A stretch of 39,195 nt of DNA. Source: a virus. Taxonomy: Duplodnaviria; Caudoviricetes. This document shows positions 1 to 39,195 of the stretch, piece after piece. Numbering within the stretch: the first letter of the stretch is position 1; every line of letters begins with the position of its first letter. A program made the translations under genes and the position numbers. The stretch is taken from positions 1 to 39,195 of the IMG/VR virus record IMGVR_UViG_3300044820_000043; one strand, 5' to 3'. The notes under the pieces are model-generated. The model saw only the letters and a program-made list of their open reading frames with translations. It had not been told where the DNA came from and made no database searches.

Positions 1-2
1 GG

Positions 3-545
3 AACAACTTCACCGGGCTAGGGGCCATCGTCGAGGACTTCCGCGCGAACGTGTGCGCGGCCGCGCAGACTCCCGACACCAAGCTGTTCGGTCGCGCGCC
101 TGGCGGCTTGAACGCGACGGGGGAATCCGACGACCAGAACTATCGAAGCTCGGTCGCACAGGCGCAGAAGACCATGCTTACGCCGCAGGTGAAGGCGGGG
201 ACGAAGATCTTGATGCTCCATCGCTTCGGGAAGGTGCCTGCTAACTTCACCATGAAGCCGTGCCCGATCTACACCGAGACGGCGCAGCAGAAAGCAGCTC
301 GCCAGCTTGTGAACGCTCAGCGGGATCAGGTCTATGTGGAGCTTGAAGTGCTGGGCAAGCACACCGTCGCCAAACAGCTCAAGGAAGACCAGGTGTACGG
401 GGCGCTCGAAACGGCGGAAGTGCAAATGGTGAAGTCGCTCGAAGAATCGGCGACGGAAGCGCAGATGGAAGAGGCGAAAAAGCAAGCCCTACTTTTGAAG
501 GCCAAAGCCGACGCTCCAGGCACCAAACCCGTCAAGTCCGAATAG
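3..545 (+). CDS. Portal protein, DUF1073 family (5'-partial)
   Basis: Frame is open from the window edge (NNFTGLGAIVEDFRANVCAAAQTPDTKLFGRAPGGLNATGESDDQNY), which matches the DUF1073 portal 'LfG.sP.GlNAtGesD..NY' motif. It lies directly upstream of the head morphogenesis gene. Confidence 0.85.
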   Translation, partial: NNFTGLGAIVEDFRANVCAAAQTPDTKLFGRAPGGLNATGESDDQNYRSSVAQAQKTMLTPQVKAGTKILMLHRFGKVPANFTMKPCPIYTETAQQKAARQLVNAQRDQVYVELEVLGKHTVAKQLKEDQVYGALETAEVQMVKSLEESATEAQMEEAKKQALLLKAKADAPGTKPVKSE

Positions 546-564
546 GGGGAATTTTCGTTTTGCC

Positions 565-596
565 GGTGTCTTGCGTATCCTGGGACGCAAGACACC
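565..596 (+). promoter_or_regulatory. Perfect 12-bp hairpin immediately 5' of the head-morphogenesis start codon
   Basis: GGTGTCTTGCGT (565-576) / ACGCAAGACACC (585-596) with an 8-nt loop; ATG at 598. Confidence 0.6.
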
Positions 597-597
597 A

Positions 598-1518
598 ATG
601 CTGCACGTACACGTCGCGCATCTCGTGAGCCCCGGCGCACAGCCGCCAGGCCACAGAAGCGAGCGCTTCCGCAAGCGGCTTCGACGTTTGAAGCCGGTGC
701 GGCCGTCGCATAAGTGCGAGCTTGACTACCGGGGGGATCTTCGGGTGCTGACCGGCGCTTTGAAGATTATCGCTACCAAGCACCTTTTGCCCGAGCTTCG
801 GCGGGACTTCCCCGGCCAGCTCGCGCACGACGCGGCCGTGCCTCCGCGCCTATCGCAGATCGTCGGTGACGTGGCTCGCCGCTTTGGAGGGGTGCAAAAG
901 CAGGCCGAGAAGATCGCTTCGCTCGCTGCACAGCGAACGCTCGCCGCGACTGACGAAAGACTCGCGCGCTCGATTCGCGATTCGATGGGCGTTAACATCG
1001 AGCCGTACCTTACGGGGCACGGAAACATCGGCAAGGTTCTTGGCGAGAAGGTCATCGCCAACGTGGACCTTATCAAGACGATCCCGGAAGAGTATTTCCA
1101 GGGGATCGCGGACCGTGTCGCGAACAATTGGCGTTCTGGTGGACGGTGGGAAAACATCGTCGGCGACATCGATCGCATGGGGGAAGACACCGACGCGCGC
1201 GCCGAAGTCATCGCCCGCGACCAGACCGCGAAGCTCAACTCTGCGTTCAACCAAGTACGTCAACGGGACGTGGGGATCGAAGAGTACGAGTGGGCGGCCA
1301 AGGACGACGAGCGCACGCGCACGGATCACTGGGCGCTCAATACGACCGTGCATAGGTGGGACGAGCCCGGTCCGCTCGAAGGCACCATCGACGGCGAGCC
1401 CTGTCACCCAGGGGAAGACATTCTTTGTCGGTGCGATGCGCTGCCGTACGTCGATCTCGATGCGCTCGAAGCGCGGCTAGGGCTGGGTCCGATGGACGAA
1501 GAGAGAGAGGCAGCATGA
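598..1518 (+). CDS. Minor head / head morphogenesis protein (SPP1 gp7 / Mu gpF family)
   Basis: Motifs IARDQTAKLN, YEW..KDDERTR..H and HPGEDILCRCDALP; located between portal and protease. ATG 598 preferred over TTG 571. Confidence 0.9.
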   Translation: MLHVHVAHLVSPGAQPPGHRSERFRKRLRRLKPVRPSHKCELDYRGDLRVLTGALKIIATKHLLPELRRDFPGQLAHDAAVPPRLSQIVGDVARRFGGVQKQAEKIASLAAQRTLAATDERLARSIRDSMGVNIEPYLTGHGNIGKVLGEKVIANVDLIKTIPEEYFQGIADRVANNWRSGGRWENIVGDIDRMGEDTDARAEVIARDQTAKLNSAFNQVRQRDVGIEEYEWAAKDDERTRTDHWALNTTVHRWDEPGPLEGTIDGEPCHPGEDILCRCDALPYVDLDALEARLGLGPMDEEREAA

Positions 1519-2765
1519 TCCACGTCCTCATGGTTCACGACCTGATGCCGACATCCGAGCGCACGGTTACGCCAGAAGGCTACCTCGTTGCGCCTGCGCG
1601 GTTGTCGCGTGTCGGTGTGCAGCGCTACCGAGCGCGCGAGCTTCGCGGTGCGGACGGGATGCCCATTTTCCCCGCCAAGCAGCCGGACGATATCGTCACC
1701 CTGATGCGGCCTCCGGAGGAAGTATTCGATCCCGAGTCCATCGCATCGTTCGAAGACATGCCCATCACGAATGGGCATCCCGATCCAGTCGCGTACCCGA
1801 ACGGGGTTACGGCGGATACGTGGAAGCTACTTGCCATCGGACACGTGCGCGATTGCAAGGCGCTGACGAAGGATGGGTACGTCGGCGGTCGCGTGCGCAT
1901 TAACGACAGCAAGGCTGTCAGTGACGTGTTCTCGGGGCGCACACAGCTTTCCGTCGGCTACGGATTCGATTGCGAGATTCGGCCCGGTGTCCACAGCGAC
2001 GGCCAGGCGTACGACGGAGTCATGCGCAAGGTGAGGGGCAACCATCTTGCGACAACGGACGTTGCCCGTGGCGGCCCTGGCTGCCGAATCGCAGACCACC
2101 AACCAACCGAAGAGGATCAGACCATGGCAACAGTGAAGATCGCAGTGGACAGCGTCGAGTACGAAGTGCCCGAAGGTACGGCCGCGACGTTGATCAAGAA
2201 ATTGAGCGGGGATCGTGAAACGGCGCTGACGCAGGCCAAAGAGAAGGAAGCCGCGCACGCAACGGCCGTTACCAGGATGGCCACGGACCACGCCAAGGAA
2301 TTGGCGGATCTGCGGGGCTCCACCATCGGGCTGGACAAGGTCGATGCGCTGGTCACCGAGCGGGTCAAGCTGTTGGGCGACTGCGGCGCGCTCTGCCCGG
2401 AGATCAAGGTCGAGGGGCTTTCCACGACGGCGATCCGTCGGGCGATGGTCGAGGACCTGTCGAAGCGAAGCACGGCGGTCAAGTCCGTCGTCGATGCAGT
2501 GCTGGCGGGGGTCGCCATCGACAAGGCGGGCGACGACCAGATCACGGTGGTGACGAACGCCGCCATCGCCTCGGTTCGCACGTCCACGCAGGACGCGGAA
2601 GCACGGCGAAATCAGATCGCCCGCGCGTTCGCCGCGCCTGGCGGGGATGCGCAGAAGAAGACGCCCGTCGCCGTCAACGCGGCGGACGCGGAATCCGAGA
2701 TCGAAGATCTCAGCGACGAAGCACACCGTCGCAAGACCATGGGACAGAAGCCGACCGGCAAGTAG
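1515..2765 (+). CDS. DUF2213 prohead protease fused to a scaffold domain
   Basis: ATGA overlap at 1515 with a GAGAGG RBS. Motifs TPEGYL..ARLSRVGVQ.Y, RPPEEVF..ESIASF..PIT.GHP, LSVGY and NHLA...ARGG..CRI.D; helical Ala/Lys-rich C-terminal half. Confidence 0.88.
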   Translation: MIHVLMVHDLMPTSERTVTPEGYLVAPARLSRVGVQRYRARELRGADGMPIFPAKQPDDIVTLMRPPEEVFDPESIASFEDMPITNGHPDPVAYPNGVTADTWKLLAIGHVRDCKALTKDGYVGGRVRINDSKAVSDVFSGRTQLSVGYGFDCEIRPGVHSDGQAYDGVMRKVRGNHLATTDVARGGPGCRIADHQPTEEDQTMATVKIAVDSVEYEVPEGTAATLIKKLSGDRETALTQAKEKEAAHATAVTRMATDHAKELADLRGSTIGLDKVDALVTERVKLLGDCGALCPEIKVEGLSTTAIRRAMVEDLSKRSTAVKSVVDAVLAGVAIDKAGDDQITVVTNAAIASVRTSTQDAEARRNQIARAFAAPGGDAQKKTPVAVNAADAESEIEDLSDEAHRRKTMGQKPTGK

Positions 2766-2813
2766 CCCAAGGCCGAAACCAAGTAGACCAACCCGCACGA
2801 AAGGAAAACCAAC

Positions 2814-3326
2814 ATGGCAGTGGATTTGGGAAGCGTCGGCAGCTTCGAGTTCGACAGGGGCTACGCCGGCCAAGTCATCGACGGATCTCTCGCGGTTCGT
2901 CGTTCGCGCAACGTGGAAAATTCGGAAGGCTTGGCCTGGGGCGCTCCAAGCGCCCAAGGCGCAAGCGGCGGCTGCGTTCCGTTCGACGGTACGCACACGC
3001 AGTTCGTCGGCATCGCCGAGAAGAATCCGATGCACCCCCTGCTAGCGGGCGTCGCCAAGTACGCCCAATACGATGCGGCGTCCGTCGTCGAGAGTGGCGC
3101 TCTGCTCATTCTCGCGGCCGAGGACGCGCGCGACGGCGACGAGGTTTTGATCCTCGTCGATGGCGGAACGGGCGCCGTCACTTGGGGCTCGTCGAAGGGT
3201 GGCGCTGCCAACGAATCGACTCGTTTCAGCACGCCTGGGATCTGCACCTACGAAGGTGCGGCGACGGCGGGACAACTCGCCAAGATCGTGCTGCGCGACG
3301 CTCGCGCGATTAAGACGACCACCTAA
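2814..3326 (+). CDS. Capsid decoration/cement protein
   Basis: 170 aa, Gly/Ala-rich beta-type sequence, strong GAAAGGA RBS, located between protease and major capsid. Confidence 0.7.
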   Translation: MAVDLGSVGSFEFDRGYAGQVIDGSLAVRRSRNVENSEGLAWGAPSAQGASGGCVPFDGTHTQFVGIAEKNPMHPLLAGVAKYAQYDAASVVESGALLILAAEDARDGDEVLILVDGGTGAVTWGSSKGGAANESTRFSTPGICTYEGAATAGQLAKIVLRDARAIKTTT

Positions 3327-3368
3327 CCCCACGGCGAAACCTCACATTTTCAAGGGAGAACACAGACC

Positions 3369-4541
3369 ATGAGTTTCAACATCGGAAAAGAAATCCCCGG
3401 TAAGCCGGGGCGACGTCTCGTCACCGTGGCCGACGGTTTCGACATGCAGAAAGAAGTTCTCGTGAGCGAGCGTCGCTTGCGAGAACTGCATGCGGCTTGG
3501 GCGCCGGACATCTCGAAGATCATCGGCGACGGTTCCGAGTTCACGCACTTCCCCGGTCGCGTGCAGGACGCCAACGAAGCCCTTTCGTTCGTCATCGGGC
3601 AGACGACCTACACCGAGGCCAAGGTGCGGGAAAAGCTCTATCTGAGCATGCAGTACCGGCAGTTGATGGAAGTCACGTCGGAAGCCGGCGAGTGGGCGGA
3701 TCAGATCCGCTTCGAAAAGGAAGACGGCGTCGGCGAGGCCGACTGGGGCAGCGACAAGGGCGATGATTTCCCATACGTCGATGTGCAGTACGACGACGAA
3801 AGCCACCCGGTGGCGCACGGGCGCATCGGCTACTATTGGACGCTGCAAGAGCTGCGGCAGACCGCGTACCTGCGGCGCCCCCTGAACGAGCGACGGCTCG
3901 CGCGGGCGCAGCAGGCGGCGGAACGTGCGCTCAACAAGGCGGCCTTGTTCGGCATTTCGAGCAAGAACATCAAGGGCTTCCTCAACCAAGCGCTCGCGCC
4001 CCAAGTCGCCGTGGGCGGGACGAATGGAACGGCCCTCAAGGGCAACTGGGACGCGGCCAGCGCTGACGACATCCTGTTCGATCTCAACTGGGGGCTGAAC
4101 TCCGTCTTCACGGCGATGGGCTTCAACTACGTCGCCACCGACATCGGGGTGCCGGTGCAGGCGTGGAACCGCATCGTCTCGACGGCGCGTAGCACGCAGT
4201 CGGACACGACCATCTTCACCTTCGCGGTCAAGAACAACATCTCGAAGGCCACGATGAACGTGGACATCAACATCCGTCCGATCTGGGGCCTCGATACGGC
4301 GGGCGCGGCCACCACGGGCGGCTCTGTCTCGGGCGCCAACAGCCGCGCGGTGTTCTGGGTGCACAATCCGGACATGGCCGTGTTCCACGTGCCCATGCCC
4401 CTTCGGTTCCAGGCTCCGCAGCTCGTCAATCTGCGCGTGAACGTGCCCGGCGAACAGCGCTGCGGCGGGTACGAGCTGCGCTACCCTAAGTCCATGCTGT
4501 ACATGGACAAGGTCCTCGGCACGGGCGGCAGCGCGCACTAA
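3369..4541 (+). CDS. Major capsid protein (DUF2184 family, HK97 fold)
   Basis: Motifs D.PYVDV, GY.WT.QEL..A, ALFG....IKGFLN and VPGEQRCGG.ELRYP.SM.YMD; AAGGGAG RBS. Confidence 0.9.
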   Translation: MSFNIGKEIPGKPGRRLVTVADGFDMQKEVLVSERRLRELHAAWAPDISKIIGDGSEFTHFPGRVQDANEALSFVIGQTTYTEAKVREKLYLSMQYRQLMEVTSEAGEWADQIRFEKEDGVGEADWGSDKGDDFPYVDVQYDDESHPVAHGRIGYYWTLQELRQTAYLRRPLNERRLARAQQAAERALNKAALFGISSKNIKGFLNQALAPQVAVGGTNGTALKGNWDAASADDILFDLNWGLNSVFTAMGFNYVATDIGVPVQAWNRIVSTARSTQSDTTIFTFAVKNNISKATMNVDINIRPIWGLDTAGAATTGGSVSGANSRAVFWVHNPDMAVFHVPMPLRFQAPQLVNLRVNVPGEQRCGGYELRYPKSMLYMDKVLGTGGSAH

Positions 4542-4557
4542 GCGCAACGGGGCGACG

Positions 4558-5004
4558 ATGAATTCGACCACGTTCAAAGCTCGGTATCCGCAGTTCGCTT
4601 CGAACGCGAATATCGACACGTACCTTTCGGAATCCCTCCTTTTCATTGGGGAGGCTTACGAAGAGTACGCGGACATGGCACAAGGGCTCTACGTCGCCCA
4701 TTCTTGCGCGGTTGAAGCGGAAGAAAAAGCGCGTGCGGAGGCTGCGCCCTCGGCGGCTTTCGCACGCGATGTAGTGAGTAAGGGGGCCGGCAAGCTCAGC
4801 ATTTCCCGCAGTGCGGAGCTGCTAGCCAAGCAGGCCGAAGATCCGTGGATGGCCACAACCTACGGCCAGCGGCTTTGCCATCTTCGAGACTTAGCAGGGA
4901 TGGGCGCGATTGCGTCCGGCGCTTTTCAGCGCGACGATAGCGGCACGGGTCTGTGCAACCCGGATCCTCTGGGCTTCCCAGCCGGTACAGGGGAGCCGAT
5001 TTGA
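4558..5004 (+). CDS. Head-tail adaptor (DUF4054 family)
   Basis: FKARYPQF N-terminus, LYVAH, 'VVSKGAGKLSIS' and 'W..TTYGQR' motifs; follows the major capsid gene. Confidence 0.8.
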   Translation: MNSTTFKARYPQFASNANIDTYLSESLLFIGEAYEEYADMAQGLYVAHSCAVEAEEKARAEAAPSAAFARDVVSKGAGKLSISRSAELLAKQAEDPWMATTYGQRLCHLRDLAGMGAIASGAFQRDDSGTGLCNPDPLGFPAGTGEPI

Positions 5005-5498
5005 TGGCTGTAGAGCACCGCACTTTTTACGGAGGGCTCGAAGGCTTCGCGCAACGGATGCGCTTGATGTACGGATTCGTGAAGGTGGGTTTCATCAAGG
5101 GGCGGTCGAATCCGGAGAAGGAAGACACCGGCTTGTCCGTCGCGCAAGTTGCAGCGTGGAACGAGCTGGGTACGCGCAACGCAGACGGCACGGAACACAC
5201 GCCCGAGCGCGCATTCATGCGTACGGGGATCCGCACGGGACAGAAGAAATTCGCGCGTCTCAATCGGATCAACTTGGTTCTCACGCTACGTGGTCAGATG
5301 ACCCACCAACAAGCGCTGGGCCTGCTTGGCGCGGTAGGGGCGGGCGAGGTGAAGAGGGCGATTGCGACCAGTAAGACGTGGGCTAAGCCGAACGCGCCCG
5401 CGACCATCGCAGCGAAAACGCGCGCTGGCAAGGTGGGCGATCAGCCTCTCAAAGACAGCGGCAACATGGAACAGGCCGTCACCTGGGGGCTTGAATGA
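5004..5498 (+). CDS. Neck/tail-completion protein (HK97 gp10-like)
   Basis: TGATG coupling at 5002-5006. Motifs VKVGF, VA.VAAWNE.GT, PERAFMR and PNAPATIA.K....QPL.DSG.M.QAVTW. Confidence 0.78.
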   Translation: MAVEHRTFYGGLEGFAQRMRLMYGFVKVGFIKGRSNPEKEDTGLSVAQVAAWNELGTRNADGTEHTPERAFMRTGIRTGQKKFARLNRINLVLTLRGQMTHQQALGLLGAVGAGEVKRAIATSKTWAKPNAPATIAAKTRAGKVGDQPLKDSGNMEQAVTWGLE

Positions 5499-5881
5499 GC
5501 CCGCTGCTCGACCTTTCCGAGATCGTCACCGATCCCGAATTCCTTTCGACCATTACGCGCCAGCGGCCGACTCAATCGTTCGTACCGGGGTTCGAAGGTC
5601 GCGTGCGCACGACCTACGTGGCTACGTCGTTGCAGGCCATCGTACAGCCCGTGAAGCCCGATTTCGTGGCGCCTTCACCGGAAGGGGAGCGCATGGATTC
5701 GTGGATCGAGATCTACAGCGCGCAGTCGATTTTCATGGTCGATGCGACCACGGAAAGCGACATCGTAGAATGGAACGGGGGCAAGTATCGCGTCATGAAG
5801 ACGGAGCGATACGAAGCGTACGGGTACTACGTCGCCTATGCCCAAGAGTATCACCCCGCTACGCCTACGGTGCCGTCGTGA
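5495..5881 (+). CDS. Head closure / head-tail joining protein
   Basis: ATGA coupling; 'AIVQP...PEGER', 'DIVEWNG.KYRV' and 'YGYY.A.A' motifs; neck position. Confidence 0.7.
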   Translation: MSPLLDLSEIVTDPEFLSTITRQRPTQSFVPGFEGRVRTTYVATSLQAIVQPVKPDFVAPSPEGERMDSWIEIYSAQSIFMVDATTESDIVEWNGGKYRVMKTERYEAYGYYVAYAQEYHPATPTVPS

Positions 5882-6504
5882 ATTTCACCGACCTTCTGTG
5901 CAACAACCTTTGTGGCATCATCAGGCAGGCGCTCGGCATGGCGGCGAACACAATCCGGCCGGCAAAGCAACATCTTCCCATCGGTAATCAGGGGGTTGAC
6001 TTCGGTACGGTGCTGGTGCTTTCGACGTCGGACGTCGCCACGCCCGAGTTGAGCCGACCCACGACGGGCGCGGAAGCAACGGACGTCGATCTCTATCTCG
6101 ACACGTGCAGAGAATTCTTGGCATCGGTGAATTTCTACCGCGCGCGGCGGGCGCCTACGCTTGCGTCCGAAGGTGCGTTCGTCGATGCCATGGGGATCAT
6201 GGAACAAAGCCAGTGGGCTTTCGACCAGGCCTCACGACTACCAACGCGGTTTTGGATCCCGTCCGTGCGGATTTTGCTTCAACAGAACGGGATTAGCTTT
6301 CTAGGGCAGCGAGGCCCGACGCGCGATCTGACGGAGCTTAACGACTCCATTTACGAGTCACGCGGGCAGGTAGATCTTGAGTTCGGGATCGTGAATCGAG
6401 AGGTAGCGAAAGTGCAATTCTTGGCCGCCTTGAACGCGCAGCTTATAGTTGCCGGGCCTGGCGGGGACGTCCATCAAACCGACATCGAGGTGCCCATACC
6501 ATGA
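5878..6504 (+). CDS. Tail terminator / neck protein
   Basis: GTGA coupling at 5878; directly precedes the sheath gene; 'SVNFYR' and 'RDLTEL....YESRGQVDLEF' motifs. Confidence 0.68.
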   Translation: MNFTDLLCNNLCGIIRQALGMAANTIRPAKQHLPIGNQGVDFGTVLVLSTSDVATPELSRPTTGAEATDVDLYLDTCREFLASVNFYRARRAPTLASEGAFVDAMGIMEQSQWAFDQASRLPTRFWIPSVRILLQQNGISFLGQRGPTRDLTELNDSIYESRGQVDLEFGIVNREVAKVQFLAALNAQLIVAGPGGDVHQTDIEVPIP

Positions 6505-7973
6505 GTCTCAACATTGATAATGTGATTGGTCTTACGATTGACGTCCCGACCCTTCCGCCCGCGACCGCGAGCTTGCAAGGGGTGGCCATCTTCGGGAAGT
6601 CCACCAAGCTCGCCGCGTACGAGAAGGTGAAGTATTTCACGCCCGACACGCTGGCGTCGCGCTTCTCGGCGTCGGACCCCGAGTACAAGGCGGCGCAAGT
6701 CGCCTTCTCGCAAAATCCGGCGCTCAGTGGTCTGTACATCGGACGACGTTTCGCCGCTGCGCAGGCTGGTGTACTTCTCGGTGGTGCGCATTCGTCGCTC
6801 GCCGATCTCAAAGCGATCGCAGCGGGGGCGTTCGACATTACGGTCAACACCACCACGATCCACGTGACGGCGCTCGACTTGTCGGGCGCGGCCGACTTCG
6901 CCGCCGTGGCTTCGCTGGTACAGACGAAGCTCGCGGCGGGGCTCGCGAGCACGACCTGCACGTACACGGCGGACGGGCAATTTCTCGTGACGTCGCCGAC
7001 GACCGGAGCCACGAGCCAGGTAAGTTTCGCAGACGTGGTGGACACGGACGCTGCCACGGCCGATGCGTTGGGCTTCTCCTCGGGCGCGGGGGCTGCGCGC
7101 ACTGTCGGCTTCGCGGCCGAGTCCACGGTCAATGACACTCTCGACGCGGCAAAGAAGTTCACGTCCGCTTGGTTCTCGTTCGGGCTTTCACGTGACGCCA
7201 CGTTGACCGACTTGCAGAACGCGGCAGACTGGGCGCTCGCCAACAAGAGTCCTTTCACGGCCACGACCAACAGCCCCGCTTCGTACGCGGCGCCGACGAA
7301 CAGCGATACCGATATCGCGGGGTATGTCAAGTGCAAGACGAATAAGTACGCCTTCGCGACGTACTCTACGTCGGAGCCCGACGCTGGACTGGGAGCGCTC
7401 GCGCGCATCGCGGTCACGGACTACACGCAATATCGGTCCGTCATCACCCTGTGGGGTAAGTCCATCGGTGGCGTGTCCGGCGAAGATCTCGATCAGGCGC
7501 AGTACGAAGGACTTCGTACCAAGAACTGCAACGTGGTGGCGCCGTTCGGGGCGAATTCGCCGATCTACACCTACGGCACCATGGGCGACGGCTCGTACAT
7601 CGATCAGGTGTTCGGGTTGACCTGGCTCGACAACGAGATCAAAACGCAGATCTACGCGGCCATGACCGCCGTGGGGCGCATCGCCCAAACGGACGAAGAC
7701 GTTGCCAAACTCGTCGAGGCTTTCGAGGTGGCGTTGCGCAAGGCCGTGGTGAACGGCTTGCTCGCACCGGGATACTGGCCCAAGACGGTCGCGGGCGTCG
7801 GTACGGTGAAGCCGGGGGATTTCCTCCGCGATGGCTTCTACGTCTACGCCGAGCCTGTCTCGTCGATGAGCCAGGCTGACCGCAACACGCGCGTGTCGCC
7901 TCCGATTACCGCGCTCGCGACGGGATCAGGGGCTGTTCAGAAAGCCAACCTGAAGTTGATTTTCAGCCCGTAA
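6501..7973 (+). CDS. Contractile tail sheath protein (DUF3383 family)
   Basis: 490 aa; 'F....PEYKAA...FSQNP...LYIGR', 'G.M.DG.YIDQVFGL.WL', 'NGLLAPG.W' and 'ADR..R.SPPI.....GSGAV' motifs. Confidence 0.92.
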   Translation: MSLNIDNVIGLTIDVPTLPPATASLQGVAIFGKSTKLAAYEKVKYFTPDTLASRFSASDPEYKAAQVAFSQNPALSGLYIGRRFAAAQAGVLLGGAHSSLADLKAIAAGAFDITVNTTTIHVTALDLSGAADFAAVASLVQTKLAAGLASTTCTYTADGQFLVTSPTTGATSQVSFADVVDTDAATADALGFSSGAGAARTVGFAAESTVNDTLDAAKKFTSAWFSFGLSRDATLTDLQNAADWALANKSPFTATTNSPASYAAPTNSDTDIAGYVKCKTNKYAFATYSTSEPDAGLGALARIAVTDYTQYRSVITLWGKSIGGVSGEDLDQAQYEGLRTKNCNVVAPFGANSPIYTYGTMGDGSYIDQVFGLTWLDNEIKTQIYAAMTAVGRIAQTDEDVAKLVEAFEVALRKAVVNGLLAPGYWPKTVAGVGTVKPGDFLRDGFYVYAEPVSSMSQADRNTRVSPPITALATGSGAVQKANLKLIFSP

Positions 7974-8006
7974 GACCGGGAAGCTCGAAAGGAAAGGTTT
8001 CTACCC

Positions 8007-8474
8007 ATGCGATCAATCAGCTTTTTGGACTGGGCGACGTTCATCAACACGGTACAGGTGTCTGGATTCGACGAGGGGGACGACGTGGTCACCTTCGAAT
8101 GGCTCGGCAAAGACACGCACTCGATAGGCGCTGATGGCTGCATGACGGTCTATCTGACGGCGGACCGTTCAGTCAAAGTCACGCTCGCGCTGGCGCCCAC
8201 GTCGAGCGGCAACATGATGTTGTCGAAGCTCTACGCGGCGCAGAAGGGCGGCCCGCGTACGCTCGTCCCCGTCACCTTCTCGGCGAAGGACAGCTACCGG
8301 CAAGATCGTATTGCCGGTTGGTTCGGCTACATCTCTTCGCCCAGCAAGGTGGGACGTGGGGCAAAGGCGGGCAAGATGGTGTGGGAGTTCACCTTCGAGC
8401 GCGGTGTGATGGATCTCAACGCACCCGACTTCGCGGGCATGGTGACCCAGGCGGCCGAGGCGGTAGGTCCGTAA
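8007..8474 (+). CDS. Tail tube protein (DUF3277-like)
   Basis: 155 aa following the sheath; 'GF.EGDD', 'IGADG' and 'VT..L..TS..N..LS' motifs; GAAAGG RBS. Confidence 0.82.
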   Translation: MRSISFLDWATFINTVQVSGFDEGDDVVTFEWLGKDTHSIGADGCMTVYLTADRSVKVTLALAPTSSGNMMLSKLYAAQKGGPRTLVPVTFSAKDSYRQDRIAGWFGYISSPSKVGRGAKAGKMVWEFTFERGVMDLNAPDFAGMVTQAAEAVGP

Positions 8475-8480
8475 GGCGCC

Positions 8481-8972
8481 ATGAGCAACGACGTTGAAAA
8501 GACCATCGGGGGCCGGCGCTTCCGCTTCGGACTGTTGCCGGCCGACCGTGGGTTTAAGGTGTTGATGATGGTTCTACGCAACCTCGGCGGACCTCTCGCC
8601 GAGCTTGCGGGGGGCGTCGGTAAGAAGGTCACGAAGTCCGACTTGCAGGCGATATCTGCAAAGTTGCTGGGCTCGGTCTTCTTCAAAATCAACGACGACG
8701 AAATTCGCACGGCCATGGAAGAGCTGTTCTCGGTGACGGCATGTCTGGACCAGGCCAAGACGGGCAAGGTGACGCTGGTCGATACGTTTCAGGGGCGTTT
8801 GCTCGACGCTTTCAAGGTCGCTATCGAAGCGTTCAAGGTGAACTACGCCGATTTTTTAGCCGGCGTCCTCTCACTTTCAAACCCAGAAACCGCCGCGACG
8901 ACGAGCCCAAGCCCCAATTTGGAACCGTCGCCGACTCCGACGACGTACCCGCCATCGAGTCCGCCAATATAA
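8481..8972 (+). CDS. Tail assembly chaperone (gpG-like)
   Basis: Located between tube and tape measure; contains an in-frame T-TTT-TTA slippery heptamer at 8852-8858. Confidence 0.78.
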   Translation: MSNDVEKTIGGRRFRFGLLPADRGFKVLMMVLRNLGGPLAELAGGVGKKVTKSDLQAISAKLLGSVFFKINDDEIRTAMEELFSVTACLDQAKTGKVTLVDTFQGRLLDAFKVAIEAFKVNYADFLAGVLSLSNPETAATTSPSPNLEPSPTPTTYPPSSPPI

Positions 8973-9136
8973 ACTGGTACATTTTCAAACCCTGTCGAGT
9001 AGATCCCCCACTTTGCCATCGACACGAGCTGTCCGACGGTACGTACACGCTGAATGATCTTGCGGACTTTCACGAGGTACTAGCCGAAGAAGAAGAATAC
9101 GAAGCTCGACGAAAGGAGCTACATCCCGATGAGTGA
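8481..9136 (+). CDS. Tail assembly chaperone, -1 frameshifted long form (gpGT-like)
   Basis: A -1 slip at T TTT TTA (8852-8858) enters the 8741..9136 frame (..WYIFKPC..LCHRHELSDGTYTLNDLADFHEVL..), which ends overlapping the tape measure start. Confidence 0.75.
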
Positions 9137-10718
9137 GCAGGCGTACGGCGGCACGGGCGGGGGTACTCTTCTAGAGGAGTTCTTCGTCAAGCTGGGCGTG
9201 AAGGCGGACCACGGCGCCGTCGAGAAATTCCAGCATGCGATCTCAGGCGTACACCACGCGCTCGAAGCGCTTGGAATTTTGGCGGCGATTGAGGTGGGGC
9301 GCCGGATCGTAGAGTTCGTCGAAAACGCCGTGGCGGGTGCGGCCGACATCGAGCACGTGTCGGAAGCCATCGACATGGCCGCAACCAGCGTAGCCGCATT
9401 CGACCGCGTAGCCGCGAGCGGGGGCATTTCTGCGTCGGAAATGAACGATGCCCTCGTGAGTATGACAAGGGCAGCCGGCGCAGCGGCGGCGGGCTTCCCT
9501 CGCTACGCGAAGCTGTTCAAGCAGCTTGGTATTGATACGAAAGACGCTGCGACAGGGGCGCTCAAGACCACGGAAGATCTCTTCGCCGAGCTGGCCGACA
9601 AATTCGCGCAATGGGATCCAGGTATGCGCTTGGCCGTGGCTGGGCGTCTGGGCATCAATCCGCGCCTGGCTTCTTTGATGGCCAACATGGGAGGGGATGA
9701 ATTCCTTGGCTCCGTCAAAGAAGCGAAAAAGTCGGATCTTCTGACCGACGCGGACTACAAGCTTGCCCACGAGACAGAGATCACCTTCGCTCGCATTAAG
9801 AAGATCGTCGCTCAAGTCACTGCGTTGATCGGCATCGAGCTAGCCCCTGTGGTGCTTCGGGTGGCGGATGCGTTCGAAGAGTGGTGGAAGGTCAATCGCC
9901 AAGACGTACTTACGCGCTTCACGGATTGGCTGTGGATCGTCATTCACTACGCCCTGGCGATCTACCGAGGGGCTGTGGACGTGAAGGATGCTGTCGCGGG
10001 ATGGCTAGAGCCCTTTTCAGACATCATCTCGCCGTTACAGATCATCGAGACGGTGGTTGTGGCTATCGTCGCGGTGAAACTTGCGGCGTGGATCTATGTC
10101 GTAGCGGCCGCGCTCGCGACGCTCGCCCCTGTGCTGGGGCCGATCACGTTGGTGTTGCTGGGCTTGCTCGGCATCGTCTCGATAGCGAGCCAGCTTCGCG
10201 AGAACTGGAACCCGATCATGCAGTGGTTCGGGGAAAAGTGGGACTGGGTCAAGGACAAGGCTCGTGACGTCTTCGAGTTTTTGTATCGCGGCTCGACTTT
10301 CCTACGCCCGCTTTTGAAGGCGCTTGGTATCACGGCGGGGGAAGACTTCCTCGACCGGCAAGACCAGCGGCACAACGACGAGCGCACGCTACAGAGCAAC
10401 GAAGATCACCTTCAACAGCGCAACACTCCGGATTACTACGATGAGAAGGGTGACCCGGTGTGGAAGCTCAATTACGGGCTGCGCCCAAAGGACTTCAATT
10501 CATCCATGTACGCCCCGCGCACGGCGCCGTTGGGCGGTGCTCAGATGTCATCGAACACTAAGGTGGACATCGCGCGCGTGGACATCCACGCGGACAAGGG
10601 GCGAGAGGGTACGGTAGGCGCGCAGTTGAACACGCAGATCGAAGAGGCGATCAACACCAAAGCGAGGCCCGCGCCGTTGAACCTGGCGCGTAATGCACAA
10701 GGGTACTTCAAGTCATGA
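9129..10718 (+). CDS. Tape measure protein
   Basis: 529 aa, Ala-rich and helical; 'LEEFFVKLG' N-terminus, hydrophobic segments and W/F-spaced repeats (NWNPIMQWFGEKWDWVK); AAGGAG RBS. Confidence 0.85.
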   Translation: MSEQAYGGTGGGTLLEEFFVKLGVKADHGAVEKFQHAISGVHHALEALGILAAIEVGRRIVEFVENAVAGAADIEHVSEAIDMAATSVAAFDRVAASGGISASEMNDALVSMTRAAGAAAAGFPRYAKLFKQLGIDTKDAATGALKTTEDLFAELADKFAQWDPGMRLAVAGRLGINPRLASLMANMGGDEFLGSVKEAKKSDLLTDADYKLAHETEITFARIKKIVAQVTALIGIELAPVVLRVADAFEEWWKVNRQDVLTRFTDWLWIVIHYALAIYRGAVDVKDAVAGWLEPFSDIISPLQIIETVVVAIVAVKLAAWIYVVAAALATLAPVLGPITLVLLGLLGIVSIASQLRENWNPIMQWFGEKWDWVKDKARDVFEFLYRGSTFLRPLLKALGITAGEDFLDRQDQRHNDERTLQSNEDHLQQRNTPDYYDEKGDPVWKLNYGLRPKDFNSSMYAPRTAPLGGAQMSSNTKVDIARVDIHADKGREGTVGAQLNTQIEEAINTKARPAPLNLARNAQGYFKS

Positions 10719-11446
10719 GCAGCGCGGTCATCCGAAAAATGCAGAGCGCGCAGGGGGCTTCGAAAGCGTGGGCCGTGGTGTGGGACTCCGTGCTTCATGA
10801 GGACGTGATTCTTCCTACGAAGGTCACGAGCGACCCCATCGCGTCGGGCTCTCCGGTGAACGATCACGCTTACGATGAGCAGGTCCAACTTGCTTTGACC
10901 GTGGTGGTGTCGAACGTACCGCCCAGCAATGTGCTCAACGGGAAGAGCATCGGGCAGCATGAACAGGACGGGGACGTGCTCAAGGATCCGTACATCATTC
11001 CAGGATTCACGCGCTCGCAAGCGGCGCTCGCTCGTCTCGATGAGATACGGACGGCGCATGAGCTGTGCAACGTACAAACGGGGCTTCGCTACTTCCCAAA
11101 TATGTTCTTGACGAACATTCGGTACTCAACCACGACGGGCAAATCGGAAGTGCTGGAAGCCGAGCTATCTTTCGTGGGGCTCAATCTCACGCGGGTACTC
11201 GTGAAAAGCTATCCGCCGCGCAAGGATGTCAAGACCACGAAGGCGGCGAGTCTCGCGAAGAAAAAGAACGCCGGGGCAGGGCAAGCCCCGTCGACTGCGC
11301 AGCAGAGGCAAGCGTTCAAGAAACGTTTGATCTCAGGCTTCGACGGTGTGGTTTTCACGGAGTCTCAAGCGGACGCCATCGCGCTTGAGAGGTATCCCGA
11401 CGAGCCCGGTGCTTCCAACTTGGTGAACGGAGGAGTGGACCCATGA
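10715..11446 (+). CDS. Baseplate/tube initiator (Dit-like) protein
   Basis: 'D.VLHE......VT..PI.SGS.VNDHAY' and 'VQTGLRYF.NM.LT' motifs; follows the tape measure gene. Confidence 0.75.
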   Translation: MSSAVIRKMQSAQGASKAWAVVWDSVLHEDVILPTKVTSDPIASGSPVNDHAYDEQVQLALTVVVSNVPPSNVLNGKSIGQHEQDGDVLKDPYIIPGFTRSQAALARLDEIRTAHELCNVQTGLRYFPNMFLTNIRYSTTTGKSEVLEAELSFVGLNLTRVLVKSYPPRKDVKTTKAASLAKKKNAGAGQAPSTAQQRQAFKKRLISGFDGVVFTESQADAIALERYPDEPGASNLVNGGVDP

Positions 11447-11757
11447 TCGTCGTTCCGCTTACCTCGGATCCTTGTCAGGTCGTGACTATCAGTCTCGCGG
11501 GGGAGGACTACGATTTGACGGTGAAGTGGAACGAAGCGCGCCAGTGCTGGACGGTCGATATCCTCCGTCGAGAAGACCAGGCGACGCTGGCATTCGGGCT
11601 AGCGTTGCTTGTGGGCTCCGAGCTGCTAATGGGCACGGGGCTTCGTATCGGTAAGCTGATGCCGGTAGATGAAAGCGCGCAAGACAAAGACGCCACGTCG
11701 GACGACGGCGATCTCGGTGGGCGTGTGAAGCTCTACTACTTCGCACCAGGGGAATGA
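11443..11757 (+). CDS. Small baseplate (plug-type) protein
   Basis: 104 aa; 'VPL...P.Q...ISL.G..Y.L..KWN....W..DI' motif typical of this module. Confidence 0.7.
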   Translation: MIVVPLTSDPCQVVTISLAGEDYDLTVKWNEARQCWTVDILRREDQATLAFGLALLVGSELLMGTGLRIGKLMPVDESAQDKDATSDDGDLGGRVKLYYFAPGE

Positions 11758-12686
11758 TGCCTATCGACACGCTTCAATGGCTCCGCCGGATCGAGGTTAT
11801 CGTCGGAAAAGACGGTAAAGGTCTACATATCATCGGTGCGCACAACGAAGGTCTGCACGTAGAAGCCACGGTCGAGAAGACTATCCGGCATACCCCGAAC
11901 ACAGCCGACATCACGATCATCAACCTTGACCCGGAATCCGAGCATAAGGTGCTACAGGAGTACGACGACATTATCGTCAGTGCCGGGTATGAAGGCGCGG
12001 TGCTGTTGATCTTCCGGGGCAACATCAAGCACGCGGTCGCGTACTGGGATCAAGGCGCCCGCAAGGTAGACATTCAGGCGGCGGACGGAGATAAGGACTA
12101 CCGCACCGCCGTAATGCAGTCGGTCGTACGCTCGGATGCGGAAGCCGTGCAAGCCGCCTTGCGCGCGATGCCCAATACGAAGCCGGGGCACATCAAAACG
12201 GGAGACAAACGGCGCATTCGCGCGAAGGTCATCTCGGGCGCTGCGCGCGACGTGCTCCACCAAGTAGCGGCCGACAACGATGCGAATTGGTCGATCCAAG
12301 ATGGCGCGTTGCAGATCGTCGAAAGTACGGGGGTTCTTCCGACAGAAGCCATCGTGATGAACGAACAGACTGGCTTGATCGGCGCACCCGAGCTATCCGA
12401 CAAAGGCATCCGCGTCACTAGCCACCTGAATCCGTACGTCGCTATCAACGGCAAGTTGCTGTTGAACAATGACAACATCAAGATCGAAACCAAACAGCTC
12501 TACACGACGGGGCCGAAGGTGAAGACGAAAAAGCTCGTTCGGCTTTCTACTGATGGCGTGTACAAGGTCTTCAAAATCCGGCACGAAATCGACTCGCGCG
12601 GACCGTCCAAGACCATTTCGGAATGTGTCACTTTGGGCGATGCGATCCCAAGTACAGGCACGAAAAAAGCAGTGGTGAAGCTGTGA
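11754..12686 (+). CDS. Baseplate hub protein
   Basis: 'VEKT....PNTADITI.NL', 'AGYEG...LIFRGNI', 'AADGD', 'WSIQDG.LQ' and 'TGLIG.PE' motifs. Confidence 0.85.
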   Translation: MMPIDTLQWLRRIEVIVGKDGKGLHIIGAHNEGLHVEATVEKTIRHTPNTADITIINLDPESEHKVLQEYDDIIVSAGYEGAVLLIFRGNIKHAVAYWDQGARKVDIQAADGDKDYRTAVMQSVVRSDAEAVQAALRAMPNTKPGHIKTGDKRRIRAKVISGAARDVLHQVAADNDANWSIQDGALQIVESTGVLPTEAIVMNEQTGLIGAPELSDKGIRVTSHLNPYVAINGKLLLNNDNIKIETKQLYTTGPKVKTKKLVRLSTDGVYKVFKIRHEIDSRGPSKTISECVTLGDAIPSTGTKKAVVKL

Positions 12687-13318
12687 CAACGGCGAGTGAA
12701 CGCCAGCAGACACAGCAGGATTTGACCGACGACGCCTACGATGGGGTTGTGCAGGCTATCCGATACGCGCTCATGAACGTCCACACGGCGCACCCAGGGC
12801 GCATCGAAAGCGTTAACCTGTTACAGCAAACGGTGAAGGTGCAGCCGACCATTCGACGGCTCAAGATCGACGGCCAGTCGGTAGCGCTTCCGATCTGCGA
12901 AGACGTTCCGATCATCTTCCCAGGGGGCGCCCTCACGTTCGATATTGCTAGCGGCGACGAATGCTTGATCTTGTTTTCCGAGCGCTGCATTGATCGTTGG
13001 TGGGCGAACGGGGGCGTTCAAGATCCCGACGAGCTGCGCTTCCACGACTTGTCCGACGGCTTCGCTCTTATCGGGCCGAACAGCCTTGGGCGCCTGCTTT
13101 CGGACATCGGAGCAGGTACCGAATTGCGCTTGCGGGACGGCTCGCTTCGAGTGGCTTTGCGCGAGGGCAAGGTCTACCTAGGGGCTTCCACCGCGACCGG
13201 GATCGAGCTGCAACCGATGATTAACGGCGTCGTGGTGGCACGCGGAATCGATCCTTACACCAAGATGACCTATTATGCCCTTGGGGCCTCCTCCCAGAAT
13301 GTGCTTGCGAAACTCTGA
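12683..13318 (+). CDS. Baseplate central spike (Gp138-type)
   Basis: GTGA coupling at 12683; 'DVPIIFPGG..LTF.I..GDECL.LFSERCID.WW..G' and 'R.HDLSDGFA..G' motifs. Confidence 0.88.
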   Translation: MTTASERQQTQQDLTDDAYDGVVQAIRYALMNVHTAHPGRIESVNLLQQTVKVQPTIRRLKIDGQSVALPICEDVPIIFPGGALTFDIASGDECLILFSERCIDRWWANGGVQDPDELRFHDLSDGFALIGPNSLGRLLSDIGAGTELRLRDGSLRVALREGKVYLGASTATGIELQPMINGVVVARGIDPYTKMTYYALGASSQNVLAKL

Positions 13319-13701
13319 TGCTTGTACGACGGCTAGATAGTAACGGCGAACCGTGCTACGGGCACGGCTTCTCGGATTTCCTCGCAGGGGCGGACGCGGT
13401 CGTGACGCTTGTCTTGCTGGCCATTCGCACCACCTTGGGCGAATGGTTTCTCGACGCGGATCTCGGTGTCGCATGGTGGATGCAAGAGGAGGGGCAGCGG
13501 CAGATCTTGGGGCAGCGTCCAGCCGATCTTGCTTTCGCGCGCTCGGAATTCATCCGCGTTGTGACCAGCGTACAAGGTGTCTCGGCCGTCGAAGATTTGG
13601 TGCTCGATATCAACCACGCCACACGCGAGCTTTCCGCATCCATCACGGTTCTGACGGATTACGGGGCGCCTCGCACCATTCAAATGAGGACAGCCCTATG
13701 A
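13318..13701 (+). CDS. Baseplate wedge subunit (gp25/gpW-like)
   Basis: 'VRRLD.NG....G.G...F' and 'GEWFLD...GV.W' motifs. Confidence 0.82.
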   Translation: MLVRRLDSNGEPCYGHGFSDFLAGADAVVTLVLLAIRTTLGEWFLDADLGVAWWMQEEGQRQILGQRPADLAFARSEFIRVVTSVQGVSAVEDLVLDINHATRELSASITVLTDYGAPRTIQMRTAL

Positions 13702-14921
13702 GCGGTGTAACAGACGTCGGCTTCGCACGTGAACGGCTCGACATTCTGGCGGCCAACTTGACGACCAAGCTCAAGGATCCTTCCGTGCTGGGCTCGGAAG
13801 CGGTTCTTGACGGCACGACGCCCGACGGCCAGATCGTCGGGGTCATCGCCGAGATCGAGGACACGATCTACCAGATGGGTGAGGACGTCTACGCGGCCGT
13901 GGACCCCAACCAAGCTGTAGGGCAAGCGCTCTACCGTCTCGGGCCGTTCTCCGGAATCGAAGTGAAGCTAGGCGAGTACGGCACCGTGACGTGCCTTGTG
14001 CATGTGAAGCTCGGGGAAGTGCTGCCGATTGGCACGCAGATTTTGGACGAGACGACGGGTGTCTTGTACACCACCACGCTGCAAGTAGGACCTTCGGTGG
14101 GGGACGATCACGACTACACCGTGCCCGCCGTCGCGTCTACCTACGGAACGGTGCTCACCAAGTCCACGAATACGGCCAAGAAGGTCGTGGACGTGTATGG
14201 CTGGATTGACGTCGCTTTCTATGCCGATGGGACGGCGGGGACGTTGCCCGAGTCGCCGGCCAAGTTTCGCCAGCGGCGCATGCGCTCGGTTGCGAAGCCC
14301 GGCCAAGGCATGCTTGATAGTATGTACGCAGCGCTCGCCGACCTTACAGGCATCGGCGACGTGAGCGTTTTCGTAAACCCCAAGGCGGTAGCCGTGGACA
14401 TCAAGGCGGGCGATCTGGCATTGCCCGCGCATTCGTGCATCGTCGTCGTACGCAATCCCGTTGTGGCGGGAGGGGTAGATCAGATCGCGCGTACTATTTG
14501 GCTGTACAAGAACCCAGCTTGTGACAACGTGGGCAACGTGCATGTCTCGGTGGCCGATTCGCAAGGGCGTCCGCACGACATCGGCTACTACGTCTCGGAA
14601 GAATTCCCCATCGACATGGAGTTGACGTACTCGGCGATTGCAGGCCAAGGCTTCGATGCGGCGACGGACGGTAACACGCTTAAGGACACCTTGGTTGCGT
14701 GGGTGCAGGAAAATCAAATGCCGGGCGATGACATCGCCTGGGGCAATCTGGTGCCCGTCGCGCTCGGCGCGGTGCCGGCCACGAACGGGCGCTACTCCAT
14801 CAAAGTGGAACAGATCCGCTTGGCCGCCCACGGGGGCAGTCTCGCTGTGCAAGATCTCGTCGTCCCATTCAACAATCACGCTTCTCTGTCGCGCGCGAAC
14901 ATCACCTTGGTGGCGGTATGA
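13698..14921 (+). CDS. Baseplate J-like wedge protein
   Basis: ATGA coupling at 13698; 'TPDGQIVG..AE', 'DP.QAVG.AL', 'ES...FR.RR..SV' and 'P.HS..VVV' motifs. Confidence 0.88.
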   Translation: MSGVTDVGFARERLDILAANLTTKLKDPSVLGSEAVLDGTTPDGQIVGVIAEIEDTIYQMGEDVYAAVDPNQAVGQALYRLGPFSGIEVKLGEYGTVTCLVHVKLGEVLPIGTQILDETTGVLYTTTLQVGPSVGDDHDYTVPAVASTYGTVLTKSTNTAKKVVDVYGWIDVAFYADGTAGTLPESPAKFRQRRMRSVAKPGQGMLDSMYAALADLTGIGDVSVFVNPKAVAVDIKAGDLALPAHSCIVVVRNPVVAGGVDQIARTIWLYKNPACDNVGNVHVSVADSQGRPHDIGYYVSEEFPIDMELTYSAIAGQGFDAATDGNTLKDTLVAWVQENQMPGDDIAWGNLVPVALGAVPATNGRYSIKVEQIRLAAHGGSLAVQDLVVPFNNHASLSRANITLVAV

Positions 14922-15685
14922 GTACAGACGACGTCGATATCGAAGCTCAGGCGCAAGCGCGCATCGCGGGGAGCTTGCGCGACTCCGCACGCTTTCGTAA
15001 CTACGTGGCTGCGATCACATCGGAGCTGGACCACGTGAAAGACGGGATCCGCACGCTCGATGCCGTGATGAACATCGACGCCATGGGCGGTGTGAACCTC
15101 GACCGCATCGGGGAGATCGTCAACCTTCGGCGCAAGCTTATGGGCTCGGCGCCTAAGCGCTACTTCGGGTTTCGGCCGGACGGCCCTGGGGACTACCAGT
15201 ATGCGAAGCCCCAGGGCGACCGCGCGCAACCTTTGCTCGGCGGCATGTTCTACGAACGCGGGGGTAGCCTCACGGATCCCGCGCCCATGGAAGACAACAT
15301 CTACCGTCACGCCCTCAAAGCGAAGTGCATCAAGAACACCACGCGGCTCGATGGTTCGAAAGCTTGGGTCGAGAAGATCTATGACGTGCTCTTTTTGATC
15401 TTCCCCGACGCCACCTTTCCCATTTGGATCTACGAAGGCGGGATGTGTATCGAGGTAGGGATCGGTACGGTGCCTTCGTTGAAGCAAGTAGCGCTTCTCG
15501 TGATGGCAGGAATCATCCCCGTACCCATGGGGGTAGACATCGCGTTCACGTATTGGGACGATACCGCTCCGGTTTTCGCATTCGCAGACTCAGCCGTCAC
15601 GCATCCCGCGCCGTACGGTGACCGAGCGTACCCCGCGCGAGGCGGGGTGTTCGCAGAAAGGATTACGCGCAATGTCCCTGGTTGA
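14918..15685 (+). CDS. Baseplate wedge protein (DUF2612 family)
   Basis: 'ID.A.GVNLD.IG.IV...R', 'YFGF', 'D..YR..LKAK...N' and 'P.P.GV' motifs. Confidence 0.85.
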   Translation: MSTDDVDIEAQAQARIAGSLRDSARFRNYVAAITSELDHVKDGIRTLDAVMNIDAMGGVNLDRIGEIVNLRRKLMGSAPKRYFGFRPDGPGDYQYAKPQGDRAQPLLGGMFYERGGSLTDPAPMEDNIYRHALKAKCIKNTTRLDGSKAWVEKIYDVLFLIFPDATFPIWIYEGGMCIEVGIGTVPSLKQVALLVMAGIIPVPMGVDIAFTYWDDTAPVFAFADSAVTHPAPYGDRAYPARGGVFAERITRNVPG

Positions 15686-16577
15686 AACTCTTCCCACTCC
15701 CGAAACTGCCACGTGGTGCGAATCCGGGACCGTCGGCGACGGCGGCGCATCTCCCGGTGACATCGATCCCAGTGGGGGCGACATCGCCCACGGCTGGCCG
15801 GCGACGTCTACGCCGCCCCCTCGCCAACGATTCAACTGGATCGAAAACATCGTGCACCGGGTGACGCGCTACTTGCGCCAGCGCGGAATTGCTGAGTGGC
15901 ACGCAGGAGAAACATATCCCCCCAACGCACGTACACAGCACTCAGGTTTTACGTGGCAAAATATCTCAGGGGGTAATCTTACAACTACCGAGCCTGGTAG
16001 CGACGCGACGAAGTGGGTTAAGTGGGGGCATTCAGAAGTGGATCTAGGAGCCCTACTGCAAACAGGGCTACAGTTGTATTCAGCCACTACAGTCTACAAC
16101 CCCAATGACCGCTGCCAGGACAGCAATGGCCTTGGATGGGTGCGCATTGGAGCCGGAACGACCACAGGCACCGCGCCAGGATCCGACGCGACGAAGTGGA
16201 TCATGCTGGCCAGCGCCAACCGGCCGTCAGGGATCAGCACTTACCCCAGTACCTCTGTGACCAATATAAACTGTATCACCCTTCCGGGACTGTCAACTTA
16301 CAGCACTGGACAATACACGATTAGGATACTGTCCTTCATGCTCACCGATGTTTCCAATCCAAGTGGCTACGTCGACGTGACCCTGACGGGGGATGCCGCG
16401 CTGGATGCCTATGCCGTGTGGACCGCAAACTACTCCAGTGACTACGATGTCAGCGTTGCGAAGCCTCTTGGGATCACGAAGGTCAGCACCAACGTATGGC
16501 GCATCGAGAACGGGATCCTTGGGGTGAGTGGTCCGCATCCGGCGCTGTACGTCATGGCGATGGGTGGCGTGCCGTAG
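15672..16577 (+). CDS. Tail fibre protein with two CBM5/12-like repeats
   Basis: N-terminal 'PPRQRFNW..N......YLRQRGIAEW' baseplate-anchoring motif; two aromatic repeats, each ending PGSDATKW. Confidence 0.72.
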   Translation: MSLVETLPTPETATWCESGTVGDGGASPGDIDPSGGDIAHGWPATSTPPPRQRFNWIENIVHRVTRYLRQRGIAEWHAGETYPPNARTQHSGFTWQNISGGNLTTTEPGSDATKWVKWGHSEVDLGALLQTGLQLYSATTVYNPNDRCQDSNGLGWVRIGAGTTTGTAPGSDATKWIMLASANRPSGISTYPSTSVTNINCITLPGLSTYSTGQYTIRILSFMLTDVSNPSGYVDVTLTGDAALDAYAVWTANYSSDYDVSVAKPLGITKVSTNVWRIENGILGVSGPHPALYVMAMGGVP

Positions 16578-16579
16578 GT

Positions 16580-17245
16580 ATGTCCGCGTGGCAGGACACC
16601 TGGGCGGCGCTGTTCGCGGAAGCGGACGCAGCGAAGGAAGCGGCGAAGACTGCTTTCTTGGCGGGGCTCGTACCTCCGAATCCGCCTGTCCTTCCACTCG
16701 CGAAAGTAGTACCGCTCGCCGACGCAATGACGACGGCGTCGTGGCAAGCGTTGCTTAAGCATATAGGGCCTGTTTCTTCCGATGGCTCGTTAGATATTGG
16801 CATTCAGTGGACGACGGACCCCGTACCCGTACCGCAGCTCGACTTGACGGCCAACACCACCAACAGCCAGCACAGGGGTATTGGTCCAGCTACTATCGAC
16901 GCGTTCGGCATTGTCACGTTGGCGCCCTACCACACGAGCGAATTGACGATGCTCGGAGGCGGTACGATCAACGGGGTCAAGCTGTACACTTCGGCAGGGA
17001 CCGCTTTAGTGCGCGGCGACGACCACAGGCTTGTTGTCTTTGGCGCGACTCACACCGCGCCCGTGGATGTCATCAACGGGGCTTCGGTGGGCGCTGGCAA
17101 TATAGCGTTTTGCCTGCCCTATAGTGCAGGCACCGACGCCAACGCGCGCGAGAATTTCCGCTTCAAAGCAAGTCCTGCGGTGTTCAATCTCTACATCGAC
17201 CCCACTGTGAGCGTGTACCTAGACGGAGGAAAGCCGAGCCCATGA
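16580..17245 (+). CDS. Hypothetical protein in the fibre region
   Basis: ATG 3 nt after the fibre stop; its stop overlaps the next start (ATGA); beta-rich composition. Confidence 0.6.
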   Translation: MSAWQDTWAALFAEADAAKEAAKTAFLAGLVPPNPPVLPLAKVVPLADAMTTASWQALLKHIGPVSSDGSLDIGIQWTTDPVPVPQLDLTANTTNSQHRGIGPATIDAFGIVTLAPYHTSELTMLGGGTINGVKLYTSAGTALVRGDDHRLVVFGATHTAPVDVINGASVGAGNIAFCLPYSAGTDANARENFRFKASPAVFNLYIDPTVSVYLDGGKPSP

Positions 17246-19164
17246 CCATGAAGACCTTGATCCCACGGCGCTTCTTCGCCTTCCTGTGCGGACTTGAGCT
17301 GTTCGCGACCCTGCTTCTTCCCCCTCAAGCATGGGCTCTGACGACGGTTGAAGGAACCAACGGGACGCACGGACAAAGCACAGCGGCCGAGCTGGATGCA
17401 GACACGGACCAACTTATGTGCTCTGAGGCGGCGCGCGGGGCTGTCGTGAATCTGCCTGGCGGCTCCGTCATCACCCTGGCGGCTTGCTCGACCTCGACGA
17501 TTGTCGCGACCGACATTGGGACCACGACGCCGACGGCGGGCGCGATCCCCGTAGCGGGAACCGATGGCAAGCTGGCCACCGGCTGGATGCCGGCCAACGC
17601 GAGCACCAATACGGCCACGGGAACAATGGTCCTCACTGGCGGCACGCTTACCCGCGTGACGGGCACAGGCACCGCGACGGGAACGCAGACCGTGACCTCT
17701 GTGGCGTCGACGGACACGTGGACCTATGCGCCCACTCCGTCCGCGCAGGTCGTGGGGAGCTTCTCGGCCATCGGGGCCGTCTGGACCCGGATCACCGGAA
17801 CCGGAACGAGTACCGGCACAGCCACAGCGGCAAGCGTTGCCAGCACGGACACCGCCACGCTCACCGTGACCTATACGTATACGCACACGCACACAGTGAC
17901 GGACGTAGCTGGGGCTGTGAACACTACCGACGCGCGTCTCTCGGACGCGCGCCACGCGCTCGACACACTTCAAGTCGCCCTTGGCCTGACTATCACATCC
18001 AGCACCAGTACGACTACCGCCACATCGGGGACTGTCAGCAACACACTTACTATTGGTGCTCCGGGCTACGTTACCACGTCCGCTCAAATCTGTGCGGCGC
18101 AAGGAAACGGAATGCTCGTAACAGGTACGCAAACCGCAACGGGAACCGTGACGGGCGCGACCTCTGGTACGGGGACAGCCACAGGAAGCTCTGTGGCTTA
18201 CACGGGTACGTCGACGATGACGTCCACCGTTACGAGCACAGGTTCCGCAAGTGCTACGGTGACGGCTTCAGTCACCGTCACGCAAACATCGACTGTCACC
18301 GTCACGACTACGGAATCCTGGACGATGACAGGGACCGGTACGGGAGCGCAATTTGGCAGCGCTACATTCACCAAGATCGGGACAGGTACGGCTACTAGCT
18401 CGCAAACCAAATCGCAGACGACGACCTACACCGCGCAAACAACGGCGACGTACTCCCGCACGTCTACAGGGGCCGGTACGCGGACATGGACTATGACCGT
18501 CACGGCCGCCTTGACGGCACCGCTTACGGCTACGGCTACGGCGACAAACTCGTGGACAGTCACGGACACCGGGACGGTCACAGCTACGGGTACAACCTCA
18601 TGCGTGGGCGTCTCTGCGACGCCGACAGTAGTAGGTGTGACCGCTACCGCCCCTGTAGCGCCCATCAATACCTACGTGTCGCTGTACCTTCCACAGCAGA
18701 TCTCAGGCGGAAGCGCTGTCAGTTTCTGTCTAGGACCAAACGACACGAACAGTGCCGGCATTCCTACGTGGTCCACGAATGGCATGCAGAACGCCAAAAC
18801 GGCGAGCCCGTATCTCGTGCCTGCCAACGGCACGATCCGCAGTATCTACTTCGGCATGGCCGGGGCGGCTATCTCGCAGGGCGGACCCGTGTCGAGCCCG
18901 TACATGCGGATCGACATCTACAGACTGAATTGGAACACGACAACGCTACTTCAAACGCTCAACGTCGCGCTCGACGCAGCCAAGACGGGAATCAACAACG
19001 CCACGACTTCCGGCAACATGATACAGACTTCAGTGACGTCTATTGGTTTGGCAGTGTCGGCGGGGGACTTTATAGGTGTGGTATTCGTTCCGCAGTCGGG
19101 CGACAACTCGAAAATCAACGCAGTCTTGAATCTGTTTGGTCAAATGGCGATAACATTCCCGTAG
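17242..19164 (+). CDS. Thr-rich fibre/adhesin-like protein with an N-terminal signal peptide
   Basis: GGAGGA RBS and ATGA coupling. N-terminus K..RRFF-hydrophobic-PPQAWA; long (T-x)n tracts; fibre-like motifs IPVAGTDGKL..GW and DARLSDAR; globular beta C-terminal domain. Confidence 0.75.
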   Translation: MTMKTLIPRRFFAFLCGLELFATLLLPPQAWALTTVEGTNGTHGQSTAAELDADTDQLMCSEAARGAVVNLPGGSVITLAACSTSTIVATDIGTTTPTAGAIPVAGTDGKLATGWMPANASTNTATGTMVLTGGTLTRVTGTGTATGTQTVTSVASTDTWTYAPTPSAQVVGSFSAIGAVWTRITGTGTSTGTATAASVASTDTATLTVTYTYTHTHTVTDVAGAVNTTDARLSDARHALDTLQVALGLTITSSTSTTTATSGTVSNTLTIGAPGYVTTSAQICAAQGNGMLVTGTQTATGTVTGATSGTGTATGSSVAYTGTSTMTSTVTSTGSASATVTASVTVTQTSTVTVTTTESWTMTGTGTGAQFGSATFTKIGTGTATSSQTKSQTTTYTAQTTATYSRTSTGAGTRTWTMTVTAALTAPLTATATATNSWTVTDTGTVTATGTTSCVGVSATPTVVGVTATAPVAPINTYVSLYLPQQISGGSAVSFCLGPNDTNSAGIPTWSTNGMQNAKTASPYLVPANGTIRSIYFGMAGAAISQGGPVSSPYMRIDIYRLNWNTTTLLQTLNVALDAAKTGINNATTSGNMIQTSVTSIGLAVSAGDFIGVVFVPQSGDNSKINAVLNLFGQMAITFP

Positions 19165-19173
19165 GGGGTTCCC

Positions 19174-20106
19174 ATGGCAGAACGCATTTGCAGCTCTACT
19201 TCGGCCGTCTTAGAAGCCATCAATGATGGAGACACCCCGGAAATATCCGGACCGATCAATCTTACAATTCCACTCACGTGTGACATCCATTGCGTTGGCG
19301 GACAACAAACCTTTGTTGTTCGCGGCACTCCGACTATTATCATTGATGGAGACGCATCGACAGTGGTGTACGTGCTTGGTACTGGCTCTCCTACCATCCA
19401 CATTGGGGGCACGAGCAGCGCTACGGTTACAATTGACGTCGACGATGGAGCCACGCCTACCGTCGTAATAGACGACAGCGCTACACCGTCCGTCTCTCTC
19501 ACGAGAGGCGCTGCACACTTGGCGATTCAAGGAGCTTCACAGCCGCGCGTGTCTCTGCGGGGAGGTCAGGCGTTTTGCGTGAACGTGCTCGGTGCCGCCC
19601 AACCCCAGCTCAGTATCGAGACATCGCCAGGCGCGGCCTGGTCCATCGTGTTCGACGAACAGAGCGCGGGCAAGGTGGAAGTGATTGCCGCGGACGTTGC
19701 GGCCACGCTGACGATCCAAGGCGCTGCACAGCCTCAAGTGAACCTTCGTCAAGCTACTTGTCTTGCCGTAACCCTAGCCGGGACGTCTCCCGCGGCGGTG
19801 TACTCCTGGGATGACTGCGCCGCTGTAATCACGGCGGTCGACAACAATGCGTCGACTGTCTCGACATACAACAGGTCAAATCTGACGATCACGGGAAACG
19901 CCAGCACCCAACTGGCGGTCGACGCGCACCACAACTCGCAGCTTCTTGTCTCGGGAAGTGTGACCGTCACGCCAGATCGTAGCGTAGCGGTACAGGTATC
20001 GGGGGACGGCCCGACAGTCAATGGAACTTGCTTGCTCCAACGTATCGAAGGAACGTCACCACCTGTCTTCGAGCCGCCGGTTCGACTGCCGCCACCCGTT
20101 ACCTGA
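19174..20106 (+). CDS. Beta-solenoid repeat protein
   Basis: Imperfect ~10-aa repeats (TPTIIIDGDA, SPTIHIGGTS, TPTVVIDDSA, QPRVSLRGGQ, QPQVNLRQAT); AGGGGG RBS. Confidence 0.65.
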   Translation: MAERICSSTSAVLEAINDGDTPEISGPINLTIPLTCDIHCVGGQQTFVVRGTPTIIIDGDASTVVYVLGTGSPTIHIGGTSSATVTIDVDDGATPTVVIDDSATPSVSLTRGAAHLAIQGASQPRVSLRGGQAFCVNVLGAAQPQLSIETSPGAAWSIVFDEQSAGKVEVIAADVAATLTIQGAAQPQVNLRQATCLAVTLAGTSPAAVYSWDDCAAVITAVDNNASTVSTYNRSNLTITGNASTQLAVDAHHNSQLLVSGSVTVTPDRSVAVQVSGDGPTVNGTCLLQRIEGTSPPVFEPPVRLPPPVT

Positions 20107-20116
20107 AAGGAACCCC

Positions 20117-20476
20117 ATGGCATGGCTCTTCAATACGTTGTCCGACACTGGCGAGCACCCGTCCATCGACTCCCTGTCCTCGGAGACTTTGATCAAGATG
20201 AGCGAAACCCCCGCATCCGAGCTATTCGTGAGACAGATGCACGATAATTGCTGGGTGAAACGCTGGGTGCGAAGGTTCCGTCTCGACTTCGCTTTCGCCA
20301 TGGGGTTCTTTTTCGCCCTTCAATTGAGCGGCTATTTCCTGCTTCGATTCGCGATCTCGGACATCCGCAACGTCGTACGTACCGACGTGCTCAAAATCCT
20401 GGAAGAAAAACACGTCTCTTTCATCCCAGACACAACCCCCGCCATCCTCACCATGTCCAAAGGAGTCATCCCATGA
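20117..20476 (+). CDS. Single-TM membrane protein of the lysis cassette (holin/antiholin/i-spanin candidate)
   Basis: GAAAGGA RBS; one hydrophobic helix (FAFAMGFFFALQLSGYFLL) after a basic stretch; two genes upstream of the endolysin. Confidence 0.55.
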   Translation: MAWLFNTLSDTGEHPSIDSLSSETLIKMSETPASELFVRQMHDNCWVKRWVRRFRLDFAFAMGFFFALQLSGYFLLRFAISDIRNVVRTDVLKILEEKHVSFIPDTTPAILTMSKGVIP

Positions 20477-21165
20477 ATCGCGCCAAAGCCCTCACACTCG
20501 CCATCGCGCTTCTGTCCGCGCTGGCCTTGACAGGTCTCGCCTACGAACAAGTCGTACCCCCGAATTTCTCCGCTTTGCTCGTCGCCGTGGTGGCCGGCAT
20601 GTACGGGATCGTGCGGTCCTTGCAGAAAATCAAGGCCGGCGCAGACCTCAAAAGTCTGTTGGCGACGACGGAAGTGTGGGGCGCCATCCTGACCAACATC
20701 GCGGCCATAGCCACGAGTGCGGCGGGCGTCGTTTCGCCGAAGACGGCCGTCGCTGCTAGCGTAGTGGCTACCGGAGCCACCTACCTGGCCCGCGCCTTAC
20801 AACGAGGCACCCTGCCCCCCGTGGCTCCCGCGGTGCTGGTCTTCGCCATCATAGGATCCCTTGGTGGCTGTCACGGAGTGAAGCCCGATCAAGCGTTGGC
20901 CGACGTGGTCGACTGCGCGAAGGTCAACCCGGAGAATTCCGCCGCCGTACAGAGCATCTTCGCGTGCTTGTACGGGCTCGGGGAGAAAGATTCGACGGCC
21001 TGCATGGAAGGGCTCTTGACTGACGGCCGCTGGGCCGCTGCTGAAATTAAGTGTGTGGCGGCTTACATCACAACGCAGACGACTTCGGCCCCTGCCCAGC
21101 GCGCGGCTCTGTGGCTGTCCCAGCGGCGCACCGTCACCGTCAACCTGACGAAGACCGCCCCATGA
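20473..21165 (+). CDS. Multi-TM holin-like protein with internal lipobox and Cys-rich C-terminal domain
   Basis: AAGGAG RBS and ATGA coupling; 4-5 hydrophobic segments followed by VLVFAIIGSLGG-C (Cys133); adjacent to the endolysin. Confidence 0.62.
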   Translation: MNRAKALTLAIALLSALALTGLAYEQVVPPNFSALLVAVVAGMYGIVRSLQKIKAGADLKSLLATTEVWGAILTNIAAIATSAAGVVSPKTAVAASVVATGATYLARALQRGTLPPVAPAVLVFAIIGSLGGCHGVKPDQALADVVDCAKVNPENSAAVQSIFACLYGLGEKDSTACMEGLLTDGRWAAAEIKCVAAYITTQTTSAPAQRAALWLSQRRTVTVNLTKTAP

Positions 21166-21794
21166 GCGCGACGCCCAACTTCATGCAGGCGAAGTGCTTC
21201 CACCACGCCAATCGCGAGCGGGTGGACTTGATCGTCGTCCACACCATGGAGCTGCCGTGTCAGGCAGGCATGGCCAAGCGCCTCGGCGAAGTCTTCCGGG
21301 ACCTGGACACGACCATCGACCCGACCACGAAAAAGCCCCGTCACGCGCCCAAGTCTGCACACTTCGGCGTAGACCCTACCGAAGTGTGGCAGTATGTGCG
21401 CGAGGCTGATGTGGCGTGGCATGCGCCGAAGGCGAACGCCCGCGGCATCGGAATTGAGCACGCCGGGCGAGCCCTCGACGCCCGAGACAACACGGGGCGC
21501 ATTGTGGCGCCGTTCACCGACTGGACCGTCGAGCCCGGCTTGTCGGTTTTGAAACGTTCGGCCGCGCTCGTGGCGAGGCTTTGCCAGGCTTGGAAGATCC
21601 CGCCTGTGAAGCTCGGGCCTTCGGACTTGCTACGCGCTCAGCAGGGGATCTGCGGGCACCGGGACGTAACGATTGCTTACCCAGGCTCGGGCTCACACGT
21701 CGATCCAGGCCCTCGCTGGCCTTGGGCTTTGTACCTTGACTTGGTGGCGAAAGAGGTTTCGAAACTTGGCGCGCGGTCTGCGTCCCTAAGTTGA
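21162..21794 (+). CDS. Endolysin, N-acetylmuramoyl-L-alanine amidase (Amidase_2)
   Basis: Zn-amidase motifs IVVHTME, SAHF.V, WQYVRE.DVAWHA..AN..GIGIE, GICGHRDV and H.DPG..WPW. Confidence 0.93.
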   Translation: MSATPNFMQAKCFHHANRERVDLIVVHTMELPCQAGMAKRLGEVFRDLDTTIDPTTKKPRHAPKSAHFGVDPTEVWQYVREADVAWHAPKANARGIGIEHAGRALDARDNTGRIVAPFTDWTVEPGLSVLKRSAALVARLCQAWKIPPVKLGPSDLLRAQQGICGHRDVTIAYPGSGSHVDPGPRWPWALYLDLVAKEVSKLGARSASLS

Positions 21795-22032
21795 TCTCCA
21801 GCCGCCCAGCCGCGTTCGAGCGGGTAGGGCAGACCATGACCAGTTCTTGCATGTGCGCGGCCTGCTCTTCCAAGCCGATCTTCCGAAGCGCGCCCCAGCA
21901 CGCCGAAGCCTCGCTCATTTGGCGCATTCGTACCGCGTACTCGCCGTCGAAGGTAGTCACCTTATCGACGTTGCACGTCCCGCGAGCGTAGGCGCGCGCG
22001 AGTTCGTGAAACAGCATCCACGTAGTGCCCAT
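21514..22032 (-). CDS. Hypothetical protein, last gene of the - strand arm
   Basis: ATG 5 nt after the glycosyltransferase stop. The first ~80 aa fill the gap; the rest is antisense to the endolysin. Confidence 0.4.
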   Translation of the reverse strand: MGTTWMLFHELARAYARGTCNVDKVTTFDGEYAVRMRQMSEASACWGALRKIGLEEQAAHMQELVMVCPTRSNAAGRLEINLGTQTARQVSKPLSPPSQGTKPKASEGLDRRVSPSLGKQSLRPGARRSPAERVASPKARASQAGSSKPGKASPRARPNVSKPTSRARRSSR

Positions 22033-22036
22033 GGGG

Positions 22037-23665
22037 TTACTGCTTCGTCAAGAGTTGCCGAGCCCAGTGCCGAGCCGTGCCGTCTTTGCAGGACGTACAC
22101 CAGGCGGATTCGCGGCCGAACTGCACGAACGAATCGCGCGTATAGGACAGGCCGTATTCGTTGCGGATGATGTTCGACGGATGCGCTTCTACGATGAGCA
22201 CAGGACCGTGCCATATGTCCCAGGCTTCGTCAGCGGGGCATTGATGCAGGCTCGGCCGGTCGAGCCAGATCGACGTGTCCAGAATCATCGTTCCGTTGAT
22301 GTGGTCGTGCTCGCGCATGCGCGGGCCGGTGACTCTCTTTCCGTGCAGGCGCGTTTCGGCGTGCGCGGCTTTGAGACGGTCGATCCAGTCCTTCGTCATC
22401 GGGGCGCCGTCGGCCTCGAAGAAAAACGCCGAGCCGCACGAACGATTGCCTTGGTAGAACTCGGCGCAGAGCTGCGCAAGCGCACTAGCCCATGGGTCAT
22501 AGCAGACACCGGGGTAGGTCTTCCTGGCGTCGATCTTCGCCGTCAGGCGCGTGTAACGAAATTTTCGACCTACGCGAATCATGCGTAGATTGTCTTCCGG
22601 TGTGATCTGCGTGCCTTGCTGGGCTGCGAATACGAGAAGGACGTCGTCGCGGGGCTCGGGCTCGATGTCCGCTAATAGCTCGGCGAGCCCTAGCGCTTCG
22701 TGTTTGTCTTTCTCCCAGAACTGGAGCACGAGGGAAAGCGGCAGTCCGTTGTGCTTCGCAGCTTGTCGGCACATGGCCTCTTCGTCGCGCCATCCTTGGA
22801 TTTCCGCGGTCGTCGGGATGTGCCGAGCGGGGACGGACTTCGTAGGAGTAGGCGTATACGACTCTTTCGGCATCGCTACGTCCAGAAGATCCGACGAGAG
22901 AGGCGAAATGCGTTTGCCCCCTATGTCCAAGACGGTATCCGTAGGACGGAAGCCCGCACGATGGGTACTAACGACGTCGAGCAACTTCATTTTGTTGGCG
23001 ACACCTTTGGTCCAGTTTGCGTGATGGACGAGAAGATCCGCAGGCGGGTTTACCGGCATTCCAGGTTCCCAGTGCTTGTTATTGCGCCCGAAGGTCCAGT
23101 ACCGCTCAGGTAGGACGGAATTGCGGGGCGCGGGGATGTCTCCGTCCATGAAGTGTTCGACGAACGTAATCACGTGCATCGCATCCTGGTCGAGCTTGCC
23201 GGTAAGATACATCTCAGCCTGTACGCTTTGCCAAAACAGTCGCGTTCGTTCACTGGGGACAATCACCATGAAGCCGGAGCACTCTGCGCCAGCAGGCCCG
23301 TCCCATTGGAACGCTTGATCGGCATCCCGTCTTCCCAGGAAATCGAGAAGATCAGCCGTCACAGGGGCGTAGAAACGTACATCGACGTCCGCGTACAAAA
23401 ACGGCTGCTTTTCTCGTTCCAGGATTTCAAGGATGTAATACACCTTCGCGAAACACGTCTCGAAAAAACCACGTGTCCCGTACTCCCCCGTTGGGCTTTG
23501 TTGCGGAAGACGGCGAATGTGCAAGCGCGCATTTGGCCGCGCAGTCCATGGATCGTGCGTTTGTGCGTGAAAGGCAGCCTGTCCGAACTCTTTTTGTGCG
23601 GTAGGCAGGAAGTGACTGCACAACAGTTCGTGGTGCGAAGGCGAGAAGCAGGAATACAGTCTCAT
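22037..23665 (-). CDS. Two-domain glycosyltransferase (N-terminal nucleotide-diphospho-sugar transferase/GT77-like; C-terminal second GT-A-like domain)
   Basis: N-domain motifs FLYADVDVRF (DxD), CSGFM, DQD, LP..Y and HHANWTKG..NK. After a Pro-rich linker, the second domain has FFFEADG.P..DWI..L, HINGT and AWDIW. Confidence 0.78.
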   Translation of the reverse strand: MRLYSCFSPSHHELLCSHFLPTAQKEFGQAAFHAQTHDPWTARPNARLHIRRLPQQSPTGEYGTRGFFETCFAKVYYILEILEREKQPFLYADVDVRFYAPVTADLLDFLGRRDADQAFQWDGPAGAECSGFMVIVPSERTRLFWQSVQAEMYLTGKLDQDAMHVITFVEHFMDGDIPAPRNSVLPERYWTFGRNNKHWEPGMPVNPPADLLVHHANWTKGVANKMKLLDVVSTHRAGFRPTDTVLDIGGKRISPLSSDLLDVAMPKESYTPTPTKSVPARHIPTTAEIQGWRDEEAMCRQAAKHNGLPLSLVLQFWEKDKHEALGLAELLADIEPEPRDDVLLVFAAQQGTQITPEDNLRMIRVGRKFRYTRLTAKIDARKTYPGVCYDPWASALAQLCAEFYQGNRSCGSAFFFEADGAPMTKDWIDRLKAAHAETRLHGKRVTGPRMREHDHINGTMILDTSIWLDRPSLHQCPADEAWDIWHGPVLIVEAHPSNIIRNEYGLSYTRDSFVQFGRESAWCTSCKDGTARHWARQLLTKQ

Positions 23666-23672
23666 GGGGTTC

Positions 23673-24011
23673 TTATTCGTGAAGACGGGTTTCGATGCGA
23701 TGGCGTAGTGTCTGGTCCGGTTCGTAAATGCCGCTCAAAAGGCGGTAGCACTGCGGAGTCGAGCCCTCCAGCGCCGCGTGCATGTGGTACCGGAAAGCCG
23801 CTGCCTCAAGCCTCGCACGGCGAGTTTTTCCGACGACGTCCGTGAGAAGATCTAAGGGGAATTCCGACACAATCGACGCGGGTAGAGCTTCCACGCGCAG
23901 CGGTCCGGATTGCATGCGCACGACGCACGGGGGATCTTGGCTCGAAACGATGCAGGTCCTACCCTCGCGGTTCATGCGCACTGTGATTTTCGTAAGGTCC
24001 ATTACTTGCAT
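23673..24011 (-). CDS. Hypothetical protein
   Basis: AAGGAG RBS; fills the gap between helicase and glycosyltransferase. Confidence 0.6.
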   Translation of the reverse strand: MQVMDLTKITVRMNREGRTCIVSSQDPPCVVRMQSGPLRVEALPASIVSEFPLDLLTDVVGKTRRARLEAAAFRYHMHAALEGSTPQCYRLLSGIYEPDQTLRHRIETRLHE

Positions 24012-25525
24012 TTCACACTCCTTTTCTGCGCCGCGTATTCTCGGAGCGCATCGAACAAAGCTTCTTGCGTCTTGCCCTTCACCCCGAGCGTACGCACCAC
24101 CAATTCATCCACCGTACCGCGCGCCAAGAGCCGATGCACGACGACTGAATCTGCTTTCGACCCCTGCCGGCACACGCGCGCGATGACCTGATCGTACAGC
24201 TCGCGGTCCCACGGGCACGTGTAGAAGCAGAAATTCGCGCACGAACAGCCTTGCAGATTGAGCCCGTGACCCCCCGCCTGGGGGTGAATGAGAAGCACAG
24301 GTGTTTTGCCCGCGTTCCAATCGGCGATGATGGCGGATTGGAACGCGGGGTTGCAGTCTCCGTCTATGCTGGGCACGTTGCCAAGCGCCTTGCGGATGCG
24401 GGCGCGGTCGTGTTTGAACTCAAAGCCCACCATAAGGGGCTGGCCTTGTAGTTCATCGACCAGATCGACCAGGGCTTCGGTCTTCGCGTCGTGGATGTGC
24501 TGTACAGATCCTCCCGTCGAAGGCAAAATCAGATTGCGGCCTACCTGAAACCCATTGGGGGCGATACGCTCCGCTGTCTTTTGCAGCTCTTGAGGAATGC
24601 TTCCGGCTGCGTAGATTCCGCCGCTCGCGATCTGTCTGCACTTACCCGAGACGACGCCCGCACTACCTGCTACCACCACGTTGCCGTCGATCTCGGCGAT
24701 CATCTCGGCTTCCAAAGTATCGTAGAACTGCCGCGCTTTCGGGGGAAGGTCCACCCAGCTGTTGTTGGTGACCAACTCGGGTTCGTTCGAATCGCTGCTT
24801 GTGATGACGTAGGCCAGGTCTTTGATCGCTTCGTAGATGCGGGGCTCCGCACCAGGCGCCGGGCGCCATTCCTTGCCATTGTAGCCGCACGGGATGAAAA
24901 ACCGCTGGCGAAAATGCGTGATGTAGCGACCAAGGCGCTTGCCCTGGTCGAGCACGTAGCATTCACCAAAGAGGTTTTCTAGGCTGTTCGCGGACGGCGA
25001 TCCCGTCAAGCCCCACCTATACGCAAAGCGCGACAGATACGGAACCAAAGACTTGAAGCGCTTCGTCTTCGGATGCTTGAACTTAGACAGCTCGTCGATG
25101 ACTAGATACTGGAGCCCGCGAGAGATCAGCACTTCGAGGTGAGTGGGATTTCGCAGCCCGCGCGGCGCCAGCGCATCCATGGGGGAGCAAAGCCAGCCAA
25201 GGCCTTCATAGTTGATGACGTACAGATCCGCGTCCTTCGTGAACTCGACGTCTCGCTTCGGACCGTGAAGCAGAGCCGCGCGCAAGTCCTGGAATTGGTC
25301 CCACTTACCAAGCTCTCCGCGCTCGCTCCATACGTCGTAACACACACGCAGGGGCGCTAAGACAAGCGCCGAACCTCGGAACGCAGTGTGCTTGCGTACC
25401 GTCTTGAACGCGGCAAGTGCTTGCGCCGTCTTGCCCTTGCCGGGTTTGACCAACAACGCACCTTCGCGACGACTGACAAGGAAACGGATGCCTTCTTTCT
25501 GGTAGTCGTGGGGGACGAATTTCAC
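24002..25525 (-). CDS. SNF2-family (SF2) helicase
   Basis: PHDYQ Q-motif, PGKGKT Walker A, VIDELS Walker B, GLTGSP, GGHGLNLQ and Q..AR..RQG. Confidence 0.93.
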   Translation of the reverse strand: MKFVPHDYQKEGIRFLVSRREGALLVKPGKGKTAQALAAFKTVRKHTAFRGSALVLAPLRVCYDVWSERGELGKWDQFQDLRAALLHGPKRDVEFTKDADLYVINYEGLGWLCSPMDALAPRGLRNPTHLEVLISRGLQYLVIDELSKFKHPKTKRFKSLVPYLSRFAYRWGLTGSPSANSLENLFGECYVLDQGKRLGRYITHFRQRFFIPCGYNGKEWRPAPGAEPRIYEAIKDLAYVITSSDSNEPELVTNNSWVDLPPKARQFYDTLEAEMIAEIDGNVVVAGSAGVVSGKCRQIASGGIYAAGSIPQELQKTAERIAPNGFQVGRNLILPSTGGSVQHIHDAKTEALVDLVDELQGQPLMVGFEFKHDRARIRKALGNVPSIDGDCNPAFQSAIIADWNAGKTPVLLIHPQAGGHGLNLQGCSCANFCFYTCPWDRELYDQVIARVCRQGSKADSVVVHRLLARGTVDELVVRTLGVKGKTQEALFDALREYAAQKRSVKCK

Positions 25526-25547
25526 AGGCCGATTCCTTTCGGGTACT

Positions 25548-25847
25548 TTACCGGCTACGTTTGTGAAGCTGCGCGCTGGCGTACTTCAAAACAGCTTCGA
25601 TATCGTCGGAGGTGTCGATCCAGAACGCCACGAACCCCTCCCGCCGCAGTTGCGTCAACCAATGCTCTTGCAGATCGGAAGGCTCTTTGCCGGCTTTCTT
25701 GACTTCGATAAAGACCGCCTTCGCACGTGGCGCAAGTAGCAGCGTATCAGGCACGCCGGCAGTGCCGGGGGCTTCGAGCTTCCAGGCAAGCCAACCCGCC
25801 GCGCGCGCGGCTTTGAGCAGCTTCCCTTGGTACGCGGCCTCGGTCAT
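25548..25847 (-). CDS. VRR-NUC domain nuclease
   Basis: MTEAAYQ...GVPD.L......VFIEVK..G..PS.LQ..W...LR..GF motif. Confidence 0.9.
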   Translation of the reverse strand: MTEAAYQGKLLKAARAAGWLAWKLEAPGTAGVPDTLLLAPRAKAVFIEVKKAGKEPSDLQEHWLTQLRREGFVAFWIDTSDDIEAVLKYASAQLHKRSR

Positions 25848-26092
25848 GTGGGGTATCCGCCACGGAGAAGAGCCCATGCAGTGAAAAAGGCAAGCGCGCT
25901 CACCCAAGGCGGTGCTTCGGTGTGCTTGGCGGCTACCATCCCGGCGCGCATGCGTTCGGACAGCTCTTTCTCGCAAGTTTTCCAGGCTGCGAATTCATCA
26001 GCACCGAGCCCCTTGGCTTGCTTGTACGCCTTTTCCAGCGTGTCGTACCGATCACAAAGATCGGCGATCTCGTTGGTCGTCAGAAGGGGCAT
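25844..26092 (-). CDS. Hypothetical protein
   Basis: Helical ~82 aa (MPLLTTNEIADLC..), coupled to both neighbouring genes. Confidence 0.55.
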   Translation of the reverse strand: MPLLTTNEIADLCDRYDTLEKAYKQAKGLGADEFAAWKTCEKELSERMRAGMVAAKHTEAPPWVSALAFFTAWALLRGGYPT

Positions 26093-26808
26093 TGGCCACC
26101 CCCTTCTTTCCTGTTGTCCTTGCGGTAGAAACACCACTTACAACGGTACGACGGCGTAGGCTTGAAAGACGTATCGGCCAGCATCGGAGCTGCGCGCTTC
26201 TCCCAGTAGGCTTTAGCCGCGACAAGGTCCGTCACGACCATTGAACGATCTCGAATCTCACCCTCGTCGAGATAGTACAGCTCGGAGAACGCCGTTTGCG
26301 GGGAGTGCGTGACGATACCGGAATCATCAGCCGCCAAGACCAACGCACAGAGGTTGTACAGCTCGACTTGATCGACCTTGTCTTCGTATACGCGCCCGGT
26401 CTTAATATCGACCACACGCACGCGCCAATGCTTTTTCTGGCCGGGGATCAGCTCTTCCCAGAAAATGTCCATCTCGATTCGCAGCCACGCGGCTTTGTCG
26501 AAGTAGTCACACACCTTCCATTCGCGATTGAAGGCGATCTTTTTCTTGACCACGAGCCGCTTGGAAATCTTCCGCAACGCTGCCAACTCTTCGGGGAATC
26601 GTTCGCAGCTCGTCGGGAGCTTGTCCACGCGGCCGAAGATGTAGTCGAGCGCAGCGGCCTCCGTCGCCTTGCCTACCTTGAGCACTTCCCGCTCAGGTTG
26701 TGCGATCTTGTCGATGTTCTGGCATTTGCACGCAAACGGGCAGCCTTCCCAAGATAGTAAGCGTGAATAGGACCAGGCGGTCAACTGAGGGGGTCGTTTG
26801 ATGGGCAA
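26080..26808 (-). CDS. PD-(D/E)XK exonuclease (Cas4/RecB-like)
   Basis: WSYSRL..W.GCP, D....VVDIKTG, QVELY and C-terminal P...CKWC.Y......CP cysteine cluster; GAGGAG RBS before a TTG start. Confidence 0.87.
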   Translation of the reverse strand: MPIKRPPQLTAWSYSRLLSWEGCPFACKCQNIDKIAQPEREVLKVGKATEAAALDYIFGRVDKLPTSCERFPEELAALRKISKRLVVKKKIAFNREWKVCDYFDKAAWLRIEMDIFWEELIPGQKKHWRVRVVDIKTGRVYEDKVDQVELYNLCALVLAADDSGIVTHSPQTAFSELYYLDEGEIRDRSMVVTDLVAAKAYWEKRAAPMLADTSFKPTPSYRCKWCFYRKDNRKEGGGQCPF

Positions 26809-26883
26809 GGGGCTACTCCTCTTTGGTTACACGAATGAAAGGGATCTCAACTCGAAACACTAGGAAACGCACCAGATTGACGC

Positions 26884-28932
26884 TCATGCTGCCTTCCGCA
26901 CTTTCTGGTCGCCCAAGGCTCGCCGGGCAGCCTTGCGCTTCCGCATTTCGGCGAGGTAGACGAGCTGGCCTTTCTTGTCGTACGGCACCAGCGCGCCCCA
27001 ATTGGAGCCCGTCTGGCCTTCGGATAGCATCGGCACGTCAAACTTGACTGACGACATCGCTTTGCCGAGGACTCGGTGAGCTTCGGCCATGTCCGCCTTG
27101 GGTACGGACAGCACGAATTCATCATGGACTGTCATCAAAAGGCGCCACGAGGGGTGCTTCCGCCGAATGGCCGCCCACAGGTTCAGAATCGTCCGCTTCG
27201 TGTTGTCGGCCGCGCTGCCTTGGATCAGCAGGTTGAGCATCTTGTATTCGAACGTGCGCATGGTGCGCTTGCCGTTCGAATCCACCACCATACGCGGCTC
27301 TTCGACGTAGTATTCGCGGCCGCCCCACGTGCGGATCGGCAGCTTCGCATCGCAGCGCTTGCGAAGCTTGCGGCTCAGTTCGATCAAGCCAGGAACGGCT
27401 TTCTTCACGGCCTCGGCAATCGCGACCAAATAGGGGCTTGGGATACCGTATTCGTCCGACAGTCGCGCGATACCAGGACGGCCCATGCCGTAGATGACGG
27501 CGAACACGATCCGCTTGACGACGTCACGGGAGACTTCGGCCCCCATCAGCTCGTTAACCCGTCGGTTCACGAGCGCGTGGACGTCGAGCCAGTTATCGTC
27601 GAGGTACTTCGCCAGCAGCAACCCGTCCGCGTAGTGCGCGAAAATGCGCAATTCTTGCTGGCTGTAGTCGCGGTCGATCAGAACATGACCGGGGAGCGCG
27701 ACGATGTACCCGCGCACGTTCGGCAGATCCGGCCAACCAAGCGCGATCCACCACTCGGGAGCGGCTTTGTTGGCGCCCTCGGCCGCCGTGCCGAACAGCA
27801 ACGGCGCTCGCTTCGGGAGGTTCTGGAAATTCGGCGTGCTCGATAAGCGGCCAGTACGCGCCCCATTGTCGTCGGTCCTGGTCGTGTTCCAGATGGTGTA
27901 AATGAAGCCATTCGACCGCGCGGCAACGGCAAGCCACGGCTCCATGAACGTACGCAACGACACGCTCAAGCGCGAGCGGTACTTCAAAACCGTAAGCGTT
28001 TGCGGGCACGTCACAGCCCCCGCGAGCGAGTCTTTGTTGCTGGCGTCCTTGCCCGTCTTGGTTTTCTTGAGCTTGGCCGCATCGACAAGCCCAGCTTTGC
28101 GCAGCCACTTAAGCAACGTGGCCGAACTACCCCATTTCGTTCCTACAGGGGCGCCGGTCTTCGCCTCTAGCCAAGCATCGGCTTTCGCGAAGGCAGCCTT
28201 GTACAAAGCGACGTCGGCACGCAAACGCTTGAGATCGACCGGCACGCCGCCCGACTCCATGGCGTGGATGGGGGAAAGCAGGAACCGCTCGACGTCGTAC
28301 GCGGCAAGCATCTTTCGCAAGGCTAGCTCGGACAAAAGCTTCCGTGCGAGCCCGCGCGCACGCAGGACGTCGCCGCAAGCGTAGCGCTTCACCAGTGGGA
28401 CCGGGGCGTAGGCGGTGTACGCACCAGCATAGGCCGTCGATGCGCCCACCTTGCGTTTGTTCTTGGGCTCCGTGGCAGTGAGCTTCACACCGGGAATCGG
28501 TTGATGCTTGACCAACCAAGCTATGACCGCGTCGCGCTCCGTCGGCGCCTCGCCTAAGAGTTCAGCCGCGCACGGCTTGAGCTTGAACGTCTTGCGCCTG
28601 GGGTCTTGCAGAAACAACATCAGGTTCGTGTCGTGGACACGTTCCGATGCAAGCTCGGGCAACTTCATGTGCTCGATGGCGACGTCATACGCATCGAACT
28701 TGGTGTTGTGGCAGCAGACGGGGCGCTTGGACTTCCACACCGCACGTAGCGCGTGGCGCGCTTCGGAAAAAGTATGCGTGTTGCCGCCGTTCGGATGGGC
28801 GAATGCGTAGTATTTCGGCTTCTGGCCTGGCCACAAGATCGAAACTCCTACGGGCTTCGGCGGACCTTCGGGCCTTGGCCGAATGGGCAACGTCTCGAAA
28901 TCGACGTACACCCAGCTACTACACGACACCAT
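26884..28932 (-). CDS. polA: DNA polymerase family A with 3'-5' exonuclease domain
   Basis: Exonuclease motifs VDFET, HNTKFD and YACGD; TGRLSS.PNFQNLP; motif A DYSQQELR; motif B R..VK..VFAVIYG; motif C VHDE. Start placed at ATG 28932 after an AGGGGG RBS. Confidence 0.95.
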   Translation of the reverse strand: MVSCSSWVYVDFETLPIRPRPEGPPKPVGVSILWPGQKPKYYAFAHPNGGNTHTFSEARHALRAVWKSKRPVCCHNTKFDAYDVAIEHMKLPELASERVHDTNLMLFLQDPRRKTFKLKPCAAELLGEAPTERDAVIAWLVKHQPIPGVKLTATEPKNKRKVGASTAYAGAYTAYAPVPLVKRYACGDVLRARGLARKLLSELALRKMLAAYDVERFLLSPIHAMESGGVPVDLKRLRADVALYKAAFAKADAWLEAKTGAPVGTKWGSSATLLKWLRKAGLVDAAKLKKTKTGKDASNKDSLAGAVTCPQTLTVLKYRSRLSVSLRTFMEPWLAVAARSNGFIYTIWNTTRTDDNGARTGRLSSTPNFQNLPKRAPLLFGTAAEGANKAAPEWWIALGWPDLPNVRGYIVALPGHVLIDRDYSQQELRIFAHYADGLLLAKYLDDNWLDVHALVNRRVNELMGAEVSRDVVKRIVFAVIYGMGRPGIARLSDEYGIPSPYLVAIAEAVKKAVPGLIELSRKLRKRCDAKLPIRTWGGREYYVEEPRMVVDSNGKRTMRTFEYKMLNLLIQGSAADNTKRTILNLWAAIRRKHPSWRLLMTVHDEFVLSVPKADMAEAHRVLGKAMSSVKFDVPMLSEGQTGSNWGALVPYDKKGQLVYLAEMRKRKAARRALGDQKVRKAA

Positions 28933-28942
28933 CGCATGCCCC

Positions 28943-29164
28943 CTATTTAGACGTGAGACCGCGCAGCCGCTTCTTTGGCACTCGAAGCTTCTGCGTGTAG
29001 TTCGCCACGATAACGCCCGCATCCGTCGTCAAGGGGTGTTCTCGCCGCTCTTTGAAGATCCTGCGCAAGAGGTGTTCGTACTCACTCTTCTGCGCCTGTA
29101 GCCGAGCCACAAGCGCCGTCCGCTGTTCGGCCTCGATCTTCTTTGACAGTGTCAGCGCTTCCAT
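28943..29164 (-). CDS. Hypothetical coiled-coil protein
   Basis: 73 aa, helical, tightly packed in the operon. Confidence 0.55.
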   Translation of the reverse strand: MEALTLSKKIEAEQRTALVARLQAQKSEYEHLLRRIFKERREHPLTTDAGVIVANYTQKLRVPKKRLRGLTSK

Positions 29165-29168
29165 GGGC

Positions 29169-29378
29169 CTACTTCGCCGCGCGGCCGACCTTGTCCAATT
29201 CCGTGCGCTCGCGATCCCCCCGCATGCGATTGTAGCGGGCGTGCGCGCGCATTAGGAACAGCTTGCGCGACTTGCCGGCCTTCTCCTCCTCAAGTGCTTT
29301 CTTGGCGGACTCCTCGGTTGCAGTCTTCAAGAACACGTTCAAGCTGTACCACGATACCAGGGCCTGTTTTACGGTCAT
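29169..29378 (-). CDS. Hypothetical protein
   Basis: AAGGAG RBS; 69 aa with 'SW..LN..L' and 'R....R.H.RYN..R...ER.EL' pattern, upstream of the polymerase. Confidence 0.7.
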   Translation of the reverse strand: MTVKQALVSWYSLNVFLKTATEESAKKALEEEKAGKSRKLFLMRAHARYNRMRGDRERTELDKVGRAAK

Positions 29379-29394
29379 TGCTACGATCTCCTTT

Positions 29395-29576
29395 TACGTG
29401 AGGGCGCTTCCAGGGCTTCCAACCCCCAACTACAAGACCAACACGAAGGATGGCGATAGTTGTCCGGCATGAAGAAGCGCTTGCACCGTTTCCCTCTCCG
29501 TCGGGTGCGATGGCGGTAGGATGGTGTGGAACGGGCGAGAGCGGCGCCCATCCACGGGCCGAGGAAGCCCCCGTGA
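29395..29576 (-). ncRNA. Candidate structured intergenic RNA
   Basis: Several stems plus interleaved pairings GGGCTTCC/GGAAGCCC and GCGCTTC/GAAGCGC in a ~200-nt gene-free gap. Confidence 0.4.
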
Positions 29577-30470
29577 CTAGAACTTGTCCTTACCTCGTTT
29601 CTTGCCGCCCGACGAGGCCTTGCCCGACGTCTCCTCTTCGCTCGTGTCGTCGCCCTTGTCTTTGCCGCCCTTCTCAGCCTTCGCTGACATCTTCGGGTAG
29701 GGGCGCACCAAGACGGGCATCGCCGCCATGCCGCGCCTACGCAGCACGGCGAGCTGCGCTTTCGTCACAAGCCCGAGGTTCTCGAACGTCACCATGGGGT
29801 AGTCGTCGTCATTCAGCGCGACTTTGATCAGCGTATGGACACCGTAGAGCGGCCGTTGCTCGGTGTCAGCGATGCAGCGAAGGTACTTCGCGAAATTGTT
29901 CAACGACGTAGGTGGTACGCTCAGAGTGACCACATCGTTCTTTTCCAGTCTCGCCAGATCTGCGGCGTTGTCCGTGTAGGGGATGAAAACGCCGTTGGGC
30001 TGTACAGCGCCGTCCTCGACGAACGCCACGCGGATCGAATCGCGGCAGGCCTTGCCGTTGCCTTGGCGAGCGGTGCCGAATTCGTTCCACTTGCACTTGT
30101 CGCACGCTTCAGCTTGGCGCTCACTGCACTCGGCATGGGGGAAGATCCCGCTAAGCTTCGGCCCGAAACCAAAACAGACGGGCGTGGCGCCTTCCTGCTT
30201 GGGATTGTAGGCCTCGGCGTAGTACGCCTTCGAGGCAGTGTGCGCGACGACCACGCACGCGAGCTGCCCCGACGCAATGACGGTGTCGCCGATGGTGAGC
30301 TTGCCGCCCTTGATGCTCGCGACCAGGTTCCCGCCGAGATCAGCGACAGTTTCCTTCGCCTTCTGCGCCTCTTCGGCCAACTCCAGTTCCCAAGCTTCCA
30401 GCGCTACGTTTGGATCGCGCGGGGCTAGGGCTCTTGTCGCTTCCGGTGCCAAATCCTTCTTCTTACTCAT
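29577..30470 (-). CDS. Putative single-stranded DNA-binding/recombination protein
   Basis: GAAAGGA RBS; 'YY...Y.P....P.CF', 'C..C.WNEFG.A..G.GKACR' and 'L.VPPTSL.NF..Y' motifs; charged tail; located in the replication module. Confidence 0.65.
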   Translation of the reverse strand: MSKKKDLAPEATRALAPRDPNVALEAWELELAEEAQKAKETVADLGGNLVASIKGGKLTIGDTVIASGQLACVVVAHTASKAYYAEAYNPKQEGATPVCFGFGPKLSGIFPHAECSERQAEACDKCKWNEFGTARQGNGKACRDSIRVAFVEDGAVQPNGVFIPYTDNAADLARLEKNDVVTLSVPPTSLNNFAKYLRCIADTEQRPLYGVHTLIKVALNDDDYPMVTFENLGLVTKAQLAVLRRRGMAAMPVLVRPYPKMSAKAEKGGKDKGDDTSEEETSGKASSGGKKRGKDKF

Positions 30471-30510
30471 GGGATCGTTCCTTTCAGTGGTCGTGGGGAT
30501 GCTATGCGAA

Positions 30511-30580
30511 CAAAAACGCTCGCGAGGCCCGTAACCGCACACGACGGAGGGAGGCTGTGCGTAGCCTCGCGAGCACAAAA
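30511..30580 (-). ncRNA. Candidate antisense sRNA / terminator-like hairpin with an anti-Shine-Dalgarno loop
   Basis: 11-bp stem GCTCGCGAGGC/GCCTCGCGAGC (30574-30564 with 30528-30518), inner stem CGCACA/TGTGCG, loop GCCTCCCTCCGTCG, followed by GTTTTTG. Confidence 0.5.
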
Positions 30581-30586
30581 TTTCAG

Positions 30587-30687
30587 TGGGGAGGGTTGGA
30601 TTCGAACCAACAATTCCGAGACTAGGTCTTAAGCCCTTACCTCTCGGACCCGCTTTCGCGGCGGCTTTCGCTTTCGCCTACCTCGCC
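30587..30687 (-). ncRNA. tRNA-like RNA (non-canonical, no standard anticodon arm)
   Basis: Acceptor GGCGAGG/CCTCCCC plus discriminator A (one C:C mismatch), T8-A9, D-like stem GGC/GCC, canonical T arm GTTGG-TTCGAAT-CCAAC, and two intervening hairpins. Confidence 0.72.
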
Positions 30688-30694
30688 GTAAATC

Positions 30695-31165
30695 TTAGCG
30701 CTTGGTGACGGACACGGTCTTCTTGTTGAAGCGCGCGATGCCGGGGATAGCTTCCTTGGCTTCCCACCTGTCGGAGATCGCGCGCGTGTTGAGCCTCTTT
30801 TGTAGCAGATCGAATGCTGCATGCTGGGCCAAATGCTTAGCCAGCGCACGCGCTGATAGACGCTTGTGCTTCGCTGTCTCGATGGCGCCTTCGAGAAGGT
30901 ACGTGTACACCTTCTCCCAACCAGCTTCGGCCTCGACCGTGGGGATCACCTTCGTGACGATGATCGCCTTGGCAATCTTGCCAACTACACCGTCTGCATC
31001 GTCGGCGGGGAGCTTCCGTATTAGCGCGTCTTCCAGCATCGTCAACTGGACTTCGAACACGTCAACCTCACGCTGCCGACGGGCTTTCTCTTCCCGCAAT
31101 GTCAGGATCATGTCGGTGCATGCGCCCAGCGACGCGGGGACTTTGAACGTCTTTTCTTTGCTCAT
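30695..31165 (-). CDS. Conserved phage protein (possibly Gp157/Gam-like)
   Basis: AAGGA RBS; N-terminal coiled coil, 'W..VY.Y', 'FDLLQKRL' and 'IPGI..F.K..VSVTK' motifs. Confidence 0.6.
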   Translation of the reverse strand: MSKEKTFKVPASLGACTDMILTLREEKARRQREVDVFEVQLTMLEDALIRKLPADDADGVVGKIAKAIIVTKVIPTVEAEAGWEKVYTYLLEGAIETAKHKRLSARALAKHLAQHAAFDLLQKRLNTRAISDRWEAKEAIPGIARFNKKTVSVTKR

Positions 31166-31770
31166 GGTGTGGTGTTCCTTAGTGCGAGGCATTGCGAAAC
31201 AATCGCCTCAACGTCTCGGTGGGTCTCATCCAAAGGTCCGATCCAAAGTGCTTCGGGGTTATAGCGATGCTGCGGGTCAGTCCAGATATCGCGGTAGGCA
31301 TTCTGGAGTCTCAGCAAGTAGGCACTGCCTTGCGTTTCGTAGAAGTCCTTACCGCCCTTCTCTTCGAGACGGGCGTCGATGACGTCGACGTCGCCGACGA
31401 GAAGGATCTCGACGTCCGCCGAAGGCGTGCCGCGTGTGATGGCTTCCCACCACCAATAGGGGATCCCGAAAGCACCGCCGTACACGTACCCGCTCATGTA
31501 AAAGCGGTCGCACACAATCGTTGTACTCGCATACCGCCCCTCGGCGAGTTTGAGCGACAGTGTACGCTCCAAACGGCAGGCGAGTTGTAGAGCCTGGAAG
31601 GCTTCGGGATACTTAGCGCAGGCCGGACCCTCAAGCATGCGCTCGATGGCTTGGCCTGCCTTCGTCGAGCGATCTGGGAAATGTAGGCAAGGAACGTCGA
31701 GCTTCGTAGCCAGGGCTTGCGCGAACGTTGACTTACCTACCCCGTCAATGCCTTCGACCGAAATAATCAT
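31162..31770 (-). CDS. tmk: Thymidylate (dTMP) kinase
   Basis: IISVEGIDGVGKST P-loop, FPDR and IVCDRF..SG.VY motifs. Confidence 0.92.
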   Translation of the reverse strand: MIISVEGIDGVGKSTFAQALATKLDVPCLHFPDRSTKAGQAIERMLEGPACAKYPEAFQALQLACRLERTLSLKLAEGRYASTTIVCDRFYMSGYVYGGAFGIPYWWWEAITRGTPSADVEILLVGDVDVIDARLEEKGGKDFYETQGSAYLLRLQNAYRDIWTDPQHRYNPEALWIGPLDETHRDVEAIVSQCLALRNTTP

Positions 31771-31779
31771 CCCGAAACC

Positions 31780-31820
31780 GTTCTAAACTAGTCTTGTATC
31801 ACTTGTCAAATATTATTTTA
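31780..31820 (-). promoter_or_regulatory. Putative sigma70-type promoter upstream of tmk
   Basis: AAAATAATAT-TTGACA (31809-31804)-N18-TAGAAC in an AT-rich island; the -10 is imperfect. Confidence 0.5.
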
Positions 31821-32176
31821 CCGTCGGGAAACTCCCAAAAACCAAGCTTGCCTTTGACGTCGATGGGCTTGCAAAGCCGCGCGTTTCGCAGCTCGAAATG
31901 GTGCGTTCCTGGTGAAGCCCATCGGCTTAGGCTCGTGCGGATGCAGTCGGTAAGATCGACCACGCCGATCAAAGCGCCACACTCTAGCGTAAGTGGGACG
32001 TCTGCGCCCGAGATGCGCGCGACCTTTTCCGCGTCGTCGTCTGCGCCTGCCAGCGATGCCGAAGCATGGATGCCTAGCGGACCTCGGTAGCTCGTGAACC
32101 ATGATCGATTCTCGACGTCTTTTTTCGCGTGTAAAACAGCCCAAGCCCACACAGGGCGCAACGTTAGGCACTTCAT
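31799..32176 (-). CDS. ASCH domain protein
   Basis: MKCLTLRPVWAWAV...KDVENRSW.T.YRG.L.IHAS, GALIGVVDL.DC and KGKLGFW motifs. Confidence 0.92.
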   Translation of the reverse strand: MKCLTLRPVWAWAVLHAKKDVENRSWFTSYRGPLGIHASASLAGADDDAEKVARISGADVPLTLECGALIGVVDLTDCIRTSLSRWASPGTHHFELRNARLCKPIDVKGKLGFWEFPDGKIIFDK

Positions 32177-32188
32177 TTCGGGTAGCTC

Positions 32189-32455
32189 CTAACCGTGGAC
32201 GTTGCCGAATCCCAACGCCAGATCCCGAACACTTCGTGCGCCGAGCTTCGCCGCTTCGTAGGACTTTCGTACATACATCATATGCCGCGCAATCTCGGCG
32301 CTGCGTTCGTGCTTCTCTGTGATCGTGCGAACTGCAAACGTCGTTGCATCGTACATCGTCAGGAAAGAAGACACCGACCACGAAGCCACACGACCCCCTC
32401 TGATGACAGTGTCGAACACTTTCACTTTGTACTTGATTTCTGGCTCTGCTTTCAT
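32189..32455 (-). CDS. Hypothetical protein
   Basis: AGGA RBS; overlaps the upstream lipoprotein stop. Confidence 0.5.
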   Translation of the reverse strand: MKAEPEIKYKVKVFDTVIRGGRVASWSVSSFLTMYDATTFAVRTITEKHERSAEIARHMMYVRKSYEAAKLGARSVRDLALGFGNVHG

Positions 32456-33012
32456 TTAGCACACATCCTTCCGGTATCTGGGTTGCTCGTCGTCGGGCAT
32501 TGCCGACACAAAGAAAACTGGTCCCACGAAGTGCAAGGCGGACTAAGGCGCCATGCTTGCGCGGACGTCGTCGCGTGCGAGGCGCACAACGTAGGTTGCG
32601 GCGTGAGACGTCCATAAACGCACATGCAGCAAGGCGCCGTAGGAACGCCGAGATCATTACACGGCTGGTATCCTGCCTCGTTCGCGGCACACTCACTAGG
32701 CCGCGCATCGGCCGAAGGTTCCACAGTCGGCGGACTGGGTAGCGTGTCCGCCGTCGGTTCTGGAGTCGGTGTAGGATCTGGAGTCGGCGGACTGAGTAGC
32801 GTGTCCGCCGTCGGTTCTGGAGTCGGCGGACTGAGTAGCGTGTCCGCCGTCGGTTCTGGCGGTACTACGTACGGCAAGGAAGGCGCTTCGATTGAAGCGC
32901 CCGATCCACGCATGGGCGAAGTGCTCGCGTCTTGTCGTGGCGCTTGACTGCCAGCCTCCTCCGCGCAAGACGCGAGCAAACCCAGGGTTAACACGAGCGT
33001 TGTCTTTTTCAT
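32452..33012 (-). CDS. Lipoprotein with Pro/Thr repeat stalk and Cys-rich tip
   Basis: MKK-hydrophobic-LLAS|C lipobox, PEPTADTLLSPPT repeats, ten Cys in the C-terminal domain; GGGAG RBS. Confidence 0.78.
   Translation of the reverse strand: MKKTTLVLTLGLLASCAEEAGSQAPRQDASTSPMRGSGASIEAPSLPYVVPPEPTADTLLSPPTPEPTADTLLSPPTPDPTPTPEPTADTLPSPPTVEPSADARPSECAANEAGYQPCNDLGVPTAPCCMCVYGRLTPQPTLCASHATTSAQAWRLSPPCTSWDQFSLCRQCPTTSNPDTGRMCAK
32725..32859. repeat. 39-bp coding tandem repeat (3 copies)
   Basis: Copies at 32782-32820 and 32821-32859 are identical; the copy at 32725-32763 differs at one base and is separated by an 18-bp related insert. Confidence 0.9.
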
Positions 33013-33042
33013 GTCTCCCAGTCTAGCGTACTTTGTGAACGC

Positions 33043-33474
33043 TCAAGACATACGCCGAAGGACTTCGCCCACGTTCTTTGAATGCAGTAAGCGCGATCTC
33101 GGCCGCTTGCACCCATCGACGGCGGACGTATAGCGGCGTGATACCAAGACGTATCCCGCATCTGCAACGAGGTAGTCACCAAGGCCAAGAAAAGGGAAGC
33201 GACCTTCCCAGCTTCCCGCAGTGTCGCCACAGAAATCAAGATCGGGTAGCGCATCGCCTGTGATGGGCGGATGTAGTGCGTAACATTGGGAAGCCTTTTC
33301 CTCTAGCAAGGCTAGAAAAGTCGCATGTTCGCGCGGGTAGCGTTCGATTAGAAGGCCTGCGGCCACTACCGCAAGGCGCATACCCTCGGCCTTCGGTGCC
33401 GGCCATAGCAGGCGGTATGCCGTCGACAGATTGCCGTCAATGATCTGCTTCTTAATTTCACCGACCTTGTGCAT
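33043..33474 (-). CDS. Hypothetical protein
   Basis: GGAAGGG RBS before MHKVGEIKKQ; the 3' half overlaps a competing ORF (33009-33254). Confidence 0.45.
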   Translation of the reverse strand: MHKVGEIKKQIIDGNLSTAYRLLWPAPKAEGMRLAVVAAGLLIERYPREHATFLALLEEKASQCYALHPPITGDALPDLDFCGDTAGSWEGRFPFLGLGDYLVADAGYVLVSRRYTSAVDGCKRPRSRLLHSKNVGEVLRRMS

Positions 33475-33734
33475 GTTCAACCCTTCCAATCGTTTTCGGG
33501 CGCGTTACGTAGGATCCTCTGTAATCTTGCGCGGGCCTCGGTACATTGGCACAGTACCCGAGATGTCACGCAAGGCGAACGGAATGCTTCTGTGGTGGGT
33601 TTCGCCTTTGCACGTGCGACACTGCGCGGTTATGCCGTGCGGTTCTACATAGTGAAGGTTCCCACAATGGACGCATACACACAAAACCCATTGATCTTTG
33701 TGGCGCTAGATTGGGCGGACTATGCCGGACGTCC

Positions 33735-34169
33735 TCATGACGGCACCAATCCAAACGCCTTGAGACTTTGCCGAACGTCAACGGATCTGCACGCGTGAAG
33801 ACGTGCAAGCCTGGACACTCCCAATTCTTCTAGCACTTCTACCATGCGCGGAACGTCCTCGGGATCAAGCTCGCCCTCTTGGATGATCGCAAACCATCGC
33901 TTGCGCGAATCTTCCGGGATAGCGCGAACGTCCTCTTGCGTGCTTTTCCAGTCCTCTACCACGTACAAGATCGCGCGCAAAAGATCTTTCGTGGTACCGT
34001 ACTCTAGCTTATGGCGTGGTACTGCATCGCCTATCGTTTCGGCCATTTCGCGCACGAGCGTGCGGATAGATGCCTCCGAGTCCATGCAATCCGCTACCTC
34101 TTGTTTCGCGCACTCAAGCTCAATTCGCAATTGCGCGATCTCTTCTGCTTTCGTCGGTTTCCGTGCCAT
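33735..34169 (-). CDS. Hypothetical helical/coiled-coil protein
   Basis: Strong GGAGG RBS; 144 aa, charged and helical. Confidence 0.7.
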   Translation of the reverse strand: MARKPTKAEEIAQLRIELECAKQEVADCMDSEASIRTLVREMAETIGDAVPRHKLEYGTTKDLLRAILYVVEDWKSTQEDVRAIPEDSRKRWFAIIQEGELDPEDVPRMVEVLEELGVSRLARLHACRSVDVRQSLKAFGLVPS

Positions 34170-34197
34170 GTTGCCTCCGTCGTTTCAGGTGGGAAAA

Positions 34198-34259
34198 TCC
34201 GTCGCTCTAGACTGCCTGCTAGCCTCCTTTGACCTAGCAGGCAGGGTTACAACGACGGA
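34198..34259 (-). promoter_or_regulatory. Long intergenic hairpin (terminator, processing site or riboregulator)
   Basis: 11-bp inner stem CTGCCTGCTAG/CTAGCAGGCAG (34212-34222 / 34234-34244), outer stem TCCGTCG/CGACGGA, followed by TTTT on the - strand. Confidence 0.6.
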
Positions 34260-34553
34260 CTAGATCCCAACGTAGGGACCATGCAGGACGCGCGCGTCCT
34301 CATGCAGTCCGAAGAGCGTTCCGGGCACTTTGACGACGATCAAGCCCACATACTTCCGACACTCCAGGCATACGCCGTCGTCTTCGTAGCTTCGATCATC
34401 CTTGCCGATGCGCCGCCCAGTGCCGGCCACGTGGAAGGGTGCCGCCTTGCACACTGGACAGAAACCGCTGAATTCCGCGTAACTGTCCGTCGTGCCGTGG
34501 CAGATCCTAACGTCGTCGGCTGTCTTCAAGCTCATGTGCTTTGTGGCGTGCAT
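34260..34553 (-). CDS. Small zinc-ribbon protein
   Basis: CPVC ... CLEC cysteine pairs; 97 aa. Confidence 0.65.
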   Translation of the reverse strand: MHATKHMSLKTADDVRICHGTTDSYAEFSGFCPVCKAAPFHVAGTGRRIGKDDRSYEDDGVCLECRKYVGLIVVKVPGTLFGLHEDARVLHGPYVGI

Positions 34554-34558
34554 GGCGC

Positions 34559-35713
34559 TTACTTCTTTCCAAGCGCTAGGCCTGCCTCGCGTTCCAGATC
34601 TAGGCGTGTTTCCGCGTCAACGTCGTCTTGTCGAGCTACCCACGAAATTGCATTTGAGAGGCGCCATTGTGTGTTGCCAGGTGGCAGGGCTTCCACGTCC
34701 GCCGTATTGAACGCGGACGCGATACGTTCGGCAACGCCTTTGCCCAGTCGCTTCCGCAGATCTTCAGCCGAGCGCTTGGCTTCAATAGGCGTGTTAGCAG
34801 CCGTCCGCATGATGTCCGCCGTACGTTCGATATGGATGGGCGAGAGAAGCGCGCGCGCGGCATCCCGCATCGCCAGGGTTAACGCGCGCGAATCGGCCGC
34901 AATCGTGCTCGCGCTGTACTGGACTTCATAGTCAGTCAAGCGGCCGCCTAAGTGCACCTGCCTCAGAGCTTGCTCCAGTGTCGCGCCATTCAGGCACCAC
35001 ACTCGCATACAGAACGGTGCCAAGCTTTGCGCGCCTTTGCCGTAGTCGCTGTTACTCCAGGCGAGGCCTAGCACCACAAATTCACCGGGCGCGATCTCCA
35101 GGACTTTGGGCAAAAGGATGCGCACGGATGCGCGTACGTCCAAGACAACGGCATCCGTCACGAGCGCGCCGACTTTCTGCGCCTCGCCTAGTAGAGCGTC
35201 AAGCGCCGGACGGCAATCAATGCGCCGAAAACGGTCCGAAAGTACCGCGCGCGCTTGACCCTTGCAAGCACGTACCAGCATACGTTCAGATTGCGGAAGG
35301 TGCTTCGCGTGTTCTTTCAGAGTGTGCGCTAGCAACGGTTGGGCCCATTCCTTTTCGGGATGGGTTTGCAGATGCCGTGCATAGGACCCGTGGATCTCCA
35401 TTTTCTCGGCAAGCTGGGTCAGTGCATTGTCATGGATCCGCATCGGATCTTCGCCGCTCAACTGCATCCGCGCTACGCCGTCCGCACCTACCGCGAAATC
35501 AAGCGCTTTTCCACGCACAATGAAATCGGTAGGGACTTCACTTAGGATTCGTTGTATCGGCAGCTCGGCGCGCGTCTTAGCCGTCGCCACGTACCGATCA
35601 AGGATTCGGCGCGCGGCTTCTTGATCGTGCGGCTGCAAAGTGCCGGCATCGACGCGCGCATGGTGGGGATCGAGGATCTGTCGGGACTCTACGATCTGGG
35701 CTGGGTTGACCAT
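34559..35713 (-). CDS. DUF932-family protein
   Basis: 'RAVLSDRFR.ID', 'G...SNSD.G.GA......R.WCLNG' and 'T.W.L.NAIS..A' motifs; GGAG RBS. Confidence 0.8.
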   Translation of the reverse strand: MVNPAQIVESRQILDPHHARVDAGTLQPHDQEAARRILDRYVATAKTRAELPIQRILSEVPTDFIVRGKALDFAVGADGVARMQLSGEDPMRIHDNALTQLAEKMEIHGSYARHLQTHPEKEWAQPLLAHTLKEHAKHLPQSERMLVRACKGQARAVLSDRFRRIDCRPALDALLGEAQKVGALVTDAVVLDVRASVRILLPKVLEIAPGEFVVLGLAWSNSDYGKGAQSLAPFCMRVWCLNGATLEQALRQVHLGGRLTDYEVQYSASTIAADSRALTLAMRDAARALLSPIHIERTADIMRTAANTPIEAKRSAEDLRKRLGKGVAERIASAFNTADVEALPPGNTQWRLSNAISWVARQDDVDAETRLDLEREAGLALGKK

Positions 35714-35930
35714 TGGGATCTCCGTCGTGTGTTGGTTGGTTGAACTGCTACCCTATGGCACAAGCTACGATGTAAGCGGCTACGTATTAAGTAAGGCTCT
35801 AGCGTGCGCACCTTGCACGCTGGCTCTAGTATTTTGATCCAGATCTGACTCTGTACCCATTCGCGGATGGATGCGGATTCGACTAACGGCAAAGCCTCAT
35901 CTAGCAGGGCTTCCGCTTGTGAAGGTTCCA

Positions 35931-36470
35931 TTAGCAAGAACCTCGCAAAGCCAAGCTAACAAACCCGTCGGTCGCGACTACCACATGATCCAACATCGTG
36001 ATGCCTACCAATTCGCCCGCGTCGCGGATCCGTCGGGTCAACTCCAGATCGGCGCGCGATGGCTCAGGATCTCCCGATGGGTGGTTGTGCACGCAAATGA
36101 AAGCGGCCGCACTGCGTACGATGGCTTCGCGCAGTAGTTCGCGCGGATGCACTTCAACGCCAGTGAGAGATCCGATCGCCACAGTCCAGCGTTCACCGAT
36201 CAAACGGTGCCGCACGTCCAAGAAATACACAAAGAAGTGTTCCCGCGTCTCAGTCCGTGCGATCTCTCGCGTATCCGTCCACAATTCCGCCGAATTGGTG
36301 AAGATCTTTCGGCCAGTTTGCGAAACAGGTTGACAGCTTGGCGTATAGCTTGGCGCTACCTCGGTAGGCGCCTCAGATTCCGCGCGCATCGGTTGCGCGA
36401 CTAGTTCGGCCATGCTGAGAACTGGAATCTCTATAGTCGTCGCGGCTTTCTCTGTTCGTCGTCGTGCCAT
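35931..36470 (-). CDS. radC: RadC-like JAB/MPN domain protein
   Basis: REHF.V.FLD.R.RLI, GSL....VHPRE, HNHPSGDPEPSRAD..LT and LDHVVV motifs; lacks the N-terminal HhH part of chromosomal RadC. Confidence 0.93.
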   Translation of the reverse strand: MARRRTEKAATTIEIPVLSMAELVAQPMRAESEAPTEVAPSYTPSCQPVSQTGRKIFTNSAELWTDTREIARTETREHFFVYFLDVRHRLIGERWTVAIGSLTGVEVHPRELLREAIVRSAAAFICVHNHPSGDPEPSRADLELTRRIRDAGELVGITMLDHVVVATDGFVSLALRGSC

Positions 36471-36494
36471 GGTCTAGCCTACCTTTCAAGTGCC

Positions 36495-36535
36495 AGAGTA
36501 AACCCATAACTGACACGTGACAAGATATATTTTTA
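36495..36535 (-). promoter_or_regulatory. Sigma70-type promoter with UP element and overlapping operator-like site
   Basis: AAAAATATATC-TTGTCA (36523-36518)-N17-TACTCT (36500-36495), then GAAAGG RBS and the radC ATG. TGTCACGTGTCA overlaps the -35. Confidence 0.72.
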
Positions 36536-36552
36536 AGTGACTTTTGACGCGG

Positions 36553-36852
36553 CTAGGTCTCGGGTTTGCGGCCGCTTCCGTGGCATGCGGGACATATGAC
36601 TACCAGTTTGCGCCAATTCGGACCGACTCTTTCGACACTCCGCGAGCCTCTGCAAGTGGCGCACTGTCCGCGCTTTTCCTTGGTTGCCGTTAGCACTTTC
36701 CAGGCATCTTGTAGTCGAGCCCATCCGGCTGCATCGGCGCTTCCCGTATCAGGATGCAAGCGACGGCAAACCGCACGGTAGGCAGTGCGGATCTCTGTCT
36801 CACTGGACAGATCCGTACACCCTAGGAAAGCCAAGGCTTGCACTTCGGTCAT
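36553..36852 (-). CDS. Mini DnaJ-like protein (J-domain plus single Zn finger)
   Basis: LG......EIR.AYR.....LHPD J-domain followed by CATCRGSR...CPACHGSG. Confidence 0.88.
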   Translation of the reverse strand: MTEVQALAFLGCTDLSSETEIRTAYRAVCRRLHPDTGSADAAGWARLQDAWKVLTATKEKRGQCATCRGSRSVERVGPNWRKLVVICPACHGSGRKPET

Positions 36853-37343
36853 TTCTTGCGCCTCTTGGCTTTCTTTCCAGGCTCTACCAAATGCGCGGCC
36901 GCGCGGCCTAGTCGCTGAAGCCCTTGCACTTCGATTTGCCGCGCCCGTTCGCGCGTGAGGTTGAGGAGTAGCCCGACAGTTTCAAGCGTAGCGCCGTCGC
37001 GCTCGGCAACGTCCAGCGCGCACGACTCATCAGGCGGCACGTCGCCGGGGCTGCGGTGTGGATGGTGGATGCGCACGTCGCCCGTGGCGCAGACTTCGAG
37101 GTAGAGGTTCTGGCTGCATCCGACGTACGGGCACGGCCGGGGCACGTCGGCGCACTCCGCCCGACATCCTGGCCGCCAGTGCTCCGTGGGGTACTTCGTC
37201 GCCGCGACCTTGTCCTTACGCCGTCGCGGGATGCGAATCAGCACGGGCTTGCGGGGCTCGCCTGTGCCGAGGGTACAAAGGCACGGAGCCTGTAGGTATT
37301 GCCGCGAACCGTCGCAGTAGCAAGGACCTACGGGGCGTCGCAT
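36849..37343 (-). CDS. Cys-rich protein with sigma70 region 4-like HTH
   Basis: RP..RAEC...PRPCPYVGC..NLYL, SCALDVAE and TLETVG..LNLTRERARQIE..GL.RL motifs. Confidence 0.82.
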   Translation of the reverse strand: MRRPVGPCYCDGSRQYLQAPCLCTLGTGEPRKPVLIRIPRRRKDKVAATKYPTEHWRPGCRAECADVPRPCPYVGCSQNLYLEVCATGDVRIHHPHRSPGDVPPDESCALDVAERDGATLETVGLLLNLTRERARQIEVQGLQRLGRAAAHLVEPGKKAKRRKK

Positions 37344-37534
37344 GCGAACGACTCCAGTGCAAACTGTGCCGTCGCGAGGTTGGCTTCCGCTTCGGCCAGC
37401 CCCTTGAGCGCGTCTTCGAGCGCTCGTTGCGCCTTCGCCACGCGCGTCTGTTGGAAACTGCGGGTGACTTGCGCCCGCGCAACGGCATTCTGTTTCTCGC
37501 ACAGGTCCCGAATTGTCTTCATGGGGTCACGCAT
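37328..37534 (-). CDS. Hypothetical coiled-coil protein
   Basis: Heptad-like Ala/Leu pattern; packed between neighbouring genes. Confidence 0.5.
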   Translation of the reverse strand: MRDPMKTIRDLCEKQNAVARAQVTRSFQQTRVAKAQRALEDALKGLAEAEANLATAQFALESFACDAP

Positions 37535-37790
37535 CCGATTGGTCGTACAACGCCCTCAAGTTAGCCAAGCTGGTCACCGCCGACTCCAGCACCGCTTCGC
37601 GATGGATGGGGTAGGACTTAGCCACCTGGTACACCACGCTCAAGGAAATGCGCGTAATCTCCCGCCAAGAGAAGCCCTCGCCTCGGCATGTAGCGACGAA
37701 CGTCCGCGCCTTCGCAATCTGGAGCCCTTCACGGTCCCCGAGTGCCGGTTCTTCCACAATCTCAGCATCCGCCAGTTCATCTCCGCTCAT
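37527..37790 (-). CDS. Hypothetical protein
   Basis: AGGAG RBS before MSGDELADAE (37790). Confidence 0.55.
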   Translation of the reverse strand: MSGDELADAEIVEEPALGDREGLQIAKARTFVATCRGEGFSWREITRISLSVVYQVAKSYPIHREAVLESAVTSLANLRALYDQSDA

Positions 37791-37866
37791 GTAGCCATCT
37801 CCTATGTCCGCCGTCTGTCCGATTGCTAAGCTCGCACAAGATCCGCAGAATTTGGACAGGGCCTCG

Positions 37867-38070
37867 TCACGTCGTCGACATGCTCTTGATGAAAGCTTTA
37901 CGACGTCGCGCCGCGTGCGGAGCAAAGAACGTCCTCCCAGGCCTTAGGGCCGCCCGCCAAAGGACCCACGTCTTCCGCCGTTGCTTGCGGGTACGTCGGC
38001 CGGTGTACCAGCCTGCCCAGACGACTGTCATTGACAGCTTAAGCTTGCGTGTGTGGTGGTGGTACTTCAT
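37867..38070 (-). CDS. Small Arg/Trp-rich hypothetical protein
   Basis: GAGGGG RBS; 67 aa, very basic. Confidence 0.4.
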   Translation of the reverse strand: MKYHHHTRKLKLSMTVVWAGWYTGRRTRKQRRKTWVLWRAALRPGRTFFAPHAARRRKAFIKSMSTT

Positions 38071-38135
38071 GGCCCCTCACTCGGGAGTGGGGGTAGCAAG
38101 ACTTTCTTCGTTCGCATCTTCGAGCCTGCCCTTTC

Positions 38136-39194
38136 TCAGAATTTGTCCTTGGGGACTTCTCCGTTCCTGTAAAGCTCAGCCAACCACTCGCGCGGTCCTG
38201 CCTTCTCCCACTTGACGAAATCGGTCACCGCGACCAGGCGCAAGACCTTCTCTTCGTCTCGTACCACCTTGCGGATCATCCCGACGTTGCGCACGTGCGC
38301 ACCGAACGAGTTGGGGGATGCTGCCGAGGCCGCCGCCGCCATACCGACCGGACCGTCCGCCCGATAAAGCCCGCACAGCTCACCAAGCCCGTACACCGCG
38401 CGCTTGCCGCGTACGTGGAACATCTCGGAGCCGACGAACCCGCGCAACCAATCCTCGGCGGGGTGCCTGCCTGTCTCGATCATCTCAAGCTTGTCGATGG
38501 TCGTGGGCGGCGGCTCGGCCGGATCGAAATTGCCGTAGTCCAGCTCATGTTGAAAGTAGTGCAGCAGCGCCGCAGGACCCGGCCCGTAGTGCGGCGCCTG
38601 GTCGAATCCGATCCAGCGGTGTACTACGTCGTTGAAGAAACTTCGGGGCAGTGCTTCGTCAGGCACGCGATGGATGAAAAAGCGCCGGTCGTCGTCTTCG
38701 ACGTAGAACGCGCGCGGGTTGTTCGACGTCATGAAATAGTTCACGTGGTCCGGTACGGCGTACTTGGGGATGTATTTGGTATGGACCAGCAACTCAGTTT
38801 GCGTGACCAACTTCTTGAACCTGTCCGCGCGCTGACGGGACTCGGCCGCGCTCACCTCATCCACAAGCACAAACTGTTTGCCGATGGCCCACTCGTTGTA
38901 ATCCCCTTCGAGATCGATCTGTGAGATAGCCGAAAAATTGGTGCCGTAGATCGGCGCAAGAATCTTCTCGGCGACGATGGACTTACCACGTCCAGGCTTG
39001 CCCCAAATGCCAACGGCGGCTGACATCTTCGCGCCAAGGTGCTTGAGCGGCCAGCCGATCCACCGCTCGAACCACAGACGGTGCGCGGGCTCAGCATCGC
39101 GGAACGCATAATCAAGGTACGTCTTCCACGGTGAGACGTCGCCGCGCTTCGCTTCGACGCCCAGCCCTGGCCACGGGGTGTAGCGGACGCCGCC
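38136..39194 (-). CDS. Primase-associated SF3 helicase (DUF5906/D5-like), 5'-partial
   Basis: Open to the window edge (GGVRYTPWPG..GDVSPW..); Walker A GKPGRGKS, Walker B VLVDE, motif C MTSN, and DDRRF. Confidence 0.9.
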   Translation of the reverse strand, partial: GGVRYTPWPGLGVEAKRGDVSPWKTYLDYAFRDAEPAHRLWFERWIGWPLKHLGAKMSAAVGIWGKPGRGKSIVAEKILAPIYGTNFSAISQIDLEGDYNEWAIGKQFVLVDEVSAAESRQRADRFKKLVTQTELLVHTKYIPKYAVPDHVNYFMTSNNPRAFYVEDDDRRFFIHRVPDEALPRSFFNDVVHRWIGFDQAPHYGPGPAALLHYFQHELDYGNFDPAEPPPTTIDKLEMIETGRHPAEDWLRGFVGSEMFHVRGKRAVYGLGELCGLYRADGPVGMAAAASAASPNSFGAHVRNVGMIRKVVRDEEKVLRLVAVTDFVKWEKAGPREWLAELYRNGEVPKDKF

Positions 39195-39195
39195 C

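Follow-up and report, generated by a model that had tools for sequence, protein, structure and literature searches.

The loop of a hairpin in the replication operon of an uncultured myovirus was found to be exactly complementary to the Shine-Dalgarno (SD) regions of two putative early genes of the same phage, and the hairpin follows closely behind a tRNA-like element that has no anticodon loop. Judged from the sequence, the loop is a case of real and statistically unusual antisense complementarity, for which the comparative support is modest. The complementarity, the accessibility of the loop, an excess over controls that retain the anti-SD motif and covariation with one site in one relative were shown by sequence comparison and computation; that the hairpin is a trans-acting antisense element directed against the leaders of the genes starting at 35713 and 34169 is a reading to which we give an even chance.

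The window, by which we mean the whole 39,195-nt stretch of DNA analysed, represents most of the phage genome and has a G+C content of 60%. A peat metagenome is the one sequencing run that contains the phage. Structural genes occupy the plus strand, and the minus strand encodes a primase, small likely early genes, thymidylate kinase, PolA, an exonuclease and a helicase. No match to an integrase, a repressor or an antirepressor was found among the 50 open reading frames of the window and 18 further proteins of its relative G001, both records being incomplete. The features that frame the hairpin are:

36495 to 36523, minus strand: putative early promoter upstream of a RadC-like gene, conserved in G001 with a 5/6 -10 element
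31804 to 31809, minus strand: TTGACA hexamer, putative promoter upstream of the thymidylate kinase gene, with a poor -10 and in the same place in the window, G001 and the contig L001
30695 to 31165, minus strand: 156-aa gene directly upstream of the tRNA-like element (PHROG 13900), syntenic in G001, L001 and many distant loci
29577 to 30470, minus strand: 297-aa gene, likely a gp32-type single-stranded-DNA-binding protein (SSB) on the basis of its fold

The initial annotation had placed promoters at 36.5 and 31.8 kb. Their -35 hexamers proved to be conserved in relatives, although a promoter scan lists neither. The early promoter also holds a tandem TGTCA repeat (36523-36510, minus strand) which is conserved in G001, and a protein with a sigma-70 region 4 domain, encoded at 36849-37502, might read this repeat. 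The product of the 297-aa gene is likely a gp32-type SSB according to its structural model (pLDDT 89), for which the viral fold matches are named as ssDNA-binding (E 1e-4 to 7e-4); the comparison with the PDB gave a weak, non-significant match (RB69 gp32 core, E 0.046), and a Pfam search gave none.

The tRNA-like element and the trailer hairpin together occupy the gap between the 156-aa gene and the SSB-like gene. Folding confirmed the arrangement described in the initial annotation, that is, a tRNA-like element followed within about 12 nt by a hairpin and then by a U-tract on the minus strand:

30587 to 30687, minus strand: tRNA-like element with acceptor stem, D arm and T arm, found by folding and by a T-arm and acceptor-stem scan
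30517 to 30575, minus strand: trailer hairpin found by folding, beginning 12 nt after the tRNA-like element
30538 to 30550, minus strand: antisense seed, comprising loop and four inner-stem bases
30509 to 30516, minus strand: U-rich tract, a candidate 3' end by intrinsic termination, absent in G001
29403 to 29480, minus strand: a further, degenerate tRNA-like element past the SSB-like gene, with which elements in G001 and L001 are syntenic

The acceptor stem of the tRNA-like element is 7 bp long with one mismatch (6/7 pairs) and the D arm has 3 bp. The position of the anticodon arm (30661-30650) is taken by a 4-bp stub with a GAAA tetraloop, so that a 7-nt anticodon loop is missing; the variable arm is long (30648-30617), the T arm is canonical with a 5-bp stem (30611-30595), and the 3' end carries a discriminator A at 30587 and no CCA. 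Such a CCA-less 3' end is compatible with cleavage by tRNase Z. Neither ARAGORN (0 genes) nor Rfam calls a tRNA at 30687-30587, and a functional tRNA or tmRNA was rejected on this ground and on the missing anticodon arm with its 7-nt loop. The T-arm and acceptor-stem scan found 30687-30587 to be the only such element in the window. An antisense role for the tRNA-like body was likewise rejected, as its loops have no complement among the leaders (best -3.9 kcal/mol; -4.2 for the body in G001). Among known phage RNAs, species 1 and 2 of T4 and the stable tRNA-like RNAs of T5 keep the acceptor and T arms and have no decoding arm; they end in CCA and sit in tRNA clusters, and we know of no antisense trailer for them.

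Similar elements recur beside SSB-like genes: L038 11151-11257, L001 3162-3257, L054 9847-9943, L097 10702-10770, L184 about 1195-1310, and window 29480-29403, the last of which has acceptor and T-like stems, a degenerate T loop and a fold z score of -0.56. The anticodon arm is shrunken or missing in this set and the variable arm is long in most members; those tested were missed by ARAGORN, and L054 scores as a tRNA in Rfam. Across 113 loci, tRNA-like elements were enriched next to the SSB-like gene, with 4 in 94,046 nt against 7 in 2,901,088 nt, two of the four being close kin. This enrichment fits a general role of tRNA-like elements as processing marks in the operon. The trailers behind the elements of L054 (best -1.9 kcal/mol), L094 (none) and L097 (-4.4 kcal/mol) have no strong leader complement, and L054 thus presents the tRNA-like-plus-trailer layout with the target lacking. 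Odd tRNA calls were also seen, namely a tRNA-Cys(ACA)-like gene whose anticodon arm is expanded (L094 6554-6635), a call with a 4-base anticodon (L022 10763-10836) and a cluster of tRNA-like elements missed by ARAGORN (L074 5373-5659).

The trailer hairpin has a folding energy of -31.7 kcal/mol (z -3.26). In its stem, 30574-30564 forms 11 Watson-Crick pairs with 30528-30518, bordered by U.G pairs, and the upper part has an internal loop, an inner stem of 5-6 bp and an open 14-nt loop at 30555-30542, which contains two overlapping anti-SD motifs (a doubled CCUCC). The last loop base within the 12-nt match described below is 30542; bases 30541-30538 belong to the inner stem and cost about 4 kcal/mol to open. 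The computed accessibility of the loop is equal in the unprocessed transcript and in the cut trailer. The loop is not simply the reverse of a gene start on the plus strand.

Both main matches named in the initial annotation were verified: 30549-30538 is the exact 12-nt complement of 35731-35720, and 30550-30541 is the exact 10-nt complement of 34183-34174. The targets are:

35720 to 35731, minus strand: target 1, at the SD of the DUF932-like gene (384 aa, start at 35713), with 12 bp and a net energy of -15.2 kcal/mol, the first of 53 leaders
34174 to 34183, minus strand: target 2, at the SD of a gene of 144 aa (start at 34169), with 10 bp and a net energy of -12.5 kcal/mol, the second of 53 leaders

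The label DUF932, given to the first of these genes in the initial annotation, holds indirectly: the protein matches PHROG 1362 and PF06067 appears in 1 of the 120 homologues listed, although Pfam gives no match on the protein itself. The 8-nt matches at 29496-29503 and 17222-17229, proposed there as further sites, exist and look like background. They were rejected as targets because the leader of the gene starting at 17242 scores -6.0 kcal/mol, the null mean, and 29496-29503 falls within no called leader. A further 8-nt match at the start of the long PolA open reading frame at 29022 (-9.4 kcal/mol) was dropped, as the gene caller sets the start at 28932.

Any loop with an anti-SD motif matches leaders, and the null models therefore kept the anti-SD half of the loop fixed. 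In the exact-match null, which covered 47 leaders, the 3' tail was redrawn; a match of at least 12 nt together with one of at least 10 nt was reached by 0 of 20,000 random tails and by 20 of 20,000 shuffled tails. Among the 6,058 anti-SD-containing 20-mers in the genome, the trailer locus alone has both matches, and one other locus reaches 12 nt, with a single leader. With accessibility included, leaders 35713 and 34169 rank 1 and 2 in both the 47- and the 53-leader set, the third leader reaching -7.0 kcal/mol. For 177 null hairpins which kept the anti-SD motif, the mean score was -6.0 +/- 1.5 kcal/mol for the best leader and -3.9 +/- 1.9 kcal/mol for the next, and none of the 177 reached either observed value. 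The two main matches thus stand up to nulls that preserve the anti-SD motif. By hybridisation energy alone, the two main sites rank just 11 and 15 of 2,590 genome windows, ten windows beating target 1; the signal therefore depends on restricting the search to accessible leaders. The predicted trans duplexes have energies of -21.7 and -18.1 kcal/mol.

The matches centre on a 9-nt word. In the window and in G001 alike, the phage's own word occurs three times exactly in intergenic DNA, twice in sense and once in antisense orientation, and neither phage carries the other's word in its intergenic DNA. Both sense copies of the window word overlap SD sequences. Shared leader words are common in this genome, and a different 8-nt ribosome-site word is shared by the window leaders 2799, 7987 and 20105 (plus strand) and 25533 and 30478 (minus strand).

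Relatives were sought by alignment and by pattern scans of viral, metagenome and genome collections. Among the matches listed, G001 alone was a syntenic close relative in which both regions are present (its SSB-like protein is 61% identical); further close relatives were two short contigs, L001 and L002. Scans with single proteins found no relatives, the relatives found through the DUF932-like protein were not syntenic, and G002 and G003 are without the 156-aa gene. Among cultured phages, the SSB-like protein found matches of only 25-31%, and the DNA of the element had no meaningful counterpart. Two pattern matches, L115 and L186, were rejected as chance.

In G001 the gap between the 156-aa gene and the SSB-like gene contains a hairpin of 21 bp (z -8.99), whose loop has a 6-nt core in common with the window loop. 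The two loops were compared by structure, MAFFT having misaligned both hairpins. The early region of G001 is rearranged: the RadC-like gene is missing, as are residues 1-274 encoded by the DUF932-like gene, and independent contigs agree on this. Behind the early promoter, at L038 6325-7210 of G001, there is instead an unrelated 201-aa open reading frame fused to the 3' remnant of the DUF932-like gene. Target 1 is therefore not directly comparable between the phages, whereas target 2 is, because it follows the conserved early hairpin described below.

At the site behind the early hairpin, the G001 loop pairs at 9 of 10 positions, with three two-sided changes, one G.U pair and one broken end pair. 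Alternatives did as well in 3 of 81 letter sets at the same four positions and in 33 of 17,010 at any four positions. Own duplexes were more stable than crossed ones in 4/4 comparisons (-19.9 vs -11.3, -23.7 vs -12.7, -12.7 vs -11.5 and -17.3 vs -12.6 kcal/mol), one of which differs by just about 1 kcal/mol. The best of the 48 leaders for the G001 loop is that of the first gene behind the early promoter (-8.8 kcal/mol, with a start set by hand; next -7.4 and -7.3). The covarying site itself scores -6.7 kcal/mol, rank 247 of 2,257 genome-wide, and a plain sequence alignment shifts its register by 3 nt. It lies 46 nt upstream of the called start codon and is thus not a ribosome-binding site, so that translation blocking is a possibility in the window only. 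The covariation rests on two genomes, both found in sequencing run X1, which may be the sample they came from, shows no differences at the elements and confirms the rearranged early region of G001. The initial annotation had proposed covariation of seed and target in relatives as a check; loop and site do change together in G001, the one informative relative, although the pairing there is weaker.

The tRNA-processing step that the initial annotation attached to the hairpin did not find support in conservation. The G001 hairpin has neither a tRNA-like element upstream nor a U-tract; its tRNA-like element, which is likewise anticodon-less, is found about 1.2 kb downstream, past the SSB-like gene. 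L001 and L002 have no hairpin in the gap, with a downstream tRNA-like element or none (L002 ends inside the SSB-like gene). The strongest pairing, notably, occurs in the phage that has both the putative 5' processing handle and the 3' U-tract.

A second structure in the early region bears on target 2:

34195 to 34262, minus strand: early-region hairpin (z -6.25), the 5' arm of which (34259-34251) is a second antisense copy of the word

Its inner stem is paired at 11/11 positions in the window and in G001, with four two-sided changes. The 5' arm and the distal site, target 2, are paired at 9/9 positions in both phages with two two-sided changes. In both phages the 5' arm can thus pair with its own 3' arm or with target 2, and since it is a perfect 9-nt complement of target 2 in each, the register is fixed independently of the trailer loop. 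The alternative fold is less stable by 5.8 kcal/mol in the window and by 2.4 kcal/mol in G001. The hairpin is a candidate for a processing-dependent switch. Antitermination by the hairpin arm was rejected on geometry, as the distal site lies behind the U-run. The early-region hairpin has no Rfam match. Over window 34262-34174 (minus strand) and L038 7213-7305, a GGAGG loop is conserved with four compensated pairs, and in G001 the 5' arm is, in addition, perfectly complementary to the first early leader over 11 nt.

The most serious rival places the function of the trailer hairpin in cis, in the leader of the SSB-like gene. The hairpin would then form a pseudoknot serving as an autoregulatory operator of the T4 gene 32 type or as a mask of the ribosome site, and the early matches would be secondary or a by-product; we consider this unlikely, and yet a rival to be taken seriously. 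The partner strand in the window would be:

30490 to 30495, minus strand: possible cis partner of the loop in the SSB-like leader (6 bp)

The strong-hairpin filter was passed by 29 of 96 distinct SSB-like leaders. In five related loci (L042, L049, L051, L052 and L078) a 6-nt loop pairs at 5-6 of 6 positions with a strand 8-10 nt downstream, three different loop sequences being represented, and L041 and L071 show 6-7 bp. In G001 the loop can pair at 10/11 positions, three of them G.U, with the ribosome-binding site of that phage's SSB-like gene (P 0.007), and the window helix has 6 bp (P 0.064). The downstream gene is SSB-like by fold, and the T4 precedent, as passages of PMC535899 present it, points the same way. 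Against this stand the weakness of the window helix (-7.2 kcal/mol), which takes two stem bases, beside trans duplexes of the energies given above; the two exact early-leader matches and the phage-specific word, which a cis role leaves unexplained; and the distance of the pseudoknot clade, which has about 27-29% SSB identity and unrelated sequence. In G001 a cis role fits no worse than a trans role, while in the window the cis helix is far weaker than the trans duplexes. The cis and trans functions are compatible with each other. In origin the hairpin was most likely a leader structure of the SSB-like gene, a role that it may retain. Were the cis reading true, the analysis would still have exposed a covarying pseudoknot before the SSB-like gene, with no Rfam match in the four loci scanned (L042, L052, L041 and L049). 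The pseudoknots lie at L042 7605-7690, L049 1018-1104, L051 9880-9973, L052 1772-1851, L078 9933-10012, L041 9908-9988 and L071 9851-9930, and several of these loci have a CTAG/ACTA-rich tract following.

The remaining alternatives dispense with antisense pairing to the two leaders. A GC-rich stem followed by a U-tract would suit a hairpin with no function beyond termination, RNase III cleavage or 5'-end stabilisation of the SSB-like message after tRNA-like processing, the complementarity being chance or the relic of a duplicated leader. The 21-bp stem of G001, which would resemble an RNase III substrate, and the enrichment of tRNA-like elements beside the SSB-like gene agree with such a role, which we nevertheless regard as quite improbable given the anti-SD nulls, the covariation in G001 and a conserved 6-nt loop core that a terminator does not need. 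The 9-nt word might instead be a DNA or RNA binding site of a phage protein, evolving in concert within each genome, with the loop copy an inverted site. The word is phage-specific, intergenic and found in both orientations, its first G001 copy lies directly behind the early promoter in an operator-like position, and the phage encodes a sigma-70 region 4 domain protein; however, both antisense copies lie in RNA hairpins, the early hairpin stem covaries, both window sense copies overlap SD sequences, and the G001 loop differs from the word by a change that G.U pairing tolerates and matches in a frame other than that of the exact copies. A protein site is therefore very improbable in our estimate. 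The doubled CCUCC could also mark a C-rich anti-SD sRNA acting broadly on host messages, and passages of PMC8383071 describe a class of sRNAs whose C-rich loops bind ribosome-binding sites. The G001 loop, however, has lost the anti-SD motif and kept the core that matches phage sites, which makes broad action on the host highly improbable.

If the hairpin acts in trans on the early leaders, the replication operon would be transcribed from the TTGACA site at 31809-31804 or by read-through. The exposed loop would start pairing with the phage-specific word of 9-10 nt and extend into the inner stem. This pairing would mask the two SD sites of genes 35713 and 34169, and early-gene translation would be damped once the replication genes are expressed. 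Cuts by RNase P and an RNase Z-type enzyme around the tRNA mimic, which has no CCA, with partial termination at the U-tract, may yield an RNA of about 75 nt (30586-30510). Given antisense targeting, we rate release of this RNA by tRNA-processing cuts and partial termination as the weaker part of the model, its chance falling somewhat short of even. Such processing can be dispensed with, since the uncut transcript already exposes the loop and G001 has retained the loop with no tRNA mimic before it. The initial annotation had read the whole as an antisense sRNA, matured by tRNA processing, that shuts off early genes; of this, the two main early leaders are supported by the nulls and by covariation, while the 8-nt secondary targets are unsupported, the processing step is not backed by conservation and the temporal switch stays a proposal. 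A cis pseudoknot was not among the readings that the initial annotation offered.

Parallels exist in several known systems. In C4 of P1/P7, as passages of PMC5320573 describe it, short loop seeds pair with the phage's own leader, partly cover the ribosome-binding site and set phage specificity, and the RNA is matured by RNase P. Parts of PMC5499578 present CI of P4 and C4 as RNase P substrates without a T loop, and RNase P substrates are also treated in sections of PMC11143913. The likeness, computed only, is that the trailer seed pairs phage-specifically with its own leaders over ribosome-binding sites. In C4, however, the substrate is itself the antisense RNA and has two seed loops, whereas here there is one seed, in a separate trailer 3.6-5.2 kb from its targets, and the tRNA mimic, which is without a target, keeps a canonical T arm; the trailer also lies in the replication operon and not in an immunity operon controlling an antirepressor. 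The Rfam C4 model gave no match at E <= 1 in the window, G001 or L001. The trailer would work like C4 and is not a member of that family, since there is no model match, the seed lies outside the tRNA-like body and there is no immunity operon.

The TMERs of murine gammaherpesvirus 68 consist, in the account given in passages of PMC4863581, of a tRNA-like leader that is not aminoacylated and a regulatory hairpin, separated by tRNase Z. The window shares with them a tRNA-like element directly 5' of a hairpin. TMERs, in contrast, are eukaryotic Pol III transcripts matured by Dicer and Argonaute, the window element lies in a bacterial polycistronic operon with a putative cut, and its tRNA-like and hairpin layout is not kept in G001. 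The T4 gene 32 operator, in the relevant parts of PMC535899, consists of a stem-loop, possibly forming a pseudoknot, that precedes the ribosome-binding site of the SSB gene. The hairpins of the distant relatives match this operator well, but the T4 operator acts in cis via protein, needs a U/A-rich unstructured tract and has no trans complementarity, and the cis helix of the window is marginal. Passages of PMC8383071 describe 3'ETS-leuZ as a functional RNA from the trailer of a tRNA precursor, and OxyS and RNAIII as RNAs whose C-rich loops bind G-rich ribosome-binding sites; 3'ETS-leuZ differs in coming from real tRNAs and in sponging sRNAs rather than mRNAs, and OxyS and RNAIII in being host-encoded and independently transcribed.

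Where a 2025 review (PMC12197685) describes antisense RNAs that control genes of the phage itself, most of the cases have to do with lysogeny and several of the RNAs are encoded in cis. A literature search that covered few subscription journals returned no description of the element or of a phage trailer sRNA behind a tRNA mimic. Phage T7 offers a precedent in which a strand freed by RNase III cleavage pairs with an upstream ribosome-binding site. Early-gene shut-off in phages with no known repressor is poorly mapped, and if the antisense reading is true, a trans-acting loop in the replication operon that reads a phage-specific word would connect the replication genes back to the early genes by a compact RNA feedback. 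The anticodon-less tRNA mimics that recur beside the SSB-like gene and are missed by ARAGORN would then gain a role. A more far-reaching proposal is a bacterial counterpart of the herpesvirus tRNA-miRNA cassette, in which a likely lytic phage uses a tRNA mimic purely as the processing handle for a trailer sRNA, this sRNA and a second antisense arm in the early transcript read a genome-specific word, and co-occurring sister phages shut off only their own early genes; this we hold to be speculative and unlikely as a whole.

Two further structures were noted in the loci with SSB pseudoknots. L041 5819-5889 gave a match resembling a Hammerhead type II ribozyme, which at 35 bits (E 0.0018) falls slightly short of the gathering score of 37, and L042 169-315 is an AT-rich inverted repeat of about 150 nt, which matches miRNA-precursor models by shape only.

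What the first reader, a model, noticed from the sequence alone, without database searches (positions are those of the whole stretch)
30587..30687. tRNA mimic with intact acceptor stem and T arm but a rebuilt anticodon region
Seen (- strand): GGCGAGG-UA-GGC(GAAAGCGAAA)GCC-G-CCGC(GAAA)GCGG-G-UCCGAGA(20 nt)UCUCGGA-AUU-GUUGG(UUCGAAU)CCAAC-CCUCCCC-A. The expected anticodon position holds a 4-bp GNRA-tetraloop hairpin, the D-loop lacks GG, there is a C3:C70 mismatch, and no CCA is encoded. The stems are too well paired to look like random decay. An alternative reading treats CCGAG/CUCGG as the anticodon stem with a partial bulge-helix-bulge 15-nt insert, leaving GUA (Tyr), but A32/G33 would be non-canonical. 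Inference: a non-decoding tRNA mimic, serving as a processing signal, a decoy for anticodon nucleases or tRNA-sensing defences, or a Y-RNA-like scaffold.
Basis: partly seen in the sequence, partly recalled or inferred. Interest (0 to 1): 0.75.

Follow-up and report, generated by a model that had tools for sequence, protein, structure and literature searches.

The report
Sealed tRNA mimics bracket phage gene
An uncultured phage carries a 101-base sequence predicted to fold like a tRNA but with no usable anticodon, sitting just before a likely single-stranded-DNA-binding gene that has a second, conserved tRNA look-alike behind it; the pair most likely marks where host tRNA-trimming enzymes would cut the phage message, which is untested.

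Summary
In detail: 25 of 26 cloverleaf pairs are Watson-Crick, and 0 of 1,500 simulated windows gave this fold. It is not a called tRNA or an Rfam family. It lies in a phage replication operon, 7 nt after a stop codon and upstream of a likely gp32-type gene. It has no homologue: two close relatives have only a hairpin or a short spacer there. Two new results: (1) the long arm's tip matches a phage tRNA-Leu(UAA) anticodon arm over 12 nt (5 of 2,000 shuffles), so the ancestral anticodon looks displaced, not Tyr/intron; (2) behind the same gene, this phage and both relatives share a second unit, a predicted pseudoknot plus tRNA-like top half with compensatory changes. Best reading (0.45): an RNase P/Z cut signal (t-element-like) that helps excise that gene's mRNA. 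Rivals: decoy (0.2), decaying captured tRNA (0.2), attenuator (0.1). There are no RNA data. The scan already noted sealed-anticodon mimics on other phage DNA; none resembles this one in sequence.

The parts
30587..30687 (-). The finding: 101-nt tRNA-like element (acceptor, D arm, sealed hairpin, long arm, T arm, A73)
30681..30687 (-). Acceptor stem 5' strand; pairs with 30588-30594 (6 of 7, C3:C70 mismatch); discriminator A73 at 30587
30663..30678 (-). D arm: 3 bp, 10-nt loop without G18G19; A15 can face U48
   Evidence: Leu identity set from PMC9976931 passages
30650..30661 (-). 4-bp hairpin with GAAA loop in the anticodon-arm position
   Evidence: pair probability 0.94-0.99
30615..30648 (-). 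Long arm: 7 bp, internal loop, 3 bp, terminal loop
30624..30635 (-). 12 nt identical to the anticodon stem-loop centre of a phage tRNA-Leu(UAA) in L149; heptamer loop at 30627-30633
   Evidence: 5 of 2,000 shuffles reach 12 nt; the 7-nt-loop register is only 2% of the predicted ensemble
30595..30611 (-). Canonical T arm, 17 of 17 identical to tRNA-Tyr in L203, L211 and L305
30508..30574 (-). 11-bp GC-rich hairpin (30574-30518) with structured loop, followed by a U-run; terminator-, RNase III- or 5'-stabiliser-like; relative L010 has a ~20-bp hairpin at the same site
30695..31165 (-). Upstream gene (156 aa, PHROG 13900); its stop ends 7 nt before G1
29577..30470 (-). 297-aa gene, predicted OB-fold with invariant cysteines; likely gp32-type ssDNA-binding protein
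   Evidence: RB69 SSB core, prob 0.60, E 0.054; phiC31 RDF chain Z 8.3; gp32 Z 4.4
29481..29516 (-). Predicted H-type pseudoknot conserved in L010 (5148-5183) and L011 (3089-3161), ending 2 nt (L010, L011: 3 nt) after its conserved core, next to the acceptor stem that follows
29403..29480 (-). Second tRNA-like unit: 7 of 7 acceptor pairs, T stem 4 of 5, degenerate T loop, no D arm; orthologues L010 5184-5290 and L011 3162-3257 have canonical T arms
   Evidence: (E 7e-4 with a model built from L010 only)

Best explanation
The element is a tRNA-derived sequence, predicted not to decode, that most likely works as a cut signal for host tRNA-processing enzymes inside the phage's replication transcript. 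Shown: the fold, its place between two same-strand genes, and a second conserved tRNA-like unit behind the next gene. Inferred: RNase P would cut at G1 and RNase Z or another 3' trimming enzyme after A73. That would release the 101-nt RNA and leave the mRNA of the likely gp32-type gene starting at a strong hairpin. A cut at the downstream unit would leave the same mRNA ending in a pseudoknot, as mascRNA processing leaves MALAT1 ending in a triple helix. The outcome would be a separately stabilised mRNA for an abundant replication protein. The element probably came from a class II phage tRNA (Tyr-like body, Leu-UAA loop) that was rebuilt so that only the acceptor/T-arm half stayed canonical.
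For: (1) The acceptor and T arm, the half that RNase P measures (PMC11143913 passages), are canonical, while the decoding parts are rebuilt with fully paired new stems. (2) The slot is a processing-type slot: L010 has a ~20-bp hairpin there (z -7.2). (3) Behind the gene, 3 of 3 close lineages keep pseudoknot + acceptor + T arm with a freely varying interior (96, 107 and 78 nt). P1 changes on both sides at 3 of 5 pairs between L010 and L011, and the window's acceptor differs from theirs on both sides at most pairs. A model from L010 alone ranks the window and L011 copies first and second in 264,603 bases. The motif has 0 hits in 1.27 Mb of other loci. (4) Precedents: t-elements direct RNase P/Z cuts at mRNA ends (PMC1920247 passages). 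T4 gene 32 mRNA is cut on both sides of the gene at conserved sites, by RNase E (PMC3014915 passages), and is claimed as an RNase P substrate (PMC12710915 passage). (5) Missing CCA is no defect in the hinted host class: 26 of 30 fetched Polyangia-class tRNA matches also lack it (my reading).
Against: No homologue of the finding itself: absent at this site in 2 of 2 close lineages and not found by the pattern scans (parsed; one search covered 10 of 64 parts). The two models do not find each other's elements, so the likeness to the L010 unit is architectural only. In the 233-nt context the cloverleaf is not the sole predicted fold: z -0.5, and a rival fold lies within 0.5 kcal. The U-run after the hairpin looks like a terminator, which would make the element a transcript end, not an internal cut. 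G18G19 is missing, pair 3:70 is mismatched, and the leader and trailer can pair; any of these could slow cleavage. The window's downstream unit has a damaged T loop. The host is only hinted at.
Confidence: 0.45

Rival explanations
1. Free decoy RNA: after release the RNA acts in trans, showing a Leu(UAA)-type loop on the long arm to anticodon nucleases, or binding LeuRS or another tRNA sensor, while being unusable on the ribosome.
For: 12-nt identity to a real tRNA-Leu(UAA) arm. A73 and a possible A15-U48 pair are Leu identity elements, and E. coli LeuRS does not need the anticodon (PMC9976931 passages). Charged but non-translating irregular tRNAs occur in forest/peat soil transcriptomes (PMC5389517 section 16).
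Against: The 7-nt loop register is 2% of the ensemble. G18G19, needed for leucylation, is absent. None of the three downstream units shows such a loop (best matches 9, 8 and 0 nt). The consensus promoter scan of 26000-39195 found 1 site against 3.6 expected, none beside the element.
Confidence: 0.2
2. Recently captured tRNA gene in decay, with no current job; the tidy stems are a by-product of short duplications.
For: Singleton. Three overlapping or nearby copies of the same 8-nt hairpin motif, and the repeat of the acceptor's 5' hexamer in the downstream hairpin, suggest local duplications. C3:C70 and the lost GG look like point damage.
Against: 25 of 26 pairs are Watson-Crick, including two stems that no parent tRNA has. 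The lineage maintains another non-decoding tRNA-like unit with compensatory changes.
Confidence: 0.2
3. Attenuator or switch: the cloverleaf and the downstream hairpin compete, so cleavage of, or protein binding to, the tRNA-like part sets termination before the gp32-type gene.
For: In stepwise folding the cloverleaf is lost while the hairpin is half made (3' end at 30545-30520) and returns when it closes (30510). C3, unpaired in the cloverleaf, can pair with the hairpin's 3' arm. A U-run follows the hairpin.
Against: Prediction only. L010's hairpin has no U-run and no partner element. The terminator scan did not list this hairpin because its loop is long.
Confidence: 0.1
4. A decoding tRNA after intron removal (Tyr GUA with a bulge-helix-bulge insert, or Leu UAA), or a phage attachment site made of a tRNA 3' end.
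For: GUAA and the Leu-type heptamer both occur in the long arm; the 3' half matches tRNA-Tyr.
Against: No excision restores both a D arm and a 5-bp anticodon stem with U33 (read from the sequence). ARAGORN gives no call at default score. UUA is rare in both gene blocks (4 of 5,640 and 9 of 4,290 codons). No integrase among the 52 ORFs scanned (the record is about half complete), and the site is mid-operon.
Confidence: 0.04

Closest known systems
Plant mitochondrial t-elements (Forner et al. 2007, PMC1920247; passages read)
   Same: Non-canonical cloverleaf with an intact T arm, placed at mRNA boundaries; proposed RNase P/Z cut signal on the 5' and 3' sides of genes.
   Different: Here a phage in a bacterial host, with a class II-sized frame; cleavage not shown.
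MALAT1 triple helix + mascRNA (PMC6888369 and PMC9976931; passages read)
   Same: For the downstream unit: a compact structure directly 5' of an anticodon-less tRNA-like domain, so an RNase P cut would leave it as the 3' cap of the upstream RNA.
   Different: A predicted pseudoknot instead of a U-A-U triple helix; bacterial virus; the finding itself has no such cap.
Class II tRNA-Tyr/Leu/Ser (Rfam RF00005)
   Same: Acceptor, U8, T arm, A73, three unpaired nt before the T stem; a model of the element retrieves ordinary tRNAs, 13 of 30 fetched being Tyr.
   Different: Sealed 4-bp hairpin in the anticodon position, 34-nt arm, no G18G19, score below cut-off.
Allo-tRNAs and polycistronic irregular tRNAs (Mukai et al., PMC5389517; section 16, passages and supplement search seen)
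   Same: Soil/peat, long-armed, partly non-translating tRNA-like RNAs.
   Different: Those keep an anticodon loop and many have 8/4 or 9/3 stems; this is 7/5, single, and between protein genes.
T4 gene 32 mRNA processing and pseudoknot (PMC3014915, PMC12710915; passages read)
   Same: An ssDNA-binding-protein mRNA cut out on both sides, with a pseudoknot nearby.
   Different: T4 uses RNase E sites and a 5' autoregulatory pseudoknot; here tRNA-like units and a pseudoknot 3' of the gene.
YrlA Y RNAs (Chen et al. 2014, PMC4201824; passages read)
   Same: tRNA-like domain without decoding; one member is cut by RNase P.
   Different: [quoted passage not shown]

Membership tests
Canonical tRNA (RF00005) | 7-bp acceptor + 5-bp T stem with T-psi-C loop, U8 | tested here: met
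   6 of 7 and 5 of 5 pairs
Canonical tRNA (RF00005) | 5-bp anticodon stem with 7-nt loop and U33 stacked under the D stem | tested here: not met
   4 bp + GAAA at that position
Canonical tRNA (RF00005) | G18G19 in the D loop | tested here: not met
   sequence
Canonical tRNA (RF00005) | Score at or above the family cut-off (29 bits) | tested here: not met
   19.2 bits, partial; ARAGORN none
tRNA-Leu identity (bacterial) | A73 and A15-U48 | tested here: met
   sequence; set from PMC9976931
tRNA-Leu identity (bacterial) | G18:U55 and G19-C56 elbow contacts | tested here: not met
   no GG in the D loop
tRNA-Tyr identity (bacterial) | A73, G1-C72 and U35 in an anticodon loop | tested here: not met
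   A73 and G1-C72 present; no anticodon loop holds GUA
t-element / tRNA-like processing signal | Intact T arm and acceptor stem at a gene boundary of a polycistronic region | tested here: met
t-element / tRNA-like processing signal | RNA ends map to the element's 5' or 3' end | not testable with these tools
   no RNA holder listed
YrlA Y RNA | Permuted order (acceptor-like stem-loop between T and D arms) and a Ro60-binding module | tested here: not met
   ordinary order; no Rfam match; definition from PMC4201824
YrlA Y RNA | Ro60/TROVE gene in the genome | tested here: inconclusive
   0 of 1 record, which is about 48% complete
tmRNA | G3.U70 acceptor, tag reading frame, encoded CCA | tested here: not met
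   C3:C70, 101 nt; ARAGORN and Rfam none; features recalled
Allo-tRNA | 8/4 or 9/3 acceptor/T-stem split with an anticodon loop | tested here: not met
   7/5 fold; definition from PMC5389517
Theta / HDV-like ribozyme beside a tRNA | Nested double pseudoknot starting at the tRNA 3' end | tested here: inconclusive
   no Rfam match; by-eye check of the trailer found no fitting P1 (features recalled); no dedicated search run
gp32-type ssDNA-binding protein (flanked gene) | OB fold with zinc site | tested here: inconclusive
   confident model (pLDDT 89); best Z 8.3 to a phiC31 RDF chain, gp32 Z 4.1-4.4; Foldseek E 0.054

The most novel reading that the evidence does not exclude
This phage lineage punctuates its replication operon with tRNA mimics. 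One gene's mRNA is cut out by host RNase P/Z between two non-decoding tRNA-like units and left with a 5' hairpin and a 3' pseudoknot cap, a bacterial-virus counterpart of MALAT1/mascRNA 3'-end formation. The released upstream mimic doubles as bait, showing a leucine anticodon loop at the tip of its long arm instead of in the decoding position.
Probability: 0.22. Interest if true: 0.78.

Novelty: new variant of a known kind. Interest (0 to 1): 0.52.

Why it matters
Anticodon-less tRNA look-alikes keep turning up in phages with no assigned job. This locus offers a small, sharp test: one gene with a mimic on each side, and natural variants that swap the upstream mimic for a plain hairpin or for nothing. 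The downstream unit also has one naturally damaged T loop. If host RNase P/Z cut here, tRNA punctuation and mascRNA-style 3' capping, known from mitochondria and animal lncRNAs, would extend to phage mRNA. It would also mean that annotation tools miss a class of processing signals. If the element is a decaying capture, it is only a curiosity, although the downstream unit would still be an uncatalogued conserved RNA.

Tried and rejected
Homologues of the finding: blastn of cultured phages gave only chance-level hits. Viral pattern scans gave 8, 35 and 120 loci (the last stopped at 10 of 64 parts, about 820 expected). Of these, only L147 (a short-armed sealed mimic) and a doubtful L183 parsed as sealed, against 94 canonical-like parses over 212 loci. 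The look-up by sequence in the scan's notes found 0 windows. A single-sequence model found only ARAGORN-called tRNAs among 30 of 46 matches fetched from 42 of 150 Polyangia-class genomes, and 0 of 5 related phage records. Homologues of the downstream unit: the 6 viral and 60 genome pattern hits fail the structure check, except one without a T loop. The gap limit missed L010 itself by 1 nt and both scans exclude L011-length spacers, so they are not exhaustive. Distant relatives of the flanked gene and of the polymerase showed no such unit (57 sequences, 441,511 bases, canonical T loop required). Pair counting on alignment A8 was uninformative because the automatic alignment was out of register; the pairs were recounted by script. 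Long-range pairing between the upstream hairpin loop and the downstream unit ranked second of 7,833 windows in this phage but had no counterpart in L010 (my queries there took in part of the stem), so I dropped it. No RNA holder listed. Prophage or host search: none in genome contigs, and 1 weak match in 401 Polyangia-class genomes. ARAGORN at 80% of its threshold 'tRNAs' in the window, so its call at 30586-30671 means nothing. Literature: nine searches listed no paper describing this element or a pseudoknot-plus-tRNA-like unit behind a phage ssDNA-binding gene. The supplementary tables of PMC10690425 (10,006 candidate viral RNAs; main-text passages only seen) were not searched and may hold it.

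Full report
Setting. The window is a 39,195-base linear virus record, about 48% complete by CheckV. It holds contractile-tail structural genes on the + strand. On the - strand is a replication block: primase, thymidylate kinase, family A polymerase, exonuclease, VRR-NUC and SF2 helicase. One peat-metagenome run holds the stretch and may be its source. The host is unknown; the only two named organisms among the 120 listed RadC relatives are Polyangia, which is a hint only.

Observation. The element at 30687-30587 (- strand) reads and folds as described. 25 of 26 cloverleaf pairs are Watson-Crick, and the exception is C3:C70. The full fold appeared in 0 of 1,500 simulated windows, and T arm + acceptor + D arm in 3. 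ARAGORN makes no call. Rfam gives nothing over the window and 19.2 bits to RF00005 on the 3' part alone. It is a real tRNA derivative that cannot present an anticodon in the decoding position.

Ancestry. The T arm is identical to that of tRNA-Tyr genes (L203, L211, L305), although Gln, Asn, Val and Met genes among the 10 hits share it. A model of the element pulls mostly Tyr (13 of 30 fetched matches), then Gln 8, Ser 6, Leu 2 and Asn 1. The tip of the long arm matches over 12 nt the anticodon arm of a phage tRNA-Leu(UAA) that has a Tyr-like body (L149). Among 2,000 shuffles of the 51-nt interior, tested against 208 anticodon arms, 5 did as well. So the old anticodon arm seems to survive at the end of the long arm, with a new GAAA hairpin inserted ahead of it. 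This test was chosen after seeing the match, and that loop register is only 2% of the predicted ensemble. Leu identity is partial: A73 and a possible A15-U48 are present, G18G19 is absent (PMC9976931 passages). UUA codons are rare in both gene blocks, so there is no sign of a need for a decoder.

Immediate context. G1 lies 7 nt after the stop of a 156-aa gene. Twelve nt after A73 an 11-bp hairpin with a structured loop begins (z -2.7), followed by a U-run, then a 297-aa gene. That protein gives a confident model (pLDDT 89). Its best structural neighbours are a phiC31 recombination-directionality-factor chain (Z 8.3) and OB-fold ssDNA binders including gp32 (Z 4.1-4.4; Foldseek prob 0.60, E 0.054). 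'gp32-type' is therefore likely, not shown.

Relatives at the same site. L010 has both flanking proteins at 61% identity. It has no tRNA-like element here, only a hairpin of about 20 bp without a U-run. L011 and L012 (51-55%; near-identical to each other) have a spacer of about 40 nt. So the finding is absent in 2 of 2 close lineages, and no scan found a homologue elsewhere (see Tried and rejected). Selection on it rests on one sequence.

The other side of the gene. A T-arm search of L010's record rang once, downstream of the gp32-type gene. There L010 has a 107-nt unit with a perfect acceptor, a D-like arm, a short 4-5-bp hairpin with a 4-nt loop, a long arm and a canonical T arm. This is the finding's architecture in unrelated sequence. 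L011 has a 96-nt version, and the window has a 78-nt version at 29480-29403 with a 7-of-7 acceptor but a degenerate T loop. All three are preceded by a predicted H-type pseudoknot. P1 pairs 4 of 5, 5 of 5 and 5 of 5 (window, L010, L011), with changes on both sides between L010 and L011. P2 pairs 6, 6 and 7 of 7, and the linker ends in an A-rich motif. A model built from L010 alone ranked the window copy (E 7e-4) and the L011 copy (E 0.01) first and second in 264,603 bases; these E-values are rough. It did not find the finding, and the finding's model did not find L010, so the two are not detectably paralogous. Rfam has no match to these units above cut-off.

Mechanism. What the lineage conserves is the acceptor/T-arm half, with a free interior. 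That half is what RNase P measures, and model substrates made of it alone are cut (PMC11143913 passages). I therefore read both units as cut signals. Cuts at the finding would give the gp32-type mRNA a 5' end near a strong hairpin. A cut at the downstream unit would leave it ending in the pseudoknot, as RNase P cleavage at mascRNA leaves MALAT1 ending in a triple helix (PMC6888369 passages). t-elements do this in plant mitochondria (PMC1920247 passages). T4 cuts gene 32 mRNA on both sides at conserved RNase E sites, and that mRNA is unusually stable (PMC3014915 passages). L010's hairpin would serve the 5' role through an RNase III-type cut (inference from recalled T7 precedent). All cleavage steps are inferred. 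The t-element idea was first put to me by earlier notes of this scan; I checked the paper and the local evidence myself.

Against it. In the longer context the cloverleaf competes with another fold: within 0.5 kcal over 195 nt, lost while the hairpin is half made and regained when it closes. The U-run suggests termination. The elbow GG is missing, the leader and trailer can pair, and no RNA data exist. Hence 0.45, with decoy 0.2, decaying capture 0.2, attenuator 0.1 and decoding tRNA or attachment site 0.04.

Known or new. It is not a member of tRNA, tmRNA, YrlA or allo-tRNA by the tested features; it works most like a t-element. Nine literature searches listed no description of it, but most subscription papers and the candidate tables of PMC10690425 were not seen. 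tRNA-like RNAs of T-even phages are known to me only from a reference title, and those of T5 only from the scan's notes. The scan has noted many sealed-anticodon mimics on other phage DNA, including class II frames and one top-half mimic with a pseudoknot; these are unchecked AI notes, and none matches by sequence. What this locus adds is the displaced Leu loop, the bracketing of one gene, and natural variants of both slots.

Papers seen. Passages only: PMC7609411, PMC1920247, PMC11143913, PMC9976931, PMC10690425, PMC13434031, PMC12710915, PMC6888369, PMC4201824, PMC3014915. Passages, section 16 and a supplement search: PMC5389517. All others: search listings only.

Verdict. Observation confirmed; interpretation partly supported; new variant of a known kind; interest 0.52.

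Noticed in passing
window 29403-29516 (-); L010 5148-5290 (+); L011 3089-3257 (+): Conserved, uncatalogued RNA behind the gp32-type gene: predicted H-type pseudoknot, then acceptor stem and T arm with a freely varying interior; missed by ARAGORN and Rfam. Better supported by covariation than the finding itself and worth its own follow-up.
   Followed up: yes
window 30518-30574 (-); L010 3924-3974 (+): The hairpins upstream of the gp32-type gene differ in their stems but share a UCCGUC hexamer in their loops; the window's stem also repeats the finding's acceptor 5' hexamer.
   Followed up: partly
window 29533-29572 (-): Two further GC-rich hairpins between the gene's stop codon and the pseudoknot; L011 has extra hairpins inside the pseudoknot linker.
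   Followed up: no
L010 4916-5140 (+): A 74-aa ORF lies between the gp32-type gene and the pseudoknot unit in L010 only.
   Followed up: no
L147 285-356 (+): Short-armed tRNA look-alike in another phage with a 6-bp anticodon stem closed by a GGAA tetraloop.
   Followed up: no
L322 (G055:C93 161764-161890) and L303 541-665: About 125-nt tRNA-like RNAs in two Polyangia-class bins, with a long structured insert after the D arm; one lies in a tRNA array.
   Followed up: no
L333 (G138:C27 172146-172275): tRNA-Ser(CGA)-like gene with a large structured insert in the D loop and the same acceptor strand as the finding, but with C3-G70 paired.
   Followed up: no
L149 278-359 (+): Phage tRNA with a Tyr-like body and a Leu (UAA) anticodon.
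   Followed up: partly
L005 about 1960-2100 (-): 3' end of a phage tRNA preceded by what looks like the tail of a group I intron (motif recalled).
   Followed up: no
window 22037-23665 (-): 542-aa nucleotide-diphospho-sugar transferase gene at the end of the replication block; may modify DNA or surface structures.
   Followed up: no
window 17242-19164 (+): 640-aa Thr-rich low-complexity protein in the tail-fibre region with no family match.
   Followed up: no
window 32452-33012 (-): Lipoprotein-like ORF with 39-nt tandem repeats and a Cys-rich end, also present in L010.
   Followed up: no
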